Shown: positions 1-64,000 of the stretch, in pieces
Position numbering within the stretch: position 1 is the stretch's first letter
How the letters are laid out: each line of letters begins with the position of its first letter
From: a virus
Length of the DNA: 64,000 nt
IMG/VR virus record: IMGVR_UViG_3300038466_000014
Strand: one strand, 5' to 3'
The notes under the pieces: generated by a model
The model's database searches: none
Told to the model about the DNA's origin: nothing
What the model saw: the letters and a program-made list of their open reading frames with translations, nothing else
Program-made: the position numbers and the translations under genes

Positions 1-675
1 ATCCTCTTTGGCCGGTATGTATGTTACCGGAGACCCACAAAACTGATTTGATAAGTTTACGTCATAAATAACCCGCATCCAAACAGGATAGTTTGTAGAT
101 ATGTTAATCAGGGGATAAAGATGTCTAAGATATCCATATCCACACCGATAAACAGTTTTTATATCATTTACATCTGTAATCTTTTCCTGCACAGTACAAT
201 ACATCGAAGGCACTCTCGAATATGATTTTAATCTCGCGCTTTTCTTTTTAAGTGATACGATTATTCCAGCCGATGGTTGTATTACAGAATCTTCCGGTTG
301 TATATTGTTCTGTATCAAGCCGACAAAGTTTTTATTTAGCGCATCATCACTGTCCAGGCGAGTGGTTAACAAAAGCTCATCTTTATCGACTTTAGTTTTA
401 ATATATTTTCTTAAAATCTCTGTAAATACAATTTCCTCTGGACAATACAATATCGTTATATCTTTAAATCCACTCATTTTTTTCTTATCAGTATATTCTT
501 CCGAACATAAGCATATATATTCAAAATTTTTATTTATCTGATTTATTATAGACGGATAACATATTTTGTTAAATATATATAATCTATAATCAAACCATTC
601 CGGTCTGGCTCTAACTAATGGTGTTCTATTACTCCTAAAATTAATATTAAAGCGGGTAATAATAAAATGTTTCAT
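1..675 (-). CDS. Putative rhamnosyltransferase-family glycosyltransferase (3' end runs off window)
   Basis: Not in ORF track; manual translation from ATG 675 gives MKHFIITRFNINF...YPSIINQINKNF...TTRLDSDDAL, typical of the putative rhamnosyl transferase family. Confidence 0.7.
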   Translation of the reverse strand, partial: MKHFIITRFNINFRSNRTPLVRARPEWFDYRLYIFNKICYPSIINQINKNFEYICLCSEEYTDKKKMSGFKDITILYCPEEIVFTEILRKYIKTKVDKDELLLTTRLDSDDALNKNFVGLIQNNIQPEDSVIQPSAGIIVSLKKKSARLKSYSRVPSMYCTVQEKITDVNDIKTVYRCGYGYLRHLYPLINISTNYPVWMRVIYDVNLSNQFCGSPVTYIPAKED

Positions 676-693
676 GATATATATCCTCTCTAA

Positions 694-2142
694 TTACATA
701 CATTTTAGTCTATAAAACGCCTTCTCCCGCATACGCAAAACAGTCCTTTCAAAATTAGGAGATATATAATCTGAAAGATACATAGTTACATCACTCTCCA
801 CCTCGCTAAAAGCGCCTTTGAATCTTGTCGTTTCTGATGGGAACACTTGTAAATATTTTTTTGTAGGGTACAAATGTCCTACGACCTGAGAATAAAAATT
901 GTATTTAAACTTTTTAGACCCGAATGTGTATAATTTAACATCATCGTTTACAATCAGTTCAGGATTCCTAATTTTAAAACTTGTCTTGTTATATGGAAAA
1001 TATTTGTCTGTCGTCGGATAAGACCTGATAAGATCATAAACCATTGGAAATCTTCTGACTATTGTATCGTCAAGAACATCCATCAGGAACATACCTAAAA
1101 TCAACCCTTTCGGTGATGGAATTTCACATAATAAATCATAAGGAATTTCAAATATTCTGGATAGCAATGGAAATACTAACAGTCTGGTATGTGGATATAA
1201 TACGGATACTCCATTCATTTTATCCAGTATTCGTTCATATTTATCAGACTCCCCACAATACATCTTCATAATATCCATACCTTTGGAGATACATTTGTTA
1301 ATCGTGTCTTTACATGAAATACCATAAAATGTTTCTGTAGAACCAGTCATGATCTTGTCTATATTATCCCCCTCGGAGAAAAGATCTCCAAATATATATT
1401 TATCCTTATACATATCGTGCATAGTCCATCGTATAGAATGATCCACTTTGGAAATAATAAATGGAATCGGGTTCATTTTTGGATCCAAAATAACTATCAT
1501 ATATTTCATAATAAAATTAAACACCATCATAATAAATGTGTCTGGAGATTCTGAAATTGTGTTTTCAATAAAATCCCACATAAACCTATCAGAAACAGAC
1601 GATTTAAAAGTTCGTGATTTTATAACCTGAAATATTTTTTCGACTATATCGTCAGTAAAATACTTCTCTGTAACCTGCTGATAGAATTTTTTATGATCGG
1701 CATCATTCAGTCCTAATATATCATCCCATAGAAAAATAGCATATAGTTTAAGGCAAGTAGAACCGCATATTATTTTCCGTATGTCGTCTCCGGTAAAAGA
1801 TATACTCGACATACTTCGTTTTTCAACTTTGTAATATTTATCAAAATTTAAACCCATATTATTTATATATTTTTCAACATAATCATTTAATGTATTAATA
1901 TTGTTAAATAAAATTTGTGTATTGAATCGATCCCCTGTCTTAGTTATATAATTTAATATTAATATTTTAAACCAATGAGTAAACCCTGGTAATTCATCCA
2001 TTTCTTTAAGAACTACATTTATCATATCATATTTTTTATAAAATTGTGACGCTAATGGATTTAACTTGGTTATCTCTATAAATTCCTCATTTATAATATC
2101 AACTAAAATATATTTTCCTTTAGAGTCAACTATTTTCAACAT
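694..2142 (-). CDS. Hypothetical protein (482 aa)
   Basis: Long ORF in operon, no recognised motif. Confidence 0.5.
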   Translation of the reverse strand: MLKIVDSKGKYILVDIINEEFIEITKLNPLASQFYKKYDMINVVLKEMDELPGFTHWFKILILNYITKTGDRFNTQILFNNINTLNDYVEKYINNMGLNFDKYYKVEKRSMSSISFTGDDIRKIICGSTCLKLYAIFLWDDILGLNDADHKKFYQQVTEKYFTDDIVEKIFQVIKSRTFKSSVSDRFMWDFIENTISESPDTFIMMVFNFIMKYMIVILDPKMNPIPFIISKVDHSIRWTMHDMYKDKYIFGDLFSEGDNIDKIMTGSTETFYGISCKDTINKCISKGMDIMKMYCGESDKYERILDKMNGVSVLYPHTRLLVFPLLSRIFEIPYDLLCEIPSPKGLILGMFLMDVLDDTIVRRFPMVYDLIRSYPTTDKYFPYNKTSFKIRNPELIVNDDVKLYTFGSKKFKYNFYSQVVGHLYPTKKYLQVFPSETTRFKGAFSEVESDVTMYLSDYISPNFERTVLRMREKAFYRLKCM

Positions 2143-2143
2143 T

Positions 2144-2614
2144 TTATTGCGACACTTCCGGTATTTGTATTTCGTTTACAATACAATAATTGAAAAAATC
2201 CATTAGACTATTTCTTTCAAGATCTGCTATATCGGCCCTGTCATTAGTTCTCCAACCATAACTAAGTTCTGGATAATACACTAAATATCCACCGCCTTCG
2301 TCCCATGGGAGTTTGATAACTTCTTTTTTATAATTTTGGGACATATAATAATCAATTGACTTGTTGTTTACTAGCGGGATATACTCTGCGAATCTTCGCT
2401 CCCCACTTTCCAATAGCCCGAAAAACATAGACTTTGGTCTAACATATATTTTTTCTTCGTTTTGTTTTCTATAAATCACCATTTCTTCTTGGGTTTCGGT
2501 GTGTTCTCCAACGAATAATACTTCATATATCCCTCCTTTATAATGTTTATACATGTTATCGTGAGTTCTTCTTTTTATAGGTCTAAACATTTTTATGATA
2601 CCACTCCTCAGCAT
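2144..2614 (-). CDS. DUF1653-domain protein with HicB-like C-terminal segment
   Basis: YKHYKGGIYEVLFVGEHTETQEEMVIYR...YVRPKSMF; C-terminal DEGGGYLVYYPEL. Confidence 0.7.
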   Translation of the reverse strand: MLRSGIIKMFRPIKRRTHDNMYKHYKGGIYEVLFVGEHTETQEEMVIYRKQNEEKIYVRPKSMFFGLLESGERRFAEYIPLVNNKSIDYYMSQNYKKEVIKLPWDEGGGYLVYYPELSYGWRTNDRADIADLERNSLMDFFNYCIVNEIQIPEVSQ

Positions 2615-2861
2615 TTCCTAATGTTTTTACCAGTCTGATTTTATCTTCACTCATTAAATTGTTATTGGAATATATTTCCATTCTTAATTTGGAATATCCT
2701 TCATTTATACTTTTTATTTTTATAGGTTTACCAATATCGTTAAAAAAATCTTCAAGGATCATGGTCGAATGTTCTACAAATACGTCTTCACAACAAGCAA
2801 CTTCCTGAATTTTTCTAAGTAAGTCAACCGTCAGTTCTGTCTCGACAAGAGTTTTGCTCAC
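2583..2861 (-). CDS. Hypothetical protein
   Basis: GTG-start ORF preceded by GGGAGAG. Confidence 0.5.
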   Translation of the reverse strand: MSKTLVETELTVDLLRKIQEVACCEDVFVEHSTMILEDFFNDIGKPIKIKSINEGYSKLRMEIYSNNNLMSEDKIRLVKTLGNAEEWYHKNV

Positions 2862-2908
2862 GTATATCTCTCCCGGTGTCCAATAAAAATGTTTTTGTAT
2901 TTTTGAGG

Positions 2909-2997
2909 TACGAGTGACCCGGTGGTCGAAAGGGGTAACTCCCTACCGGGTCACTCGTAAGCATCAAAGGTTATACATTAATAAATGTATAACCTTT
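2909..2997. repeat. Two perfect inverted repeats (15-bp stem 2909-2959; 14-bp stem 2966-2997)
   Basis: tacgagtgacccggt...accgggtcactcgta; aaaggttatacatt-aata-aatgtataaccttt. Confidence 0.85.
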
Positions 2998-3006
2998 CAC
3001 TTCAGT

Positions 3007-3020
3007 ATTTAATATATATA
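3007..3020 (-). promoter_or_regulatory. Class A promoter-like motif TATATATATTAAAT
   Basis: Exact 14-mer found six times, always intergenic and oriented toward the downstream gene. Confidence 0.65.
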
Positions 3021-3029
3021 ATAAAATCA

Positions 3030-3290
3030 TTAATTTAATGATTTTTTAGCACGGGCAAGTCCTTTTCTTGAGTTCTTTTTCATAATCTTCTTCTTTAACT
3101 CCAGATATTTCTGTCTATGATATTCATACTTTTTATATACAGGATCTTTCTTTTCCTTGGCTATTTGGATAGCCGCCCTTCCACCCGCCCTCCTAATCTG
3201 AGATTTTTTTGTAAGCTTTATCATCTTAGTTTTGGCTTTTTCGTTTAGAATAGCCAAACATTCATTTAATAATTGTTCAACTATGTCCAT
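3030..3290 (-). CDS. Small highly basic protein
   Basis: Lys/Arg-rich 86 aa. Confidence 0.55.
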   Translation of the reverse strand: MDIVEQLLNECLAILNEKAKTKMIKLTKKSQIRRAGGRAAIQIAKEKKDPVYKKYEYHRQKYLELKKKIMKKNSRKGLARAKKSLN

Positions 3291-3314
3291 AGTAATAAAT
3301 CCTTTTTAGTTTAA

Positions 3315-4070
3315 TTACCCTAATAATTCCGCAGAATCCAACATTCTTGTTTTTACTTTATCAAAAGAAGAGTTAATAGTAGAATACAAAGTTTTAATAT
3401 TTGTCTTCGTCTCTACTGACACTGTTCCGGATACAGAATCTAAAAAATCATCAGGACTCATTCTACCATCATCTCCTATACTGGATCCTCCTAAAAAGGA
3501 GGTTAAACTTTCCACTCTTCCAGAAACATCGGCTCCACAAATAGCATCCAAACACTGAAGCAATCTATCCAACCACGGAATTTTAGCACCTAAGTTTAAA
3601 AGATCCAGTATATGATTTAACCAGCTTAGATCGAGAGCTATGCGAAATTCCGGAATAAGATCCGCAAGAAAAGACAGGGCGTCAAGAATACCTTTTATAA
3701 TATAATCTAAGAGCTTATTAAGCATCGCCAAAGGATCAAACCCTTCAAGAGCCAAACAAGCCTGAATCATTTCAAGAATCCTATCTATTCCAGTAGCTGA
3801 AATAATTGTATCTATTATACCATCAACTATAGATAAGGTAGAAGAAACCGCGCTCTCCACCGCCTCCGCAGAAGATGCCGGTAATCCACCAAGCGCATTC
3901 GCCTTATCTTTAATTTCATCCAGAGGACCAGTAATCATTCCAAGATATGGATATACACTGGCAAACGCCCGATCGAAATCGGAAAGCATAGATGTGCATA
4001 AAGCATTAAAAGGTAGATCTAATCCTGGAAATTCTAAATTGGGTACGCTGAGATTTGGTAGTTCAAACAT
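3315..4070 (-). CDS. Hypothetical virion/baseplate-associated protein
   Basis: Directly follows gp5-like gene; helical, acidic. Confidence 0.4.
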   Translation of the reverse strand: MFELPNLSVPNLEFPGLDLPFNALCTSMLSDFDRAFASVYPYLGMITGPLDEIKDKANALGGLPASSAEAVESAVSSTLSIVDGIIDTIISATGIDRILEMIQACLALEGFDPLAMLNKLLDYIIKGILDALSFLADLIPEFRIALDLSWLNHILDLLNLGAKIPWLDRLLQCLDAICGADVSGRVESLTSFLGGSSIGDDGRMSPDDFLDSVSGTVSVETKTNIKTLYSTINSSFDKVKTRMLDSAELLG

Positions 4071-5156
4071 TTAAGTATTCCTACTACCTTCTGGGTCTGT
4101 TGTTGGCGCTGGAACTGCCGGAGTAGCAGATCCAGCCGGAGCCGAAATTGCACCATTAAGAGAAATAATTTCTCCATCCACTCCTATCGGCCCGGGAGAC
4201 CGTATCGATAAATTTAAACTGGATTCAGTCATAGAACTTCTGGCAGATTTTATATTTGTATCCAATCCAGCATCTATGTTCATATTTAATCCCGATTTAT
4301 GATTTGTATGAAGAACAGACTCTTGATACATATTTTTTCCGGACTTGATATGAATATCTTTTTTCGATTCTATATAAATATCATCATCTGCTTTTATGCT
4401 TATTTTTCCGGTAGTCTGCCAATAATAATCGTTATCATTCTTTAAAATAACATCGTTCTTAAGATATACTTGCAAATTCTGTTGGTCAATATCCAAATGA
4501 ATAAAATCTCCTTTATGAGTTCGAATCAATACTTTCTCCATCCCATCTCGTTCATCGAATAATATGGTTGTCTGATTACCATCTATCGAATACGTTGACG
4601 TATCGTTACCTGCCGGAGATGTTCCACCAAGTGTTCTTTTCTTGCCGGTAATTTCCACGCGCTGAACATCTTCTGAATCCGCCACGCATATAGTTCTACC
4701 TTGCCGAGTTTTTAATATTGTGTACACCTTATGTGGATAATCTACTTTACGGTTTTCCGGTGGTAATTTTGCATGTCCGATATCAACCGCTCCGATATAT
4801 CTCGGAAGGTTCGGATTAAACCCTTCAAAAAAGACATATATCCAAGAACCTTTAGGAGGAACATATACAGTCCCTTGATAAAAAGAATCTTTACTCATAT
4901 CCAGAGAGTTTCTTCCTCCAAGAGAATTGTTTGCCGGATACGCTATAATCCCATATCCTGACGGATCTGCTTCATTTAAGGATGGATCTTTATCCGTCAT
5001 CGTATCGGGTATAAACACACGAATCGCGCCGTAGTCATTGTCATCGATGTCGACTTCAGTAACTACGGCGCGATGTATTCCGGCATACTTCATTTTTTCT
5101 TTGATATCTTTTAATTCTTTTAATAATGAGGGAGCACTTCCAATTTCCTGAACCAT
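4071..5156 (-). CDS. Baseplate central spike, gp5/VgrG-like (OB fold + beta-helix)
   Basis: GIHRAVV...GAIRVFIP, VPPKGSWIYVFFEGFNPNLPRYIG, C-terminal 8-residue beta-helix repeats ending ISLNG. Confidence 0.8.
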   Translation of the reverse strand: MVQEIGSAPSLLKELKDIKEKMKYAGIHRAVVTEVDIDDNDYGAIRVFIPDTMTDKDPSLNEADPSGYGIIAYPANNSLGGRNSLDMSKDSFYQGTVYVPPKGSWIYVFFEGFNPNLPRYIGAVDIGHAKLPPENRKVDYPHKVYTILKTRQGRTICVADSEDVQRVEITGKKRTLGGTSPAGNDTSTYSIDGNQTTILFDERDGMEKVLIRTHKGDFIHLDIDQQNLQVYLKNDVILKNDNDYYWQTTGKISIKADDDIYIESKKDIHIKSGKNMYQESVLHTNHKSGLNMNIDAGLDTNIKSARSSMTESSLNLSIRSPGPIGVDGEIISLNGAISAPAGSATPAVPAPTTDPEGSRNT

Positions 5157-5163
5157 TATTGTC

Positions 5164-6027
5164 CTACATTTTCAAAGCGATGTAATTCAATTTTTGAAAT
5201 AACGCCGTATTTACTTTTGACAAGTATCCAGTAAATATACTATTTCCGGGAACCGTAGACGCCACAATAGTAGCATAGAATCTCGAAACATCCTCAAACA
5301 TTGGTAGCGAAGCCATACCCATTGTACTAATAATCTTATTGGAAAACGTGTTTTCAGATAATGGGATAATTTTATTCTTATTAATAGCAAGCAATAAGTT
5401 TTTAATACTCTTAAAATCAAAATCTAAATTTAAAGTCCCCGGATCCATATACAAAGAAGTTCCCAATCTCTTTTTCAGCGCGTCGTTCTGTTCTTCTCCG
5501 AACATGGACACATATACATAATACGAAATCAAAAACCGCAAACTCGGAATAAGATTGGAATACGATCCTATAAGACCAGAACCTTTACCAAACAATTTCA
5601 TAAAAATGGAAAAAATCATATTCGATATAGAAATGGCATGATCCGCAGACATCTCTGTCTTACCCATAATATTCTTAAGAACCGCCGAATATAATACCAG
5701 AGTATAAATATCCACATGATTATAATCAGTAATAGACTTCTGTGGCAGAACTGAAAGGTTTACACCCGGAATACCAGAAGTGGTAACAAATCCGGGTAGA
5801 GGATATAATGGGAAATCAGTTACCGAAATCGCTTTTGAGTATTTATCAACCAACCCTTTTCCAGCATGGGATTTAATGCGCCCGAAAGTGGACACAAGAC
5901 CCATAAGATAGTTTCTATCTTGATTACTAACAAGATACGCGCTTAGTGTACTCTTCGATATAGGAAGAACGTTATATACTTCCCCATCTGATTTATAAAT
6001 CAATTCAAACTTTTCTTTTATTACCAT
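5164..6027 (-). CDS. Hypothetical protein in structural cluster
   Basis: 287-aa ORF between baseplate genes. Confidence 0.45.
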   Translation of the reverse strand: MVIKEKFELIYKSDGEVYNVLPISKSTLSAYLVSNQDRNYLMGLVSTFGRIKSHAGKGLVDKYSKAISVTDFPLYPLPGFVTTSGIPGVNLSVLPQKSITDYNHVDIYTLVLYSAVLKNIMGKTEMSADHAISISNMIFSIFMKLFGKGSGLIGSYSNLIPSLRFLISYYVYVSMFGEEQNDALKKRLGTSLYMDPGTLNLDFDFKSIKNLLLAINKNKIIPLSENTFSNKIISTMGMASLPMFEDVSRFYATIVASTVPGNSIFTGYLSKVNTALFQKLNYIALKM

Positions 6028-6038
6028 TAATATAGTTC

Positions 6039-6545
6039 CTATTCGAATGGGCTTGAATAAAACTCGTCGATTGCTTTTTGACCCGCAGTCCTATTTTTCG
6101 CATCCGTATCTAACGACGACGCGAGCTTATAATAGTTAGGTATGACCGTCTCGTCACTATCGACCAATAACGGATTTGTATCCGGTCGCACAGTAGCCAA
6201 ATCGACGATAGTGCTATAAGACGGGATATATATGTAATCTTTATCTCTATATTCTTCTATATGATCTATTTGATTTATATACAGAATAAGCGGCCAGAAC
6301 ATAACCGTTCCATATGTATCGAACGATGTATAGTCTGGCCGCTGGCTCCATCTCGAAATGGCTGGAGATCGAACACAATTACTTAATAATTCAAAAAATT
6401 TATCCTCATACGCATATATCGAAAAGGACGGGAAATAAACACTTATGTTTTGCTCATCATCTTTTTCGACATACCATGCCCGCAGAGCGTCCAAATTTAG
6501 AGGAGATCGTGATCGGACTTCGGAATCTGATGTGATTGTTCTCAT
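6039..6545 (-). CDS. Baseplate wedge protein, T4 gp53-like
   Basis: RPDYTSFDTYGTVMFWPLILYINQI...IYIPS LysM-like signature. Confidence 0.65.
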   Translation of the reverse strand: MRTITSDSEVRSRSPLNLDALRAWYVEKDDEQNISVYFPSFSIYAYEDKFFELLSNCVRSPAISRWSQRPDYTSFDTYGTVMFWPLILYINQIDHIEEYRDKDYIYIPSYSTIVDLATVRPDTNPLLVDSDETVIPNYYKLASSLDTDAKNRTAGQKAIDEFYSSPFE

Positions 6546-6559
6546 GTATTTAAATTACC

Positions 6560-7195
6560 TTATTGTATTTCAGCCGAAGCCGGTGTCCATGTATATTGGT
6601 TCCGAACCCATCCACAATTACTAAATGATATATTCTTTCTCTCGGTGATAACTTCCATATCCTCTTCGTCGATAAAATAATTATCTATAAGATATGTCCA
6701 TTGTCCTTTAACCATCTCCATAGGAATATTTAAAAATCCATTGTGGAATTTTTCGTGTAACGATCTGATTATAGGTATAAATCCAATATTATTTTGATAA
6801 TGTAAATTAATAACATCCTGGCAAATATCAAAAGAACAAAAAGGTTTTCCGGCATTTACATATGAATTAACTATTGTGCGAACAATCGAAAACATGGAGA
6901 TTGGATGGTGATGTATATCCACGGTAACTTGTGAAGAATTCTCTCCAGAAATCACACAGTAAAAGAAACCAAGGGCCTCCTTTACATATCTGGTCCAATC
7001 CCCATATTCCGGACTTTTTCTTATGATATTTTCTACCTTTTTTATATACTTGATTTGTTCTTTATCATCATTAAATTCTGTTCTTTTTAACGAAAGAGTA
7101 TATGGAAATCCTTCTATAGATAAAGTATCATTATCAATAGATATATTAGGATTCTGTTGTTGGAATAGCTGGTTTTGAATATCTTGTTCTTCCAT
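6560..7195 (-). CDS. Conserved phage protein with HNH-like His cluster
   Basis: CVISG...VDIHHHP...SLHEKFH; GGAGG upstream of ATG 7195 (ORF track starts at 7216). Confidence 0.5.
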   Translation of the reverse strand: MEEQDIQNQLFQQQNPNISIDNDTLSIEGFPYTLSLKRTEFNDDKEQIKYIKKVENIIRKSPEYGDWTRYVKEALGFFYCVISGENSSQVTVDIHHHPISMFSIVRTIVNSYVNAGKPFCSFDICQDVINLHYQNNIGFIPIIRSLHEKFHNGFLNIPMEMVKGQWTYLIDNYFIDEEDMEVITERKNISFSNCGWVRNQYTWTPASAEIQ

Positions 7196-8486
7196 CAAAC
7201 GGATCCTCCCACTCATCTTTTGGAATATATCCTGACATGTCTCTTACGACCTTGCTACTGGAACATTTGGAACATGTTCCGTCAAATCTGGTCAATGCCG
7301 CATTAAGAGCCGTTGCTGTAGGGTTGTGTTCCGGTTCATCTCCATATTTTTTAATACCGTTTACAATATTATTCATATCATAAACAGCTTTGACTATAAT
7401 AGCATGATCTTCCGCTTGGGGAGAAATCATATAATTCTCTTTTAATGCCTGTTTGACAGAAGATACCGCAAACGGTTTATTCCATCTGGACACTTCAGCA
7501 TAATCCAAAACATTATTTAAATTCATAGCGTTCTTCATATACACAAACGGCATTTCATAACACGCGCCCATCTTGGTAGTACAGAAATGCGCGGATTCTT
7601 TCGCCTCATTAACGACAACCAAATCACCCCATCCGGCTTTACTCAACTCTTTATACAATGATAACGTATCTTTGAGTTCCATTTCATCAAAGTCCACATT
7701 GGAGAAAATAGTCATTGTAGACCACATTCTTCCTGTACGGGTATCCATATATTTCATCAATTTTTTAGGATCTGCAAGTTCATCGCTCTTAGGAGCAAAA
7801 ATAATATCAAAGGTTTGATCGTATTCAACAGGATCTCCAGAAGAGAAAAATCTCTGCCGCTTACCACCACGAATTCCCTGACTTCTAACAGCCCACATGT
7901 CAGTAAAAGGAGTCTTCGCCTGATACGCGGCCCATTTCTTAAGGAACCAGGATTTAATCTCGCTTCTACCGCGCATATCAGCCAGAAGTTTAACAAACGG
8001 CGTTGTGTCTTCAATCGTGTAAGGAACACATTTGATCCCTACAGTAAGAATCCTTGAGGATACTCCAGAACTCAAAAGTCCTCCGGTTTTGATAGTAACC
8101 GGAATCTGTAGGTATGTCGGTTCCAATCCAATATAATGGTAGAATGTTAATCCTTTAGGATATTCGATTGCGGTTGTTGCAGTAGCAAGATCTTTCTTTG
8201 ATGCAAGTATTTCTTTCTCGTTTGCACCAATCTCTTTACTCTTTCCGGAAAACGCTCCGGCTATTAATTCCATTCCTTTTTTACTTGCTTCTTTTGAAAC
8301 ATCCGCAGAAAGACTCGGGCCTTCCGCAACAACCGTGCGGTTCTTATACTTCCTTAATAGAGCAAGTCTAAATGACGTGCTATAATTAAGGATGATGTTT
8401 CTTTCAACAGTTTTCGCGATCGCGGGTACAAGCCGTGCATTCACATTAGGGCTTACCAGCGCCGGAATTACAAAAAACGCATCCAT
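7146..8486 (-). CDS. Hypothetical protein, probably virion-associated
   Basis: 446-aa ORF with AAGGAG RBS, downstream of class B motif. Confidence 0.45.
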   Translation of the reverse strand: MDAFFVIPALVSPNVNARLVPAIAKTVERNIILNYSTSFRLALLRKYKNRTVVAEGPSLSADVSKEASKKGMELIAGAFSGKSKEIGANEKEILASKKDLATATTAIEYPKGLTFYHYIGLEPTYLQIPVTIKTGGLLSSGVSSRILTVGIKCVPYTIEDTTPFVKLLADMRGRSEIKSWFLKKWAAYQAKTPFTDMWAVRSQGIRGGKRQRFFSSGDPVEYDQTFDIIFAPKSDELADPKKLMKYMDTRTGRMWSTMTIFSNVDFDEMELKDTLSLYKELSKAGWGDLVVVNEAKESAHFCTTKMGACYEMPFVYMKNAMNLNNVLDYAEVSRWNKPFAVSSVKQALKENYMISPQAEDHAIIVKAVYDMNNIVNGIKKYGDEPEHNPTATALNAALTRFDGTCSKCSSSKVVRDMSGYIPKDEWEDPFDGRTRYSKPAIPTTES

Positions 8487-8657
8487 AAGTTCTCCTTATA
8501 ACCACTTAATATCTTCTGGTTTAACTGTATGATGATTATCTATATCAAAATCTTTATTATTAATCTTTTTTTCTTCGTTTTGTTTAAGCGCTTTTTGATC
8601 TTTTGTTACTATCTGGATGATATCCATAATATCTACAGGTTTTTTATTATCCATGGT

Positions 8658-9170
8658 TTATGATAATGAAAGGTCTATAAGTGCATCCCGAAGGGTTTTG
8701 TGGGCATCTACGAGAACTTTGTTGTGGAAATCATTCGCGTTAATCGAATTCTCTTTCAATGCTTTGGTCATAGTCAAATCATCTATAGCAACAGCATTTC
8801 TCCGTCTCTTTACTACATATTTAGCCATATGGTCAGAACCCTCAAGTAAATTCATCTCGGCAATCTCTTTACGCACGAGTTTCTTAACAGAGTCTTCCCT
8901 AAGAATTCTTCCAGCCTTTTCAAGAGACTTATTGGCAAGATTGCTAAAGAGTTCGGGCATTTCTCTAAGATTGGAGATCTTAAGATTCGGGTTATAATTA
9001 AGCTGTGAATACATCTCATACAAATTCAAAAGAAACGCGCCTTTTGTTTTACAATACTTTTTATATATTTCCGGAGCAAGAACATCTTTTGGAGTGGCGC
9101 TCTCAAAAAGAACACAATCAACTCCAAACCAATGACCAAGGGTTACTGCCTGACGATTTTGTGTACCCAT
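8658..9170 (-). CDS. Hypothetical protein
   Basis: First ORF after class B motif; AAGGAG RBS. Confidence 0.5.
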   Translation of the reverse strand: MGTQNRQAVTLGHWFGVDCVLFESATPKDVLAPEIYKKYCKTKGAFLLNLYEMYSQLNYNPNLKISNLREMPELFSNLANKSLEKAGRILREDSVKKLVRKEIAEMNLLEGSDHMAKYVVKRRRNAVAIDDLTMTKALKENSINANDFHNKVLVDAHKTLRDALIDLSLS

Positions 9171-9248
9171 AACTAATAAGTTCTCCTTACAAATTTTAAA
9201 AACAATTGATAGTTAATCATATAATAAATAATATTAGATATATCGTAG

Positions 9249-9266
9249 TTTTATAATTTGTCCTGA
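9249..9266 (-). promoter_or_regulatory. Class B promoter-like motif TCAGGACAAATTATAAAA
   Basis: Identical 18-mer at 14127-14144; core AGGACAAATTWTAAA at four further sites. Confidence 0.65.
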
Positions 9267-9289
9267 TTTTTTTTTAAAAAATTAATAAG

Positions 9290-10525
9290 TTAATCAACTA
9301 ATGAATCGTTTCTACTACCACTTTTATATGGTTTGAAGTATTCATTCTGTAGAACATCTTTTACATTATTATCAAATGCATCTCTAAAAGCAGGGTTGTT
9401 TATGTATAGCGATGCTGCTTCTTTTTGTCTAAATTTCATATCCGGAATATCGATAATACGACACCATCCTCCAGACACCACAATCCGTTTAAAATCTTTT
9501 AACATATTCCAATTAGACCAGAAATTAGAAAATCCTTTTTCAAATGAAAATACTAACGAAAATGCAATATGCGGCGTAAATAATTTATTTTTAATCGTAA
9601 ACCCATCAATAAACATACCATTGAATCCTAACTCGTCTGGTTTAATATCAGAAGATGGTTTAAGAAAGATAATCTGTTTTGTATTGTAAATAACACTATT
9701 ACCACCCGGAATTTTCTTATCGTTTAACCATTTCAAATCAGGGGCTTTTGGCATATTACCGATGTTTATTTTATCTCTGAGTTGGTTGATTGCGATAAGG
9801 CATATTTTAAATTTATTAAGTTTCTTTACGTACTTAGGTAAGGCGAACGCCAACAGGCGGGCTTTTTCTCCCATGACCTTATTCATATCATCTTCGAGTT
9901 CACCCTTTTCCGTAAGGGTATTGGCAATAGAGTCCCACACGATTATACTCGGTAAATCTATTAATTCCGGATGTTCTTCTTTAAATGCGCATATACCATC
10001 GACAATTTTAAATATCTTTTCCACAGTGATATCAGTAATAGGTTCCTCTTCGGGATATCTAACCCCGAGTTCAGAAAGGCGGTCTTTGGTCATCGCCTCT
10101 TCTGAATCCGCATAAACAGTAATCATTTTTCCAGCGTACTTTTTCTGACATGTCGATATAATCTTTGCGGCGAGGGTAGATTTACCGGCTCCTGATGCGG
10201 ACACGATCATTGTTAACCCGGTAGCAAATCCACCACCCAAAATAGTATCCAGTACATCTATACCAGAAGGTACTGTTCCTGAAATCGGATCACAAATATC
10301 AATAGAATATGACTTTTTCAAAAATGATCTAAAAGACACTCCGAGATCTTTTGCGGATTTTTTTTCGTCGTCAGACACACTCTTAACCGCATATACACTT
10401 GTCTGAAGTTCGGTCTCTTTATCAGCAACCTCTTCTATCTCCACCTCGTCATCCGCTTCCACGACATCGTGAATAACTCCCTCGTTTTCAACCATTGTTT
10501 CGTCCAACTCAACCGCATTAGTCAT
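9290..10525 (-). CDS. recA: RecA/UvsX-family recombinase
   Basis: SGIDVLDTILGGG, Walker A SASGAGKST, DSEEA, IIVWDSIA, INQLRDKI, PGGNS, KNKL. Confidence 0.92.
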   Translation of the reverse strand: MTNAVELDETMVENEGVIHDVVEADDEVEIEEVADKETELQTSVYAVKSVSDDEKKSAKDLGVSFRSFLKKSYSIDICDPISGTVPSGIDVLDTILGGGFATGLTMIVSASGAGKSTLAAKIISTCQKKYAGKMITVYADSEEAMTKDRLSELGVRYPEEEPITDITVEKIFKIVDGICAFKEEHPELIDLPSIIVWDSIANTLTEKGELEDDMNKVMGEKARLLAFALPKYVKKLNKFKICLIAINQLRDKINIGNMPKAPDLKWLNDKKIPGGNSVIYNTKQIIFLKPSSDIKPDELGFNGMFIDGFTIKNKLFTPHIAFSLVFSFEKGFSNFWSNWNMLKDFKRIVVSGGWCRIIDIPDMKFRQKEAASLYINNPAFRDAFDNNVKDVLQNEYFKPYKSGSRNDSLVD

Positions 10526-10883
10526 TCGTGGTCTTCTCCTCGGTAAGAGATATAGTATTCGAATGTCTTTCTAAAGTATGAGCAATTTGTTCAATAATGT
10601 CTCTGTCTTCTCCTGCACGGGAATCTTCTGATTTTACTTGAATAGAAAACTCGGATTGTATAGAAGAGTTAATTTCTCTTCTTATCGCAAGTTCGGTACT
10701 CAATACCATTGAAATGTTTTTCATTTTTTCATCTATTAAATGTTTACTTTTAAAATCTTTACTTCCTGGTAAAATAGATATGAGATGATCTTTAAATGAC
10801 TGGATAGGTTCCAGCATCTTTTTCATCTCTTCCCTGTTTTCCCTCATCTCATTAATCAAACCGTCAATAATTTCCTGTTTCAT
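10518..10883 (-). CDS. Hypothetical coiled-coil protein
   Basis: ORF overlapping recA start. Confidence 0.45.
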   Translation of the reverse strand: MKQEIIDGLINEMRENREEMKKMLEPIQSFKDHLISILPGSKDFKSKHLIDEKMKNISMVLSTELAIRREINSSIQSEFSIQVKSEDSRAGEDRDIIEQIAHTLERHSNTISLTEEKTTND

Positions 10884-10889
10884 TATATT

Positions 10890-11078
10890 CTATCCTAAAA
10901 GAAGTTTACCTTTTGGCATTTCTGTTTCCGCCAGAGTGAGTGTGAGTTCCGAAGCTGCCTCAGCTTTCTTACCACACTTAGGACAACGAAATATTTGATT
11001 TGATTCCGTACCACCGTCAACTCTTTTCATTATATAACCGCAGTTACAAACCATCGCGTTTCCTACTTCATGTGCCAT
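10890..11078 (-). CDS. Small zinc-ribbon protein
   Basis: CNCG...CPKCG. Confidence 0.55.
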   Translation of the reverse strand: MAHEVGNAMVCNCGYIMKRVDGGTESNQIFRCPKCGKKAEAASELTLTLAETEMPKGKLLLG

Positions 11079-11158
11079 TATATACCCCCGAATTGATTTT
11101 GATACGTATAACCCACGAACTTTTATGGATTATACGTATGTTTGTCATTAAATTCAAT

Positions 11159-12400
11159 CTACAATTTAGAAGCCAGTACCATATCGGTAATAGGACCTCT
11201 GGATTTAGTTCCTTTTAATACCAGATGTCCGTAGTTGGGCATACCTTTAAATTTTCTTACAACCCAGTTTAACCCGTTGTTCTGGGCGTTGAGATGCGGA
11301 TGATCTACTTGACTTGTGTCGCCAAGAATAAAACATTTTACATTTTCACCCATACGGGTCAGTATAGCCCGCATTTCATGGCGGGAGTTATTCTGACTCT
11401 CGTCCATAATAACTACGGCATTTTCTATATTCATACTTCTAACGTAACTTAAATTCATCAACTCAAATTTTTCATCGTTGAATTCAAGTTTAGAGTATGG
11501 AACTTTTGCTTTCCCATCATAATCTAAAAATATACCTGAAATGGGTCTTATCCGGTATAATTTATATATTAGATCTTTAATGCCTCTCATATAAGGAGCG
11601 GCTTTTGATTTCTCATCTCCGGGAAGGAATCCCTGCGGTTGCCCTATTTCAATCGTTGGTTTAAATACAAAAATTTTATCGAATTTTTTAGGTTTTTCGA
11701 AAACAAGTTTTAAGGCGCACGCAAGGGACAGCATTGTCTTTCCATATCCGGCTTCTGATTGTAGAGTAACAACATTGATGTCCGGATCAAGCATGAGTTC
11801 AACGGCTGCGTTTTGATAATGATTCCTTGGTGTAACATTCCAAACTATGTTGTCATATATAATTGGTTTTACGTTGTCAGAATCTTTATGATACATTAAC
11901 ATATTTTTATTTTCTGAATCTCTATAGAAGGAGTTTGATGGTTTTTGTTCATCGTTTTCATCCACAAACCCTGTATATATTTGCGATTCAGATGTGAACG
12001 CATTGGAGGAAATATACTCTTGCGAAGATATCCCCTCGTATTTTAGCTTAATCCGAAACATTCTATCATTGGTAACAACTATTTGTTCATCACAATCCTG
12101 AAAATAAATCTCTCTGTGTTTGTTGGCAAATTTTATATCCTCAATAATATCACTATCATTCGATTCATAACTGTATTTTTTACCATCTATCTTTATAACC
12201 TTTATAAAACCACTATTATCAATTTTCTCGGATATTCTTGCAATTAGATGCGCTATGTCTTGTCTACGTTTTAGACGGTCCAATTCCATTAATACAGAAT
12301 ATGGAAGAATAATTGTGTTTTCAACACCATTTCTGAGTACGTCAATGGCATCCGGGTCTTCTATTAGAACGTTCGTGTCTAAGATATATGCCTTGTGCAT
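11159..12400 (-). CDS. phoH: PIN-domain PhoH-family ATPase (PhoH2/YlaK-like)
   Basis: YILDTNVLI PIN start, VTNDR; AGYGKT, GFLPG, IMDESQN, LTRMGE, GDTSQVD. Confidence 0.92.
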   Translation of the reverse strand: MHKAYILDTNVLIEDPDAIDVLRNGVENTIILPYSVLMELDRLKRRQDIAHLIARISEKIDNSGFIKVIKIDGKKYSYESNDSDIIEDIKFANKHREIYFQDCDEQIVVTNDRMFRIKLKYEGISSQEYISSNAFTSESQIYTGFVDENDEQKPSNSFYRDSENKNMLMYHKDSDNVKPIIYDNIVWNVTPRNHYQNAAVELMLDPDINVVTLQSEAGYGKTMLSLACALKLVFEKPKKFDKIFVFKPTIEIGQPQGFLPGDEKSKAAPYMRGIKDLIYKLYRIRPISGIFLDYDGKAKVPYSKLEFNDEKFELMNLSYVRSMNIENAVVIMDESQNNSRHEMRAILTRMGENVKCFILGDTSQVDHPHLNAQNNGLNWVVRKFKGMPNYGHLVLKGTKSRGPITDMVLASKL

Positions 12401-12759
12401 AAAAGTCCCCGATTCTTCTAAGTTTTTTTATTACATATCACAATTATTAAACCAATTGCTATCAATAGTATGACAACTAATGACAATAAAAATCGTATAT
12501 AAAATGTAAATATTAATCCATATATAAATCCCACAATTAAAAAAAATATAATTAATAATTCACCAAAATTGAACATATTATTTTAACATACGACTTTATA
12601 GAGTTTTTCTCCAAGAGCAAATAATGTGGAAATGGCAATAACATCGATTATATTACTTACAAAAAATATTACTATAAATATCTGAAGCGATGTTTTTATA
12701 ACGTCTTTTAACACCTCCAAGAGCTTTTCCACCAACATTTCCTTTCCGGGAATAAGGAT

Positions 12760-14070
12760 TTATTTACCTTTATATCCGACAATAATTTTTACCATTTCTT
12801 TCCACCCGAACGGGTTACCAATTCTCGCATCGATGGACGATTTAAATCCACGGAACGAAAGATCCAATTCTCTGTCGTTTTTGTATAGTTCGAGTATATA
12901 CTGATAAACTTCCTTCTTAATATTCATATCAACTTCAGGAGCTATAAACCGCATAAAATCTTCGATCATTTTTACAACTTCTTCCGTATTAAATTTCACT
13001 TCAAACGTGGGCGCTCTGCTAACCAGCGCCCGGTTAATTTGATCTCTGGTAAGATTGGTAATTATCAATATTTTACCCTTAAACTCAAATTTATCTGGAG
13101 CTTCCGGTTCTTCACCTTCCAATCCCAATCTCATTAACGCTTCTCTTGGAAACGAAATGATTCTTCTTGAATATGAATCAGTAATCGACTTAAGCATGTT
13201 GACCATATTCTCATCACCCAAAGGCGTATCAAAATCGTCGAGAACAAGTATTTTATTTCTGTTCTTATAAAGCAGAGAATACACTTCAGACATTCCTAAA
13301 GCGGAACCCTTGACAATGGTATAATCTTTACCCGGAAGCATATCGTTAAAGTATAAGGTACGTCTTACAATATATGTTTTTGACATACCTGGAGGACCAC
13401 ATATAATAAACGCCGGAGCGTTTCCCTCTATAACATGCTCGATAAAATTAATTGTTCCCGCATAGGCATCAAATACAGGTTCTCTCTTCATCTGGTCTGA
13501 AAACAATGCGTGGTTGATTTTTTGTTCCACGGGACCGGCTACATATTTTTCTTTGGTCCACTTTATAACGGATGCGATCAAATAATACATTTTGGCGATT
13601 GTACCTATACTAAGAAATGTAATAGGCACCCAAAATGGTTTAACCAAATTCATAACCCTACCTTCACTCATTATTTGTTCGGCAATGGTTTTCTTGCCAC
13701 TGTCCGCAACATTAGACTCATTTATCTTTTGTTTCCCCTTGCTCGAAATCTTATATGCCTCTAATAACTCATTAATAAACTTCAATACTTCGTCGTTTGT
13801 TTTATCCGGTTTTATGACATACCCTTCTATTGGAAAACCGGTATAATCTATAGCATCTATAGAATAAAACGACTTAAGTTTTTTATCTTTGTATGTAATG
13901 CGTAAAATTTTTACACCTTCATTTGTATGAAAAAAATATTTAATTCCATATAAGGTTCCATGATTGGCTGTAAATATTTCATCCGCACCGGGTACTTTTA
14001 TAACCTTCTTAACACCATCAAATTTTTTATTTTGTAAATTCAAAAGAAATTCTCTATCTGTTAACTCCAT
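12760..14070 (-). CDS. AAA+ ATPase with uncharacterised N-terminal region
   Basis: Walker A GPPGMSKT, Walker B LVLDDFD, IITN, ALVSR. Confidence 0.8.
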   Translation of the reverse strand: MELTDREFLLNLQNKKFDGVKKVIKVPGADEIFTANHGTLYGIKYFFHTNEGVKILRITYKDKKLKSFYSIDAIDYTGFPIEGYVIKPDKTNDEVLKFINELLEAYKISSKGKQKINESNVADSGKKTIAEQIMSEGRVMNLVKPFWVPITFLSIGTIAKMYYLIASVIKWTKEKYVAGPVEQKINHALFSDQMKREPVFDAYAGTINFIEHVIEGNAPAFIICGPPGMSKTYIVRRTLYFNDMLPGKDYTIVKGSALGMSEVYSLLYKNRNKILVLDDFDTPLGDENMVNMLKSITDSYSRRIISFPREALMRLGLEGEEPEAPDKFEFKGKILIITNLTRDQINRALVSRAPTFEVKFNTEEVVKMIEDFMRFIAPEVDMNIKKEVYQYILELYKNDRELDLSFRGFKSSIDARIGNPFGWKEMVKIIVGYKGK

Positions 14071-14126
14071 TAGTTTTCTTCCTCCACAAAAAAAGAAATT
14101 GTTTACCGTCCAAAACCACTTTGATA

Positions 14127-14144
14127 TTTTATAATTTGTCCTGA
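14127..14144 (-). promoter_or_regulatory. Class B promoter-like motif
   Basis: TCAGGACAAATTATAAAA, identical to 9249-9266. Confidence 0.65.
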
Positions 14145-14145
14145 A

Positions 14146-14640
14146 CTAATATGCGGAATTTATACGCATTTTACTACTTTTATATCTTATATCCCGAGTT
14201 CTGTGAATTTTCTGATTTGCAGTGGCAAGTTCAATACCAAAACATATATTGTTCTTACATTTTTTATGTGTGGAATATTCTCCTGTTTTGATGTAATCAC
14301 ACAATCCGATAATATCGTCCGGAATATCTTGTAGTTCATATCGTGTAAACAACCATACTGGTAAATCAAGAATTTTTAAATCTGAAAGCATTGTTATCAA
14401 ATGTTCTTTCTTTTGATCTAACGGTTCGCCTCCAAATATCATAATATTATGTATAATTGTTCTAAAATTTTGTACTTTTGTAGAAAGTTTATAAAAAAAA
14501 TTAGGGGTGTATAATTCACCCTGGTTAAATGACCAAAGTTCCGGATTATGACAACCCTCACAATGAGGGCCTTTGCATCCGGAAACATATATATCCAAAG
14601 ATCTTCTTTTTAGAGAGAAGTCTGTTGCCACAATGTTCAT
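14146..14640 (-). CDS. nrdG: Anaerobic RNR activating protein (radical SAM)
   Basis: YVSGCKGPHCEGCHNPELW, GGEPLDQ, NQKI; near nrdD. Confidence 0.92.
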   Translation of the reverse strand: MNIVATDFSLKRRSLDIYVSGCKGPHCEGCHNPELWSFNQGELYTPNFFYKLSTKVQNFRTIIHNIMIFGGEPLDQKKEHLITMLSDLKILDLPVWLFTRYELQDIPDDIIGLCDYIKTGEYSTHKKCKNNICFGIELATANQKIHRTRDIRYKSSKMRINSAY

Positions 14641-14691
14641 ACAACCAACCTCCGAAAGTTTTTATTTAAAATCTTTATAAAATCCATATAT

Positions 14692-15072
14692 TCAAATATA
14701 ATTGTTATTAAATGTATGTAAATGATTGGGGGGTCCGATACCATAGATTTTCTTAATATCTATACTTTCCAGATACAGAATTGGAGAACCAATAAATATA
14801 GCTACCCCATTTTTACAAGTATCGAAATAACGAAAAAAACATTCCTCTGATATACCTGCAAGTATTTTAGTTTTTTGCCATAATATTTCTACTGGCTCAT
14901 ATAAAATATCATTTATCAAAAATTCACCTACTATTTTTTTAACCGGAGCACTTGAATAAACCACTATAGATTCAATATCTTTTTTAAATCTTTTTTTCCT
15001 ATATTCAACTTTTTTTACGCCTGAAAAGATCTTGTTTGTATACTCTGGCTTTATCGACATTATTATTCGCAT
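14692..15072 (-). CDS. ASCH-domain protein (probable frameshift in last codons)
   Basis: IMSIKPEYTNKIFSGVKKVEYRK, VYSSAPVKKIVGEF; one more C in the C6 run gives the usual PPQSFTYI* end. Confidence 0.85.
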   Translation of the reverse strand: MRIIMSIKPEYTNKIFSGVKKVEYRKKRFKKDIESIVVYSSAPVKKIVGEFLINDILYEPVEILWQKTKILAGISEECFFRYFDTCKNGVAIFIGSPILYLESIDIKKIYGIGPPNHLHTFNNNYI

Positions 15073-15560
15073 GATTTAAATTCTCTTCTCCCGAATGGGT
15101 GTATATACATACGTTCAAAGTCACAAGACACGGGTCTATTTTTAATCCCATAATATACGAATCCTATTTTTTCAAAAAACGCGATTGTTTTCTTATGTTC
15201 TGGTTGGCGATCGAAAATCGTAAAATATATAGTATCTATGTTGTTATCGAACGCGGTATTAACTATCTCAGATATAATTTCATCTTTTAAATATCTGTAC
15301 GGTTTATCAATTTTAAAACTTCTTATTTTCAATCGTTTATCAGGAGGAAGCACCGGATAAATATCATTATAATCTTCATCCGGACCCTCAATTTTCAAAC
15401 TAATAAACGCCCCGATTTTATCACCAACCGATGTCACATAAGCAATTTCGTTATGATTCTTAATAAACCGGTTTTCGAACTCTGGATATTCAAATTTAAA
15501 GCTGTCAAAAAACACATCTGATATATCTATATCCTTAAAGAGTTTTTGTTCTATAACCAT
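15063..15560 (-). CDS. GNAT-like acetyltransferase of the GNAT-ASCH gene pair
   Basis: FKDIDISDVFFDSF...LKIRSFKI...IYFTIF...FFEKIGFVYYG. Confidence 0.65.
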   Translation of the reverse strand: MVIEQKLFKDIDISDVFFDSFKFEYPEFENRFIKNHNEIAYVTSVGDKIGAFISLKIEGPDEDYNDIYPVLPPDKRLKIRSFKIDKPYRYLKDEIISEIVNTAFDNNIDTIYFTIFDRQPEHKKTIAFFEKIGFVYYGIKNRPVSCDFERMYIHPFGRREFKSCE

Positions 15561-15567
15561 AAACCCT

Positions 15568-17928
15568 TTAGTTTATAGTAATGTCGGAATAGAAATGTCT
15601 GTTTGGATAATCCACCGTTCTTCTTACCTTGCCCCAATTTTTGGTCGATGTTAGAAATCCAACCACACGGGTATAAGAATCTACTATCTCGGCACCACAA
15701 ATGGTACATTTTCCATTTGTACCAACAGTCATGTGCCCGTTTTTGCATCTTTGTATATTATAATTTATAGCGTGATATATAACACCCATCTTTGCGCAGA
15801 TTTTTATCAATTCTTTAATAAGTTCTGGATCTTCTATTCGTTCCCCAACATTGACATGTAAAATACCTCCTCCGGACAAGGACTTGTCGTATAATCCTTG
15901 AAGCCGGATTCTGTCGAGCATATCAGCCTTTACCGTCAATGGAATGAACTGATTCGAATATAATAGATATCCTGTTGGGTTGTATCCCATAATACTGTCT
16001 TTTTCCGCAAGCTTAACGCTTACACTTTCGCCGGGAATCTGTTCCAGATTATGGGCGGATTTATACATTTTTTGCATTTTTTCGACAACATCATTTATAA
16101 TAGTCAAAACATTTGTTACGAATGTTTGACCATTCTCTTCAATAATATTATATCCCATAAGTTCACATGCCTCATTGATACCATTTAATCCAGTAGTAGA
16201 ATACTGTTTTTTCAGATCCATAAATCCGTGGGTATATAATGGTATATTTCCGTTATCGATTCTTTTTTGTAATAGTTGCCGTTTAGCAAAATTAATCTTA
16301 CCGGTAATATATACAAGTTCTGTTAATTGTTCATAGAACTTATCGGCATTTTTTTCACATTTAACAGCAAGCCTCGGAAGATTGATTGTAACCACACCAA
16401 TACTTCCAATTTTAACACTCGACCCGCCAATAGAATTGAAATACTCTGATGTCACGTCAGATCTAAGTCTACAATTATGTGTAATCATTCCAGTAGGTAA
16501 AATGAAATAAGGATTTAACGGATTTTTCATCTCGAAACAATATACAAATTCCGGGTTATCGGGATAATCTTCTATAGATGTGATTTTAATATGTCCATTA
16601 ACCGCAATAATGGTATTTTTATATAATATTTCATCTCCGGGTTTTAACCGAATGGTCTTTTTGTCTCCATCCGGAGTAGGATGAATATGATCCTCAGTCA
16701 CAATTATTTCATTATTATTAGCCATAGTTATCTTGTACATTTTCTTATTATCTTTTGGCACTCTTACTATTCGACCCTCTGAAAACCCGTTTTTAGAAAC
16801 ATGATTTGGAATCATTATTTCTTTATCTTTGTATTTCAAATATAAATTTTCGAATGTGTCTATTTCGTATTTGTTGTCGTATGAGACCCCGGCGGTTTGA
16901 GATTTATGAAAGCAGCACGAGCTAAGAGTGGATGACTTCCCGCAATAAATATTGATAAATCCATACTTTATATTTTTTTCAGAGATCATGGTCAGGAATG
17001 CGTCATCCAATATATTGTTTTCGTCATCTACGACAAAACACGCCGTTGTAACCGGAAACGTAATCGGGGTACGATCCATTTCTTCATTTATCGTGTCTAT
17101 AAATAACTCTTGCAGTGCCATAACGATATCGATATTCGGATATTCTCCAGTTTCCGGACTAAGGTATGCGCCGTCCTTAAACATTGCTTCCAAGAACGGC
17201 CTGTCGAATAATGAGATATTTGTGAATGGACTCTGATTGCCACCGCGTTGTGGTTGATTTAAAGTATATATGAATGAAATAAGGGTTTCTTTCACATATC
17301 TCCAGCAATCTTCCTCTGTCATAAATTTAAATCCTGCGTCAGATTTAGTCTTAAGTATTTTTTCCACATAATGAGCCATCACAATAAGGGTATCCGCCAC
17401 TCCAGAGGCGCCCAGAATGGAATTTGCGGCTATAACAATAAACTGTTCCAGTTGGGACTTAAATGCGTATAGATGTTTTGGGGCTATAGATACGATCTTC
17501 CGTATCATTGGTAACCCCATAAGCATGATATCATATGTGGAAAAATTAAAACAATAGCTCGTTCCGACATTATGAAAATCATGAATATAAATGTCACCGG
17601 AAACCTGCATTTCTATAATGCGGTTCGCTTCCAAGTGGCCGAAGATCTTCTTAAGCTTTTTCCATAATAAGTAGTATGAGTTGAACCTGAAGAACGGTTT
17701 TGGTAGTTCCACGTTATACGCAATAATATCTCTCGAATCCACGTTGGCATTGGAATCCACACTGATATCCGCAGTAGTATTTATATTACTCATAAATTCT
17801 TTACTAAAATTATTCATATCCAATTGTTTTCCTATCCCCTCTATATCAAGAATTTTAGACCCATATTTGGCTTTTAGAAACATCATGAGTTCGTCAAATT
17901 CTCTGTCGTAACTTACATTAAAATACAC
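15568..17928 (-). CDS. nrdD: Class III anaerobic ribonucleotide reductase, intein-containing
   Basis: IYIHD, QSPFTNISLFD, TFPVTT, SSC|CRL, GSIGVVTINLPR, EQIPGE, CxxxH..CxxCG, YTRVVGF glycyl-radical loop. Confidence 0.95.
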   Translation of the reverse strand: MYFNVSYDREFDELMMFLKAKYGSKILDIEGIGKQLDMNNFSKEFMSNINTTADISVDSNANVDSRDIIAYNVELPKPFFRFNSYYLLWKKLKKIFGHLEANRIIEMQVSGDIYIHDFHNVGTSYCFNFSTYDIMLMGLPMIRKIVSIAPKHLYAFKSQLEQFIVIAANSILGASGVADTLIVMAHYVEKILKTKSDAGFKFMTEEDCWRYVKETLISFIYTLNQPQRGGNQSPFTNISLFDRPFLEAMFKDGAYLSPETGEYPNIDIVMALQELFIDTINEEMDRTPITFPVTTACFVVDDENNILDDAFLTMISEKNIKYGFINIYCGKSSTLSSCCFHKSQTAGVSYDNKYEIDTFENLYLKYKDKEIMIPNHVSKNGFSEGRIVRVPKDNKKMYKITMANNNEIIVTEDHIHPTPDGDKKTIRLKPGDEILYKNTIIAVNGHIKITSIEDYPDNPEFVYCFEMKNPLNPYFILPTGMITHNCRLRSDVTSEYFNSIGGSSVKIGSIGVVTINLPRLAVKCEKNADKFYEQLTELVYITGKINFAKRQLLQKRIDNGNIPLYTHGFMDLKKQYSTTGLNGINEACELMGYNIIEENGQTFVTNVLTIINDVVEKMQKMYKSAHNLEQIPGESVSVKLAEKDSIMGYNPTGYLLYSNQFIPLTVKADMLDRIRLQGLYDKSLSGGGILHVNVGERIEDPELIKELIKICAKMGVIYHAINYNIQRCKNGHMTVGTNGKCTICGAEIVDSYTRVVGFLTSTKNWGKVRRTVDYPNRHFYSDITIN
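16474..16914 (-). mobile_element. Mini-intein (147 aa, no homing endonuclease) in NrdD
   Basis: Starts CFHKSQ, block B VTEDHIH, block F VYCFEM, ends ITHN followed by Cys; removal restores SSCCRL. Confidence 0.92.
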
Positions 17929-18464
17929 GCTTCCTCCAATATGTATAAAGGTTCATATTGTTCACAAATATCCGCGATCGATTCCTGTGTTATATTCTGA
18001 TCTGGTTTTCCTTTAACAAGCAGCCAGTTTGTTTGTTTGTGCCATTGTTTATAATTATTGTCGGAATCTTTTCTTACCGATTGTTTATTATTATCCGGAG
18101 ATTTCTGAAATAAAATCAACGCATATTTACCATTCAAAATTGGACCAGATACTTTGAAGGTTATAAAATTTGAAGACCACGCCATAAGTTCCGCTCTGCC
18201 CTTCTGTACTACTTCTACGGTTCCGGCTCCTTTTTCACCAGCAGGAATAGTTCCAGAAAATTCTCCCCAATATAACGGATGATCGGTTGTCCTTATAGCC
18301 AGAGATCTTTCTCCGGGGGTTTTAGGAACTCTAAGTTTCGGTAGTGCCCATGAAGCATATGAGTTTTTATAAGGATATTGAAGTCTTAAATCATAATGCA
18401 TACCTGCTCTTTTAGCATCATGTTTTTGTATTACATAATCTATTACTCTTGTTTTCTGTTCCAT
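17913..18464 (-). CDS. Stand-alone LigD-type 3'-phosphoesterase (PE) domain
   Basis: YVIQKHDA...HYDLRL...SWALPK...LAIRTTDHPLYWGEFSGTIP.GEKGAGTV...WLLVK. Confidence 0.9.
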   Translation of the reverse strand: MEQKTRVIDYVIQKHDAKRAGMHYDLRLQYPYKNSYASWALPKLRVPKTPGERSLAIRTTDHPLYWGEFSGTIPAGEKGAGTVEVVQKGRAELMAWSSNFITFKVSGPILNGKYALILFQKSPDNNKQSVRKDSDNNYKQWHKQTNWLLVKGKPDQNITQESIADICEQYEPLYILEEACILM

Positions 18465-19009
18465 TCTTTTAATTCCTTAATTATAGAGATAAAAATTTTC
18501 CTATCCGATTGTACTACGTCAGATAGGAAAAAAATATACATATATAAATCCGGGACGATCAATCTAATATTTATATTTAATTTGTTTATAATTAAGTTGC
18601 CAAGTTCCGAATGGCAGTGAAATAATACGGGTTTATTATTTTGACGTGTAATTAAAATAGGATGTCTGTTTACGTCGGAAGCTCTCCGTAGGTGGATATT
18701 CCACCAACCCGTTATATTATTACCGGTCATTTCAGGATATAAAATTGACCATATATTAATATCTTTGTAATGTTTAAATTCAAATATACATTTATTTATT
18801 AATAATTTCCCCTCTGGATCGATTGACGCCATATCTCCACAATGGTTTTCAGAAGGTTCCCCTTTCTTGTTTTTGGTTGTCGAATATCCTCCTGAATTAA
18901 TACTTCTCCAGAAGATGTCTTTTTTTTCTTCTCCGGTTATAAACCTTGAAAACTCCCTGCATATTTTCCTCTCGAAAGAATTACCTTTCGATTTACCATT
19001 TATAGTCAT
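18443..19009 (-). CDS. Holliday junction resolvase, Hjc-like PD-(D/E)XK
   Basis: NGKSKGNSFERKIC...SGG...GDM...IFEFKHY. Confidence 0.75.
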   Translation of the reverse strand: MTINGKSKGNSFERKICREFSRFITGEEKKDIFWRSINSGGYSTTKNKKGEPSENHCGDMASIDPEGKLLINKCIFEFKHYKDINIWSILYPEMTGNNITGWWNIHLRRASDVNRHPILITRQNNKPVLFHCHSELGNLIINKLNINIRLIVPDLYMYIFFLSDVVQSDRKIFISIIKELKEWNRKQE

Positions 19010-19073
19010 TTATAATTTGTCCTTTACCCTAACCACATCAACACCCAAAAAGATACGATAACCGAAAATTTAT

Positions 19074-19798
19074 TTAGAGGATGATATTCTCAAAAATGTA
19101 GTTATCAAGTATTCCGCAAAATACATCCAATTGATTTCTATTTTTTACTGTTCATCCAAATATAACATTATGGGTAAATCTTGACAGATATGGAAGATTA
19201 CAATCATCTATACAAAAACATAAAGCGTCTGGAAAAGATAAATTATAAATCTTTTGATAAATTTTATAAAACATATTCTTATTTGTAATAGGAGCCGCAC
19301 AATGCAAAATAATCGGTCTTCCGGTCTCGTTCCTTAGTATCTTTAATTCCCGTGGGTCAAATGACATAAAAACTATTCGCCCTTTATAATCCCTTGTAGC
19401 TTTTACTAACTCACGGATAAAAACTTTTCTATTAAATATTCCACTCTTTAAATCAATAAACAACGGAACCCGATCGTTTACCATTTGTAAAACACTGGAC
19501 AGAATTGGTATATTATATGACGAATTACGCAACTTAAATTGTTTTATATCTCTATAAACGGACCGGGATATCTTTAGGCCGGAATTACATATTCTTTTTT
19601 AAGAGTTGTCGTGATGTACTACAAATATTTTATCTTTAGTCAATCTAATATCAATCTCCACAGCATACCCATTTGATATTGCTGACGATATAGATCCTAT
19701 AGAATTCTCAGGAATTATTTTATTCCATAGCCCCCGGTGCGCTACAGAGGAGCATCCAATAAAAACGATGCAGGTTTTAATTTAGTATTATCATTCAT
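19074..19798 (-). pseudogene. Glycerophosphodiester phosphodiesterase, disrupted
   Basis: VAHRGL...PENS...VEIDIRLTKD...HHD; 2-nt frameshift near 19745; TGA at 19152-19154 in FG*TV (normally WTV). Confidence 0.8.
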
Positions 19799-20530
19799 TT
19801 ATGTGCTCATAAAGACCCCCGGAATAGATGCTTCTCTAAGTCTTTCTATAGTTTCCCTCCGGAGTTCATTACCGTCATTTTTAAGCATGTCTCCCTGCAA
19901 TGGAATATCTCCAAATGGTGTGGATATCTGTCCTTGTCCGTAATGTGTCCGTATAGTTCCAATCCAAATCATAATTTCGGCGAGCGCAAGATCCATAAAA
20001 TCTCTCTCGTGTTCCCCAGGTATCTTTCTCAAATCGTGTGGCTGTCCTCTTTCGTATTCAACAACAAACATTTGATCTATAGTTGGTAAAATACGTACAT
20101 AGTTTGGGCGTATAAACTTTCCAGTATATCCCCACGCGGAAAAAGGCCGTAACATATTTGACTGTAAAGATTTAATAGCCATCTGCGCAACTTCAGAACC
20201 TTGGGCACAGCTTCCACCTATACTAAACGCTGGCCATATGGGATTTCCGGTCGCAAAGTAGCTACTGTCACTGAAATAGTAGTTTCTTACCCCAAGTATG
20301 GATAGATCCTCGGAATCAAAAAACTTATAAATATTCTTTTGATCTGTTATATGGCTTGGATTTGTAGGATACACAACGGCCCAATCTATATCCGGAAAAT
20401 AATCTGAAAACGTTCTTAACGCGGTAGTTATAATATATCTTTTTAATTCCGCATCGGTAGCCTCCACATAACTGCTTGGAAGGGCAATTCTTCTTTTGAC
20501 ATAATATAATACTTCGTCCCAATTCAACAT
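19799..20530 (-). CDS. Putative neck/head-completion protein
   Basis: ALRTFSDYFP...DLALAE...IRTHYG...TPFGDIPL pattern seen in large-phage neck proteins. Confidence 0.45.
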   Translation of the reverse strand: MLNWDEVLYYVKRRIALPSSYVEATDAELKRYIITTALRTFSDYFPDIDWAVVYPTNPSHITDQKNIYKFFDSEDLSILGVRNYYFSDSSYFATGNPIWPAFSIGGSCAQGSEVAQMAIKSLQSNMLRPFSAWGYTGKFIRPNYVRILPTIDQMFVVEYERGQPHDLRKIPGEHERDFMDLALAEIMIWIGTIRTHYGQGQISTPFGDIPLQGDMLKNDGNELRRETIERLREASIPGVFMST

Positions 20531-20559
20531 ATTTATATTCTCTCCTGGAGAGGGTTGCT

Positions 20560-21708
20560 TTAGAATAAAAATTGAATATCGTATTCCCGTAACACAAAAT
20601 CATTAATAAATCCAACACATTCCATTAATGTTTTAGTATCGGAAAACATTATTTCTTTTTTAGAAATTGTACTATCAATATAATTTATCCATGGTTTTTG
20701 GTGATACTTACAAGCACGTTCCAACCAATACACAAGACACTCATAAGAAATAAGCTTAATCGATTTCCTAATTAATTCTTCATTGTTTATTATTTTCAAG
20801 AGATCTTTATTTTCCGTATCGGTGTTTTGATTGGTAAACAACGGAGCGTCTCCAAATATATTCTTTATAATATTGTCATACTCTAAATCACTAATCACAC
20901 TTGTATCCAACAATTTTAAGCATTTCTTAGGCCCTATACCATGTACTCCTGGAACATCATCAATTTTATCTCCACTGATCGCCATCATAATAGTCAGCAA
21001 TAAAGGATTTATATCTGTAGTCAAATCATAATTTACGCTAAAGTATTTTTTTAGAGCTTCTGTATAATTCAATAAAGTATTATTTTTCCCATAACTATAA
21101 TACTGAAAAATATTTTGGTTGTTTAATATTTGGTACATATCTTTATCGTTACTACAGATAAGGTGCATTATATGACCCGAATCTTTAAAAAACTTATTTA
21201 TGATATAATATGGTATAAAATCCGATTCGAGATTCGAAAGGTTAATCATATAATAATTATCCATCTTATTTAAAATATTTTCAAGTATTACAAAATTGTC
21301 ATTTCGTATTTCCCGAATTTGTTCATCTAAATATCCGTGTATGGTAGAACCTCTTTTATTTATAGATCTGCTCTGTTTGTAATCCGGGTGTACAGATGTG
21401 TGATATATAGATGTTCCGTAATCGGTAAATAAAAAAATTTTATATTTCTTATTGTGGGATTTTAAATACTTGGACCAGTTCGCAACGTATTTGAGGATTG
21501 ATTGAAAAATAGATGTGTCTGTGGATTCGTTGACCTTCGTATTATATTTTATTTCTCCGATAGTCTGTTCGTTAAACATTGATGTGAATATATTTTTCAG
21601 ATCTAAATAAATATAAATCTCATCATATCTATGTATGTATGTCTTTAACAAATTATCTATAGATGGTTGATAAAACTTTAATAAATTCGTATTTGGAGGA
21701 TTAACCAT
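20560..21708 (-). CDS. 5'-3' exonuclease / flap endonuclease (T4 RNase H-like)
   Basis: YKQSR, LESDFI, SNDKDMYQ, GDKIDDVPGVHGIGPK. Confidence 0.9.
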   Translation of the reverse strand: MVNPPNTNLLKFYQPSIDNLLKTYIHRYDEIYIYLDLKNIFTSMFNEQTIGEIKYNTKVNESTDTSIFQSILKYVANWSKYLKSHNKKYKIFLFTDYGTSIYHTSVHPDYKQSRSINKRGSTIHGYLDEQIREIRNDNFVILENILNKMDNYYMINLSNLESDFIPYYIINKFFKDSGHIMHLICSNDKDMYQILNNQNIFQYYSYGKNNTLLNYTEALKKYFSVNYDLTTDINPLLLTIMMAISGDKIDDVPGVHGIGPKKCLKLLDTSVISDLEYDNIIKNIFGDAPLFTNQNTDTENKDLLKIINNEELIRKSIKLISYECLVYWLERACKYHQKPWINYIDSTISKKEIMFSDTKTLMECVGFINDFVLREYDIQFLF

Positions 21709-21743
21709 ATTAAAACATTGCCCCTCTCAGGTTTAAATACGTG

Positions 21744-22202
21744 TTAAATAAATTTCAAAACGTGGTTCAACACGATCATACGATCTTTAAAATCTCCTAT
21801 TTTGTTTTTAACCCATTCTTCACATTTTTCTTTATCTGTATTTTGTGAACACAATTTCAAACCATTCTTTTTTATCTCTTCAAGGTACTGCTCAATATAT
21901 TCCTTCTCAGCGGATATTCTACATTTGATATAATTTTTACTTGTGCCTGACGATTTATATTCCACTTCCGGGGAAATATTAACTCCCGATTTGGAACTCC
22001 ATCCGGCCTTTCCTTTATATGTCGCCATATATCTGTTTAGCTCTTTATCACAACCATGTATTTTAATTTTATATTCACGCTCTATATCCTCAAGTTTCGG
22101 ATCTTTTGGTTTTGCTATATCTTCATCAAGAACTAAAGACGGTTTATATTTATTCTTGTTAAAAATACCTTCAGATATAAACATTAAATTCCTCCACATC
22201 AA
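21744..22202 (-). CDS. Hypothetical protein
   Basis: ORF only. Confidence 0.4.
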   Translation of the reverse strand: MMWRNLMFISEGIFNKNKYKPSLVLDEDIAKPKDPKLEDIEREYKIKIHGCDKELNRYMATYKGKAGWSSKSGVNISPEVEYKSSGTSKNYIKCRISAEKEYIEQYLEEIKKNGLKLCSQNTDKEKCEEWVKNKIGDFKDRMIVLNHVLKFI

Positions 22203-22206
22203 ACCA

Positions 22207-22752
22207 TTACAGTCCTACGACCATAAGGACAATAGAACCTACTGTTATGAAATACATTCCGACTCTGTTTATAAGGTTATCTTTTCTGTGCTGCGATGCC
22301 TCATATCTGTACATATTCTCAGAGTTCTCCCACGCGGAAATAGCGTAATCCCGTTCTCTTTCAGTCATCTTTATCAACGTTAATAATTCATTTGCTGTTT
22401 GTATCTTTGTGTTTATCAATGTTTCCTGTGCTATAATAATACTCTTATATGCAATCGCCAATTCCTTTAACTGGTTGATTTTATTTAGTTCTTCCGGATT
22501 CAAAATAAAAACATCGGCATTATCCGGACTATCTAAAAACACGATATTCTGAGTTCCGTCATCGTTCGTAATTATTTTTCCGTATTGTCTAATAATCTTA
22601 TCCGGTTTTGGAATTGAATTCAGTTGCTCTTGTATACTATAAGCAGGATATGGTTGGATGTCAAGCGGTTTCGGTTTAAACGGTTCAAACTTGGAAGAAC
22701 ATGATAAACAGGTAATTAAAACAACAACCAAAAAAATGACTTTCGGTTTCAT
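22207..22752 (-). CDS. Lipoprotein with C-terminal TM segment (possible unimolecular spanin)
   Basis: Signal peptide with lipobox-like CLSC, coiled-coil, hydrophobic C-terminus. Confidence 0.45.
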   Translation of the reverse strand: MKPKVIFLVVVLITCLSCSSKFEPFKPKPLDIQPYPAYSIQEQLNSIPKPDKIIRQYGKIITNDDGTQNIVFLDSPDNADVFILNPEELNKINQLKELAIAYKSIIIAQETLINTKIQTANELLTLIKMTERERDYAISAWENSENMYRYEASQHRKDNLINRVGMYFITVGSIVLMVVGL

Positions 22753-22762
22753 TATTTCGCTC

Positions 22763-23143
22763 CTACCCCTTTATACCAGCGTCCTCTTCCATGTGTTTTA
22801 ATCGTGTATAATAGTCGGGTATTTCAGTTAAATGATCTTTCGCGATCCGTTCCGCAATAAGTTCGCACACCGTGTGCTCTTTCTCCACCTCTATACCCAT
22901 ACGCAACTGGGTCTGATCTATATGCTTATGGCCCCCTTCGTTCACATATTTTCCGGCCCCGACAAACATACCTACCAATGCCAACGCATGATCTAATAAT
23001 TCATCATAATCAATCCCTACTTTTTCAGCATACTCAAATAAATCAGCATCTGTAGCAAGTGGATTATATCTAAAATATTCCAACAGTTTTCCGAAATACT
23101 CTCGTTTATATCCTTCCGACATTACTTCGCTTATGTCTTTCAT
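22763..23143 (-). CDS. DUF5661-family protein
   Basis: QLRMGIEVEKEHT...IAKDHLTEIPDYYTRL. Confidence 0.8.
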   Translation of the reverse strand: MKDISEVMSEGYKREYFGKLLEYFRYNPLATDADLFEYAEKVGIDYDELLDHALALVGMFVGAGKYVNEGGHKHIDQTQLRMGIEVEKEHTVCELIAERIAKDHLTEIPDYYTRLKHMEEDAGIKG

Positions 23144-23157
23144 TATGGCTCCTCTTC

Positions 23158-23514
23158 CTATTCCGGATCTGGTATCGGATTTGAATGACTACCATGTCCA
23201 TTATGCCCCGCAAAAACGTTGGGAGACCCCGTGTAAACCCAAGAACCGCATCTCACAGGATCTCCCACTCTACCCACCGGTATATTATTAGCAAACACAT
23301 TTATCGAACCCGATTCAAGTTCTGATGTGTGACATTCTTCCAGACAACAGTGGGATTCCCATTCATCTCCTACCCTATGGATCGGACGACTGTTTACAAA
23401 CACATTCGGAGACCCTTCCAACGCGGGTCTCGAAAGAAAACATCCATGACCCGTGCATAAATCCCCCCTTCTGGCGACTAATGGTACGGTAGGTTCTGTT
23501 GGTAAATAAGCCAT
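23158..23514 (-). CDS. PAAR-repeat spike tip protein (gp5.4-like)
   Basis: ARRGDLCTGHGC, GSPNVFVNSRPIHRVGD, PVGRVGDPVRCG. Confidence 0.92.
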   Translation of the reverse strand: MAYLPTEPTVPLVARRGDLCTGHGCFLSRPALEGSPNVFVNSRPIHRVGDEWESHCCLEECHTSELESGSINVFANNIPVGRVGDPVRCGSWVYTGSPNVFAGHNGHGSHSNPIPDPE

Positions 23515-23527
23515 AAAATTTATCTCC

Positions 23528-23824
23528 TTATTTGAGATACGCTACCCCTCCAATAGTTATACAATCCACAGATTTTTCACATGTACACTCACCACCCCCA
23601 GAGCATTCTTTATCATCGATAAAAGTAACAATACACTCATCTTCATCCATCATAATATTATCCCCGACATTGTTTATAAATGCTATAATAGCATCCATAC
23701 AGTCAATTTGTTTTTCTTCTGGTCCATCAAGATTAATGTTATGGGTTTCGAAATCAATGTCAACTTCAAATCCAAAAGTTTTTCCGATCATGATAACAGA
23801 TTTAATGAAGTCCTCTTCCGTCAT
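23528..23824 (-). CDS. Hypothetical acidic protein
   Basis: ORF only. Confidence 0.4.
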   Translation of the reverse strand: MTEEDFIKSVIMIGKTFGFEVDIDFETHNINLDGPEEKQIDCMDAIIAFINNVGDNIMMDEDECIVTFIDDKECSGGGECTCEKSVDCITIGGVAYLK

Positions 23825-23843
23825 TTCGGGCTAACCTTTCCTT

Positions 23844-24206
23844 TTACAATTTGTCCCAACCGGAGTCAACTTCTACATCCACTTTTTTTACAGTAACACT
23901 ATTATTTTTCAACTCATTGATTTTAATCGCCGTATCATTTATAATTGTCGAAATCTCTTTTTGTGTCTGTACATCGACATCTTTTAGATCCTCTATTTTA
24001 GTCGTTACCTGGACCTTCTCCGCCTGAATCGACTGAATCTTATTATCGGTTTCTTTATTAAAAACCTTATGCAAAACAGTTTTTTCTATAAAATCTTTTG
24101 TCCCTGTTGTATTCTTTCTAAATAAAAAAAAGGCGGTTCCGGCAATTCCTAATACGGATCCTAATGTTAAGATAAAAGGTAAATATTTATATAAAGTTTC
24201 AACCAT
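23844..24206 (-). CDS. Membrane-anchored coiled-coil protein
   Basis: N-terminal TM helix then heptad region; GAGGAT RBS. Confidence 0.5.
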   Translation of the reverse strand: MVETLYKYLPFILTLGSVLGIAGTAFFLFRKNTTGTKDFIEKTVLHKVFNKETDNKIQSIQAEKVQVTTKIEDLKDVDVQTQKEISTIINDTAIKINELKNNSVTVKKVDVEVDSGWDKL

Positions 24207-24245
24207 TTAAAATTATCCTCCTATTCTGTAGTATAATGAGTTTAA

Positions 24246-24563
24246 CTACATTAAATCAAATGTATCATAATCATCTGTTTGCTTCTTGTTTTTCATCTTG
24301 ATCATTTTCTCAATCTTCATCGCGGCAAGTGTCGGGGTAATAACCGATATTAACAATGTAGTCACCGCCTGAATTACTTCTATACACAAATCGAAGAATT
24401 CTGTGCTTTCAGTCAGTAAATTGATATTGTCTAAAATAATATTATCTACTACCCAGAATACAAACCAAAACGTGGCCACGGTGATCCAAAAAGATCTGCT
24501 GACACACGTTTCTATAATTTTTTTACCAACCAAACTCCAAAATTTTTTAGAAAAAAATTTCAT
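24246..24563 (-). CDS. Two-TM membrane protein (holin-like)
   Basis: MKFFSKKFW start with GGAGGG RBS; SRSFW plus two hydrophobic segments. Confidence 0.4.
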   Translation of the reverse strand: MKFFSKKFWSLVGKKIIETCVSRSFWITVATFWFVFWVVDNIILDNINLLTESTEFFDLCIEVIQAVTTLLISVITPTLAAMKIEKMIKMKNKKQTDDYDTFDLM

Positions 24564-24718
24564 TGGATTCCCTCCGGGAAACGGACCCCGCCCGGACACG
24601 GCGCATCCGCTCTTAGGGCGGGGTCCTATACTTTCCACACGGCACCGGACGCAGCGCGTCCGGGTTTCCTCCTCTGCCCCCTGGCCCTGGGGGGCGGTGG
24701 GTTGTTTGATTGAAAATT

Positions 24719-25591
24719 TTATCTCATTCCCCGACCCCGCATGTCATACTGGGTCGTAGGTATGTCATACGGCTCCGGAGACACCGAAAGCCGCACTTCA
24801 TACCCCGCGTAATTTGCGACAAACGGATACTTTGTCGCAATTCTTGACCTCTCGCGCCCTATCCTCTGGTAGAGCGCCCAACCATCAGCGTCCTCGCGGA
24901 GGAATGTTCTCTCCAGAATCTTCCTATCCCTCCACGGAATTCCGGGAGTGATGAGTTCATTTTGGATGTTCCCTACTCGCCTCCTCCTCTGAACGCTCCT
25001 GCGCCACAACATGTGCTGTGCCGAGGCGATGTCCGCCGCGATAAAATAATCGCGGCGGACATTACGGAGCGCAGTGCGCACTTCGCGCATTTTTCGCGGG
25101 TGTGTCGCCGCGAGCACTGCCTCGCGGACCGTTTTTTCTCCGGTCCTACCGGCAGCGGAGAGCGCCCAGTCAGCCCTGGTAGCGATCTCCATCGCTTTTT
25201 CACGGGCTTTTCGCCCCGGAATCTCCATTGCGGCGCTTTTGAGCCGCAATGCATCTTCACGCAACGCTTTGAAGACCGGCACTTGTCGCGACGCCTGCCA
25301 CGGCGTCGCGACAAGTGTGAGGGTGTCGGCCTTCAGTTCTAAAAAAGCCTGGAGGCGTTCGTCTCCGGGGAACGCCTCGTACCACGCTGGGAGGGCTAGG
25401 TGCGCGTATAAGACGCACACCATTGGATTAGACTCTTTCATAGTTTCTCCTTCGCCTTTGCGGGTTGTGGTAGCCGACCTTGGACCAAGGTCAATCCCGC
25501 AGGTAGGGTTGTGAAATACAAAAGTGCTCCCGGTTTCCCAGGAGCACCCGCAATCCAGGCAGGTCACCGTTATGGTACGCAACAACACCAC
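24719..25591 (-). CDS. Hypothetical protein in GC-rich insert (start uncertain, perhaps 25441)
   Basis: Long ORF; AAGGAG precedes internal MKESNP. Confidence 0.4.
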   Translation of the reverse strand: MVLLRTITVTCLDCGCSWETGSTFVFHNPTCGIDLGPRSATTTRKGEGETMKESNPMVCVLYAHLALPAWYEAFPGDERLQAFLELKADTLTLVATPWQASRQVPVFKALREDALRLKSAAMEIPGRKAREKAMEIATRADWALSAAGRTGEKTVREAVLAATHPRKMREVRTALRNVRRDYFIAADIASAQHMLWRRSVQRRRRVGNIQNELITPGIPWRDRKILERTFLREDADGWALYQRIGRERSRIATKYPFVANYAGYEVRLSVSPEPYDIPTTQYDMRGRGMR

Positions 25592-26051
25592 GCCGCTGCT
25601 AAATCCATGCGCTCAGATGGATGCGGTATTTCGTACCGCATCATCCTTTTGAATAGGGCGAAATTTTCTCCGGTTAAGGAGAAAGCTGCCCCACTCACCG
25701 CTACGCGGGAAAGGAGGTTTTTAGTGTCGCCGATTGCACCGGCGACATTTAACTTTATCACAGAATCATCGTCCTTTATGAGGACGATTTTATTTTCTTG
25801 CGGTGATAATATTATATCACCTGCTTTTGTGTTCAGCTCAATTACGACTTCTTCGGCCGCAGCCTTCCAGGCCGCTCCGTCGGAAGCCAACCATCGGCCT
25901 TTTCCGAGGTTCGAGAAGAGCCGCTGGCTCCTCATCGGCCCCCCGAGAGGCCCAATTCCCACTTTCAACTCGGCGTGCAAGAGAAACTGCGCCAAGGTCA
26001 ATGTATTCTGGATGGTCATATCCGTTTGGCTCTCACAACCACAACACGTCT

Positions 26052-26828
26052 CTAACATGAAGGCGGCGAGTGCCATTGCCGCCTTCTGTGTTTTTTCTTT
26101 ATTGATAAAATATTATCAGGCTGTGTAGAGTATGGATAAATTGTTCCGTAGCAGCGAATGTTTTCTATTCTTGATGTGAATACTGGAGGAAACGTTACGT
26201 TCAAATTATATCCAAATTTAATATCTCTTTCTTGCCCAAAACCTCCTAATGATACAAGAGAACCACTGGCGCCCACTAAAGATGTAAATGGTGGAAGGTA
26301 AACGTCTTCGTCGTATCCGATACTCGATCCGTACAGCGAATCCTGTACATACGGAGATACATAAATTACAGACGGGTAAGTAAAATACATCGGGAGTGTT
26401 AAGATTTGGTGGGTTTGTGTTTCAATTATTTTATGTATAGCCCCATTAATCGTTTTAAACGGTTTAATTACAGAACCATCTTCTGTATAAGAATCAGTTC
26501 TGTTTCCATCTACGTAATAAACCGATACCACTTCAGGATCGAACCCCGAGCCGCCAGTAGCGGAAATTACACCGTCTGTAATATCAATGTTTTCACCTGC
26601 TGTATAATCTCCGCTAACAACCAATTCTGCCCATTCTGTAGCTGAACGGATATATAGCTTATCATTTGCAAGCACCCGGCACATTGTTCCTTGTGGACAC
26701 AGAGCCGCCGTTATGTTATTCATATCGGTTATAGTATTGGCTATATGATATCCACCGGTTATATTGTTGGCGTTTGATATCCGATTAAAAAAATTAGCTT
26801 CTTTTTTTAACATAATTACATACTCCAA
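26052..26828 (-). CDS. Tail-fibre-like protein, C-terminus apparently truncated by the GC-rich insert
   Basis: YTAGENIDITDGVISATGG, YYVDGNRTDSYTEDGSVIKPFKTI; modules shared with 30227-30901 and 31201-31548. Confidence 0.55.
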   Translation of the reverse strand: MEYVIMLKKEANFFNRISNANNITGGYHIANTITDMNNITAALCPQGTMCRVLANDKLYIRSATEWAELVVSGDYTAGENIDITDGVISATGGSGFDPEVVSVYYVDGNRTDSYTEDGSVIKPFKTINGAIHKIIETQTHQILTLPMYFTYPSVIYVSPYVQDSLYGSSIGYDEDVYLPPFTSLVGASGSLVSLGGFGQERDIKFGYNLNVTFPPVFTSRIENIRCYGTIYPYSTQPDNILSIKKKHRRRQWHSPPSC

Positions 26829-26838
26829 AATTTACCGT

Positions 26839-29349
26839 CTAACTAACCGAAAAAGAGTTAAATACCGGCTCATCCGAGAATGTGACCAGACCATAATTCA
26901 TAGACTTTAATCCGGAAATGATCTGTGTATCTCCAACTTTAATGTTATTATAGTATAAATCGAAATTGTTTCCTCCCAACCATCTTATTTCTATATCCGC
27001 TCCATCCACATATGTTATATTTTCGTTTATCAATAGAGACCACACTCCGGAATTTTTAGTATATAAATATATATTTGTCCTGCTCTGTGATATAACCGCA
27101 TGACTCATAGATTTACACATCAACGCATAAATTCCTTCGTTGTTTATCGGATTATATCTTGCCACCACACCAGTCAGGTTGTATAAAACATCATTGGAAA
27201 CAGAAGCCTTCACGATTTCATAGTGACGCCCATATCGCACGTATGCCACCGCAGTATCCATATCTACCATTTCAAGGGTAAGATCATCCACATATCCTGA
27301 ATTTACCCCGCTAAAGTATTGTAGCTTAGACGCTTCTCCGTTATGTATAAAGAATCCATTCACATCCACATTTTTTTGTATGGTTAAAAACATTTCTGAA
27401 ATCCGGGCATTATCTGAATACTGTATAATTTGGAACCCATAAGGATTTGATTCGCCTTCCGGAAATGCCGAATGGTTCCAATAATGAAATCGATACCATG
27501 TATTGCCAGTCAACCCAAGATCATTCTCAGCCCCCCTGTTGTAAGACGGACCTGTATTGCCACATCCCAATGATTTAACGCCTGTTTTAACATAGGCTAA
27601 ATTATTATTCCAAGCTACCACAGGATTCCAGTCTGTAGCCGGGTCGTAATTCTCGAACGAACCATTTTCGATTCTATTTTCAGCATGTACTTCGAGATTT
27701 CCACCCGCTTTTCCGCCGGTAATAACCCAATCGGAAGTTGTATTAAAACTCGCATCTTTTACAGTTACTCCATCATTAAAATCGAAAAACACTATTTCTT
27801 CTCTCGGTCTCGGTGTAAATATCTCAATATCGGAAACCGTATTTGAATCTCCTATGGAAAATATACCATAATATATACACTCGGCGACAGCGGCTGACAT
27901 TTCATATCCACTGACAACTATATCATTATACCAGAATCCGTAATAATTATTTCCTTTATATCTAACTTCTAATTCCCCGTTTTCGACTAAAGTAACGGGT
28001 TCTGATATCACCAAAGTCCAGAATCCGGACTCCAGAACTTTAACATTGAACGTGTTTGTTGATTCTTCGAGATATGCCAATAACCCGTTTTGGGGATTTT
28101 CCGGATCATCCATAATTACTATACCTAAAAGACTATCCGTTCCGATAGTCATTTTCGATAATACAGATCTGCCCTTTGGCAGTTTTATAAACGCGCACAC
28201 ATCCAGAAAATCATACTCTCTGATTATAATATCATCGAAAATAGCTGAGTCAACAGAACTGTCATCGAGAGCGTATAGTCTTACAGTAATAGTGGTATTA
28301 CCAGCCTGACGCAATCCGGAAATTGTAGTATACGTATTTGTTTTATTCGGGGTTCCTTCGATATTGTTTAAAGAATCATACAATGCCGGATAGCATCCGA
28401 GATATACTATTCTTGGTTCATCGGATCCTATGCTCCAGGCATTGTTTGTTCTTAACTGAAGGTCTATGTCATCATCGAATGGAAATATCAAGTCTGCGGA
28501 TAAATCAGTTCCGTTATCTTTAGCGATTGTATCGTCCATAGAAAGGTGTAAATCCCGTCCAACATAATCGACATACTGAATCAAGTCATTGGTTGAACAA
28601 GTAGTAATATTGGTTATATTAAGAAAATCATAAGCGGCCGTCGGAGCGGTCACATGTGTCGAAATACAATTTTTTATTACTATTGGCGAAGGATTTCGCG
28701 GCCAGTTTGTCATGGAGGCGGCAACATATTCTCCCGCAATTTTATCGAATGTGCAATTATACGCATAATGCGGATTTGTATTGTTACCGAAGTCAACGCC
28801 TATCGGAACATATCCCGATAAATCTAAAATTAAACAATTTATAACATAACATGTTGAAGACACCTCGTTAAAATAAATTCCATAAATATAATCTCCCGGA
28901 GAAGCTCCGGACAATACAAGACCGACACATTTAACATAAGAACTGTTTTCAATCATTATACAACGACATTTATTATCTCCAGCAAGCAACTCAACTTCAA
29001 AATCGTATAATCCGACATAATTTTCGGAATATACTAATATACAGCTCAAAAATACACCCACGCAGCTTGTTTTAAATTTCACTCCATTGTTCTTTAATCC
29101 TTTGGATTCGCAACTCGATGCCGCCATAAGCACTCTAAAATAATCAGAATTCACAATTGCTCCGGATATTGTAACTTTTTGATCGTAGAATGGCTCATCG
29201 GTATAACACTCTAACACTTCGCCCTTTGCGGCGGAAACCAAATCCGTGTCTGTATCGGATTCCCATGCGGCAAGAGAGGTGTAGTCTCTCGCAGACCCAC
29301 CAAATGTAGATATATTATAATCTAATGGTAATCGTCTTGCTGTCGCCAT
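26839..29349 (-). CDS. Large virion/tail-fibre protein (beta-helix and carbohydrate-binding-like domains)
   Basis: DYTSLAAWE, DLHL..DTIAKDNG, DIDLQLR...WSIGSDE, RIENGSFE. Confidence 0.55.
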   Translation of the reverse strand: MATARRLPLDYNISTFGGSARDYTSLAAWESDTDTDLVSAAKGEVLECYTDEPFYDQKVTISGAIVNSDYFRVLMAASSCESKGLKNNGVKFKTSCVGVFLSCILVYSENYVGLYDFEVELLAGDNKCRCIMIENSSYVKCVGLVLSGASPGDYIYGIYFNEVSSTCYVINCLILDLSGYVPIGVDFGNNTNPHYAYNCTFDKIAGEYVAASMTNWPRNPSPIVIKNCISTHVTAPTAAYDFLNITNITTCSTNDLIQYVDYVGRDLHLSMDDTIAKDNGTDLSADLIFPFDDDIDLQLRTNNAWSIGSDEPRIVYLGCYPALYDSLNNIEGTPNKTNTYTTISGLRQAGNTTITVRLYALDDSSVDSAIFDDIIIREYDFLDVCAFIKLPKGRSVLSKMTIGTDSLLGIVIMDDPENPQNGLLAYLEESTNTFNVKVLESGFWTLVISEPVTLVENGELEVRYKGNNYYGFWYNDIVVSGYEMSAAVAECIYYGIFSIGDSNTVSDIEIFTPRPREEIVFFDFNDGVTVKDASFNTTSDWVITGGKAGGNLEVHAENRIENGSFENYDPATDWNPVVAWNNNLAYVKTGVKSLGCGNTGPSYNRGAENDLGLTGNTWYRFHYWNHSAFPEGESNPYGFQIIQYSDNARISEMFLTIQKNVDVNGFFIHNGEASKLQYFSGVNSGYVDDLTLEMVDMDTAVAYVRYGRHYEIVKASVSNDVLYNLTGVVARYNPINNEGIYALMCKSMSHAVISQSRTNIYLYTKNSGVWSLLINENITYVDGADIEIRWLGGNNFDLYYNNIKVGDTQIISGLKSMNYGLVTFSDEPVFNSFSVS

Positions 29350-29816
29350 TATAACATACTCCTTTTAGCTTTATATTTAAATGCCGTTCTCATTTTATCA
29401 TAACATATCCCAACCTTTTCGGAAAAATCTATAACATCAAAAGCATCTTTAACCGGCTGATATTCATCTTCCACATCCTGGACTCTATCTAAATCGATAT
29501 TTGGCGACCAGTATTTTTTTATATCTTCCAAAGGAATATTATATCTTCGTTTGGTTATGATTCTAATTTCTCCCGGTTTATATGATAATGGTTCTTTAGG
29601 ATCCGCCAGAACGGGATCGGTTATTTCCATCGCGGGGGCGGTTAAGTTTTCTATATCAGACAGTGATAGATTAACCCCAAGCACAACTAAGTATTTTCTC
29701 CTCTCGATCTTCCCCCAATTCCACGGATATGTTTTTATATCTATAATATCTCCGGCTTTTTTTCTGTTACCTTCTTCGTCCTTGGCGCATAAAAGTATTT
29801 CATATACTGTTTCCAT
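29349..29816 (-). CDS. Hypothetical protein
   Basis: AGGAG RBS before METVYEILL (ORF track starts 29882). Confidence 0.5.
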   Translation of the reverse strand: METVYEILLCAKDEEGNRKKAGDIIDIKTYPWNWGKIERRKYLVVLGVNLSLSDIENLTAPAMEITDPVLADPKEPLSYKPGEIRIITKRRYNIPLEDIKKYWSPNIDLDRVQDVEDEYQPVKDAFDVIDFSEKVGICYDKMRTAFKYKAKRSML

Positions 29817-29817
29817 T

Positions 29818-30204
29818 CTATAACTCTCCTGTCTCGGATCTATAAGACGCGGAAAAATATAAAAATGCTCCATGGGGAACATTTATAGATTGATATGCGG
29901 CCAGATTATCCGTTCCTCTCTCTACCTTTAGAGCTTGTGTTCCTCCCTGGGAAAGATTGCTCGTGCTTAAAGTAGCCTCGGTATCCGAAGTCCAGCCTTC
30001 CGAAGCGCCAAGAGGATCTTCCATATCGCCGTTTATAATCAAATTTTCATTTTCAACAGGAGAGTTTTTTAATTTTCCAGATTCCACATACCAAGCGTCA
30101 TTAGATCTTTTAAACCAGAATGGGAGTAATTGATTTATCTGTCCGTCTTTCAACGTAGAAAAATCGAGATAAAAATGAGTGGTGTTGTTCGTATTAAACA
30201 GCAT
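29818..30204 (-). CDS. Short, possibly truncated CBM-like virion protein
   Basis: ENLIINGDMED...GTQALKV. Confidence 0.4.
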   Translation of the reverse strand: MLFNTNNTTHFYLDFSTLKDGQINQLLPFWFKRSNDAWYVESGKLKNSPVENENLIINGDMEDPLGASEGWTSDTEATLSTSNLSQGGTQALKVERGTDNLAAYQSINVPHGAFLYFSASYRSETGEL

Positions 30205-30226
30205 TTAAATACCTCCCGGTTCCATT

Positions 30227-30901
30227 TTAAATGTTAGGACCAGCGTCCACAAAAACTCCGTACATTCCTAATGAAGTAGTCCCGGCGGCGCTATCCTTAT
30301 GCAAGGTAACAAACACTCCGGCGGTTCCCGGAGAGTTAATTCCATTACCCGCCGTAAGTTCAACTCCCTCCAGTCTAATTCTATCCGCCGCATTAGGCCA
30401 AATTGTTACCACGTCATCAGTTTCACAATATATTGTAACCGCCGCTCCATCTTCACACCCGCTAACCGCAGGCAGGGTTAGCGCGCATCCTCCTGTAACG
30501 TATATTACACTTCCGGAACATTGTTCGGGGGTAAGTTCTGTATCTATACTAACCTCAATTGGGATAAGAGTTCCATTGCCGCCAATTGAAAGTTCATCCC
30601 ACGAAGAAGCTCCGCGCACATATAACTTTTCATCTTCGACCACATAACATAAAGTTCCTTGTGGTCTTAACGCCGAAGCTATATTGTTCATTGCCGATGC
30701 TGTGGCCGCTATATGATATCCGCCAATAATATTATTAGCGTTAATCGTCTGGGTTTCTATTGCCGAAATTCTCGAATTTTGGCTTTGTAACGCGGCGGTT
30801 AATGTTATAGATCCGTATACAACGTCATCGGAAGTAAAGTTAAAATCCGATCCCATAATCTCTCTCAATTTCATAACCAAATAATTCTCATGTTTTAACA
30901 T
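30227..30901 (-). CDS. Tail-fibre-like protein
   Basis: NANNIIGGYHIA...PQGTLCYV...KLYVR module; ALTLPAV...AVTIY. Confidence 0.55.
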   Translation of the reverse strand: MLKHENYLVMKLREIMGSDFNFTSDDVVYGSITLTAALQSQNSRISAIETQTINANNIIGGYHIAATASAMNNIASALRPQGTLCYVVEDEKLYVRGASSWDELSIGGNGTLIPIEVSIDTELTPEQCSGSVIYVTGGCALTLPAVSGCEDGAAVTIYCETDDVVTIWPNAADRIRLEGVELTAGNGINSPGTAGVFVTLHKDSAAGTTSLGMYGVFVDAGPNI

Positions 30902-31119
30902 AGTATAATTTACCTTTCTATATCAATTTTAATTTAGTTAAGTTTATTTGATGAAAAGCCAAAATTCCAGCCTTATAGCAGTATTTAAGAAATTTTTTAC
31001 CGTCTAAAACTATATCATTAATTTGCGGATCTTCCGGCATTTCATCTATATATGCGGATTCATTCTCTCGTATTAAAACTTTTTGCATTTTATTATTCTC
31101 CCCATAATAAAAATAGGTG

Positions 31120-31147
31120 GGAGGTAATTAATTATCCAATTACCTCC
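31120..31147 (-). terminator. Hairpin, probable intrinsic terminator
   Basis: ggaggtaatt...aattacctcc with T-rich tail on minus strand. Confidence 0.45.
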
Positions 31148-31200
31148 GCTATGTAATTATTTGAACGCTTTAAAAATCAACCGTCTTGTTCCCGGAGATT

Positions 31201-31548
31201 TTACGGTTTCTCTTCGGAACCTGTTTCCGTATATGTATCGGTTCTGTTTCCATCGATATAATAAAATATTGATGGTTGTGGAGTAAAAATATCTGAATTT
31301 TCAACCACTACCAGTCGTTCATCTATATCCGAAACATCACCCTGTAATGCAAATACGTCGGCGAAAGTAGAAGATATATCCGATTTAACCGCTAATATCC
31401 GTGTATCGTGTGAATTAACAATTTACCTTGCGGTAGTCGGAATATTATCCGCCGTTTGGTGTGAAATATCGGCAGATGTAAACATCCGATCCGATCCGGT
31501 AATCTCTGTAAATTGTTGTTTCATATAATTTTCGTGTTTTAGTGTCAT
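31201..31548 (-). pseudogene. Decayed tail-fibre paralog
   Basis: MTLKHENY...TTAR*IVN...YYIDGNRTDTYTETGSEEKP*; in-frame TAA at 31423-31425. Confidence 0.7.
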
Positions 31549-31634
31549 TCTTAATTTCCTTATTTGTTCCCGGCAGTTATATGTATAAAATTTTAATCGT
31601 TATCAAATCAAACAATTATTGGTTTTTTATATTA

Positions 31635-32867
31635 TTATTCCAATATTGGTCTAATGATAGTATTATTTGTCTTTTCCACATTATGCGAATAATTCTTCCA
31701 ATCGTTTTCAATTTCAGGAAACATATAGAACCTTGCGTCGAAACTGGAAAAATTATTGTTAGAATTCATGTTCGCATTAATAATGTACCCTCCTATATGA
31801 GGAACCAAACCTTTTCTCTTTAAATAGTTTGTTTTACCTTCAAAACATCCACACTGCATTCCCATGATTCCCCCGAACATGGCCTGCATTTGAATATGCA
31901 AATGTCCTGAAAATAAAAACTTAATAGATGGTTTATTCTTTACACCGTTGGTAATCGAGTTGAGTTCGTCAAATGCCAACTGTTCTGCGGATTTCTGGAC
32001 CCTATACGAAACAGAATATACCTGTCCTCCGGATGGGTGCCATAATTTACAATCCACTCCATTAATAAGAGGTATAACCGCCTCATCAAATCCAACAAAT
32101 TTAATATCCGGTCTTTTATTGACTATTGATCTGATAATGTTAATACCACCACCCTTGGATAAAAAAGAATAATCATGATTTCCGCCAAGCATGTACCACT
32201 CAAATCCTACCGGAAGATTCTTTAAAACAGTTTCTTCCTGCTCCTTGGCGGTATAACAATAAACATCCAATTCCTGACCAGTATAAACTTTATATCCGGA
32301 AACAATATCTCCCGGCACAAGAATATGTTTAATCCCTTTAGTAGAACATATATGACAAAATTCATTCAACGCGGTTATCTGACAAGCCTTGGAACCAAAG
32401 TGCATATCCGATACTACAGCAAAAGAAAGTTCTTTTTCCTCAAGTGAACGCTCAAAAGTATATTTCTCATTAGACACACTTTCAGAAATAGACACAATAT
32501 TATTATCGACTACAATTTCATATCCAATTTTACGTAAAACATCTATCTGAGACATAATACTATTAGGAGACATTTTTGCTTCATCACATAAATCGAATAG
32601 TCTAACTACTTTACGGTCTTTTAGATATTCCATTAGATCAAATGATTTCGGCAGCTTAGGCGATATTTTAGCTTTTACTCTTAATCTTTCATTATGTTTC
32701 CATTTTACATTTCTAACGTATTTTCTAAATACTTCGATGGGTTTGGAATATTCAAATTCCGAGATAGCATAATCATACATATTTTTTATGTTTAAACTAC
32801 TAATGTCCCCATCTACCCTCTCGATGTGAGCCAATATATACCCGGTAAGATTTTTATACTCTGACAA
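31635..32867 (-). CDS. Calcineurin-like metallophosphoesterase with N-terminal HTH-like region
   Basis: SDMHFG, GDIVSG, GNHD, WHP, GHLH. Confidence 0.88.
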   Translation of the reverse strand: MSEYKNLTGYILAHIERVDGDISSLNIKNMYDYAISEFEYSKPIEVFRKYVRNVKWKHNERLRVKAKISPKLPKSFDLMEYLKDRKVVRLFDLCDEAKMSPNSIMSQIDVLRKIGYEIVVDNNIVSISESVSNEKYTFERSLEEKELSFAVVSDMHFGSKACQITALNEFCHICSTKGIKHILVPGDIVSGYKVYTGQELDVYCYTAKEQEETVLKNLPVGFEWYMLGGNHDYSFLSKGGGINIIRSIVNKRPDIKFVGFDEAVIPLINGVDCKLWHPSGGQVYSVSYRVQKSAEQLAFDELNSITNGVKNKPSIKFLFSGHLHIQMQAMFGGIMGMQCGCFEGKTNYLKRKGLVPHIGGYIINANMNSNNNFSSFDARFYMFPEIENDWKNYSHNVEKTNNTIIRPILE

Positions 32868-32944
32868 AATGTTTCTCCCCGGTAAAAGTTGAATTGGGTC
32901 AGATATACAAATGAAAATGTTTATTTTATAATAACATCCTTGTG

Positions 32945-32960
32945 TTTTAAAATTTGTCCT
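32945..32960 (-). promoter_or_regulatory. Class B promoter-like motif
   Basis: AGGACAAATTTTAAAA. Confidence 0.6.
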
Positions 32961-33234
32961 CTTGGATTTTAAACAAAAATCAACAAAAAAGAAGGTTTAG
33001 CGCAAGGGGAGACCGTAGTCCCCCATTTACTTGTTTTGATATATACTAATCTTTATGAAAGGAAAACAGAAATCTTCCGCCATAAACATAAGCTCCGTTT
33101 TCATCAATGGCATACCATGTATGGTAAAATATGCCCGGCGATTCACATAAATTAAATGACGATAAAAATTTACAGGTTGACCATAGATGTCGGGGTAGTA
33201 TATCCAAAGCCTCGGAATATACTACCCCGTTAGC

Positions 33235-33657
33235 TCAAGGAAGCAGGGAGCGAACACGTTCGCTCCTCGCTTTTCCTGATTTCAACCGTCCCCAGCATCG
33301 CTTGCTGGGGAGTCGGTCGGTTGTGACAATTATTTCACCATTAGCAAGATCGAGCATCCCGGGAACCGGGTACTCGACCTTAACCCAGTGTCTGCCAGCT
33401 GTCCGGAGACGAATATCTCCGGGCCTCGCAAACCACTGCGAGCCATAAGAACATATCCCGAATGCCACGAACGTTTGTACTCCCGACTCGGCGAAAATGA
33501 CCCTATAGCAATCGGGGTCATCCTGTCTTTCCCGCCCTTCCTTCAGGGCACGTAAATCACTCAACAGATTGTCCATGCACCCCCATCCAAACGTCCCGGA
33601 TAGGGCCTCCATAATTTCAATTGTCGAATCCAGATTATACATCGTTACCCCTTTCAA
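33235..33657 (-). CDS. Hypothetical protein, GC-rich relative to flanks
   Basis: ORF downstream of class A motif. Confidence 0.45.
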   Translation of the reverse strand: MKGVTMYNLDSTIEIMEALSGTFGWGCMDNLLSDLRALKEGRERQDDPDCYRVIFAESGVQTFVAFGICSYGSQWFARPGDIRLRTAGRHWVKVEYPVPGMLDLANGEIIVTTDRLPSKRCWGRLKSGKARSERVRSLLP

Positions 33658-33720
33658 TCCTCAATACCGCAACTATCCCGGACCAATTCCAGAACATTAG
33701 CGATATTGTTATTTGTTATT

Positions 33721-33734
33721 ATTTAATATATATA
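33721..33734 (-). promoter_or_regulatory. Class A promoter-like motif
   Basis: TATATATATTAAAT. Confidence 0.65.
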
Positions 33735-33738
33735 ATAA

Positions 33739-36315
33739 CTATTCATTTTCTACATTTTCATCCAATGTTAAATCAATTCCTTTATCGATCAGCCAGTCTC
33801 CCATCTGAATGAATATAGAATCGGTATCTGTATACAAAAGATACTTTATTAATTTCTCTTTATACCCTTCGGCAAATTCAGGATCAAAGTTTATCTCATT
33901 TGTCTTCATATACTCAGAAACATGATATCCGAGAAACTTAATTACTTCCTGTCCGGTAAGAGTAATAGACATTGCCAAATCATAGTTAAAGAATCTGAAT
34001 CCGGAATTTGCCAATACTCCATATAGGGCATTAGCCAAAATTTTATAAGCTGTTTGAATATTGTTATAATATTTCTCTTGTTCTTTCTCTTTACTTTTAA
34101 CATATACCTTCATCATATCTTTATATGTAGTACGCGAATCCATCAGATATTTCAGAATACTGTAAAGAAATGATAGCTCCTCATCATGACCTTTATATAT
34201 ACATCCGTTTATGGTTATAATATAATTATTGTCTATAATCCATTTTTCAAATTCATTATATGTAAATTGTTTTTCAATCATATTGTATAAAGGATCTAAA
34301 TATACTATAAAGTTATCTTTGTATCTGGATTGAATTTTATGTATAAAGTAATATGCCACATCTGTATCTACTTTCGCTACAAATGTATTTGGGCCTATGT
34401 TACAGCTTCTGACAATAGACGGATATAGAGACGTAAAGTCAAAGTCTATAACCCATTTATGAATTCCTGGTATTGGTTTTCTCACCACTGCTCCAGGAAT
34501 CTTAAACTTTTCTCCGATCTTAGGTCTGTTTCTGCATACACAATTTGAATTTTTGGCGTAAGACAACACCAGAGGATCCAGCAATCCAGTAGTGGTTTCT
34601 GCGGATCCCCAAGATGACGCGCAAATACGAATCAATTCATATTGTAACGATATATGTCCAAGTTTCTTGTCCAGTTCGTATAGAAGATCTGTATCGGTCT
34701 GCGAGTATTCCACGAACTTATGTATATCCTGTTCATATACGTGATCCAAGGTTCCTTCATAGGCAACTTTATCTTTTGATATATTTACTTTGGCTATGTG
34801 GGATAATTTATATGTGGGTTCTTTTCCCTGAGCAAATTTCTTATATAAAAACATCATATCCGGTATAGCTATTCCCGCTATATATGCCTTTTTAATATTG
34901 TTTATATCAAAACTCGCTCTTCCGACAGGAGAAATCTCGTTGAATGATATATGATTCTTTCGCATCCGCATAAACAAGGTTGGTATATCGAATGTAGATG
35001 TATTCCATCCTGTCAATATATCGGGCAATTCCGATTTCAATACTTTTATAAAATATAATATTAATTCTTTTTCAGTATCGAAAATTTTAACATCTTTATT
35101 ATCTAAAGATACCCCTGAATTTTTTATAACCCCTATGTCGTATATCAGCACCTGTGTAGGAGTATCTCCCATTTTATAAGATATGGCGTTTATCGGCGCA
35201 AGAGCGGTTTCCGGTCTGGGAAATGATTTTTTATGATCGTTCCACACCTCCATATCCCAATACATAGTCTTAAGATTGTAATTCTTTTCTGATAAATTTC
35301 TGAGAGTTTTCTGATAAAAATAGTCTATGGAATGTCTAAGATTTTTTTGCACATCGAATTCATATACTCCTACCTCATCACTTGGTTTTGTATCGAACCG
35401 GACAACGGCGTTTTCAACTTTTTCGACAATATCTGAAAAATCGAATGGTTTCTTTCCCTCGTAAAAATATCCATGATCACTCGATAATAAGTAAAACTTT
35501 TTTTCTTTTGTTTTAGCATTAACAAATGTGAAACAAATCTCTCTGGTCGCCTTTAAATTTTGACAGTCAATATATATCATATCGGGATCAAACATCCATT
35601 CCGGATAATTGAAATAAGTTATTGAATTATTTACTATAGAGTCCGGGGATTTATATTGCATTATATATTTAACGGCACTCTTAAAATCATTTAGAAATGA
35701 TTGATAGTCCTTTGTAAGTTTGCCATCAGTAGTTCTTATACCGCCATTTCGTTTCACGTAGGATGGGTGTGTCGTAATCATCACATCTCTTCCTTCAAAC
35801 TTATGGATCGTCCCCCCTTCCTGTGTTATCTTTTTAACGGATATACCAAGGGCTTTTGCTGAAGAATTACCCATGGCTAAAATCAATTTAGGATTGGTTA
35901 TTTTTATAATCTCAAGAAGATTGTTTCTGCAAAATGTATACGCCTCCTCTGGAGGATTTGCAGTGATCCATTTTTTTCCTTTTTTAGATAAGTTCGAACA
36001 TAAACATACATTGGATATGAATAGATTCAATTTACTCATTCCTGATTCAGTTTCCGCCGATCTGTATATGCTTCCGGCTCCTCCGATCAAAGGTCTTCCG
36101 GATTGCACTTCCTCATAGGCTGGAGCTTCTCCAAGGACCAGAATGTCTATATCTCTAATATACTCTCTATTACATTCTCCAGGAACTATCGGTTGTTTAT
36201 ATAAAGGACAATCGAAACAATTGGTAAATGGGGACTTCGGATTACTAATATTTCCCTCCTTTATAAAACAATTAAAATTTGAAAATCCTGTCAGATCTTG
36301 GCACCAGTCCAACAT
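33739..36315 (-). CDS. polB: Split family B DNA polymerase, large subunit: family-4 UDG + 3'-5' exonuclease + palm/fingers (true start possibly ATT at 36249)
   Basis: CFDCPL, GEAP, SNVCLC, HPSY (UDG4); WDMEV, GWNTSTFDIP, YSQTD (exo); DFDFTSLYPS, KILANALYG, YTDTDS. Confidence 0.93.
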   Translation of the reverse strand: MLDWCQDLTGFSNFNCFIKEGNISNPKSPFTNCFDCPLYKQPIVPGECNREYIRDIDILVLGEAPAYEEVQSGRPLIGGAGSIYRSAETESGMSKLNLFISNVCLCSNLSKKGKKWITANPPEEAYTFCRNNLLEIIKITNPKLILAMGNSSAKALGISVKKITQEGGTIHKFEGRDVMITTHPSYVKRNGGIRTTDGKLTKDYQSFLNDFKSAVKYIMQYKSPDSIVNNSITYFNYPEWMFDPDMIYIDCQNLKATREICFTFVNAKTKEKKFYLLSSDHGYFYEGKKPFDFSDIVEKVENAVVRFDTKPSDEVGVYEFDVQKNLRHSIDYFYQKTLRNLSEKNYNLKTMYWDMEVWNDHKKSFPRPETALAPINAISYKMGDTPTQVLIYDIGVIKNSGVSLDNKDVKIFDTEKELILYFIKVLKSELPDILTGWNTSTFDIPTLFMRMRKNHISFNEISPVGRASFDINNIKKAYIAGIAIPDMMFLYKKFAQGKEPTYKLSHIAKVNISKDKVAYEGTLDHVYEQDIHKFVEYSQTDTDLLYELDKKLGHISLQYELIRICASSWGSAETTTGLLDPLVLSYAKNSNCVCRNRPKIGEKFKIPGAVVRKPIPGIHKWVIDFDFTSLYPSIVRSCNIGPNTFVAKVDTDVAYYFIHKIQSRYKDNFIVYLDPLYNMIEKQFTYNEFEKWIIDNNYIITINGCIYKGHDEELSFLYSILKYLMDSRTTYKDMMKVYVKSKEKEQEKYYNNIQTAYKILANALYGVLANSGFRFFNYDLAMSITLTGQEVIKFLGYHVSEYMKTNEINFDPEFAEGYKEKLIKYLLYTDTDSIFIQMGDWLIDKGIDLTLDENVENE

Positions 36316-37060
36316 CCTCAGACAGCGGTTTTAAGAAATTGGATATACGTATATCCCAGGAAAATTCAATCATCTTATCAATATCTATTATGTAATAACT
36401 CGGAAGAAATTCCTCTTCGTATGGCATAGCAATAGCATTTCCAATTTTAATTCCTTCATCTATTAATTTCTTAATCCTGTCAGGAGATTTCATATAGTTA
36501 ATACCCTCAATATTAAACATATATCCTTTAGTACCTTGTTCGAAATATGGATATTCCAGTTTATTCCATAATTTCATACTTCTAATATGCATCGTCTGTG
36601 TTTTGTACTCATCATCATTTTTATTAAAATGGACAGGACGGGCAGCCTTCTTACTTCCTTCCAAAATACCAGTGATAAGTATTTCACGAGAGTCTGTTAT
36701 GAATTTAGCAATCTTTTTAAAATCTATATAGTATTCTCTAACAAGCATATCGAGTAACATAGACAATCTTTCTTTAGTAAATTCGGGATAATCCGATCTC
36801 CTAACCTCAATACCTTTATTCTCCATTTTATCCACAGGATCTTTTTCTTTATTTATGATGTGCAACGAATATTTCTTTCCCACTCCTGGGAAATATCCGG
36901 TATCTGCGACTAATTCCTGTTTGGCGTCAAAAAGATTGAACTTATCTTTGATATTATGTTTTCTGCCAAACTCCAGCGCTATAGGTACAATCGCGTTGGC
37001 TTTTATATTTTCAGCCTCTTTTAAAATAAGCGCAACGAGGTCTTCTTTTTTGATGCTCAT
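36272..37060 (-). CDS. Split family B DNA polymerase, C-terminal (thumb) subunit
   Basis: KQELVA...KKYSL, KGIEVRRSDYP: motifs that normally follow YxDTDS. Confidence 0.88.
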   Translation of the reverse strand: MSIKKEDLVALILKEAENIKANAIVPIALEFGRKHNIKDKFNLFDAKQELVADTGYFPGVGKKYSLHIINKEKDPVDKMENKGIEVRRSDYPEFTKERLSMLLDMLVREYYIDFKKIAKFITDSREILITGILEGSKKAARPVHFNKNDDEYKTQTMHIRSMKLWNKLEYPYFEQGTKGYMFNIEGINYMKSPDRIKKLIDEGIKIGNAIAMPYEEEFLPSYYIIDIDKMIEFSWDIRISNFLKPLSEDVGLVPRSDRIFKF

Positions 37061-38050
37061 CGGGCACCGCCCGATGATTCCAGTTGAACCGCCTTTTCGG
37101 AACTCTGGTTTGGCGGACCACCAATAGACCGCACGGCTGAAACACTGTGTCCAACCGTTTGCTCATAGAGAAACCACCCATTGGCAGAAACATTAAAGGC
37201 CGCGTTTGAGTCTCTATGGTCAAAGTGAGAACATGAACATTTGTAGTTCTTTCCGTTTGGTTTGTTGATACTTCCGCACCTTGAGCAAACCTGACTTGTA
37301 TAAGCAGGATTTACGAAGAAGATTGGTATGCCAAGCAAAGATGCTTTGTATTTGATAAAGGTTTCCAAAGCAAAACGATGTGATTTGGCATAGTCAACAA
37401 CGGAACGACTCACTTTATGATTGATATCTTTAACTCTGTTTGACTGTTTACTTCTGATTTTCTTTAAAGCATCTTTAGCACCTTTCTTTTGTAAGTTCTT
37501 TCTTCTATTGCGGAAACTTTTAGTTATTCCAGACACATCTGGACCTAACTTCCTAACCTTTCCAGACATAACATCCGCACAAACCACAACATTCTCCACA
37601 CTGTTTCTATCAACTCCAAGAAATCCTTGAATTTTCTGTTCTTGTAAAACAGGAGTGTTGTAAGAGTAGGATATAAACCATTGCCCATTTCTTTTGAAAA
37701 ACTCTGCCTGTCTAATAAAACCAGAAATGGTTTTAGGAAATACAACAGGCAAAATAGATTTTTTGAAGAAGGCTGGGATTCGAATACCACCATCTACAAT
37801 CTTTACTTGTTTTCCTTTATCACCGCAAACAGGTAAAACAAGATTTTTGACCTGCTTGATCTTTTTGTTTCTCTGATATTTAGAAATAAGACTTTTAGCA
37901 AGAACACAAGGTATCTCTTTGTAATATTTAGAAGAAGATTTAGTTCTGTCTTCTATCATTCTGTTTACACAAACAGAAGCTTTTTGGTATAACTCGTCCA
38001 AAATAGGAGTAAGATTGTGAGGTATAACGACCTTAAAAGTAAGACACATT
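37057..38050 (-). CDS. tnpB: TnpB RNA-guided nuclease homolog with RuvC-II segment missing (ORF track extends to 38127)
   Basis: FLGVDRN, NHKVSR, YKA, VNPAYTSQVCSRCG, DHRDSNAAFNV; no LEDL region. Confidence 0.9.
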
Positions 38051-38415
38051 GTAAGTTCTTTCTCGTATACCATGTTGTGTTTGTAACCAAGTTTCGCTAT
38101 AAAATTTTCCATCAACACATTCTCCAAGATTTGATTTTAACTCTTCCAGAAATGGCTAAACAAATGTCTGTAAATATTTCTGAAATAAACGGTGAAGAAG
38201 ACCACATACATTTTCTTTTGGAAACAACACCACAAGACAATCTTGGTGGTGTTATAGGGGCACTAAAAGCACGGTCTTCTTCGTATCTACACGACAAATA
38301 TATCTTTCCATATTTGGGAAAACATTCCAGAACTCTTTGGTCTTCTGGGTATTTTATAGTATCCACTGGCGGTGCTCCTTTAGATGTTATTAAAAAGTAT
38401 ATCCAAAACCAATAA
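38017..38415 (+). CDS. tnpA: IS200-type HUH Y1 transposase
   Basis: YHVVFVTKFR, EEDHIHFL, LWSSGYF, IKKYIQNQ. Confidence 0.95.
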   Translation: MRYNDLKSKTHCKFFLVYHVVFVTKFRYKIFHQHILQDLILTLPEMAKQMSVNISEINGEEDHIHFLLETTPQDNLGGVIGALKARSSSYLHDKYIFPYLGKHSRTLWSSGYFIVSTGGAPLDVIKKYIQNQ

Positions 38416-38488
38416 TAAGTATTAAATCCTACTTGTCAAGAGCCTAACCCCGAACACCGTTCGGGGATTGCGGCTCTAATACTGTTGA

Positions 38489-39154
38489 TTACACCTCCGT
38501 ACCAACCAATAGCTCCAGGTCTATATCACTATGATCCGAAAAAAATCTATCATTATCAACTTTTATATTTTTATTAAATAATTTCAAATAGTTTAACATT
38601 GACATAAGATCATCTTTATTATCTTCTTTCTCTATAATATCATTCACCGCCTCTAAAGCCAAATATTCTTTCCCGGATAATTTTTGTAGTTCGGATAGTT
38701 CCTTCTTAGAAATCTTTTTCTTTTTGTACTCGTTTAACTCCAAGTATTCCATCACCCCTGAATCGTTTTCTTCTTCTATTTTTTTAATCAATAGCTGTAA
38801 TTCGTATTTTTTTAGTAGTGGAAACTTCTGATGTAGATGTTGGATTTTCTCATCCACAGACGTAAATTTGAAAAACGATAAATCTTCTTTCTTTATATTA
38901 TAATACCGAATAAATTTCTTAAAGTATAAGAAAAATTCTGTATCATCTAATTTAAAAATATTATAATCGTTAAAATAATCATTTATAAAATCTGTTATAT
39001 TATCCATATAACCAAACATTGCTATAACAGATCTTTTTGATATTTGTTTTTGGATAACTGGATCGAGTGGAACATTTATAGGCTGATATAATAACCAATA
39101 TTTGAATTTAGCATATGGAGAATACTGTTTACCGCGTTCTTCTCCACCACTCAT
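38489..39154 (-). CDS. Hypothetical protein
   Basis: ORF in replication operon. Confidence 0.5.
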   Translation of the reverse strand: MSGGEERGKQYSPYAKFKYWLLYQPINVPLDPVIQKQISKRSVIAMFGYMDNITDFINDYFNDYNIFKLDDTEFFLYFKKFIRYYNIKKEDLSFFKFTSVDEKIQHLHQKFPLLKKYELQLLIKKIEEENDSGVMEYLELNEYKKKKISKKELSELQKLSGKEYLALEAVNDIIEKEDNKDDLMSMLNYLKLFNKNIKVDNDRFFSDHSDIDLELLVGTEV

Positions 39155-39155
39155 G

Positions 39156-39446
39156 CTATTCTATGTTTTCTATTTTTTTCTTCGCGTTTTTATAAATCGC
39201 ACAAATCTTTTTATCGTTGTTAATAGATATCTTTCTAAAATCTCTCATCATTGTAGCTATAAGCATGGATGCTCTCCGGCTCCTTCTCGCTGTAGATCTG
39301 ACGGTTTTTCCAACCTCAGCAAGCCGTATAAAATCATTGAATGTTTTCTTTATAGATTCGAGATATTCCGAATATGACTCTGTGGAATTTATTAACTCAT
39401 CACAATCGTCCTGATGTAAAACATAATTCTCTTCATTGATGCTCAT
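39156..39446 (-). CDS. Small basic protein resembling bacterial histone H1-like (Hc1-type) proteins
   Basis: STARRSRRASMLIATMMRDFRKIS. Confidence 0.45.
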   Translation of the reverse strand: MSINEENYVLHQDDCDELINSTESYSEYLESIKKTFNDFIRLAEVGKTVRSTARRSRRASMLIATMMRDFRKISINNDKKICAIYKNAKKKIENIE

Positions 39447-39449
39447 GTC

Positions 39450-40709
39450 TTATTTCTCTCCTGCCATTAATGTTTTGAATTTTTTTACAACTTCATCGGT
39501 ATTTATCGAGTTCATACAATTAGGAGTATTATCCAAAGCCCTGACCATTTTACACTGTGTAATTCGATCGTCGTGTAGGAAACAAGGATACTTGTCGCAT
39601 TTTAGAATGTTTTTATCGGGTTGTACCCATTCGGAATTTTTGTAATATTTTACCCGCGTATCTCCAGTAAAGGGTCCATATAATGTAAGTGTGGGTTTCC
39701 CAAACGCCGCTCCAATATGACTGAAAGACGAATCGAGTCCTACCACCCCATGACATTTGGAAAGAACATAACATGCGTGCGCTATCGTTTCCGAACTCGA
39801 AGACGCATTGGTTATTCTTCCAGGAGAGTCCTTAAAATACGCAGCTATAAATTTATCATAATATGTACTTCTTTCCGGTCTATCCAATATAACAAAATTA
39901 AAATCGGTTTCTTTAATAAGCTGTTCTATAAGCAATCTCCAAAATTCCATAGACGCCGTTCTCAACATAGAAGATGTTGACATCTGCAATATAATAGTGT
40001 TTTCCGGAAGACGTACAAAATATTTTTGTTCAAATCCTTTAACGAACGATGTATTTGTCGTAAGCTCAGGACACCACATCTGTTTGGTCATGTCTATATT
40101 TAATCCGGCGGTCTTGTTCATCAGATCATAAGCATTTACACGTTCAGCTTCTTTACACGACTCTATAACCCCATCGAACATCAGATGATAATTAGCCATA
40201 AACATGGCTTTTTGGTCGAATGGGATAGGAATAACTCTGTCGATCAACCCCTCTGGATAGAAATAAAACAAATCCATGTTTTTTGGAGCAGTAGCAAACA
40301 AAATTTTACAGGTCGGATATTTTGCCTTTAAGTATTTAATCATAGGTTGTATGAAAATAAGATCTCCAATACCACCCGTTCGTGAAATGAGCAGTGTTTT
40401 GTTATTTAGATCTTGTCCATAGTATCTTCTGAACTGGGATTTAAAAGTTGTTTTGTGCGGTTTAAGTATTACCCTTCTGGTAGTCTTTGCCCGTTCCGCA
40501 TCGGCAAACATATATATCGGCATGGTAATAATCTGGTCTCTGGTTATTTTGAATTTTTGACCGCCCACATCCATTACCGCATTCTCAAGGACTTTCGCGT
40601 TGATGTACTTTGGTGTTTCCTTAATTATATCATCTACGGTCTCATAAATATCTTTTCGATTTATAAGTTCACCTACCCCAAGCTTTCTAAGTTTTGTTTT
40701 GGACTGCAT
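39450..40709 (-). CDS. GT9 (ADP-heptose:LPS heptosyltransferase-like) glycosyltransferase
   Basis: RTGGIGDLIF, LKAKYP, VGLDSSFSHIGAAFGKPTLTLYGP, C..YPC. Confidence 0.88.
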   Translation of the reverse strand: MQSKTKLRKLGVGELINRKDIYETVDDIIKETPKYINAKVLENAVMDVGGQKFKITRDQIITMPIYMFADAERAKTTRRVILKPHKTTFKSQFRRYYGQDLNNKTLLISRTGGIGDLIFIQPMIKYLKAKYPTCKILFATAPKNMDLFYFYPEGLIDRVIPIPFDQKAMFMANYHLMFDGVIESCKEAERVNAYDLMNKTAGLNIDMTKQMWCPELTTNTSFVKGFEQKYFVRLPENTIILQMSTSSMLRTASMEFWRLLIEQLIKETDFNFVILDRPERSTYYDKFIAAYFKDSPGRITNASSSSETIAHACYVLSKCHGVVGLDSSFSHIGAAFGKPTLTLYGPFTGDTRVKYYKNSEWVQPDKNILKCDKYPCFLHDDRITQCKMVRALDNTPNCMNSINTDEVVKKFKTLMAGEK

Positions 40710-40784
40710 GTTCTCCTCTTCTTAAAAGTTAAGTGTCTAAATTAAAATATGATTCTATTTATTGAATCTTTAAAGGTATTCCTG

Positions 40785-40855
40785 TTTAAAATTTGTCCTC
40801 AAATTAAACGAAAATTTGATCATAAAACGCGAATAAGTTCAGGACAAATTTTAAA
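40785..40855. promoter_or_regulatory. Back-to-back pair of class B motifs facing divergent glycosyltransferase genes
   Basis: AGGACAAATTTTAAA on minus (40785-40799) and plus (40841-40855). Confidence 0.7.
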
Positions 40856-40908
40856 GGATATATAGCCTTTTATTTTGTTAACCTAATTTTCGAGGGAGGT
40901 TTTGTTTT

Positions 40909-41808
40909 ATGAAACTTAATTTGCACGTCTGTCTTCCGGCAAAAGACAGAACGATCTTAACCCGAAAATGTATAGAATCGATTCATCAGAATATGACAAG
41001 ATTTGATAATAAATACATATACTTATTTGACAACAATACGGAATTCTCCAAACCCCGTATAGATATGTTTTATTCATTATTGGAAAACAAACAAATCCAT
41101 TATTATTCAAACGATAATATGGATACAGTCTATAATTGTTTTCCAAAACCTATTTTAGTTAATAGATTTATAAATATGATGGAAGAAAGACATTTTATTC
41201 AAGCATCACAAAAAACACAAAGAGACGTTAAAGATTATTATTTGTTGAGTGATAACGATATGATTTATGGTCCCGGTTTCTGCGATTACTTTTTATCCGC
41301 TATGCGGTTTATAGAGTCTAAAAAGAATAATATTCATTTTCTGGTTAAGCATCCTGGAGGCGTTCCTTCCGCAGCACAAACGATTGCCACGGATTTGAAA
41401 TTAAACAACTTATTTAAACAAAATGAACAATTCAGAATTGTGTGTGCTATACATGGCGGAGGCAGTGGATGTTGGTTTATGAACTATAACATGTTAATAA
41501 ATATAAAATGGAATTTATCGGATATCTTGAAGGTATATGGAAAATTTAAAGGTCATGATACAACATCATGGAATATCATAAAAGAAAAACAACCGAATAT
41601 TCCTTATGTATGCGCAGTGGAAATACCCAACGAAAAAACAAATCCCGCCGTACTTCACTTAGGGCCTAAATATGGATCAATCTGCAATTCACTTGCGGCT
41701 AATAAATATAATGAGGAAAAAGCCCATATCCTTAATTCCGAATCTATACTCGAAAATATGAGTATATCCGACATCTTAAAAACCCACAACGAATTTATAA
41801 AATGGTAA
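40909..41808 (+). CDS. GT-A fold (GT2-like) glycosyltransferase
   Basis: LPAKDR..LTRKCIESI, LFDNNT, LLSDNDMIY. Confidence 0.75.
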   Translation: MKLNLHVCLPAKDRTILTRKCIESIHQNMTRFDNKYIYLFDNNTEFSKPRIDMFYSLLENKQIHYYSNDNMDTVYNCFPKPILVNRFINMMEERHFIQASQKTQRDVKDYYLLSDNDMIYGPGFCDYFLSAMRFIESKKNNIHFLVKHPGGVPSAAQTIATDLKLNNLFKQNEQFRIVCAIHGGGSGCWFMNYNMLINIKWNLSDILKVYGKFKGHDTTSWNIIKEKQPNIPYVCAVEIPNEKTNPAVLHLGPKYGSICNSLAANKYNEEKAHILNSESILENMSISDILKTHNEFIKW

Positions 41809-41821
41809 GGAGTAATTTTCA

Positions 41822-43648
41822 ATGGCTATAAATCTTATAATCGCAATTAATTCCAACAACGTCAATGCCGAGTACGTTTCTAAACTATCATTCATATATT
41901 CAAAATTAAATCCGTGTATTGGAATTATGGGAACAGATAGTGAAAAAATACTCGAATCGATTAATAATAAGCAGATTGTTAAATTCTTATCTCCATCTCC
42001 GTTTAACTATAGCATATGTATAAACAAGATTATGTCCACTATATCGGCAGAAGATACTGTCATTATTTCCGATGGTTATGCGTTGTTCAATCAAAACCCG
42101 ATTATAGAAATGATCGGAACTACTGATTTAGACTCTTCTTTTATAGTGAATAAGATCATTAGAATGGAACCGGATGCCAAACCACTATCTTTCGATTCAA
42201 ACAAGATTATAAGTGCTCTTGGGTTAAAAATTAAACATATTAAAACCCCGTCTCCGGATATACCGCTGGTAATTACAAAAGGTTATCATATCATAAGAAG
42301 TTTAAATGGTTTAGAAGAAACATATCAAACAGAGGCGTCGAGATTGAATATCATTTATAAATTATCCACTTACGGGTTATCCAAGATCGAGTGCGACAAA
42401 CCTGGATTATGTATAAATCAGGCAATATCCAGTCTAAAATACGATGAAACCACAAACGCGGTAAATATGATAAATGATAATTCAAATGGAGAAAAACTGT
42501 TTATACAGAACAATTACAAAAAAGAAATATTTAATGTTTATTTAGAATCACCAGATGTCTCAGACCCGGTAATAGAACCGGTATCGGAAGAACCCTTAGT
42601 CGTGGAAAATATAACTACGGATATTCCAGAAACCACAGAGGTTCAGGACCATGTAGAGAATGTGGAAGTTGTCGTAACTCCATTCGAAGGTATTGTGGTC
42701 GAGCAGATAGTCGCCACAGATGACGTTTTAGAGCGTCCTCTGGTAGTTCCTTCTTCTAATAGAAGCGGGATCCCCAATCTGAGACAACACTTTAAAAGAA
42801 GGATGGACGAGAAATATAGATATTCGTTGAAGAAGATGGGTTCTACTGTGCTCCTGGCAATGGAGTCAAACATTCCAGATATTATTTCCACATCTCCGTT
42901 AATATCATTTTTTAACAAAAACGGATATTATGTCGACGTACTTACTCAACAAAAAATAGGCAATATAAGCGCTCTTATAGATTCCTCGTTGATAAGAAAC
43001 AGATATGACGTATCCGATATGACTAAAAACAACATACCGTTTAAATCATATGTCTATATAATCAAAACTTCTAATTGCAATATCAAGCTTCCTGTCATTT
43101 ATCCAACATTAAATTGTAAATCAGGAACAAGCGCCGGTCCTGTTGAAGAAAACTTTAAAATACTGGATTATATCTATAAAGGAACTATTAGAAGGGAAGA
43201 CTATCCTCCACCATGTATATTTACACCTACGGTTTATCCTTTAAATCCAAAAACCATATTCTTATGCACGAGTCAAAAAACGCAATCCCGGGTAGATATC
43301 AATTTTGACGAAATCGCCAATAATTTGGTTGGTAAATATCCTGACATAGATATTATCCAAATAAATCTAAAAGGTGAAACTCCGTATCCGGATTGCGTTA
43401 ATAAAAAGATAACTGATCACCGTTCTATGTCCGTTAATGAAATAGGAGGGTATCTTAAAAAAGTTGTTTTAACTATTTCATCCTGTAATTCAGATCTTCC
43501 GTGGATATGCTATGGTCTTGGGACCGGTTTATTGTTGTTTGGTCCAAATATAAGTCAGATACCAAATTATCTTAATGTTAAAAAAGTGGCAACTCCATTT
43601 AATACTAATATTTCACTTATAATTGACAAAATATGCCCACTGTCTTAA
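41822..43648 (+). CDS. Degenerate two-domain glycosyltransferase-like protein (GT2-like + acidic linker + GT9-like)
   Basis: FNYSICIN; E/V/P-rich linker; PDIISTSPL...NSDLPWICYGLG..LLLFGP. Confidence 0.5.
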   Translation: MAINLIIAINSNNVNAEYVSKLSFIYSKLNPCIGIMGTDSEKILESINNKQIVKFLSPSPFNYSICINKIMSTISAEDTVIISDGYALFNQNPIIEMIGTTDLDSSFIVNKIIRMEPDAKPLSFDSNKIISALGLKIKHIKTPSPDIPLVITKGYHIIRSLNGLEETYQTEASRLNIIYKLSTYGLSKIECDKPGLCINQAISSLKYDETTNAVNMINDNSNGEKLFIQNNYKKEIFNVYLESPDVSDPVIEPVSEEPLVVENITTDIPETTEVQDHVENVEVVVTPFEGIVVEQIVATDDVLERPLVVPSSNRSGIPNLRQHFKRRMDEKYRYSLKKMGSTVLLAMESNIPDIISTSPLISFFNKNGYYVDVLTQQKIGNISALIDSSLIRNRYDVSDMTKNNIPFKSYVYIIKTSNCNIKLPVIYPTLNCKSGTSAGPVEENFKILDYIYKGTIRREDYPPPCIFTPTVYPLNPKTIFLCTSQKTQSRVDINFDEIANNLVGKYPDIDIIQINLKGETPYPDCVNKKITDHRSMSVNEIGGYLKKVVLTISSCNSDLPWICYGLGTGLLLFGPNISQIPNYLNVKKVATPFNTNISLIIDKICPLS

Positions 43649-44076
43649 ACATAAAAAATATAAATAATTATATAACCGATCATGGGATGCAGTATATAGA
43701 TAATTTAAAACATATGAACCACTTCGATTATAAACCCGTATTGATTCACCGCATTCTGAATAGGGATGAGGTAAAGTATAGAATAAAAATACAGACCCTT
43801 GATTTCTATGATGAATTATCATATAAATTATCATCTACAAACTTTTTCGTGATCAATTATAATTACGATATACCAACAGACTGTTTATTCGTATTATTAA
43901 ATTATTCACACATTATAATATCCCAGGATATAAATTTGGTTAAATTCGGAATATATCTAAATAAAAAAATAATTTCTTTTGGATGTAATAAATTAAGAAA
44001 ATACTCGGATAGGATAATATACTTGGAAAAATACACCGTATCAAATATTTTAAAAATAATATCAGATGTTGTATAG
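43633..44076 (+). CDS. Hypothetical protein, possible GT-B C-terminal fragment
   Basis: IIISQD...LNKKIISFG. Confidence 0.35.
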   Translation: MPTVLNIKNINNYITDHGMQYIDNLKHMNHFDYKPVLIHRILNRDEVKYRIKIQTLDFYDELSYKLSSTNFFVINYNYDIPTDCLFVLLNYSHIIISQDINLVKFGIYLNKKIISFGCNKLRKYSDRIIYLEKYTVSNILKIISDVV

Positions 44077-44081
44077 TTAGT

Positions 44082-44119
44082 CCGGGAGGAGGGAAGGTAT
44101 CCCCTCCTCCCGGTTTTTT
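44082..44119 (+). terminator. Intrinsic terminator
   Basis: ccgggagga...tcctcccgg followed by T6, right after plus-strand operon. Confidence 0.75.
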
Positions 44120-44256
44120 CGTTATGACCCCCGGATAACATCTATTATTCCGAAGGCCATAACGACAGCCCCAACCACAAGGCAGATGCCACCAACGGCG
44201 TCCGCCACCATTCTACCATAAAACAGAAATTCTACCATTTCTTCAATCCTCCTATC

Positions 44257-44270
44257 ATTTAATATATATA
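44257..44270 (-). promoter_or_regulatory. Class A promoter-like motif
   Basis: TATATATATTAAAT followed by AGGAGG RBS and a short TM ORF (ATG 44238). Confidence 0.65.
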
Positions 44271-44279
44271 AGCAATCGT

Positions 44280-44711
44280 CTAAAACGGGATATCATCACC
44301 AGTGTCCGGAAACACAGGTTGCCGGGATGTCTCTGGTGTGTTCTTGTTCTGTACCGGAGGAGATTTCGCCGGTTCCTGTGGAGAGTCACCCGAATTTTTA
44401 GGACCCTCGAACGTTACCGCATAAGCTATAATCTCTGTCCATAGATGTTTGTTCCCCTCTTTATCCTCATATGTCCTCTGGGTAAGTTTTCCGGAAATTC
44501 CTACGAAGGTTCCTTTCTTTAAATGATTTGAACAAAATTCGGCGGTTTTTCCGAAAGTCACAACCGGAAACCAATAGGTCTCCTTGGCTTTTCCGGTAAA
44601 GTCTGCCACCGCTACCTTCATCTTGGTTAGTTGCGTTCCATTATCAATAATCTTTGTTTCCGGATCCGCGCCAAGATAACCTGTAAAAGATACAACGTTC
44701 ACGCTTACCAA
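44280..44711 (-). CDS. ssb: Single-stranded DNA-binding protein
   Basis: NVVSFTGYLGADPE, FGKTAE, LKKG, C-terminal DDIPF. Confidence 0.95.
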   Translation of the reverse strand: MVSVNVVSFTGYLGADPETKIIDNGTQLTKMKVAVADFTGKAKETYWFPVVTFGKTAEFCSNHLKKGTFVGISGKLTQRTYEDKEGNKHLWTEIIAYAVTFEGPKNSGDSPQEPAKSPPVQNKNTPETSRQPVFPDTGDDIPF

Positions 44712-44748
44712 ACCTTTCTTTTGTAGTTACTACCATTGGTTTAAAAAT

Positions 44749-45135
44749 TTAAATCCATTTGTTTTCAATCATTACATTGGTTTTAATTTTCGTTTTTCTA
44801 ACGGAATCTAATAATTCTTTAAGAGATTGATATGGTCCGATTTCAAAGTAATGCGACTCTAATCTATTACAACAAGTAAGATAATGTAATGTCATGTTCT
44901 TTAATGTCGAATAGCTATGATATAATTTCATACCGCATATCGGACATTCTTTGTTTCTCATATGATTCCATTGATAAATTATCTTATTTTTATATGGACT
45001 GTACATATAAAAATGATGTTTAGATTCAAATCTGTCGGTATTTGTACAAGAAATAATATATTTACTATTACCGTCAATAATATTTGAAGTGATTTCCGCA
45101 TCTCCATCACAGACAGGACATCTAACAAGGTTCAT
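44749..45135 (-). CDS. Zinc-finger protein (Lar-like)
   Basis: CPVCDG...WN...CPICG. Confidence 0.45.
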   Translation of the reverse strand: MNLVRCPVCDGDAEITSNIIDGNSKYIISCTNTDRFESKHHFYMYSPYKNKIIYQWNHMRNKECPICGMKLYHSYSTLKNMTLHYLTCCNRLESHYFEIGPYQSLKELLDSVRKTKIKTNVMIENKWI

Positions 45136-47324
45136 TCTTAGCCAGTAACTGGTTTATACTTTTTCAACATCTCCAAACAATGTAAATAATTATTATCGAT
45201 TTCTTGACATTTCTTTGATAGATCAGTCAGATAATTAATAATCTCTTTGTGTTTAATTCCGGCGTTATAACAAACCTCACTCCCGGTATTTCCATTACAC
45301 ATATATATCTCATCGAACAGATCGTGCATAATATCGGTAAGATTCTTTTTAATCTCTTCCAAATCTTCATATATAGGAATCGCCGCGTAGGATTCCCTCG
45401 CTATATTTATCATGGCTATCTGTTCATCGTCCAGATGGTTGGGAATAGTCTGAAGGATATCCTCCGGGATAAGATGCTGATAAGGACCGCACATACCCCG
45501 ACGAAGAACTTTTTTCAGTTCCACAGGATTCCAGGAAGAAGACGCAGACATAAAAACTCCTTGATGTTTGCTTAGGGGGTTTTACATTTTTCTTTATTAT
45601 AACAAAACACATAATACTTATCTAAACTTTCCATGTATATCATTTTTCCTTTGAATTGTTGTTTCATTTTGTTAAACGCAATAGGAACGCATAAAAAATT
45701 TCCATTTTCATCACATTGGGTATATCCAGATTTGGTTTCTTCACATCTTATATTAAAAACAGATATCCCCGTTTTATAAATATTGAAAACCATTCATATT
45801 CCACAGAATAATAAAAATTTAAATCATATTAAATCTCAATATGTTAGCCCATTCGCATCCATAAGAGATCGGGTATGAACTCTTTATTTTTCAGACGTTT
45901 CATTTTAGAAAAGATATGTTTGTTCTTCCTAATCACAGACTTGTAATTTTGTGTCACCCACTCAAACACTTCTCTATTATGTAATCCACTACTAATTTCC
46001 TCCTCGTTGTTTTCACGTAAGAGCGATATCCTTTTCGCTATAAAAATTACAAATCCTTTCTCGTAATTAAATCTTTTGTTTATCGATTCCATTTCTTCAA
46101 ACATCTCATCATATGCTTCGATATTACATGTAATAATCATATGTATAGTATCATCATCAAAAAACAGCACTGGGTTGAAAAGCTGAATAACACTTATAGC
46201 ATAGACTTTAGCCCATTTCACAATTGAATAGCGGGAGGGGTTCAGAATCATCCGTGTCGACCAAACGGGAAGAAATGCCCCCGCGTATTAACATAATAGT
46301 TTTTTTCGTCAGACGCCACGACTGTCCTCCACATCTACGATTTTAACTAAATCCATATTTGTGTTATCTATCAAATAAGGTGTTTCGTCGCATAAATAAT
46401 TCGGAATATCAACTCCATTTTTCTTATCGGTGTTTCGGATAAAATGTCTAAGTAACGATTGAATATCATATGCGCACTGAACATCTTTTGGAGCCTCGTG
46501 AATACCGGTAGATCTCTGAAAAAACCGCATAAGATGATTCATCACTGCGGAAAGATACTCCCTAAACATATATCCGCGTTCCATATCTTTTTCCACATTC
46601 CTTCTGATTATAAGCTCGTTATAAACCTCTGAGAACTGAAAGCAGACAATCCGGGAATAAAAGTCCAGCGCCCGCATTACGGTTTCGGCTTTATCCCGAT
46701 CGAGTGTAAGAACGATTTTTTCGTTGGGTCTTTTCATATATATTCCTTTCCGTTACAAATTTAATTTTTTGTCCAGCCATATTTTGGAAAAGGGTAGAAG
46801 AGTATAACTTCTATTACATGTCATTCCGACAATTCTTATATATCCGCCTCTTCAAGCGCGCCAACAATACGGGATAATGTTGCGGTTGACGGCGTAAGAT
46901 CTCCAAATTTCAGATATAAAGCATTATAAATTTTACCGGGATCCAATTTTCCATTACCGTTGTAAATAAACCCGGTAAGCGCTGGTTCACCAAACGTTAT
47001 CATCCTGATCGCGTTCTCCGAATCGTCATATTCCATCTATAACCTCAAGAATATTCTCAAATTATTATCTTACTTTTTTCAAAAATCCCATTAATTTTTC
47101 TGTCTCCCAATACCATCCCATCTTTTCCCATATCCATCCATTGACATCATTATTATAATACACTCCTCTCACAATATCCCCCCAAATGGCCGGATCATAC
47201 GAATTATCTAAAATTATATTAATTCGAGTTCCGTCGGTCGGGGCATCCGACATCGGATAAACATCATGAACCAGATCATACTGCTGTGGTAACGCGTTTT
47301 TTCTGGGCATAATTCAACCCTCGA

Positions 47325-47768
47325 TTAGTATGGCTTTAATATATCAAATTCATAATTAATCTCTAATAATTTTCTATATACATATCTATTAGGAGCATAT
47401 CTCCTAAAGTAAAGATCGTCGTGCCCGTACAGAATCTTATGGATTGCAGCGGCGATGCCTGGAGATCTTGATACGCCAGCAGTACATTGCGTGAGTAAAG
47501 CATCCACTTCAGAATGTGCATATTTAGCTACAAAATCCAAAATATCTTTGGCTTGTGAGCTACTAAACATCAGTGGATTATTTCCATTATCCACATCAGT
47601 ATCTTCAAAAACCATTGTCATTTTATCGACAGCATTTACCAGCGCCGGAAAATTCTCGTCCGGGGTATTATTTACCGATATGACTATAAATCCAATACTA
47701 TTGTTTGATAATTCAGAACAAACTCCATCTATGTGAGCTTTTGGAAACGGATTTATATACTTAAGCAT
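47325..47768 (-). CDS. Protein-tyrosine/dual-specificity phosphatase-like protein
   Basis: CX5R P-loop QCTAGVSRS. Confidence 0.85.
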   Translation of the reverse strand: MLKYINPFPKAHIDGVCSELSNNSIGFIVISVNNTPDENFPALVNAVDKMTMVFEDTDVDNGNNPLMFSSSQAKDILDFVAKYAHSEVDALLTQCTAGVSRSPGIAAAIHKILYGHDDLYFRRYAPNRYVYRKLLEINYEFDILKPY

Positions 47769-48257
47769 ATTAGAACCTCTTAATAATAACTATGACCCTT
47801 CATCATAAAATCTAAATTTCTTTTTATCTCTGGTGGTGTTCTTGGATCTCTCCAAGTATCGTAAATATCCATAATCGCATCTTCCTGTTTTCTATTAAAC
47901 CCTTCTTCTAAATATAACATAAACGGATCCCATCTTGTAAATATATAATATTTTCCAGACCCTTCTTCGTCTATCATTTCATATGATTCCTTGTATATGT
48001 CCATAATAAGATCTGATAATCTTTGATAATAATGATCATATTTCGATTCAAATTTTTCTTTACCTGGAAGATAACTAAATTCCATAAGATGTTTACGCAC
48101 GGCAACTAATTGCTCCGCGATCTGATATAGATTGGCCCCGGACACCTGACGGTTTTTCACACGGGTATCCTCCCAAAATAGACAATGCGTCGCATCCCAC
48201 CTTAACGGAGGACAATACTCTTCCGGCGTTGTGGTTTCCACGTTATTTCATATGTTA

Positions 48258-48615
48258 TTATGGTAATTCTCTAAATCCGACTATATTCTGATACCGCGAT
48301 GTATAAGGATCTCTATATCCATATACGGTAAATTCATATTTCCGGCCTACTTTAAATTTTGACTGAAAGGCGGATGAATTCCATTTACTAAATGCCATTA
48401 TCCATATTGGCAAACGGGCCTTTGTCTGTAAGTACGATCCAAAAAGAACCCGAATCGGTAACAATTCTATCCAATCCGGTAATCGTCGCATACACTTTTT
48501 CTGTTCTATAGTAATCTTTAGCGTAACTAATAATACCAAAAATCGTACCTACACAAATAAGTATCACAATAACAGTAGTCAAAACATCAGTAAAAGTTAC
48601 ACTATTGCGTTTCAT
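48258..48615 (-). pseudogene. Frameshifted membrane-anchored phage protein
   Basis: TM N-half (48388-48615) and KWNSS...YEFTVYGYR.P...YQNI C-half lie in different frames. Confidence 0.6.
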
Positions 48616-49072
48616 TTAGACCTCCAAAAAGTAAAATTACAGAGACCCTGTATGACAGTAATATTATGTGCATAGCATATATAAATATTTCACACATAGT
48701 GAAGTTTTAAGTTACTAACTTGTTCTTCCAAATCTTCCACCATTTTTACTTTTTCATCGTGTTCTTCAGGGGTTTCGCACGAATCCAAATCTATAACTAC
48801 GGACTCAACCATCGGATCATTTGCAGCTATAAGAGAAATGGTTCCTCTTTCAACCACAATATATACTTTTGTTACTTCTCTGCGGATTCCCATACCGGGC
48901 ACCTTTCTATTGGTTGTTTTCGTAAATCTCTACGTTCGTATGCTCTATCTCTATCGTAACTAACATGAATAGTTTCTCCATGATCAACCATTATATATAT
49001 CTCATAACTACCATCCGGTTTTTTGTTTATTAATATTCTGTTTAGAACAATCGAACCCGTACATGTGTTATA

Positions 49073-49729
49073 TTATATTATTTTTATAGGAACTGCCGGT
49101 GTATCTTCTTCCTCTTCCTCATCATCACCCCATATTAATTCATCCTGAATAGCATTTAATTCGTCAATGGGTTCGTCGAACGTAGGAGCACAGAGGCCCC
49201 AATTGGAATCCAGAAGGACACCATTCAAAATTAAATCTTTATAAGTATATTCAATAAAAAGACCTTTACCAATTTCAACGTCTAATTCAAAATTACGAAC
49301 TTCATCCTTTTTAATAAACATACTTCTCGTGTATTCCGGATGCTCTTTTAAAAACACGGTTATTCTTTTATCAGTTAATCCCGACAAAACTAAAATATTA
49401 GATAATTCTTTTACGATAAAATCATTGTAGGTTATAATTATAAATCTTTTGTTATCGTTGTTAACAGACTCGCATATATTCCGTACAAATCCCATTATAT
49501 GTTTAGGATGTTTGTATATTTCTGGAAAAATATGCAAAACAGTATTTTTAAGCGCTGATAATTTGAATATTGAAACCATAAATTCAACATCCTCTAATTC
49601 GATATCTTCCGTTGGTGTGATAATCGTTATTTTAGATTCAAATAAGGCTGCGTTTGGACATAGATAAATACTGCCATCGTTAAGACGGGTTATCAATGAA
49701 TACTTATTCATGGTTTTACCTATGTTCAT
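49073..49729 (-). CDS. Degenerate C-terminal part of an ABC/AAA_15-type ATPase
   Basis: HIFPEIYKHP (cf. EEPE.NLHP), IITYNDFIVKEL (cf. ITTHSDY); no Walker A. Confidence 0.4.
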   Translation of the reverse strand: MNIGKTMNKYSLITRLNDGSIYLCPNAALFESKITIITPTEDIELEDVEFMVSIFKLSALKNTVLHIFPEIYKHPKHIMGFVRNICESVNNDNKRFIIITYNDFIVKELSNILVLSGLTDKRITVFLKEHPEYTRSMFIKKDEVRNFELDVEIGKGLFIEYTYKDLILNGVLLDSNWGLCAPTFDEPIDELNAIQDELIWGDDEEEEEDTPAVPIKII

Positions 49730-50037
49730 TTTAAAAGGGTACTCAATCCTACGCGACTAACCATATCCTTAAATATATTATATGTTTCATCCGGAAACGT
49801 TCCAGCACATATCACCTTATTACCATCAGAAATGACCCATGGCCATTGTTTCGCCAATTTTTTTCCTAATCTTTAAATTAGTGTTATTCTTTTTATTGAA
49901 CATTTCCAGAGGGCGTTCGCTTCTTGTATTTTTCATACTCCCCTCCTTTAACAACAAAACAATGAATGATAAAATTATCAGCCATTATAATATCCATGTA
50001 ATCTTAAGGATATTATAATGGCTGTTCTCATATTGAT

Positions 50038-50051
50038 ATTTAATATATATA
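50038..50051 (-). promoter_or_regulatory. Class A promoter-like motif followed by 16-bp inverted repeat (49980-50023)
   Basis: TATATATATTAAAT; agccattataatatcc...ggatattataatggct. Confidence 0.65.
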
Positions 50052-50084
50052 ACAAAATTTAATAATTTTTTAATAATCAATTAC

Positions 50085-50499
50085 TTACCGGGCTTTTCGA
50101 TTTTCGATATTGAATGTGGATATAAACAATAAAATCTCCTCGTCCGGCATTACATCATGCGCGTCGATGTAGTGAGCATACCCTTCCGGCCACAACCAGA
50201 AACGCCCGCTATCGTCCAGTAAACTATATTCATCGTTTCCATTCATCTGTCCGCAGATTCTACAATCACTACATCCCATATGAATTAATTATGGCTACTT
50301 CATTTTCTATCCTGTGTAGTTTCGTAAGAAACAAGAATTTGAATTCCCCTCGGTTTATCCCATCTGATTTACATCTAACCCGAAGGGTATCTTTTTCCGG
50401 ATAAGGTAGTTCCTCTGTCGAATTATAACAACTTCTCCAGAAGCCGACTTTCTTTTTATTTGTAAATCCTAATAGATTTACCATTTGTTTTATTTTCAT
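50085..50499 (-). pseudogene. Frameshifted conserved hypothetical protein
   Basis: VGFW N-half and GCSDCRIC..NG...WPEGYAHY C-half offset at tcatatggg near 50278. Confidence 0.55.
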
Positions 50500-50743
50500 C
50501 GTGATTGCCAAGTATAAGGTGCTTAGTACCATTAAGTTTCTCTAAAACCCTTCGTACATTCGTTAAGCGGCGTTCAAATGGCATAAAATCACCAAGCATA
50601 AACACTGTATCATCTTTTTTTACTTTACGGTTGTGCTTTTCAATAAGCACGATGTTCATTTGTTTATAATCTTTAAAGGGTCTATTACAATGTCTAATAA
50701 TACTTCCGTGGTCATAGTGCTGATCCGATGTAAAATACAACAT
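50456..50743 (-). pseudogene. Truncated metallophosphoesterase
   Basis: FTSDQH, LGDF, GNHD, then ends without the last two motifs. Confidence 0.7.
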
Positions 50744-50745
50744 TA

Positions 50746-51375
50746 TTAATATACTACCTTATTATCTTCTATTATCTTAATAATAGAATTAATCATCTCA
50801 TCGGTTATAGTATTACTAATATTTGTAAGATAATTTGACAGTTCCGTTATATAAGCAGGTCTATTTCCTCTATCCATAGACTCAATCCTATCTTTTTCTA
50901 GAGGATCACATGCACCAATATGTAATAGCAACATCTTATTAATATACTTATATGTATAAAAATAAATTGCCACAAGTAATTTTAATAAATCCTTATGTGA
51001 CCATTGTTCTATATGAGGAATCATACTAATATTATCAGCATCAAAACTTATACTATAATGTAATAACCACTCATTAGAAATACCACCAACCTTCTGCATA
51101 TTACGTATGTCTAAAATAATACCTACCAACATTCTTAATTTGTTCTGCATAGATGTATCTTTAGGTAGTGGTATTATACAACGATTAATAGTAGAGCCTA
51201 AACACGTTTCAAATTTGCATAACTTTGGTATATAAAAATCATCTATCTTACAAGTACTAATTGTTTTAAAAATAAGACTATTATCATCTATAAGTTTCTT
51301 TACTACTTTGAGTATTATATCAGAGTTATAATGGTATGTATCCAAGTCAATGGGTGTCATATATTTGATGTTCAT
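50746..51375 (-). CDS. Hypothetical protein; C-terminal part of a gene split by the mini-element
   Basis: SD and first codons (MNI) lie inside the element right end. Confidence 0.6.
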   Translation of the reverse strand: MNIKYMTPIDLDTYHYNSDIILKVVKKLIDDNSLIFKTISTCKIDDFYIPKLCKFETCLGSTINRCIIPLPKDTSMQNKLRMLVGIILDIRNMQKVGGISNEWLLHYSISFDADNISMIPHIEQWSHKDLLKLLVAIYFYTYKYINKMLLLHIGACDPLEKDRIESMDRGNRPAYITELSNYLTNISNTITDEMINSIIKIIEDNKVVY

Positions 51376-51511
51376 TGAATACCTCCCGATGATTCCGGTC
51401 TGGAGATCTCCGGCCTTTCGGCGTGAGTTCCAGCGTTAATGATCAATTTAATCCTCCTTGTTTACAGAGCCTAACCCCGAACACCGTTCGGGGATTGCGG
51501 CTCTAATACTG
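51365..51511 (-). mobile_element. 147-bp non-autonomous IS605 derivative (PATE/MITE-like)
   Basis: 48 nt identical between 51466-51513 and 38439-38486; right end GGAATCATCGGGAGGTATTCAATGAACATCAA resembles GGAATCATCGGGCGGTGCCCGATGAGCATCAA. Confidence 0.88.
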
Positions 51512-51825
51512 TTCATATAATCGCGCCCATATAAATTTGATTTTTTATTTAAAATGGCACACACAAATTCTATTAATCTGTATTTCGCGATAGAAATATC
51601 TCCGGTAGTTATAATATAAGGATTACCAGCATTATCCAAATATACTTTGTCGAGAAAAATATCTAAAATTATTTCCTCTTCTTTCAATCTTTTATATTTA
51701 TCAACAATCGTATATTTTACTTTAATATTTTCCTCGGTTAACATCTCTTGTTTATATAATCCTTGAGTAATTTTAAAATCTGTATCTATTAGTTCGACCG
51801 AATGTGGCTTTGTAATATTATTCAT
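51448..51825 (-). CDS. Hypothetical protein; N-terminal part of the split gene
   Basis: Last 21 aa and stop are encoded by the element left end. Confidence 0.6.
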   Translation of the reverse strand: MNNITKPHSVELIDTDFKITQGLYKQEMLTEENIKVKYTIVDKYKRLKEEEIILDIFLDKVYLDNAGNPYIITTGDISIAKYRLIEFVCAILNKKSNLYGRDYMNSIRAAIPERCSGLGSVNKED

Positions 51826-52363
51826 TATCTATCCTATCTTCGTCTTCAAATGACTTTAGATATTCATAGATGTGAAATTCTTTTTCAAGACATTCCGGTA
51901 ATTCTTTAGCGTTTTCCACACTATCCCATTTATAAATAAGATCCACTCCATCTTCCCATATACCAGCAAATCCCATACCCGATTCGTAATACATAGCATA
52001 AATATTATACCCTTGGGATTGTAGTTGTACAAATGCTTCTATTGGCGGTGCCCATGCGGTGTATCCCCGTATCTCCAATGTATTATCATCTACCCTCTTC
52101 ATTTCCACCCCGCTTAAATCCCATTTAGTTCCCCAATTAATTTTTCTCCATTCATCCGCATGATAAAATCCATATTTTTCTTTTAATTTATTCTCTCTTT
52201 CGGCTCCAAATGGTGGAGTGTCATCGATCTCATCGTCACACAATTCTTTAGGACAAGGTAACAGTGATTGTAATACTTGTTTTTTATCACCATTAAAAAT
52301 CATATCTATAAGATCAGAATTCCCGTTGGATAGTGAAATGAAATTGTTGCAAAAATTAGGCAT
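51818..52363 (-). CDS. DUF1281/Api92-like ferredoxin-fold protein
   Basis: MPNFCNN, INWGTKWD, TAWAPP, YYESGMGFAG. Confidence 0.8.
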   Translation of the reverse strand: MPNFCNNFISLSNGNSDLIDMIFNGDKKQVLQSLLPCPKELCDDEIDDTPPFGAERENKLKEKYGFYHADEWRKINWGTKWDLSGVEMKRVDDNTLEIRGYTAWAPPIEAFVQLQSQGYNIYAMYYESGMGFAGIWEDGVDLIYKWDSVENAKELPECLEKEFHIYEYLKSFEDEDRIDNE

Positions 52364-52712
52364 TACACTCTTCCTCGTTTATGTATACATTGCACAAGCT
52401 ACTATTTCTTTAACCTTATCTTGATTTCTCTTATACTCAATCCCGTCCTCATAAAACTCCATTTTCCAATCACCATCGATTGTTAAATGAATATCACATC
52501 TACCATATATACTGACCTCTTCGTCACAAAGAAGACATGTTAAACTTCCAAGTTGTATTTTTCCATCTTCATCAAATATCATATTCTTTTTCGCACACTT
52601 ACACCACATACAACTACAATATAAATCAAATGGACCGTCTTTATAATTATGTAATATTTTGAATTTGGTTTTTAATTTCGGCATATTTCCCTTTTAAGTT
52701 AATAAATATAAA

Positions 52713-53123
52713 TTAAGAACAGGATGAATATAAATTCTCACCGGAAAGCAATATAATCCTATTCCAAACCCCGTTATCGAGTATGTCGAATATTTCCCTT
52801 CCGCTCTCGCCCATTTTCCAATCTTCAAAATCAAGAATACAAGACATGTCAGTAAATTTAATAAGTAATCCAACATAGATATCACCATCTTGGAAATGCC
52901 ATTCCATATATAACATATGTCCTTCATCTAGATAAAAGGTTTCCGGTATATCAAGATTAACTTCATTCCCTCCCGGATAAGTATCTCTTATTTTATCAAT
53001 AATATTGTTCCAATTTGCTGGATCTGTATATGGTTCATTGGGATCATACTTCTTTGCGTACATATCCCTATATTTTTCCAGTTCTAATATAAATTGTTTA
53101 AACAATGATTCTTCAATATACAT
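52713..53123 (-). CDS. Hypothetical protein, paralog of 53174-53620
   Basis: TYP...IP..F...MEW.FQ....YV.L.I...DMS.IL. Confidence 0.6.
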   Translation of the reverse strand: MYIEESLFKQFILELEKYRDMYAKKYDPNEPYTDPANWNNIIDKIRDTYPGGNEVNLDIPETFYLDEGHMLYMEWHFQDGDIYVGLLIKFTDMSCILDFEDWKMGESGREIFDILDNGVWNRIILLSGENLYSSCS

Positions 53124-53173
53124 TTTAAACTCCTATTGATTGGTTAGACAAAATTAATTATTTAATAATGATA

Positions 53174-53620
53174 TCATGGTTGAAACGGATAAATCAGGGG
53201 TGTATCTGAGTGCCGAATGATCTTATACCATATATCTTCATCAAGTGTCTTGATTTCTTCGGAATATTTTTCTTTCAAAATCGGATCTCTAAATTCTGGG
53301 ATATCGTATGATTGTGCTTCAAATGTTTCGCATTCCAGAATTCCGGACATATCATCTAAATTTATATGCAACGACACATATACATTATCGTTTTGAAAAG
53401 TCCATTCCATCATTATCTTTCCATCCTCTTCTGGAAATACATTCGGTATTTCAAGATATCCCTTCGGATAAGTACATATCAATCTATTTATAAGTCCTCC
53501 TATTTCATCGTCATTAAATCCTTTTCCCAAAGTCATTCCAGTTTTCCACCCATCTTTTAATTCTTTAAAACTATTTATTCTTTCTATAAATTTTTCAAAT
53601 TCCTCGTCTATATTTTCCAT
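53174..53620 (-). CDS. Hypothetical protein, paralog of 52713-53123
   Basis: Same shared motif. Confidence 0.6.
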   Translation of the reverse strand: MENIDEEFEKFIERINSFKELKDGWKTGMTLGKGFNDDEIGGLINRLICTYPKGYLEIPNVFPEEDGKIMMEWTFQNDNVYVSLHINLDDMSGILECETFEAQSYDIPEFRDPILKEKYSEEIKTLDEDIWYKIIRHSDTPLIYPFQP

Positions 53621-54376
53621 GAAACTTTCTTGTGTTTGAAAAATTGTTTTTCTTGTGTCATTTTGGTTGCCATCCTCTTTTCTCGTATTCTCTTACTCTC
53701 TTCAGAGTTTCTTTTAGTTTAGGAGTGGGTGTATCGTGTACGATATCGTTTTCTTCCGCAAGTAATTTCTTGAGGAAATTTATTGCATCTTCTCCTTCCA
53801 ATACTGGAGTGGGTATGAACAATGGTTGTTTGTCTTCTGTATCTGTAGATATTTTGTTCAGATAATAAAATTCCAAGTTGTTTTTGTAACATAATAAATT
53901 CTCTATCGCTTTTTCGCTCTGCGCTATGGCTGCCGATACTACTTCTGATAGTACACGTTCAAAACTATTATCCAAACAAAATGTAGCAAATAGATCCACC
54001 TTATTCAACGATGTTCTATGTATTCTCCAACCACAATTATTGGAAAAATAGATCTGGGTCGCATCATCGTATTCACATAGTTCTTTCTGTACAATTATAT
54101 CACCATAACTATTAATTTGAATACAGTTTATGAGTGTTTCGTTTGCCGACATTTATTTTTTACCTTGCCCTTTCACGGTCTACACTTAACACTTTTGGCC
54201 GCTCTACAAGAACCCGCCTCGTAATGTACAGGATCTTGTAACGCGCCAACCAACTGGTCTGGAGGCGGAGGGCGTCTCGCTTCTTCTGCTTCTTTAGACA
54301 ATGATGTAGGTAATTTCCTTGGAAATCTGAATAAAGTTCTCGCGATAATATCTTTCTTCTCAGACGGACAAGCAAA

Positions 54377-54407
54377 AATCAACCACCAACAATCAACCAC
54401 CAACAAT
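54377..54407. repeat. 14-bp tandem duplication (aatcaaccaccaac x2.2) frameshifting gene 54173-54603
   Basis: Removing one unit joins EKVDNCWWLI to FACPSEKK in frame. Confidence 0.8.
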
Positions 54408-55555
54408 TATCCACTTTTTCCGCGATACAGAATTTATTATCTAAATAGAAAAACGCGATAAGATCTTCGACAATAAAATCTGTATCTACTTCATAGACGA
54501 TAGTTTCATCTATATAAGGGATGTGCCCTTCTGGAATTGCAATTCTGTACTCAAAGTCATTAACGTTGATTATCATTTTCAACATTCCTTTATTTCTGAC
54601 CAACCAGCAACAAGAGATAATGAAAATTCATACGAGAAAATATCATCTACATCGAAAATTTGCGTGAAAATATTTTTCCATAGAAATGATTGTGTATCCA
54701 GTATCCAATTATTTTAATCTATTTTTATTCCTCTTACATTTTCACCGGTTTCAAGATGAAACATTATACGTTTATTAATAGGTACTGTACTATTAGGGTT
54801 GTGAAATATCCTAATTTTACTACGCGGATCAATGATGTGTCGAGCTTTTCCGGCACGACGAGATCTTAAACTTAGAAAGTCTAATCTATCAATGTCTTTT
54901 GGAACAGCATCCTCGGTATTAATACGAATATTTCGTCGAGCCAACCGTTCTTTTTGTAAACGGTCTTCATATTCTTTGCGTATGCGATCACGATCCTTCG
55001 GATCTTCTGCAACAACTAACTTACATAGTAAATCTAAATACTTCCCGGCCTCTTCGGGTTCAATGTGATATTCCTCAAAAAAATCTTTTTCCTTTATCAT
55101 GTCTTTTCATGTTTTAATGGTTCGTGACTTTCCGGAGAGCAGGAAAACCATCTAACAAACCTCAACGGGATATGACGATTCTGTCCGCTTTCGAGACGCA
55201 TCCACAAAAGATCTGATCCAAATCTAACTTCTGTTGCATCAAAAGATTCGAGATATCCATCATGCCACCGCACAGATACTTTTGTTTTATCCATTTTCCT
55301 CTACCTCGTAATAAAAATTTAAAGTTTGTTTTGTATTGTTAGATTCAAAAATAATTCCTACAACTTTACCATCTTTAATTATCTTTCTGATTGATTCGTG
55401 ATTACCTTCCTCGAATCCTTTACACATTTTTGGAAATCTTGTTCTATTCTTATATTTTAAACATTCAAATGATAACGTTGTCATAGCAAGACAATAAGCC
55501 AATCTTAAAAATTTACAATTAATACACGGATCTTTTGGGGGAATTTCTGATAGTA

Positions 55556-56002
55556 TCATACAAATCCCACTGTTATTGGATTAAGTTCAAGAATGTCGCA
55601 CATTTTAATAATCAAATCTGTATTATTTCTATATCGCGGATTTAATAATGTTTCAACATCTCCAACACTCAAATCAGTTCTTTCCACAATGTCCTCTTTT
55701 GTCAGATTCAATCGATCCATAGCCTTTAAATACGATGTCGCCGGTTCTTCGCGCGATTTAATCGCAATTGCAGTTATATCGTCGTCGGCCCAATTTAATA
55801 ATCTGTCAGATAATTCTTTACCTGCATACTTTTCAAAATCTGCTCTGGTGAAGATAATATGTGTCGTAGCGCCATGTCTCCATAAGGAGATATGATCTTG
55901 GTCTCTTGTATATAATTGTGTTTTGGGGAATCTTCTTGCGGAAGGGGAATCTTCCCAAGGATATTCTCCATGATTAATTTTTTCAGTCATTGCTTTCTCC
56001 AA
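55556..56002 (-). CDS. Protein with C-terminal XRE-like HTH
   Basis: MDRLNLTKEDIVERTDLS...IIKMCDILEL. Confidence 0.55.
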   Translation of the reverse strand: MEKAMTEKINHGEYPWEDSPSARRFPKTQLYTRDQDHISLWRHGATTHIIFTRADFEKYAGKELSDRLLNWADDDITAIAIKSREEPATSYLKAMDRLNLTKEDIVERTDLSVGDVETLLNPRYRNNTDLIIKMCDILELNPITVGFV

Positions 56003-57855
56003 CTATTCTCGTATTTCGTTTAATCTATTTTTCATCTCTTGACACCACTCGATCATATCATCCAGTTTTTCAATACATAATTTAAAATCGTATTGAGATG
56101 GATTGTTCTGCTCGACAATATATCTAAGCTGGGTTTCAATACTTTGTGCTCTTGGAATAATCGCAAAGCTAACTCCTTTTATAAGTGCAATAATCTGTTT
56201 TTTTGTTAAACCATGATGTGTTTCCATTGTTTTTCCATTTTATTTATTAGGTAAAATTACATTTTTCTATACCAAGAAAAACAAGACTTCATCCGTAGAG
56301 TACCTGACGAGATCTGTAATTTTCTCATTTGTCCTGTTTGATATCGTGTATACCTTTTTCCAACCAAAGCCGTGTTCTTTCCTTTACACTACATGATTGA
56401 ATAAGTCCAGCCGTTTTACTAACGATAAAATCAAACGTAAGAAACCCAAACACTACCCACCCCACTGGAAATAAAATAATTAATAGTATAGAACCTTTTA
56501 TCCCACAAGCAAAAAGTCCTCCGTTAATCTCAGTATGAATATCGTGTATGAATATAAATTCGGCGAATAAAATCACCGATGTTAATAGTATACCTATACA
56601 GAACAAAACTCCCATTTAGTTGTCCTCCGTTTCTTTTATTTCTTTTATTCCTTTCAAATCCAAACTTTAAATATCTGTTAGGAATTGGAGGATGATATAT
56701 GGAATATATAACTCCAACAATTCCCAATAAAATTGTAAGTACACAATCACCAATAAATAAATACATAAAGGTATAAGAATGCTCTGGTCCGAACAGATGG
56801 GTGGATATAACTATAATAATCCAAGATACGGCTAACCTAATAACACATAAAATAAAAGCATTATCGATTATAAAGTTGTATATCGTTTTTACAAATTTTA
56901 ACATTTATATCTCCTTAGCCTCCCTCCCTATGACAGATAATTACTCTACTATACATCCCATTTGTCTCTTCAACCGTTTTATCGAACTCATCTTTATTCA
57001 TAAGAGTATTGAAATATAATCTATAATAATTCTTTCCATCAAACCTAACACATTTACAATCAAATTCATTTATTCTTTCATTCCAACGCGCATCAAAATA
57101 ATACGTCTTTATCAGTATCACATAATTCCCAGGTTTTGTAGGAGAACCTTCCATCCATATATCATCTCCCATTAACATATCCAATTGAATTTTTTCCTTC
57201 TCGTCTTTAATAATGTCATCGACCCGACCCAACGTTGTTTCTGCGATCGAAATCAAATTTTGCAATCCGACTTTTAATTTTCTTAACATATTACTATTAT
57301 TATCATCCATTCTTTTTGGTAATCTGCATCCTGCTGGGAAACGTCTTTCGCCAATAGGAGGAAACTCGTCGTGATCGATATTCACGTTTAGTTCACAAAC
57401 GGTACGTTTATTAATATACGATCTATATATACACTTCCAACATCCTATGAGATGCAGAGTTCTTTCTTCGTTGTTCATTTCAGGACTCATCCTTTATCTG
57501 CGAGCGAAGATATGCTACGAGTTCACAAATCTCTTTATGAGGATATTTGAATTCGTTATCGACCATATATGGACAACCAGTGCCTGTACATTCAATAAAT
57601 TCATGTGTGATCTGATCACCCCTTCCACTACACGATTCACCAAGTTCATAAACTACTGTTTTAACTATTTCTCCACACATAGGACAAACATCATAAATAT
57701 TGGTCTCTTTTTTTTCGGTATCCATTATTCCTCCCTTAATGGTGTACATCCCGTGAAAAAACGGGACATTTCCTTGCTTAGAATTGTAATATCCTTATGG
57801 TTAAGACTAAATGTAAACCCCCTCTATTTTATAACTCGCATCTATATTATAGTAT

Positions 57856-58318
57856 TCATTTACCATGAAATCTGTTGAGTGTATGTTCGATGTATAATTT
57901 TCCATTGGGTTTATCCACGTCATCCACATTTTTTACAGTGGAAACGCTTCCGGAACAATGAGGAGTAGAACATCCAATCGATTCATAGTAATTATCGTAA
58001 AATTCATGGTTTTCAATAGCAACAACTCTGTTGTTGTCGGTTATAATATACGTCTATGGAATATCATTTATTTCCATCGGATTAATACATACTATAATAT
58101 GTCCTGCGTTGTTTCTACGCGCAGCATCTAATTTACAATTTAGATTTAAATTATATGTTTTAATATCTTTCTCATCGAATTTAAAAGAATACATTTTAAA
58201 ATATCCTGCATACGGATCTGTTATTACTCCTTTTAAAATGGAGACTACCGAAACGAGAAGAGTCAGTAAAATCGCAAATACACACGAACTGAATTGTTAT
58301 TATCGTGTTCTTACTCAT
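57856..58318 (-). pseudogene. Disrupted membrane-anchored hypothetical protein
   Basis: Frameshift in first ~15 codons and in-frame TAG at 58054-58056. Confidence 0.45.
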
Positions 58319-58325
58319 TATACCC

Positions 58326-58994
58326 TCACCCCTTGTATGTATACAATAAATTAATTATTTCTAATGGTGTATCCGTAGAAAGGTTGCTGATTACCGAATC
58401 TGGTTTGACCCCATAATCAAGTAGAATTTCTATAATTTCTATTTGTCCATTAATTACGGCGCTTATAAGCGCCTGTTCTCCGCTTAATTCCAAATCCACT
58501 CCACACTCAATCATCTTTTTTAATAACTTCGGATATCCAAGACCGGAAGCTAATCTCAATGGATACCCGGATCTCGCGTTTATGTTTGCGCCGGATTTGA
58601 TAAATAAATCAAATAATTTAAAATCCGATATATGGACAGCATAAATAATAGGATAATCATCGGATATATGTACATCCGCGCCATCTTCAAGAAGTTCTGT
58701 AATAGTTTCAGTATTCATAATTCTTCTATTTTTCAAAGTTATTGATGCTATCCGCGCATCGGTAAATTCTGCAATACTCATATCCGGATATATATTTAAA
58801 TGTTCATCTCCAACACTCTTCACATCATAAATATATTCTCTTGTGAACAGCCGGAGTCCAGAAAGCACATTCAGATTATTAAATAATTTCAATTCTTTAA
58901 AAGGGATTGGATATGGTATTTTGTTTATACCAGACTTAAACCGAGGTGTGTTATCGTATTGATTTTTAGATTTCGTTAGTTTGTAAAACTTCAT
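58326..58994 (-). CDS. Ankyrin-repeat protein
   Basis: LLEDGADVH, GANINA, PLRLAS, ALISAVINGQIEIIEILLDYG. Confidence 0.85.
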   Translation of the reverse strand: MKFYKLTKSKNQYDNTPRFKSGINKIPYPIPFKELKLFNNLNVLSGLRLFTREYIYDVKSVGDEHLNIYPDMSIAEFTDARIASITLKNRRIMNTETITELLEDGADVHISDDYPIIYAVHISDFKLFDLFIKSGANINARSGYPLRLASGLGYPKLLKKMIECGVDLELSGEQALISAVINGQIEIIEILLDYGVKPDSVISNLSTDTPLEIINLLYTYKG

Positions 58995-59793
58995 TTATTT
59001 CCTTTGGTTCTATAATTTCCGACCCGCATAATCTCTTAAGCGCAACTTCTATATATTCTTTTTTCAATTCACAACCAATAAAATTTCTATTTAATTTTTT
59101 AGCGGCTACACCTGTTGTACAACTACCGGCAAAAGGATCGAAAATATAATCTTTTGGATTAGTGCTTGCTAAAATTATACGTTCCAGAAGTTCCACTGGT
59201 TTTTGGGTTGGGTGTTTACCATAGAGTTTCTCTTCTGTTTTTGGAGATCCTATCACCCACACAGACTTCATTTGTTTATCGTTATTAATTTTTTTCATTA
59301 TATCATAGTTAAACACATGTTTAGATTTTGAATTCTTTACCGCCCATATCAATGTTTCTGTGGAATGTGTGAAATATCTACACGATAGATTTGGTGGAGG
59401 ATTGGGCTTTTCCCAAGTTATATTATTCAATATTTTATACCCTAATTTCTGCATAGCATATCCAATAGAATATATGGCATGATGCGTTCCGGATACCCAG
59501 ATTGTTCCATTATCTGTCAGCAACTGCTGACATAAAGTCAACCACTGTACATTAAATTCATGATTAACTTCTACACCGCCGGATTTATCCCACTCACCTT
59601 TATCAACTTTTACCCGTTTACCGGCGTGACAAGTCGTTCCGCCATTGGAAAGAAAGTATGGCGGATCCGCAAAGATCATATCGAATTTTATATTCTTATG
59701 ATCCGATAACAGCTTTTGCATAAAATGTATACACTCGTCTTCATAGACCCATAAATTTATGTTTTCAGAAACGATATTATTATTTTCGTTCAT
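58966..59793 (-). CDS. Orphan beta-class N6A/N4C DNA methyltransferase
   Basis: FADPPY, HPTQKP, DPFAGSCTTG. Confidence 0.93.
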   Translation of the reverse strand: MNENNNIVSENINLWVYEDECIHFMQKLLSDHKNIKFDMIFADPPYFLSNGGTTCHAGKRVKVDKGEWDKSGGVEVNHEFNVQWLTLCQQLLTDNGTIWVSGTHHAIYSIGYAMQKLGYKILNNITWEKPNPPPNLSCRYFTHSTETLIWAVKNSKSKHVFNYDIMKKINNDKQMKSVWVIGSPKTEEKLYGKHPTQKPVELLERIILASTNPKDYIFDPFAGSCTTGVAAKKLNRNFIGCELKKEYIEVALKRLCGSEIIEPKEINEVLQTNEI

Positions 59794-59912
59794 TGTGAAA
59801 AAGGAACCTTTCGCTGTTGGGTTGTATTTTACTGCTGATATACTAACAAAATTATTAATCTTTAATAAAAATCAACTTGTTTTTAACAAGGTTCGTATTT
59901 CAACTTTATCTC

Positions 59913-60592
59913 TCACTCCACTATATTTATATTTTTTGGCGATATTAGTTTTTTAAACGCTTTACATGTACCGCATTTACCACACTGAATTGTAGTATAC
60001 TCCCGCACACCTTCACACGTCCACATCATCTTAAATATTTTCTATTAAGATAGGAACTGTTATATATTCTGTTTATAATATCTTATTTAGTATCATATTT
60101 GAATAGGTAAACAAGATCAGGCGGTTTCTGACCTCCAGTACACCCTTTATAAAAATTATAAAACCCTTCTTCAAAAAATGGACGATCCAGCCAATAAGAA
60201 TATTCTCTTATGTATCCTAATAAAATCCGATCTATCTGAAGACCTGTAATAGATTGTAATAATCCGATCATCCATAACGGTTGTTGATAATACATCCAAT
60301 TGCCCGTCGGGGGGTTGCTAATATAGTCCTTTCTATTTTTATCAAAGTGAATCCATTCTTTAGAAGTTTCCATGCTTAAATTATAAGACTGTTCGTAAAA
60401 CCAAATATCGTTTAAATTATAATTATTTGTTAGTGTTCTGCGTATACGTTGTCTTGTATACGATTCTATAGCTGATTTATGAATGTTGTTCTTTAAATTA
60501 AAATATTGAGTAATAAATGGTTGTTTAGATTCTATTTGTTGTAAGACAATTGCGGTCGAATCCATACCGCCAGACCACACGATTAGATCCAT
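59913..60592 (-). pseudogene. queC: QueC-like PP-loop ATPase, disrupted
   Basis: WSGGMDST; TAA at 60083-60085 (TK*DII), then 1-nt frameshift before MWTC...CGKCGTC zinc motif. Confidence 0.75.
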
Positions 60593-60619
60593 TTAAACTG
60601 CCGAAATAATAAAATTTGT

Positions 60620-60633
60620 TATATATATTAAAT
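60620..60633 (+). promoter_or_regulatory. Class A promoter-like motif, plus strand
   Basis: TATATATATTAAAT upstream of plus-strand gene 60705. Confidence 0.7.
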
Positions 60634-60704
60634 ATTAGATTATGAATTGTTTATAGTCTAAAGATTCTGTAATCCAATTACATTTTTATTCAAGGAAGTT
60701 TATC

Positions 60705-60986
60705 ATGCCCGTTGCAATCTATGTGTCCATAGCGATTTTAATGATTATGATTTTTCTCCAAAATAATCCGGAGTTTATTCTGATAATAGTTAGATGGTTA
60801 GTGAAACAACTGTTAAAAGGATTGATATTAGACGGGGCAGATATGGAAGAAGCCATATCCATAGTCAAAGAGAAAACCCCTGGTCTACCACTCGGAAAAT
60901 ATGAACTGGAACTTCTCTATGAGGAGGCTGAGGCGGAAGTAGACGAAGAGTATGGGGACGACGAATACACAGAACCCGAAAAATAA
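60705..60986 (+). CDS. Small membrane protein with acidic tail
   Basis: N-terminal TM, AAGGA RBS. Confidence 0.55.
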   Translation: MPVAIYVSIAILMIMIFLQNNPEFILIIVRWLVKQLLKGLILDGADMEEAISIVKEKTPGLPLGKYELELLYEEAEAEVDEEYGDDEYTEPEK

Positions 60987-60999
60987 AGGAGGACGTGCT

Positions 61000-61247
61000 A
61001 TGAGTATTCTGACCGTCAAAAGGGGAGACCTTATTCTGGTTGAAACGGAAGCCGGTCTCGTGTACGGGGTAAAGTGGACGATACACTGATTTCTGACGGG
61101 GTACTTATACTTTCGGGGGAGGCATTACGACTTCCGGGAGATACCCGTAAACCGGAAGAGGTCGTTATCCAAATGGCACAACAACACCCCAAGATCAAAG
61201 TTTTACGAAGCTTCCCGGCACAACTGACCGAAGCTGGAGAGTTGTGA
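61000..61247 (+). pseudogene. Frameshifted small gene
   Basis: AAGGAGG RBS, ATG 61000, frame change near G4 at 61066-61069, second frame runs to the terminator. Confidence 0.45.
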
Positions 61248-61294
61248 AATAATAACCCGTGGATAAGTAATCATCCACGGGTTATTATTTTTTT
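61247..61294. terminator. Bidirectional terminator between convergent genes
   Basis: 18-bp stem aaataataacccgtggat / atccacgggttattattt plus T run. Confidence 0.8.
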
Positions 61295-61299
61295 GATAT

Positions 61300-61632
61300 T
61301 CATGGTATCGTATTACCACGCTCTTCTTTTATCCAATTCTCCCAGCGTCTACCTATCAACGGCATATCATATGCCTCATCGACATATAGCGCAAGCCATT
61401 TAAATGGAGCACATTGACATATATGCGTCCTTATACGCGAACATCCTAAACACGTTTTAAATTCAGCCCATCTATCATCCCATAATCCTTTTGAATATTC
61501 ATAATACGACCCTGTTGGTATTTCATCCAAACACTCACAACAAATATATGGTTTTCGTGATCTTCTTATCGTTTTTGAGAACAAAGCAGGCGCTTCATAA
61601 TCAGAATCACGGCACCCGCGCGAGCAGTCCAT
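61300..61632 (-). CDS. Zinc-binding hypothetical protein
   Basis: RKPYICCEC...I..G..YEY...KTCLGC. Confidence 0.55.
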   Translation of the reverse strand: MDCSRGCRDSDYEAPALFSKTIRRSRKPYICCECLDEIPTGSYYEYSKGLWDDRWAEFKTCLGCSRIRTHICQCAPFKWLALYVDEAYDMPLIGRRWENWIKEERGNTIP

Positions 61633-61638
61633 TTTTCT

Positions 61639-62208
61639 TTATACCCCGATCATCTTATAAAACTCCTGTACTTGTCTGATCTGAAAGAGCGCGTCACCAA
61701 ACGCGGAATGTTTTTGTTCTGTTCTTTTTAAATTTTTAATCTCCGGAATTATTTCAAGCGTCCTTACATCCATGGTTTTCTGCTGACACCAGGGGGGATT
61801 CTCCGTCGTGTTTTTATATGCGTGCTCCAATATTTTAAGATCAAACGATGGTGGTTTAGACCAAAAAATTTGTTCCAAAGACGGATTATCAAGACGAAAC
61901 GCATCGTAACATCTATATGTTTTAGCCCTAAGCATATTCAACGCATAATTTAGAGTTGTATGGTTCTCAGGTTTAAGTGTTTTCTCCATAAGTTCTCTAT
62001 CCTGATTTAACCACCATTTTAATGCGGATGAACTTATACTCCTAAATAACTGAACTGACCAATCAATATACGACTGATAAGCAAAATCCATCAATATTAC
62101 ATTTTTAGTAAAAGGTATCATCGCTATCTCAACAATCACAGCATCATTTTCCAGTCCAAGGGTTTCTATGTCAATCATAAAATTCAAGGTTTCGTTGTCA
62201 TTTGACAT
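61639..62208 (-). CDS. DEDDh 3'-5' exonuclease (DexA/Rv2179c-like)
   Basis: MIDIETLG, WW, SFDLKIL, DVRT, HSAFGDA. Confidence 0.85.
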   Translation of the reverse strand: MSNDNETLNFMIDIETLGLENDAVIVEIAMIPFTKNVILMDFAYQSYIDWSVQLFRSISSSALKWWLNQDRELMEKTLKPENHTTLNYALNMLRAKTYRCYDAFRLDNPSLEQIFWSKPPSFDLKILEHAYKNTTENPPWCQQKTMDVRTLEIIPEIKNLKRTEQKHSAFGDALFQIRQVQEFYKMIGV

Positions 62209-62959
62209 GTCGTTGTTTCTTTCCGTTTAAAAAGTCATTGTCGTTCATTTCACAGGCGGAATCCAAATATAAATCATTTATGTCTATAAACCCTTCGCCG
62301 TTCTTACACAACGGACAATCGGATTGTTTCCACGTCTGTTTATCTAAATAAATCAGACTATTACAATAATTAAACATTTCCCAGGATTCCGTACACACTG
62401 TAAAAATATCAAGGACATCAAAACCGTGGGAAAATATTAACTTTTTCAACCGATCCTTGGATATAAACATCTCATCCGGTTCTAAAATAACACAAACAGG
62501 AGTTTTAAGAAACCATCCTTTAATACATTCCCTGTTTGTAATCACATTTTGTTCCGGATCATAAATAAGGGCAACGGCCTTTTCCATACCAAGATATCCT
62601 CTTAAATAACCGCTAAATTCATATGCCAATACCACATTTCGTGAAACAACATAATCTATTTTTTTGCCGGGATATTTCATAGAAAATAATATAACAAATC
62701 TATAAATGATCTCACTTAAATACAGTGGGTATTGTAATATCTGACCAATCCTAAATACACAATTTGTATGTTCGCCGTTCGGCAGTTGTATATGTTCGTT
62801 TATAAAAGGTTTGGATTTCTCGATAATATCCGGTAGGATTTTAAAATGAGGTTCTAATCTAAAAAAATACTTTAAATGATTAGAAGATTGATTTGGGGGT
62901 TTCAATATTCCCTCCGGATATGTCATATTGTCATATAACCTTTCCGAGTCAATATCCAC
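62198..62959 (-). CDS. Degenerate phosphoribosyltransferase-like (PyrE-like) protein
   Basis: HIQLPNGEHT, LAYE, terminal DCPLCKNG; PRPP-binding motif not conserved. Confidence 0.5.
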   Translation of the reverse strand: MDIDSERLYDNMTYPEGILKPPNQSSNHLKYFFRLEPHFKILPDIIEKSKPFINEHIQLPNGEHTNCVFRIGQILQYPLYLSEIIYRFVILFSMKYPGKKIDYVVSRNVVLAYEFSGYLRGYLGMEKAVALIYDPEQNVITNRECIKGWFLKTPVCVILEPDEMFISKDRLKKLIFSHGFDVLDIFTVCTESWEMFNYCNSLIYLDKQTWKQSDCPLCKNGEGFIDINDLYLDSACEMNDNDFLNGKKQRHVK

Positions 62960-63246
62960 CGGCCACGATTTTCAATCAACCCCGCCCGCGCCCAGCGGCG
63001 CAACGTTGATATCGAAGCATTCTCAACCTGAGACAGTCGAAGTGTTTGTCCAGGCAAGATAGAAACATAGAGACCACCGTCTGTCTCGTTCATGTTTCTG
63101 GTAACTTTATACAATTTGGAACTTATTCGCATTAAAAATTTCCTTAAAAATAATTAGGGTTGATGTGGATTATATTATAACGGGCAGTTTAACGACATGC
63201 CCGCAAGGTCGTCCCATAGTTGTTAAGCCTGATCTTCCACCTTATT

Positions 63247-63260
63247 ATTTAATATATATA
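63247..63260 (-). promoter_or_regulatory. Class A promoter-like motif
   Basis: TATATATATTAAAT. Confidence 0.65.
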
Positions 63261-63283
63261 GTAATCATATACTTTTTATTATG

Positions 63284-63721
63284 TCACAATCTAATGGCTG
63301 TAATATCCGGATCTATATTGTCAATTATATCTGTCACTACATTCCAATCCCCGCCGCCCAGAGCACACCCCATCAGATACGGAATATATATATTAAATTC
63401 CGGGTAATTTTCATTGCGGTATTCTGTGACATTTAATATGCATTTTCTTACAGCGTCATAATCTGTATACTGTTTATCGGTTCCATATCTAAACTGTCCG
63501 CACAAATTAGCGACTATTAAATCATTATTTATTTTCGAATATATTACTTCTCCCAATTGTAGTTTTCCGTTATCGAACGCGCGTATGTAATCTCTGTACG
63601 CCAGCGGATATTTCTTACGCAGAGCCAGCGCCAACCCAGCACCCATTGCCCCGAGGCAATTTACCTGATGACAAATAATACCCTTTTCGATTCTTAAAAG
63701 ATTACCTTGAATTATTTTCAT
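63284..63721 (-). CDS. Macrodomain protein (ADP-ribose processing)
   Basis: IQGNLL, ICHQVNCLGAMGAGLA, MGCALGGGDW. Confidence 0.9.
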   Translation of the reverse strand: MKIIQGNLLRIEKGIICHQVNCLGAMGAGLALALRKKYPLAYRDYIRAFDNGKLQLGEVIYSKINNDLIVANLCGQFRYGTDKQYTDYDAVRKCILNVTEYRNENYPEFNIYIPYLMGCALGGGDWNVVTDIIDNIDPDITAIRL

Positions 63722-64000
63722 TTCTTCTCCGTATTTATTAACCGTTGTCTGTATTCTTTTGCTTTGTTTATATCAGAGTCCGTGTGTACAGAACCTCCAG
63801 TGTTCATAGCTATATACCAATCTACAACTTCAAGTTCTGTTTTCAATTTAGCAACATAAAAAGACAATGAATAATCTAACGGTATATTATCCGCATATTC
63901 ATTAAAATAACATCCAAATACTTTTAATTTGTTATTAAAGAAATCGTCTATCGCAGAGAGTCTTTGTTTCCCATCGACCAAAACCATTCGTCCTTTAAAA
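63718..64000 (-). CDS. DUF262 (ParB-like/GmrS) domain protein, 5' end outside window
   Basis: LVDGKQRL.AI...MNTGG. Confidence 0.8.
   Translation of the reverse strand, partial: FKGRMVLVDGKQRLSAIDDFFNNKLKVFGCYFNEYADNIPLDYSLSFYVAKLKTELEVVDWYIAMNTGGSVHTDSDINKAKEYRQRLINTEKK

Follow-up and report, generated by a model that had tools for sequence, protein, structure and literature searches.

Family B DNA polymerases (PolB) made from two genes have been described in phages and in archaea. In Aeromonas phages 25 and 44RR, a T4-type PolB is encoded by two genes, gp43A and gp43B, whose products associate unspliced, and the phage 25 proteins co-purify and polymerise (Petrov et al. 2006, PMC2988022); the same organisation is proposed here for a T4-type polymerase of a large uncultured phage. 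A GIY-YIG homing endonuclease is linked to the Aeromonas break, and GIY-YIG-like ORFs likewise lie in the gap between the polymerase genes of L008 and L092, two relatives of the present locus with canonical gene order. Nevertheless, the position of the break differs. The 43B-type family phrog_1918 begins at about residue 715-738 of our large chain, whose residues 738-842 match profile positions 23-116, which places the Aeromonas-type break more than 100 residues earlier than the one described here, located after residue ~845. Moreover, the Aeromonas genes stand in canonical order and carry no uracil-DNA glycosylase (UDG), whereas here the order is reversed and a UDG domain is present.

Another phage example is the two-gene PolB of the chimallivirus phiKZ, composed of DNAP-N (gp82) and DNAP-C (gp50), which form a stable and active 1:1 complex that has been reconstituted and solved (bioRxiv 10.64898/2026.09.30.755723). 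As in the present locus, the gene for the C-terminal chain precedes that for the N-terminal chain (by number, gp50 comes before gp82), so that out-of-order split PolBs are already known. In phiKZ, however, the split falls within an insertion that separates motifs A and C in the palm, and the active site is shared between the chains, whereas here motifs A, B and C all reside on one chain and only the KxY motif and the thumb are separate. The phiKZ enzyme also lacks a UDG. The two polymerase genes described here lie next to each other. In archaea, the split PolB of Methanothermobacter thermautotrophicus works as a non-covalent complex (Kelman et al. 1999, PMC2677866), while that of Nanoarchaeum equitans is joined by protein trans-splicing through a split intein (Choi et al. 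2006, PMC2677866), a route excluded here, where no Hint or intein match was found. Both share with the present enzyme an origin from two genes, but their genes are unlinked and lack a UDG domain.

UDG domains have been found in association with other viral polymerases. The family A polymerases (PolA) of SPO1, SP-10, SP-15 and N4-like phages bear an N-terminal family-4 UDG (PMC10201439; PDB 9qhs), as does the polymerase described here, and in both groups active-looking and inactivated UDG versions occur in different lineages (PMC10201439). Since the polymerases belong to different families, A and B, the fusion arose independently. The poxvirus E9 polymerase, also a PolB, is physically coupled to the D4 UDG/A20 pair (PMC5682278; PMC4889955); this coupling is non-covalent, through A20, and involves a family 1 UDG, in contrast to the family-4 Fe-S UDG located in the same chain here.

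Organisation of the two polymerase genes

The window, a 64-kb stretch of viral DNA, divides the polymerase between two ORFs whose frames differ, the upstream one coding for the C-terminal part, and does not encode the single polypeptide typical of a T4-like PolB (Table 1).

Table 1. Features of the split polymerase locus and of the adjoining mobile element.
Feature	Position	Strand	Details
Large subunit gene	33739..36315	-	P0001, 858 aa from ATG 36315; 836 aa if ATT 36249
Small subunit gene	36272..37060	-	P0002, 262 aa; adjoins large gene on upstream side
Family-4 uracil-DNA glycosylase domain	35716..36237	-	residues ~27-200; Pfam PF03167
3'-5' exonuclease domain	34636..35343	-	residues ~325-560; PF03104
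Polymerase palm and fingers	33796..34572	-	residues ~582-840; PF00136
Gene junction	36247..36315	-	small-subunit stop TAA 36272-36274
Putative IS200/IS605-type element, tnpB only	37050..38484	-	tnpB 37057-38127; at small-gene 5' end

The large ORF contains, in this order, the UDG, the PolB N-terminal domain, the exonuclease, and the palm and fingers up to motif C, with Pfam matches to UDG (residues 55-192, 5.7e-15), PolB exonuclease (325-507, 1.1e-17) and PolB (582-840, 8.6e-31). All the motifs that a first-pass annotation had recognised in this ORF are present. The exonuclease retains ExoI D354/E356, ExoII N438/F442/D443 and ExoIII Y537/D541, and the polymerase retains motifs A (DFDFTSLYPS), B (KILANALYG; K758/N762/Y765/G766) and C (YTDTDS, 33817-33834); these catalytic residues are invariant columns in an alignment, the exonuclease ones across 15 relatives. 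Residues 605-845 align with residues 390-635 of RB69 gp43. The ORF ends shortly after YTDTDS, as had been noted, although the count is 25 aa and not about 20.

The region missing from the large ORF, with KKY and KGIEVRRSD, is indeed a separate upstream gene. The final segment of the palm, including KKY (K62-K63-Y64, 36869-36877), is found in the small ORF together with KGIEVRRSD (36791-36817) and the thumb; K62 and R88/S89/D90, among other residues, are invariant among the homologues of this ORF. KxY is the primer-contact motif of family B polymerases, and gp43 is held on the sliding clamp by a hydrophobic or aromatic C-terminal tail; the small chain ends in an IFKF tail that is clamp-tail-like by sequence. 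On the profile of PHROG 262 (T4-type polymerase, 856 positions) the large ORF covers positions 91-589 (5.3e-99) and the small ORF positions 598-823, so that the two pieces abut on one profile; for the KxY and thumb region, the profile corresponds to residues 576-681 of KOD polymerase.

When read from the ATG at 36313-36315, the large ORF overlaps the small one by 44 nt. An in-frame ATT at 36247-36249 lies 5 nt past a GGAGG (AAAGGAGGG, 36254-36262) and would leave a 22-nt gap between the genes, with no overlap. In relatives, the large chain starts 5-8 residues ahead of the CxxC motif and 8-41 nt past the small-subunit stop. On sequence grounds the ATT, which matches this position, appears to be the better-placed start, and the large subunit in this genome may rely on it.

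The start of the small gene is occupied by the putative IS200/IS605-type element, which has hairpins at each end and whose tnpB product contains a Cas12f1-like TNB domain (PF07282, 2e-18). The right end of the IS supplies the ATG of the small gene, overlapping the tnpB stop as ATGA, and a 51-nt copy of its left end is found at 51466-51516. Reconstruction in silico of an empty site without the IS indicates that the element has taken the place of the small gene's native start. A scan of the window against Rfam gave no match, and hence none to an omega-RNA model. A 356-aa ORF beside the thumb gene of L008 equals the tnpB of the window in length but proved unrelated to it. Because of the IS-replaced start of the small gene and the possible ATT start of the large one, expression of both chains in this genome is only assumed; no public RNA runs with the window sequence were listed.

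The UDG-PolB family and its glycosylase domain

Metagenomes commonly contain unsplit UDG-PolB proteins of ~1,080 aa, with ~35 IMG/VR loci and dozens of clusters at 50% identity. The IMG/VR relatives were recovered by alignment-based and not by single-sequence scans, in which the small piece had no match and the large piece hit only distant polymerases. A scan of metagenome contigs yielded one locus, and a scan of genome contigs yielded only mis-binned phage contigs, giving no clue to the host. The huge-phage record LR756508 has only a distantly related polymerase, organised differently. UDG-PolB thus occurs widely among large uncultured phages, and reversed order characterises a clade (12 lineages), so the earlier impression that the combination is uncommon has to be abandoned; among described phages the architecture is not common, with no instance in 50,697 GenBank phage records. 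Our literature search found no UDG-PolB fusion, only work on UDG-PolA.

Both pieces of the window's polymerase align with unsplit family members. In relation to P0003, large-ORF residues 27-842 match residues 5-818 (33% identity, 4e-134) and small-ORF residues 35-248 match residues 854-1070 (38% identity, 2e-48); in P0034, the closest unsplit relative, only 8 residues separate the end of the N-part alignment from the start of the C-part alignment, so no intein-sized sequence is missing. Stand-alone homologues of the small subunit (n=8) measure 263-270 aa, and truncated UDG-PolB and stand-alone thumb genes turn up together in assemblies made independently from many samples. Among the 15 lineages with readable gene order, the thumb gene is upstream in 12 and the order is canonical in 3. 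All forms split just after motif C belong to one clade (99% SH-aLRT in a quick tree, in which the backbone of the split clade is unresolved). The family as a whole includes a separate UDG gene, fused forms, splits in canonical and in reversed order, and degraded UDGs. The reversed two-gene layout is consequently real and a trait of a clade of uncultured phages; it is apparently undescribed, and a variant of split polymerases that are already known.

The UDG domain has four cysteines (C33/C36/C106/C129), GEAPA, Asn102 and HPSY. It aligns to the Thermotoga family-4 UDG TM0511 (1vk2, 6.5e-16), with all four cysteines in register, and also to PDB entries 1l9g and 1ui0. The cysteines, invariant in relatives, are the putative ligands of a 4Fe-4S cluster. 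Judged by its motifs, the UDG is probably catalytically active, and it would act on the DNA handled by the polymerase, removing uracil from the template or the nascent strand. A different possibility is that the domain is not enzymatic and holds DNA as a structural or processivity element. The uracil-stacking Phe of characterised family-4 enzymes is replaced by Leu, here Leu76, in most family members, and one split-polymerase subclade (L010, L016 and their relatives) has lost the cysteines and the active-site motifs altogether while keeping the N-terminal region; this loss indicates that the polymerase can do without UDG activity. In addition, inactive UDG domains are documented on phage PolA (PMC10201439), a holding role has been proposed for N4-type UDG-PolA, and the poxvirus D4 UDG is seen in the E9 polymerase holoenzyme. 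On the other hand, (A/G)E(A/N)P, Asn102, HPS and the four cysteines are retained by most sequences by far (~66-71 of the 82 aligned family members, ~66 for GEAPA, Asn102 and HPSY), including this window, which would be unexpected for a purely structural module, and a non-enzymatic role is regarded as unlikely.

Probable assembly of the two chains and alternatives to it

The first-pass annotation had read the locus as a two-chain PolB and proposed a multimer prediction of the pair. The predicted complex reached an ipSAE of 0.72 (0.72-0.73 in three runs), against 0.01 for the best of three controls; 58 of 80 solved complexes attain the mark applied to this score, as do 2 of 110 mismatched pairs. 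At least 88% of contacts are shared between the runs, with a partner pLDDT of at least 83. Residues 2-66 of the small chain are predicted to contact residues 611-639, 787-810 and 827-852 of the large chain, an interface that would rebuild the palm. This pass may, however, reflect memory of solved single-chain PolBs, the two chains being halves of an often-solved fold. Given the predicted interface and the conservation of both pieces across the clade, two chains appear to be the best reading. A non-covalent two-subunit T4-type replicase with an attached UDG is the best explanation for the evidence as a whole, and a likely one. The replicative enzyme would consist of two polypeptides held together non-covalently. 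The small chain would provide the last palm strand with KxY, the whole thumb and a clamp-tether-type C-terminal tail, and its ~65 N-terminal residues would complete the palm by docking on the strand of motif A and the hairpin of motif C.

Three other explanations of the split were considered. The two ORFs could be remnants of a decaying polymerase gene in a genome replicated by another polymerase, as might be suspected from the IS element lying over the beginning of the small gene, from neither gene having, in this window, a start codon that is clearly canonical and well placed, and from the window being part of a 180-kb contig. Yet both ORFs are full length, without internal stops and with every catalytic residue kept, no other polymerase was found among the ORFs scanned in the 64 kb, and many independent lineages, at 38-50% protein identity, have kept the two-gene layout, which requires purifying selection. 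Decay is therefore highly improbable. The earlier view that the gene is truly split, and not frameshifted, is supported.

It is even more improbable that a single polypeptide is formed after all, by a trans-splicing split intein, recoding or an RNA-level rearrangement. Split-intein PolBs do exist, as in N. equitans (PMC2677866), and inteins occur elsewhere in the UDG-PolB family (P0036, P0079 and P0077). But neither ORF matches an intein or Hint family at E<=0.1, and the residues beyond homology to unsplit relatives amount to only ~13 in the large piece and ~6 in the small one, in agreement with the first reading that no intein flanks the split. Furthermore, 1-5 unrelated ORFs separate the two genes in many relatives, and a readthrough product would be a thumb-first permuted protein and not a normal polymerase. 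Least credible is a mis-join or collapsed repeat in this metagenomic contig, for which the only public run with matches (a groundwater metagenome, 0.09 word share) offers pieces of ~150-210 nt at 85-98% identity, none bridging the junction, but the ORFs lie close together, the junction contains no repeat, and the same order recurs in at least 11 other lineages from separate samples and pipelines (ENA, Logan, JGI, IMG/VR).

Origin of the split and its meaning

The two-subunit replicase would have originated by a break that separates motif C from KKRY, at about residue 640-650 of RB69 gp43, and that arose in an ancestor whose UDG and PolB were already fused. The homing-endonuclease-like ORFs in the gap of canonical-order relatives suggest insertion of a selfish element as the cause of this break. 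The thumb gene would have come to lie upstream later, in an order then retained in most of the clade; a split first and a reordering second is the simplest scenario. A more speculative idea, held to be doubtful, is that the reversed order is adaptive and that the UDG serves as built-in uracil surveillance for a bacterial-virus PolB. In that case, the thumb, made first in the operon, could capture the incomplete palm of the large chain as it leaves the ribosome. Archaeal PolBs carry a read-ahead uracil pocket, and the fused Fe-S UDG might be analogous to it or to a second editing mode.

The analysis defines a large family of phage replicases, for which no description was found, in which a family-4 UDG is fused to a T4-type PolB. 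UDG-PolB parallels both the UDG-PolA fusions and the poxvirus polymerase-UDG holoenzyme, and together the three cases indicate that viral replicases have been coupled to uracil handling on at least three separate occasions. The series of forms within the family bears on how essential multidomain enzymes tolerate breakage, on the part of selfish elements such as homing endonucleases, inteins and TnpB in driving breaks, and on whether gene order matters for subunit assembly. Additionally, a separable subunit carrying the thumb and the clamp tether may be of interest for polymerase engineering.

Two chains of one polymerase

The first-pass annotation described a family B DNA polymerase (PolB) fused to uracil-DNA glycosylase (UDG) of family 4 and split so that its C-terminal part forms a separate upstream gene, and Pfam domains, profile matches and motifs bear this out (see table). 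The large chain (P0001), which contains ExoI-III and polymerase motifs A, B and C and stops 25 residues past YTDTDS, matches the T4-type DNA polymerase profile PHROG 262 at positions 91-589 of 856, and the small chain (P0002), which contains KKY, KGIEVRRSD and the thumb, matches it at positions 598-823. The two products thus make up successive portions of a single polymerase whose genes stand in reversed order. In a comparison with solved structures, residues 605-845 of the large chain align with residues 390-635 of RB69 gp43, so that the break falls near RB69 residue 640-650, within the palm, past motif C and short of the KKRY motif. At the N-terminus, the domain can be aligned to the family-4 UDGs of Thermotoga and Thermus, the four Fe-S cysteines all being in register.

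Features of the polymerase locus and of relatives lacking the UDG motifs
Feature	Position	Strand	Remarks
Large-subunit ORF (P0001), 858 aa	33739-36315	minus	downstream of the pair
Small-subunit ORF (P0002), 262 aa	36272-37060	minus	upstream of the pair
UDG domain	P0001 residues 55-192		Pfam
PolB exonuclease domain	P0001 residues 325-507		Pfam
PolB domain	P0001 residues 582-840		Pfam
IS200/IS605-type element	37050-38484		TnpB gene only
tnpB	37057-38127	minus	PF07282, 2e-18
Copy of IS left end, 51 nt	51466-51516		98% identical, 13 kb away
Reversed-order genes without UDG motifs	L010:1654-3987; L016/L028:6626-8968		proteins P0058, P0062, P0087, P0050

Unsplit relatives show what the intact protein looks like: in P0003 (1,078 aa), residues 5-818 align with the large chain and 854-1070 with the small chain, and in the closer P0034 the N-terminal alignment ends 8 residues before the C-terminal one starts, so no intein-sized piece is missing at the break. 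No Hint family matched either chain, and the small chain has eight stand-alone homologues (263-270 aa, 38-50% identity); all those with an assignable contig position have a truncated UDG-PolB gene nearby. On this evidence the split is due neither to a frameshift nor to an intein and is no artefact, in agreement with the initial claim.

Among relatives at 32-50% identity, neither piece varies in its catalytic residues, which argues for purifying selection on the two as a working enzyme. The proposed heterodimer fared well in complex prediction: its ipSAE was 0.72 (0.72-0.73 in three runs), and that of the best among three controls 0.01. As both chains are halves of a fold often solved as one chain, this pass reflects likeness to those structures and is not proof of binding. 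Of 80 solved complexes 58 attained the mark, as did 2 of 110 mismatched pairs; contact agreement in the runs was at least 88% and partner pLDDT at least 83. Small-chain residues 2-66 are predicted to contact the motif A strand (611-639), helices 787-810 and the motif C hairpin (827-852), and thus the small chain is predicted to complete the palm of the large one. The small chains carry a hydrophobic-x-x-aromatic C-terminal tail, which we take to resemble the clamp-binding tail of gp43. Biochemical precedents for a non-covalent, two-gene PolB are Aeromonas phage 25 (PMC2988022), phiKZ (bioRxiv 10.64898/2026.09.30.755723) and Methanothermobacter (as cited in PMC2677866).

An active glycosylase is the favoured reading of the UDG domain, given that, of 82 aligned family members, about 66-71, the window's among them, keep (A/G)E(A/N)P, Asn102, HPS and the four cysteines. 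Against it, a leucine replaces the stacking phenylalanine of characterised family-4 enzymes in most members, and the motifs are lost in one reversed-order subclade (L010, L016/L028 and relatives), whose proteins retain some 130-240 aa at the N-terminus without the UDG cysteines and active-site motifs and gave no match to Pfam UDG.

Gene order and its origin

The order of the genes was readable in 15 lineages with the break just after motif C. In 12 of them the thumb gene lies upstream on the same strand (this window, L006/L007, L009, L010, L011, L012, L013/L014, L016, L025, L027, L106 and the P0029 contig), the two genes being as close as 8 nt or as far apart as 2.4 kb, with up to five unrelated ORFs in between. 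The other three are canonical: in L008 the pieces are separated by an ORF of 422 aa that weakly resembles SegE/GIY-YIG, in L023 a 2.8-kb gap does so, and in L105 the genes abut as TAAATG. UDG-PolB has a second, independent break, some 40 residues before this one and ahead of motif C, in another lineage that comprises L015/L017 (= L052/L056) and several representative clusters (proteins P0071, P0088, P0093, P0100, P0124 and P0145), with the genes in canonical order and a 30-nt overlap. Some T4-like polymerases that lack a UDG (L086, L091, L092) have a break near motif C as well, again in canonical order, and the L092 gap holds a GIY-YIG/NUMOD-like ORF.

In trees built on the exonuclease-palm region common to all forms, those split after motif C form one clade (SH-aLRT 99%). 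A subclade with 96-97% support holds every unsplit protein of the clade together with the canonical L023 and L105, and all reversed-order loci fall outside it; the backbone is unresolved and the placement of L008 unstable. The simplest scenario we infer is that an ancestor carried the UDG-PolB fusion, that a break associated with a homing endonuclease would have followed, and that one or a few rearrangements would then have put the thumb gene first. Re-fusion, or repeated breakage at one site, is equally open.

The IS element adjoins the 5' end of the thumb gene and has hairpins at both ends. It does not account for the reversed order, since relatives of the same order lack it. The thumb gene's ATG comes from the IS right end and overlaps the tnpB stop as ATGA. 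The reconstructed empty site (~38485/37049) contains no in-frame ATG, GTG or TTG, and there GGAGG is followed 4 nt on by ATC; in the large-subunit gene (36247-36262), AAAGGAGGG is followed by ATT, where relatives begin with ATG or GTG. Both polymerase genes seem to have once had a strong Shine-Dalgarno sequence and a non-canonical start, the small chain's before IS insertion. Should the element work in the way of known TnpB elements, the first bases of the polymerase gene would serve as its guide, and it would act in this locus much as a homing element does.

Distribution, precedents and genomic setting

Dozens of clusters at 50% identity came out of an exhaustive profile search; they comprise truncated large chains (mostly ~810-860 aa), unsplit UDG-PolBs (~1,070-1,126 aa), intein-bearing forms and forms with an extra N-terminal region of ~170-200 aa. 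The unsplit fusion occurs in about 35 IMG/VR loci, on contigs of up to 312 kb. Against the initial expectation, the combination is not uncommon in metagenomes. In GenBank, large-chain coverage is at most 73% in any of 50,697 phage records, and the fusion is therefore absent from these. The extra N-terminal region, which has no Pfam match, precedes UDG in many unsplit proteins (P0089, P0091, P0104-P0114, P0128, P0129) and in stand-alone UDG genes upstream of ordinary PolBs (L020:617-1642; L069:976-1977). Such a separate gene, a few kb upstream in a few loci (L020/L066, L069/L070), may represent the pre-fusion arrangement. Inteins (Intein_splicing, LAGLIDADG, Hint) lie within the exonuclease or polymerase regions of P0036, P0079 and P0077; P0037 and P0068 have large inserts. 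Inteins, free-standing homing endonucleases and TnpB all find a hot spot in this polymerase family.

Split family B polymerases are already known (PMC2988022 and PMC2677866), as is UDG fused to phage PolA (PMC10201439), whereas here a family-4 UDG sits on a T4-type PolB; the literature searched yielded UDG-PolA only. Like the GenBank result, this is an absence within the sources covered and no proof that nobody has described the fusion. The reversed order is genuine, yet an out-of-order split PolB is itself known from phiKZ gp50/gp82 (bioRxiv 10.64898/2026.09.30.755723). What appears undescribed in the sources searched is the family-4 UDG on T4-type PolB as a large metagenomic family, the break setting apart only the KxY strand and thumb, and the conserved layout with that gene directly upstream.

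Genes of the module around the polymerase (9290-21708 and 58326-62208) encode, among others, a UvsX-like recombinase, PhoH, a clamp-loader-like protein, NrdD and an N6/N4 DNA methylase. Further products are a LigD-type 3'-phosphoesterase, a PDDEXK nuclease, an Mre11-like phosphoesterase, an Rv2179c-like exoribonuclease and a protein with ankyrin repeats. The window yielded no tRNA genes. The 2-kb stretch 24000-26000 has 50% G+C (genome ~33-37%) and long ORFs overlapping on both strands, one of 290 aa without a Pfam match. Near the polymerase of relatives L003/L004, L005, L105 and L106 lie genes for Cpn10, ribosomal protein S21 and peptide deformylase, as well as QueC, radical-SAM genes, dCMP deaminase and thymidylate synthase or Thy1. 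Gene content hints at modified-base metabolism in the UDG-PolB group.

Follow-up and report, generated by a model that had tools for sequence, protein, structure and literature searches.

An IS200/IS605 element that interrupts a DNA polymerase gene of a virus probably replaces the start codon of that gene, in frame, with an ATG carried at its own right end, which leaves the host gene readable without splicing. The element lies in IMG/VR virus record IMGVR_UViG_3300038466_000014, of which a stretch of 64,000 nucleotides (the window) was analyzed, and the window also contains a short derivative of it, copy 2 (Table 1). Translation from the right-end AUG and a mechanism that couples it to tnpB are suggested by the sequence, and we infer that the right-end ATG evolved as an adaptation and did not arise as a lucky by-product.

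Table 1. Features of the element, its second copy, and the adjoining genes (window coordinates; LE and RE, left and right end)
Feature	Position	Strand	Remarks
Element, IS200/IS605 member	38484-37050	minus	1435 bp; tnpA, tnpB, and subterminal hairpins
Left-flank target pentamer ATCAA	38489-38485	-	ATGAA flank in 21/27 related insertions
LE, begins CAGTATTAGAGCC	38420..38484	-	Same LE in loci L001-L013
tnpA, Y1 HUH transposase, 132 aa, GTG start	38017..38415	+	PF01797 Y1_Tnp, E = 1.6e-29
tnpB, 351 aa, ATG at 38112	37057..38112	-	PF07282, E = 2e-18
RE subterminal hairpin UCAUCGGGC-GGU-GCCCGAUGA	37057..37077	-	-16.2 kcal/mol, z = -2.6
Right-end tail ATG-AGC-ATC-AA	37050..37060	-	ATG = 37060-37058
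Stand-alone PolB thumb/palm C-terminal subunit, 262 aa	36272..37060	-	Opens at right-end ATG
Large PolB subunit (UDG, exonuclease, N-terminal palm)	33739..36315	-	Downstream of thumb gene
Copy 2, 147-bp MITE-like derivative	51511-51365	-	LE intact, RE hairpin destroyed
24-codon mini-ORF within copy 2	51372..51446	-	TTG start; ends at TGA of ATGA
Host ORF, 209 aa, MNIKYMTPID...	50746..51375	-	Now opens at copy 2 right-end ATG

Read along the minus strand, the element begins at 38484 with CAGTATTAGAGCC, after the left flank GGAGGTGTAATCAA. Its LE contains a guide-like CAAT (38470-38467) and a hairpin, CCCCGAAC-GGT-GTTCGGGG (38466-38448), within an outer stem AGAGCC/GGCTCT that covaries in one relative, L005 (AGAACC/GGTTCT). 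The PF01797 match of tnpA spans profile positions 5 to 121 of 121, and the HxH (HIH) and tyrosine (SSGYF) motifs are readable in the TnpA sequence; tnpA is divergent from tnpB, with an antisense overlap of their 5' ends. The window TnpB retains RuvC-I, RuvC-III, and the zinc ribbon. At 37368/37369, where contigs from other samples part from the window tnpB, it has a 28-aa in-frame deletion (an 84-nt gap relative to its relatives) that takes out the RuvC-II LEDL glutamate; RuvC-II is kept in the relatives (alignment with P0011). Despite this deletion, the ORF stays open up to its TGA (37059-37057). Judged from its predicted protein, the window copy of TnpB is nuclease-dead.

The right end, with its hairpin (as DNA, CATCGGGC-GGT-GCCCGATG), reads CATCGGGCGGTGCCCG-ATG-AGC-ATC-AA, where ...GCCCG precedes the tail ATG and the last base is at 37050; the flank AAAAGAAGAC follows. 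The TCAA of the tail is presumably the right cleavage site. As the first-pass annotation of this DNA had noted, the tail is in frame with the polymerase gene, and the tnpB stop overlaps its ATG as ATGA. That annotation had placed the element at 37050-38498; the right boundary holds, but the upper coordinate takes in 14 nt of flank, the true start being 38484. In the window there are exactly two occurrences each of the LE hairpin and the RE motif, where 0 to 0.1 would be expected, so they are not there by chance.

In family B polymerases, the part that corresponds to the thumb ORF is the C-terminal third (Pfam DNA_pol_B positions 281 to 350; phrog_262 positions 598 to 823 of 856). Since the large PolB subunit is adjacent, the interrupted operon is that of the replicative polymerase. 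Read from the right-end ATG, the thumb N terminus is MSIKKEDLVAL; its ancestral form was presumably MKKEDLVAL, and the homologous stand-alone thumb gene in locus L137 starts ATG AAA ACC GAA GAA (MKTEEEL). On the upstream side, the first A of the target pentamer is the final base of the stop TAA (38491-38489) of the preceding ORF, and the ancestral site may well have been TAATGAA, a stop-start overlap. The target had been proposed at first as AT(G/C)AA. Its G form stands (ATGAA in 21/27 insertions), but its C form is limited to copy 1 of the window; the C at position 3 is more likely to have arisen by mutation of ATGAA once the element was in place than to represent a second type of target, because it is unique to this copy and mismatches the guide-like CAAT of the LE. 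With the left-flank ATG now ATC, the polymerase thumb gene is predicted to be dependent on the element for its start codon.

The boundary of the element was examined in 30 further independent insertions gathered from viral and metagenome contigs; 32 elements keep the right end, and the left flank is readable in 27 sites (the LE of L024 was not located, and the left side is truncated by the end of the locus or contig in L017, L021, and L029). Seen by itself, copy 1 is ambiguous, as its left flank ATCAA is the same as the ATCAA of the right end, so ATGAGCATCAA could be host sequence or a target duplication. This reading has a negligible probability: 32 flanks unrelated to each other all follow the same 11-nt tail, and the left flanks are ATGAA, not ATCAA, in 21/27 sites, so that no duplication took place. 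It is refuted by the per-column information across the 32 elements, which is 1.4 to 2.0 bits as far as the final A of ATCAA and drops to 0.0 to 0.4 bits beyond it. Similarity ends exactly after ATCAA, and the ATG therefore lies inside the element.

The tail has the form ATG-ARY-ATC-AA in all 32 elements, with ATGA and ATCAA invariant, so that the conserved ATG at a fixed distance from the end is a property of the homologues as well. Searches with the RE pattern include the ATG by construction. Searches with the LE pattern, where the tail is not required, gave 11 independent elements, with the ATG tail in 10/10 of those that have a right end; the eleventh, L011, is decayed and lacks one. Protein-based look-ups gave ATGA-N-YATCAA in 11/12 loci. 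Two TnpB lineages that are only about 30% identical have this end and the C terminus LESSGGAR in common, the latter being found in 72 of the 120 best TnpB homologues, and fossils without an LE still keep the right-end tail. TnpB homologues number about 830. The family is almost confined to viral or metagenomic contigs: among 185,579 species genomes, the LE pattern has 0 matches and the RE pattern 1 (a MAG), and in viral contigs the 16-nt RE pattern gave 92 chance matches and one new element only. The element has no DNA match in cultured phages, where tblastn with TnpB gives only homologues of <33% identity. In viral contigs, no close relative of either the thumb gene or the 209-aa ORF turned up, and the thumb homologues were at most 50% identical. 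Empty-site alleles of both window insertions were not recovered from viral contigs or a sequencing-run index; no run in the index contained the window locus, word shares being 5 to 8% and due to related IS copies, and reads of four such runs yielded pieces of related elements, with no joint that spans the element.

The 27 left flanks comprise ATGAA (21), TTGAA (3), and one each of ATGAG, ATGAT, and ATCAA, with TGAA in 24/27. The right-end TCAA is not a copy of the flank, and insertion takes place 3' of a conserved motif without target duplication, the IS200/IS605 mode assumed from the beginning. When the empty sites are reconstructed, 13/27 have a target ATG that comes first among the in-frame starts of an ORF of at least 50 codons, compared to 76/780 ATGAA sites (9.7%) in the background for the same test (P = 3.8e-7), i.e., an approximately five-fold enrichment at start codons, with starts called by a simple ORF rule. 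At 19/32 sites, an ORF of at least 60 codons begins with the right-end ATG, vs 25.5% in the background (P = 5e-5), and independent gene callers place the start of the following gene at the ATGA overlap for 9 of 12 loci picked solely by how long their contigs were. The original proposal, that an ATGAA target is in many cases a start codon followed by AA, whose frame is restored by a right end of the form ATG-N6-AA, thus agrees with the position of the insertions, which is not random, and with all 32 tails. Genes kept downstream of the element code for the PolB thumb, a DnaG-like primase, an NT5C nucleotidase, an RF-1-domain protein, PBP1A, dCMP deaminase, an SNF2 helicase, a methyltransferase, and a glycosyltransferase; matches of these genes to Pfam profiles, where present, begin at the N terminus.

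About 40% of the insertions are away from gene starts. Those in L003, L004, L010, L021, and L029 are inside ORFs in another phase, L005 and L007 are near gene 3' ends, and L018 is intergenic. For the five other-phase insertions, a GTG in the RE loop (GTG-CCC-GAT-GAG-CAT-CAA) was considered as a rescuing start; its position puts it in frame, but L005 lacks it (loop GGC), nothing further supported it, and the idea was dropped.

Copy 2 follows ATGAA (51516-51512) and ends in GGGAGGTATTCA-ATG-AAC-ATC-AA (tail ATGAACATCAA; ATG at 51375-51373), again in frame with the downstream ORF, as originally described. Its mini-ORF is a remnant of a lineage-2 tnpB, with the first codons joined to the last 20; it resembles the 3' end of the L005 tnpB in a comparison by eye and has its own SD, AAGGAGG (51459-51453). 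The empty site reconstructs as a single continuous 311-codon ORF, so that this insertion may have hit an internal Met and not a start. No homologue of the 209-aa ORF was found, and the halves flanking copy 2 have no PHROGs or Pfam match.

The public gene call for the 209-aa ORF begins at its second ATG, five codons on (204 aa), and the ORFs opened by the right-end ATG are short in L129 (27 codons), L020 (25), and L017 (31). Such cases would fit the view that downstream genes use other starts or are being lost, which would make the in-frame ATG irrelevant. As a general explanation, this is very improbable: past the junction, the next in-frame ATG, GTG, or TTG of the thumb gene is 166 nt (55 codons) downstream, many diverged copies of the element are followed by long intact ORFs of essential function, whose Pfam matches start at the N terminus, and the tail is retained even in fossils lacking the LE. 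Replacement of the start codon by the right end accounts for these features better.

The right end had also been credited with supplying an SD. The in-frame ATG of that claim stands, and the SD holds only in part: intact ends carry GGCGGTG, one mismatch from GGAGGTG, and in the RNA both this SD-like GGCGGUG and the AUG are inside hairpins of -16 to -17.5 kcal/mol, whose stem is maintained where bases have changed, by compensation in L127 and by wobble pairing in L121 and L124. Because the ATG and the SD-like sequence are buried in this way, translation of the host gene is most likely coupled to termination of tnpB, by termination-reinitiation at ATGA. All derivatives in which the right-end ATG heads a host gene keep a tnpB-frame ORF that ends at the TGA (24 codons in copy 2, 42 in L014, 47 in L016, 22 in L022, and 166 in L019), and in the LE-less fossils L014, L022, and L125 this ORF is opened by the native ATGAA itself. 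A clearer SD-like sequence is found only in two hairpin-less copies, as GGAGGT in copy 2 (within GGGAGGT, 51387-51381) and GGAG in L125, 5 to 8 nt upstream of the ATG; both copies retain the ATG and the tail.

The ATG is also part of the hairpin stem, of the TnpB C terminus and stop, and probably of an omega-RNA 3' scaffold. Given these three other roles, its conservation alone is no proof of selection for host translation. The rescue could be real without being an evolved strategy, with an ATG that exists for the hairpin, TnpB, and omega-RNA and lies 11 nt from the end by chance, and with start-codon insertions being those that compact phage genomes tolerate. Indeed, the ATG belongs to the hairpin stem and to the CGA-TGA end of tnpB; TGAA would follow from the LE guide CAAT as TCAA would from the RE guide GAAT (a sequence reading, by analogy with PMC3201880); and the loss of lethal insertions alone might produce the enrichment at start codons, with about two-fifths of the insertions being elsewhere and some of them inside genes. 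However, the LE hairpins of most copies have another stem without ATG (CCCCGAAC/GTTCGGGG), so the ATG is not required for TnpA binding. Furthermore, ATGA does not vary even though it pairs with different partners (CAT, CGT, CGC), both the ATG and the tail persist in immobile hairpin-less copies, which have gained SD-like sequence, and the two TnpB lineages agree in the spacing (11 - 5 = 6 nt) and in the ATGA overlap. A by-product sifted by survivorship is accordingly rather unlikely, though by far the strongest of the alternatives, and an adapted right end is the preferred reading.

The adapted right end would act as follows. TnpA inserts the element immediately 3' of (A/T)TGAA. As ATG-AAN is a very frequent gene start in these AT-rich genomes, many insertions split codon 2 between its second and third bases. 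The last 11 nt of the element, ATG-ARY-ATC-AA, would replace the lost ATG-AA, keeping the host ORF in frame with two extra codons (M-S/N-I-K/N...) and codon 2 rebuilt from the element's AA and the host's N. The phage operon transcript would read through the co-oriented element, and ribosomes on tnpB, or on its mini-ORF remnant, would melt the RE hairpin, stop at UGA, and reinitiate at AUG; in an immobilized copy, the hairpin could decay into an ordinary SD. A broader scenario, for which we would give slightly less than an even chance, is a "start-codon prosthesis" in which a start-mimicking target, an ATG-resupplying right end, and tnpB coupling are combined with a TnpB gene drive among co-infecting phages and become irreversible once the native ATG decays. 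In such a drive, TnpB would cut the empty allele, with the start-codon motif as the TAM and the first codons of the gene as the guide. Decay of the orphaned native ATG, as at the polymerase gene of the window, would leave the host dependent on transposon sequence for initiation.

If true, this would be a third route, besides introns and inteins, by which a selfish element becomes harmless in an essential gene, and it would help account for the persistence of IS200/IS605 elements in the compact genomes of lytic phages. It predicts N-terminal signatures (M-S/N-I-K/N) and ATGA overlaps that annotation pipelines have already called, with their origin unnoticed. Transposon expression would be tied to host-gene expression, because translation of tnpB would be needed for the host gene product. 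The scheme suggests an evolutionary ratchet that turns a parasite into an indispensable sequence, and it offers a natural template for placing cargo at the start of a gene that stays functional.

The element resembles IS608 and ISDra2 in having a Y1 HUH TnpA and a TnpB, subterminal hairpins, no inverted repeats, and insertion 3' of a fixed motif of 4 to 5 nt without duplication. Its cleavage sites are at distances of 18 nt (on the 5' side of the LE hairpin) and 8 nt (on the 3' side of the RE hairpin); those of IS608 are 19 nt (left) and 10 nt (right) from the hairpins (PMC3201880), so that both share a left cleavage about 18 to 19 nt away and a right site, TCAA, a few nucleotides 3' of the RE hairpin. 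In line with the IS608 principle (PMC3201880), a putative guide tetranucleotide is found 5' of each hairpin foot: by sequence, CAAT at the LE goes with the target TGAA and GAAT at the RE with the site TCAA, and guide position 1 and site position 2 covary in a single C/G difference. Unlike in IS608 and ISDra2, the target is ATGAA, a start-codon motif, and an invariant ATG 11 nt from the tip, overlapping the tnpB stop, replaces host starts in frame. Such replacement by IS608 or ISDra2 is not described in the literature searched, which also holds no precedent for a transposon end that replaces start codons.

IStrons, which combine an IS605/IS607 TnpB with a group I intron (e.g., CboIStron), are likewise TnpB transposons that lessen the cost of residence within a gene. 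The IStron omega-RNA region overlaps the host-gene junction, and transposon maintenance and host expression may compete (10.1101/2023.11.20.567912). In the present element, the 1435 bp are fully occupied by tnpA, tnpB, and the two ends, with no intron core, and Rfam gives no family for positions 36900 to 38600 at E <= 1, neither group I intron nor omega-RNA, in line with the earlier suggestion that the insertion is tolerated without splicing, unlike IStrons. The rescue would act at translation initiation, only at the 5' end of a gene, and at the price of two extra residues, whereas IStrons leave a scarless mRNA.

Homing-endonuclease introns and inteins are similarly selfish and silent in essential phage polymerase, primase, and helicase genes, and they encode a nuclease able to cut the empty allele (PMC13565253). 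However, they owe their silence to RNA or protein splicing and not to replacement of a start codon, and homing by TnpB is hypothetical here, with the window TnpB lacking the RuvC-II glutamate.

Finally, some IS elements supply outward or hybrid promoters to neighboring genes; these are transcription signals that usually alter the expression of an intact gene. Like them, the element described here has an end that gives the adjacent host gene an expression signal. In contrast to them, this end provides the in-frame initiation codon itself, to a gene whose start was removed.

The window derives from a 180,230-bp public contig and has a phage-like arrangement, with all of its long ORFs closely packed on the minus strand. 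Its IS200/IS605 element, 1435 bp in length, precedes a gene for the thumb of a family B DNA polymerase. At its right end, the tnpB stop and an ATG overlap as ATGA (37060-37057). The thumb ORF begins at this ATG with M-S-I-K-K-E-D, and the element terminates past the AA of codon 4. The second copy, a 147-bp MITE-like derivative (51511-51365, minus strand), has an identical left end, and its right end, GGGAGGTATTCA-ATG-AAC-ATC-AA, continues in frame into a 209-aa ORF. These junctions confirm the observation in the first-pass annotation that both right ends open the downstream ORF in frame. Its interpretation, that the right end donates a Shine-Dalgarno (SD) sequence and a start codon to the interrupted gene, is supported by the sequence comparisons, with the details of the SD and the target amended.

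Features of the element and its surroundings, in window coordinates
Feature	Position	Strand	Remarks
221-aa ORF	39154-38489	-	Function unassigned; first in gene order around the element
Element	38484-37050	-	Between the 221-aa ORF and the 262-aa thumb ORF
Left tip of element	Starts CAGTATTAGAGCC	-	Sequence
Left hairpin, CCCCGAAC-GGT-GTTCGGGG	Starts 18 nt inside left tip	-	Sequence
tnpA	38017-38415	+	Strand opposite tnpB; PF01797, E = 1.6e-29
tnpB	38112-37057	-	PF07282
Right hairpin, CATCGGGC-GGT-GCCCGATG, then AGCATCAA	Ends 37050	-	Sequence
262-aa PolB thumb ORF	37060-36272	-	Pfam DNA_pol_B positions 281-350; phrog_262 positions 598-823 of 856
858-aa ORF	After thumb ORF	-	UDG, exonuclease, and N-terminal palm in one fusion

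In the 262-aa ORF, similarity to family B polymerases (Pfam and phrog_262) is confined to the C-terminal third. The window polymerase (33739-37060, minus strand) is split and permuted in order: the gene for the thumb and C-terminal palm lies upstream of the UDG-exonuclease-palm gene and overlaps it by 44 nt. Stand-alone thumb proteins of 263-270 aa are also found in other metagenomic phages, and relatives L134-L138 likewise have a separate thumb. In more distant relatives the polymerase is unsplit; in L139-L142 it is encoded by one gene of 875-1059 aa.

Related elements were collected by left-end and right-end pattern searches and by a protein search with an intact TnpB, which gave 829 homologues at E <= 1e-20; 12 loci, selected solely on the length of their contigs, were then inspected. 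The resulting 32 independent insertions that retain a right end, including both window copies, are nearly all on viral or metagenome contigs. Among 185,579 species genomes, the right-end pattern has one match (a MAG) and the left-end pattern none. The elements encode two TnpB lineages, one with a divergent tnpA and the other tnpB-only, which are only ~30% identical but have common ends and a common right-end-encoded C terminus, LESSGGAR. Identical left and right ends occur across these lineages (L005, L010, L023, and L024 versus L001, L003, L004, L009, and the window), and in the L010 copy part of the tnpA 3' end survives behind the left end. The ends behave as an exchangeable module. In L123 (2129-2175), the left end bears a right-end-type hairpin, CGTCGGGC-GGT-GCCCGATG, in place of the usual CCCCGAAC stem, showing that one hairpin can stand in for the other with the transposase. 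A diverged copy (~65% DNA identity) on a contig labelled as a bacterial MAG (L025) occupies the start codon of a gene for a class A penicillin-binding protein (641 aa, anchored in the membrane by its N terminus), so the element is not strictly confined to phage genes. A decayed copy (L011, 3829-4060, minus orientation) consists of a left end and ~40 codons of lineage-2 tnpB, with no right end; unrelated sequence and several tRNA genes follow.

When the 32 right ends are aligned at the junction, information stays at 1.4-2.0 bits per column as far as the final A of ATCAA and falls to 0.0-0.4 bits beyond it. Because it drops only there, the ATG lies inside the element, and a boundary that excludes it, a possibility raised in the first-pass annotation, does not fit. 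The last 11 nt (the tail) most often read ATGAGCATCAA, as in 21 of the 27 copies whose two flanks are available, the rarer variants being ATGAGTATCAA (4), ATGAACATCAA (2), and ATGAATATCAA (1), with the consensus ATG-ARY-ATC-AA. In the searches that do not demand it, the tail is present in all 10 right-end-retaining elements found by left-end patterns and in 11 of 12 protein look-ups; the exception, L122, has lost this end. ATGA is constant while its stem partners differ (CAT, CGT, CGC), and most left-end hairpins have another stem without ATG; TnpA binding by itself therefore fails to account for the constancy of the ATG.

At the 27 sites with both flanks available, the left pentamer is ATGAA in 21, TTGAA in 3, and ATGAG, ATGAT, and ATCAA in one each; of the proposed target AT(G/C)AA, the G form therefore prevails and the C form is limited to window copy 1. 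The tail has its ATG 11 nt from the tip, and the target spans 5 nt; given this 6-nt difference, insertion at any target whose ATG serves as a start codon restores the frame and adds two codons. Empty sites were rebuilt by joining the flanks, and the target ATG was scored as a start if it was the first in-frame ATG, GTG, or TTG after a stop and was followed by at least 50 codons. This holds for 13 of the 27, compared with 9.7% of the 780 same-strand ATGAA sites in these loci (binomial P = 3.8e-7), in line with the suggestion that start codons are hit. In L009, L016, L022, and L023, the site is at most 14 codons from such a start or is cut by the contig end. By a cruder measure, the right-end ATG opens an ORF of at least 60 codons at 19 of 32 sites, against a background of 25.5% (P = 5e-5), and in 9 of 12 loci public gene calls, made independently, place the start of the next gene at the tnpB stop minus 3. 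Typical empty sites have an SD and/or the stop of the upstream gene directly ahead of ATGAA: AGGAGG, 10 nt, and ATGAA in L119; TAA and ATGAA in L126; and ATGAATAA, overlapping the end of clpP, in L127. In L025, ATGAA is followed by the signal-anchor sequence of the 641-aa PBP1A. Affected genes include those for the PolB thumb, a DnaG-like primase, NT5C, an RF-1-domain protein, PBP1A, dCMP deaminase, an SNF2 helicase, a methyltransferase, and a glycosyltransferase.

Enrichment at start sites can also arise from selection against lethal insertions alone. Some 40% of the insertions lie away from gene starts. These include five within ORFs in the other reading phase, after GAA (L003, L004, L010, L021, and L029), two close to gene 3' ends (L005 and L007), and one intergenic (L018); the third phase is impossible within genes because xTGAA would hold an in-frame TGA. 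Start-codon replacement may be the evolved purpose of the tail or a by-product. The sequence GTG-CCC-GAT-GAG-CAT-CAA in the right-end loop and stem (37067-37050, minus strand) shares the reading frame of the host ORF at all five insertions after GAA. This GTG could serve as a restart codon there, or it may be incidental, since GCG stands in its place in L005.

The empty site of the thumb gene would read GGAGGTG-TA-ATC-AAA-AAA-GAA-GAC and has no in-frame ATG, GTG, or TTG for 166 nt. With G for C, it would contain TAATGAA, a stop-start overlap after a GGAGGTG SD, and encode MKKEDLVAL; the L137 homologue, also a stand-alone thumb gene, opens with ATG AAA ACC GAA GAA, encoding MKTEEELIQIVLKE. As the ATCAA flank is unique among the 27 sites and mismatched to the putative left guide CAAT, it probably arose from ATGAA by a G-to-C mutation once the element was in place. 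In that case, exact excision would now strip the thumb gene of its start, and left-end cleavage may be impaired. Removal of copy 2 leaves a single unbroken 311-codon ORF (50746-51825, minus strand; ATG at 51825), so this copy may have cut a gene in two at a Met-Lys within it instead of hitting a start. The products may be a 104-aa N-terminal part with a 21-aa tail encoded by the left end, and a C-terminal part of 209 aa with its new start at the right-end ATG; no homologues of either part were found.

In intact ends, the AUG and an SD-like GGCGGUG, 6 nt upstream with one mismatch to GGAGGUG, lie within a hairpin of 9 bp (predicted energy, -16.2 to -17.5 kcal/mol). The in-frame start codon stands, while the donated SD is only SD-like and hidden with the AUG, and free initiation there is unlikely. 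Instead, the AUGA overlap suggests that ribosomes finishing tnpB would terminate at UGA and reinitiate at the overlapping AUG. All internally deleted derivatives whose right-end ATG opens a host gene retain a tnpB-frame ORF ending at TGA, of 24 codons in copy 2 (with its own AAGGAGG SD), 42 in L014, 47 in L016, 22 in L022, and 166 in L019; this is weakly consistent with termination-reinitiation (~(1/3)^4, with only four short remnants). Fossils lacking a left end are found in L125 (2495-3641), where a 377-aa TnpB sits between dnaB-like and SNF2 helicase genes, in L014 (2783-2914), and in L022 (minus strand, the last 47 nt ahead of the NT5C gene). There, the tnpB ORF, or what is left of it, starts from the SD and native ATGAA of the host and runs to an ATGA overlap with the host gene, as fits the same model. 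It also accommodates copy 2 and L125, where the hairpin is destroyed (-4 and -5 kcal/mol) and the ATG and tail are retained, with GGAGGU or GGAG 5-8 nt upstream. What we infer from these sequences is that translation starts at the right-end AUG and is coupled to tnpB.

An 84-nt in-frame deletion has removed 28 residues from the window TnpB, among them the RuvC-II LEDL glutamate, and leaves its ORF open through to TGA. At their 5' ends, tnpA and tnpB are antisense to each other over 96 nt (38017-38112), which could allow mutual antisense control.

No report of a right end that replaces host start codons was found in the IS605/TnpB literature searched, which spans part of the journals, and the relevant sections of the Meers/Sternberg, IStron, Halanaerobium, and OMEGA-review papers describe none. 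The element is not an IStron, as no intron model matches it. It agrees with the sequence-level features of IS200/IS605 that could be checked, and its layout of hairpins and cleavage sites is as in IS608, where the left end is cleaved 19 nt 5' of its hairpin and the right end, at TCAA, 10 nt 3' of its own (PMC3201880). On the 5' side of the hairpin foot, the left end has the tetranucleotide CAAT and the right end GAAT; the putative cleavage sites are TGAA and TCAA, respectively. The lone C/G difference covaries between guide and site, as would be expected for IS608-like pairing.

Follow-up and report, generated by a model that had tools for sequence, protein, structure and literature searches.

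The locus lies in a window of 64,000 nucleotides, i.e. the whole stretch analysed of the virus record IMGVR_UViG_3300038466_000014. At 50746-51825 the minus strand is the sense strand, and two open reading frames (ORFs) follow each other on it, an N-half of 125 amino acids (51448-51825) and a C-half of 209 amino acids (50746-51375). Between their native parts lies a gene-less, non-autonomous mini-element of the IS200/IS605 type (PATE-like; 51365-51511, minus strand). It comprises 147 nt, its top strand is the sense strand of the host gene, and it is G+C-rich as compared to its 32% G+C context. The N-half starts with an ATG at 51825 which overlaps the stop codon of an upstream gene of 181 amino acids, and the C-half is followed by a metallophosphoesterase gene (50085-50743, minus strand). 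A full insertion sequence (IS) resides approximately 13 kb from the mini-element (37050-38484, minus strand).

Results

One gene split into two ORFs

The initial annotation had proposed that removal of 51365-51511 fuses the two ORFs into one. This was confirmed: in silico deletion yields a single ORF of 933 nt and 310 codons with no internal stop, and the junction reads GAT TAT ATG AAA TAT ATG ACA. The native N-terminal part (51512-51825, minus strand) comprises 104 codons plus 2 bases. In the present N-half it is extended by a tail of 21 amino acids, read from the left end of the element up to a TAA at 51450-51448. The C-half consists of the residues MNIK, encoded by the element, and of 205 native residues (50746-51364). 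The element therefore does, as claimed, donate a stop to the N-half and a Shine-Dalgarno sequence (SD) plus start codon to the C-half, the latter being GGGAGGT (51387-51381) located 5 nt before the ATG at 51375. Neither half carries further lesions, and they are open over 104 and 207 codons, respectively. That the length of 147 nt is a multiple of 3 was noted correctly. Its role in the split, however, is incidental, because the C-half is read in the frame dictated by the donated ATG, whose distance from the junction always exceeds that of the target ATG by 6 nt, and because the element contains two in-frame TAA codons.

Two genes that were always separate, with the element in the intervening space or at the start codon of the downstream gene, are a very improbable explanation. 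Most of the 13 family insertions with both ends identified are indeed found at gene starts or near gene ends, and ATGAA is often a start codon. Upon removal of the element, however, no stop is left between the two frames, and the N frame continues into the C frame. Moreover, the N frame is real coding sequence, since its start overlaps the upstream stop and a frame of 104 codons would stay open by chance at the local base composition with P ~2e-4. Of the 13 insertions, only that of the mini-element clearly lies in mid-gene, preceded by 104 codons and followed by 207. An exact repeat of 46 nt is shared with the full IS 13 kb away and could have given rise to an assembly artefact. The genes around the element, however, are co-linear, its flanks are the two in-frame halves of a single ORF, and its right side resembles nothing elsewhere in the window. 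A chimeric join would not yield this, and we regard an artefact as hardly credible.

The sequence TATATGA is present on both flanks of the mini-element, 1 nt from each boundary (window 51505-51525 and 51355-51364). The reconstructed empty site contains an in-frame 9-nt tandem, TATATGAAA TATATGACA, which may be a native repeat or a duplication, or the true insert may comprise 156 nt. Insertion of IS200/IS605 elements does not generate a target duplication. Hopping of ribosomes from one ATG AAC copy at the element's ends to the other was considered and rejected, as they would have to cross 141 nt and the take-off codon is not followed by a stop.

The mini-element and its parent group

The mini-element is inserted 3' of an in-frame ATGAA and terminates in ATCAA. 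ATGAA is also the target of 7 of the 12 other family insertions with both ends identified, and relatives in IMG/VR phage contigs show the general habit of the group to insert 3' of (A/T)TGAA. The left end (51466-51511, minus strand) had been described as identical to that of the full IS, and the identity is complete (46/46 nt, 51511-51466 versus 38484-38439), with 0 matches expected by chance. It contains a nested hairpin with an outer stem AGAGCC..GGCTCT around CCCCGAAC-GGT-GTTCGGGG, which is predicted to be stable as DNA (-14.1 kcal/mol, z -4.2). Hereby the mini-element has its left-end hairpin in common with an autonomous element encoding a Y1 HUH TnpA.

This autonomous element, the resident IS, represents lineage A of the group. 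Its tnpA (38017-38415, plus strand) gives a full-length match to Y1_Tnp (PF01797, 1.6e-29), and its tnpB (37057-38127, minus strand; PF07282) lacks 28 amino acids including RuvC-II. The right-end hairpin ATCGGGC-GGT-GCCCGAT is intact and lies 9 nt from the terminal ATCAA; the end of the IS is at 37050 (not 37061). Right ends of the group finish in ATGAGCATCAA and thereby bring an ATG that shares its frame with the target ATG. The TGA stop of the group's tnpB overlaps this right-end ATG. The start of the thumb gene of a split family B DNA polymerase (33739-37060, minus strand) is occupied by the resident IS. Two genes encode this polymerase; the one for the thumb piece precedes that for the exonuclease/palm piece, whose N-terminus is UDG-like.

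The left end of the group was absent from 185,579 prokaryote genomes (GTDB), and so far the group is known only from phage contigs. Further elements with this left end and the right-end motif 60-90 nt later were found neither in IMG/VR nor in the JGI metagenomes or the GTDB genomes. Other mini-elements of the group measure 201 nt (L050), 312 nt (L063) and 572 nt (L035), and their right ends are all intact. In L080 and L058 only ~45 nt of the right end are recognisable (hairpin plus ATGAGCATCAA); the one of L080 directly follows ...ATGAAAAAAG and is possibly a solo right-end remnant. A group I intron or IStron was rejected as the identity of the insert, as no ribozyme core was found (Rfam gave no match in 51200-51700 except noise-level sroH) and 147 nt is too short for one.

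Chimeric origin of the right side

The initial annotation took the right end for a diverged copy of the resident one. It does keep GGAATCATCGGG and ATGA.CATCAA, and 30/40 positions agree with the resident right end when the flank is counted. It is not a diverged copy of it, however, and originates from another lineage of the group. The block from CTGGAACTCACGCC to AATCATCGGG (51385-51433, minus strand) is identical to L050 upstream of the hairpin at 39/41 positions. L050 is located in IMGVR_UViG_3300009087_000006 and serves only as a proxy for the parent of the right end. The right side is also similar to L062, a tnpB-only element of 1.2 kb on the contig of L050, and is unlike any other part of the window. 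A relic ORF of 24 codons (51372-51446, minus strand; ..ESSGG) is a remnant of the C-terminus of lineage-B TnpB, with 50% identity over 32 amino acids to the L062 TnpB in tblastn. The TnpB proteins of L062 and the resident IS have 30% identity. One scaffold stem is left in the right-side block, CTGGA..TCCAG with GCC-GAAA-GGC.

Judged from these identities, the mini-element is a chimera of a lineage-A left end, as in the resident IS, and a lineage-B right side. As both lineages have left-end and right-end hairpins in common, one TnpA presumably serves both TnpB lineages, comparable to the Geobacillus group (PMC10055086). The locus also shows that two TnpB lineages with common ends, presumably one TnpA mobilisation group, coexist and recombine in phage genomes.

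Loss of the right-end hairpin

The former right-end hairpin of the mini-element (51372-51392, minus strand) is destroyed, reading TCATCGGGA-GGT-ATTCAATGA as compared to TCATCGGGC-GGC-GCCTGATGA in L050. Relative to L050, 7/21 positions are substituted in the hairpin versus 3/48 nearby (Fisher p 0.0066), and the 46-nt left end carries 0 substitutions. As DNA, the right end is predicted to fold with -4.1 kcal/mol (z +0.4) versus -12.4 kcal/mol (z -3.1) for the full IS, which leaves no stable fold for recognition by the same TnpA. Almost every family copy that has a recognisable left end or looks mobile keeps the hairpin (intact in L001-L004, L031, L033-L036, L050, L062 and L063). By descent the mini-element is PATE-like, but it would no longer be a competent member since the hairpin at its right end is gone.

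It had been suggested that the element may still be mobile, that TnpA in trans could excise it precisely and toggle between split and fused protein, and that its right end may give rise to an omegaRNA-like guide with the flanking gene sequence as spacer. Several features agree with this. Left end and ATGAA target have remained intact, and the match of the resident tnpA to Y1_Tnp is full-length. The element also retains GGAAT ahead of the former hairpin as well as the TCAA cleavage motif, and omegaRNA-carrying PATEs are known (PMC10055086). TnpA excision, however, requires both ends and their stem-loops, and scrambling of either end abolishes it (PMC10055086). Due to the destroyed right-end hairpin, excision of the mini-element in trans is unlikely, and the proposed toggle finds no support. 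An empty junction, i.e. TATATGAA joined directly to ATATATGAC, was not found in the JGI metagenomes, which weighs little, as the contig itself is absent from that collection.

The left end of the mini-element (51511) and the right end of the full IS (37050) are both intact, agree in strand and orientation, and are separated by 14.4 kb. TnpA may in principle treat 51511-37050 as a composite element spanning replication genes.

The right end as a proposed guide RNA

In lineage-A elements the last 176 nt show a conserved multi-stem fold with compensatory changes at 16/51 pairs, which we interpret as the expected omegaRNA scaffold. When the two right ends are compared, as the initial annotation had proposed, a covariance model built on the last 109 nt of the family right-end RNA scores the full IS with 132.9 bits and the mini-element with 13.5 bits (E 0.16), the latter value being below a chance match at 11099-11224 in the same window. 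Only one scaffold stem is kept relative to the element's own lineage, and Rfam gave no match for the mini-element RNA. No promoter-like site was found inside the mini-element, and the inward left-end promoter-like site of the full IS, TTGACA-16-TATTAT (11/12), is absent from it. The sole TnpB in the window belongs to lineage A, is 30% identical to the lineage that donated the right end and lacks, within the 28 missing amino acids, the RuvC-II glutamate; no lineage-B TnpB was found in the window, which covers 64,000 nt of a contig of 180 kb. This argues against an omegaRNA-like guide, and a mini-element that is still mobile and guide-producing is improbable.

Translation signals in the element

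At the RNA level, the SD-like GGGCGG and the AUG are buried in the canonical right-end hairpin (-16.2 kcal/mol). The corresponding 50 nt of the mini-element fold with -4.1 kcal/mol, a stability equalled or exceeded by 190 of 200 shuffles. The hairpin changes expose the GGGAGGT in front of the donated ATG. It equals the best native sites in the window, where many native genes carry AGGAG, GGAGG or GGAGGT 5-10 nt before their ATG. A further SD, AAGGAGG (51459-51453), is followed after 6 nt by a TTG, which is located 1 nt past the TAA of the N-half. The 24-codon relic ORF ends in a TGA overlapping the donated ATG (ATGA).

Two other right ends of the family are without hairpin, those of L032/L045, a tnpB-only element, and of L037, a 5'-truncated relic. 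Both are without a left end and have GGAG or AGGAGGTG before the retained ATG. Loss of the hairpin together with gain of an SD thus recurs in immobilised copies. We hypothesise from these three cases that the downstream frame is selected for translation once the element cannot leave.

Within the window no donor for the new SD stretch was found at up to 3 mismatches. The native ribosome binding site (RBS) of the gene at 29818-30204 (30205-30225, minus strand), CGGGAGGTATTTAAATG, has an 11-mer in common with the remodelled right end, CGGGAGGTATTCAATG; both convergence on an optimal site and a conversion donor are possible. In two other phage contigs (L037:1190-1582 and L032:1180-2320) the downstream gene still has the right-end ATG as its start, preceded by a strong SD. 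In these relics, L037 and L032, the right-end hairpin is lost or replaced.

Homologues and neighbourhood

Relatives of either half were found neither in 5.8 billion clustered proteins nor in 1.84 billion representatives (phmmer for the latter). Search of 50,697 phage records by tblastn revealed no homologue, fused or split, and megablast of the 4-kb region and an IMG/VR locus search returned only the window's own products. A word-index search gave no homologues of the C-half, nor of the N-half at near and longer lengths. The sole database match of the N-half is its own gene-caller product (P0002, 125 amino acids), and that of the C-half is itself from the second ATG (P0001, 204 amino acids). 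On the basis of these searches both halves are ORFans, which makes purifying selection on them and a fused ancestor hypothetical. The ESM Atlas gave no usable match, and an AlphaFold2 model of the read-through product (TAA=Q) was uninformative (pLDDT 31).

The upstream gene of 181 amino acids has relatives at 22 loci (28-37% identity). At 5 of the 22 an unrelated ORF of 106-121 amino acids precedes the phosphoesterase. A hydrophobic N-terminal segment is present in four of these five small ORFs and in similar ORFs at two further loci. None of the syntenic small ORFs in distant relatives resembles either half. The downstream metallophosphoesterase is cut to 95 amino acids (Pfam positions 5-77 of 191), with ORFs in other frames behind it. 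In distant relatives the same place is occupied by a metallophosphoesterase gene encoding 289-307 amino acids. Accessory genes in this stretch therefore do decay. Elsewhere in the 32% G+C genome, an island at 24700-26100 has 56% G+C, and its ORFs (290 and 168 amino acids) gave no Pfam match.

This decay bears on a plain disruption, in which the ORFan was dispensable, the insertion neutral and the halves non-functional, and the right-end changes reflect decay of a GC-rich hairpin that is no longer maintained. Such an outcome has an appreciable, if lesser, probability. No homologue was found, the structure predictions are of low confidence, and the neighbouring gene is truncated. In addition, 7 of the 8 right-end changes (hairpin and tail) replace GC by AT, as drift tends to do in a genome of 32% GC, which counts against a fixed insertion serving as RBS. 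On the other hand, decay is limited to the hairpin, as the equally GC-rich left-end hairpin is unchanged (46/46) and the adjacent stretch nearly so (39/41). Moreover, the changes give a consensus SD at ideal spacing, comparable to the best native sites, and both halves are still open.

Discussion

We consider it probable that the mini-element is fixed in place and now provides an RBS through its right end, and that it is neither an excisable switch nor a guide-RNA gene. In the proposed course of events, a gene-less deletion derivative of a phage-borne IS200/IS605 group landed 3' of an internal in-frame ATG-AA in a gene of 310 codons. As every insertion of the group does, this one would have brought an early stop with its left end and, with its right end, an ATG matching the target ATG in frame, converting one gene into two cistrons of 104 + 21 and 4 + 205 amino acids. 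After insertion, a tight cluster of substitutions would have erased the right-end hairpin, i.e. the structure recognised by TnpA, leaving an unstructured consensus RBS (GGGAGGT, 5 nt, ATG). The second SD, AAGGAGG, with its TTG would open the 24-codon relic of the tnpB 3' end, bridging the first stop to the second start. If the element works as anything, it may work as an intercistronic translation coupler.

The most far-reaching form of this idea is tentative: a transposon end turned into an intercistronic translation cassette, in which the hairpin is erased, the tnpB relic relays ribosomes and both halves make up a coupled, working two-piece protein. That the two pieces form a functional protein at all is possible, with the balance leaning against it. 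The noteworthy part is the right end, remodelled into what appears to be an RBS. If both halves are made and working, the locus would represent a compact natural case of neutralising a transposon insertion in mid-gene with neither splicing nor excision. The start codon of the element would have been kept, and the masking structure of transposase and guide RNA would have been erased. If the gene is dead, the element is an ordinary decayed mini-IS.

Comparison with known systems places the parent group close to IS608 and ISDra2. It has in common with them a Y1 HUH TnpA and a structured RNA with covariation at the tnpB 3' end, and the hairpins are likewise located 18 nt (left) and 9 nt (right) from the cuts. 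The right end of IS608 has TCAA after a GAAT-type motif, as in the parent group. The group differs in its target, (A/T)TGAA, and in the right-end ATG that is in frame with the target ATG. Rickettsia palindromic elements, which reportedly occur in frame inside coding genes, are likewise small palindromic elements within ORFs. They comprise ~100-150 nt, a multiple of 3, and are translated through as part of the protein, whereas the present element contains two in-frame stops and translation would restart. Further gene-less derivatives of IS200/IS605 elements are the haloarchaeal PATEs and the cyanobacterial Nezha element.

The PATEs of Geobacillus stearothermophilus (Meers et al., PMC10055086) are likewise short and gene-less, with IS200/IS605 left and right ends in common with a tnpA-bearing element in the same genome, and are likewise located 3' of the family target motif. 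They lack a target duplication, and the same may hold for the present element. In contrast to them, the right-end hairpin is destroyed here, and mobilisation is probably impossible. The present element also differs by its in-frame position inside a phage gene, its origin as a chimera of two lineages, and a right end that provides SD and ATG for the downstream half.

In functional terms, the nearest analogy is nrdA of Aeromonas phage Aeh1, which is split by the homing endonuclease gene mobE and whose halves form an active enzyme (Crona et al. 2010, PMC3045599). Here the insert is a transposon relic of 147 nt. In both cases, a mobile element in a phage gene is found between two halves, translated separately in Aeh1 and presumably also here, each with a short insertion-derived tail, and in the split nrdA of Aeh1 these tails are essential (PMC3045599).
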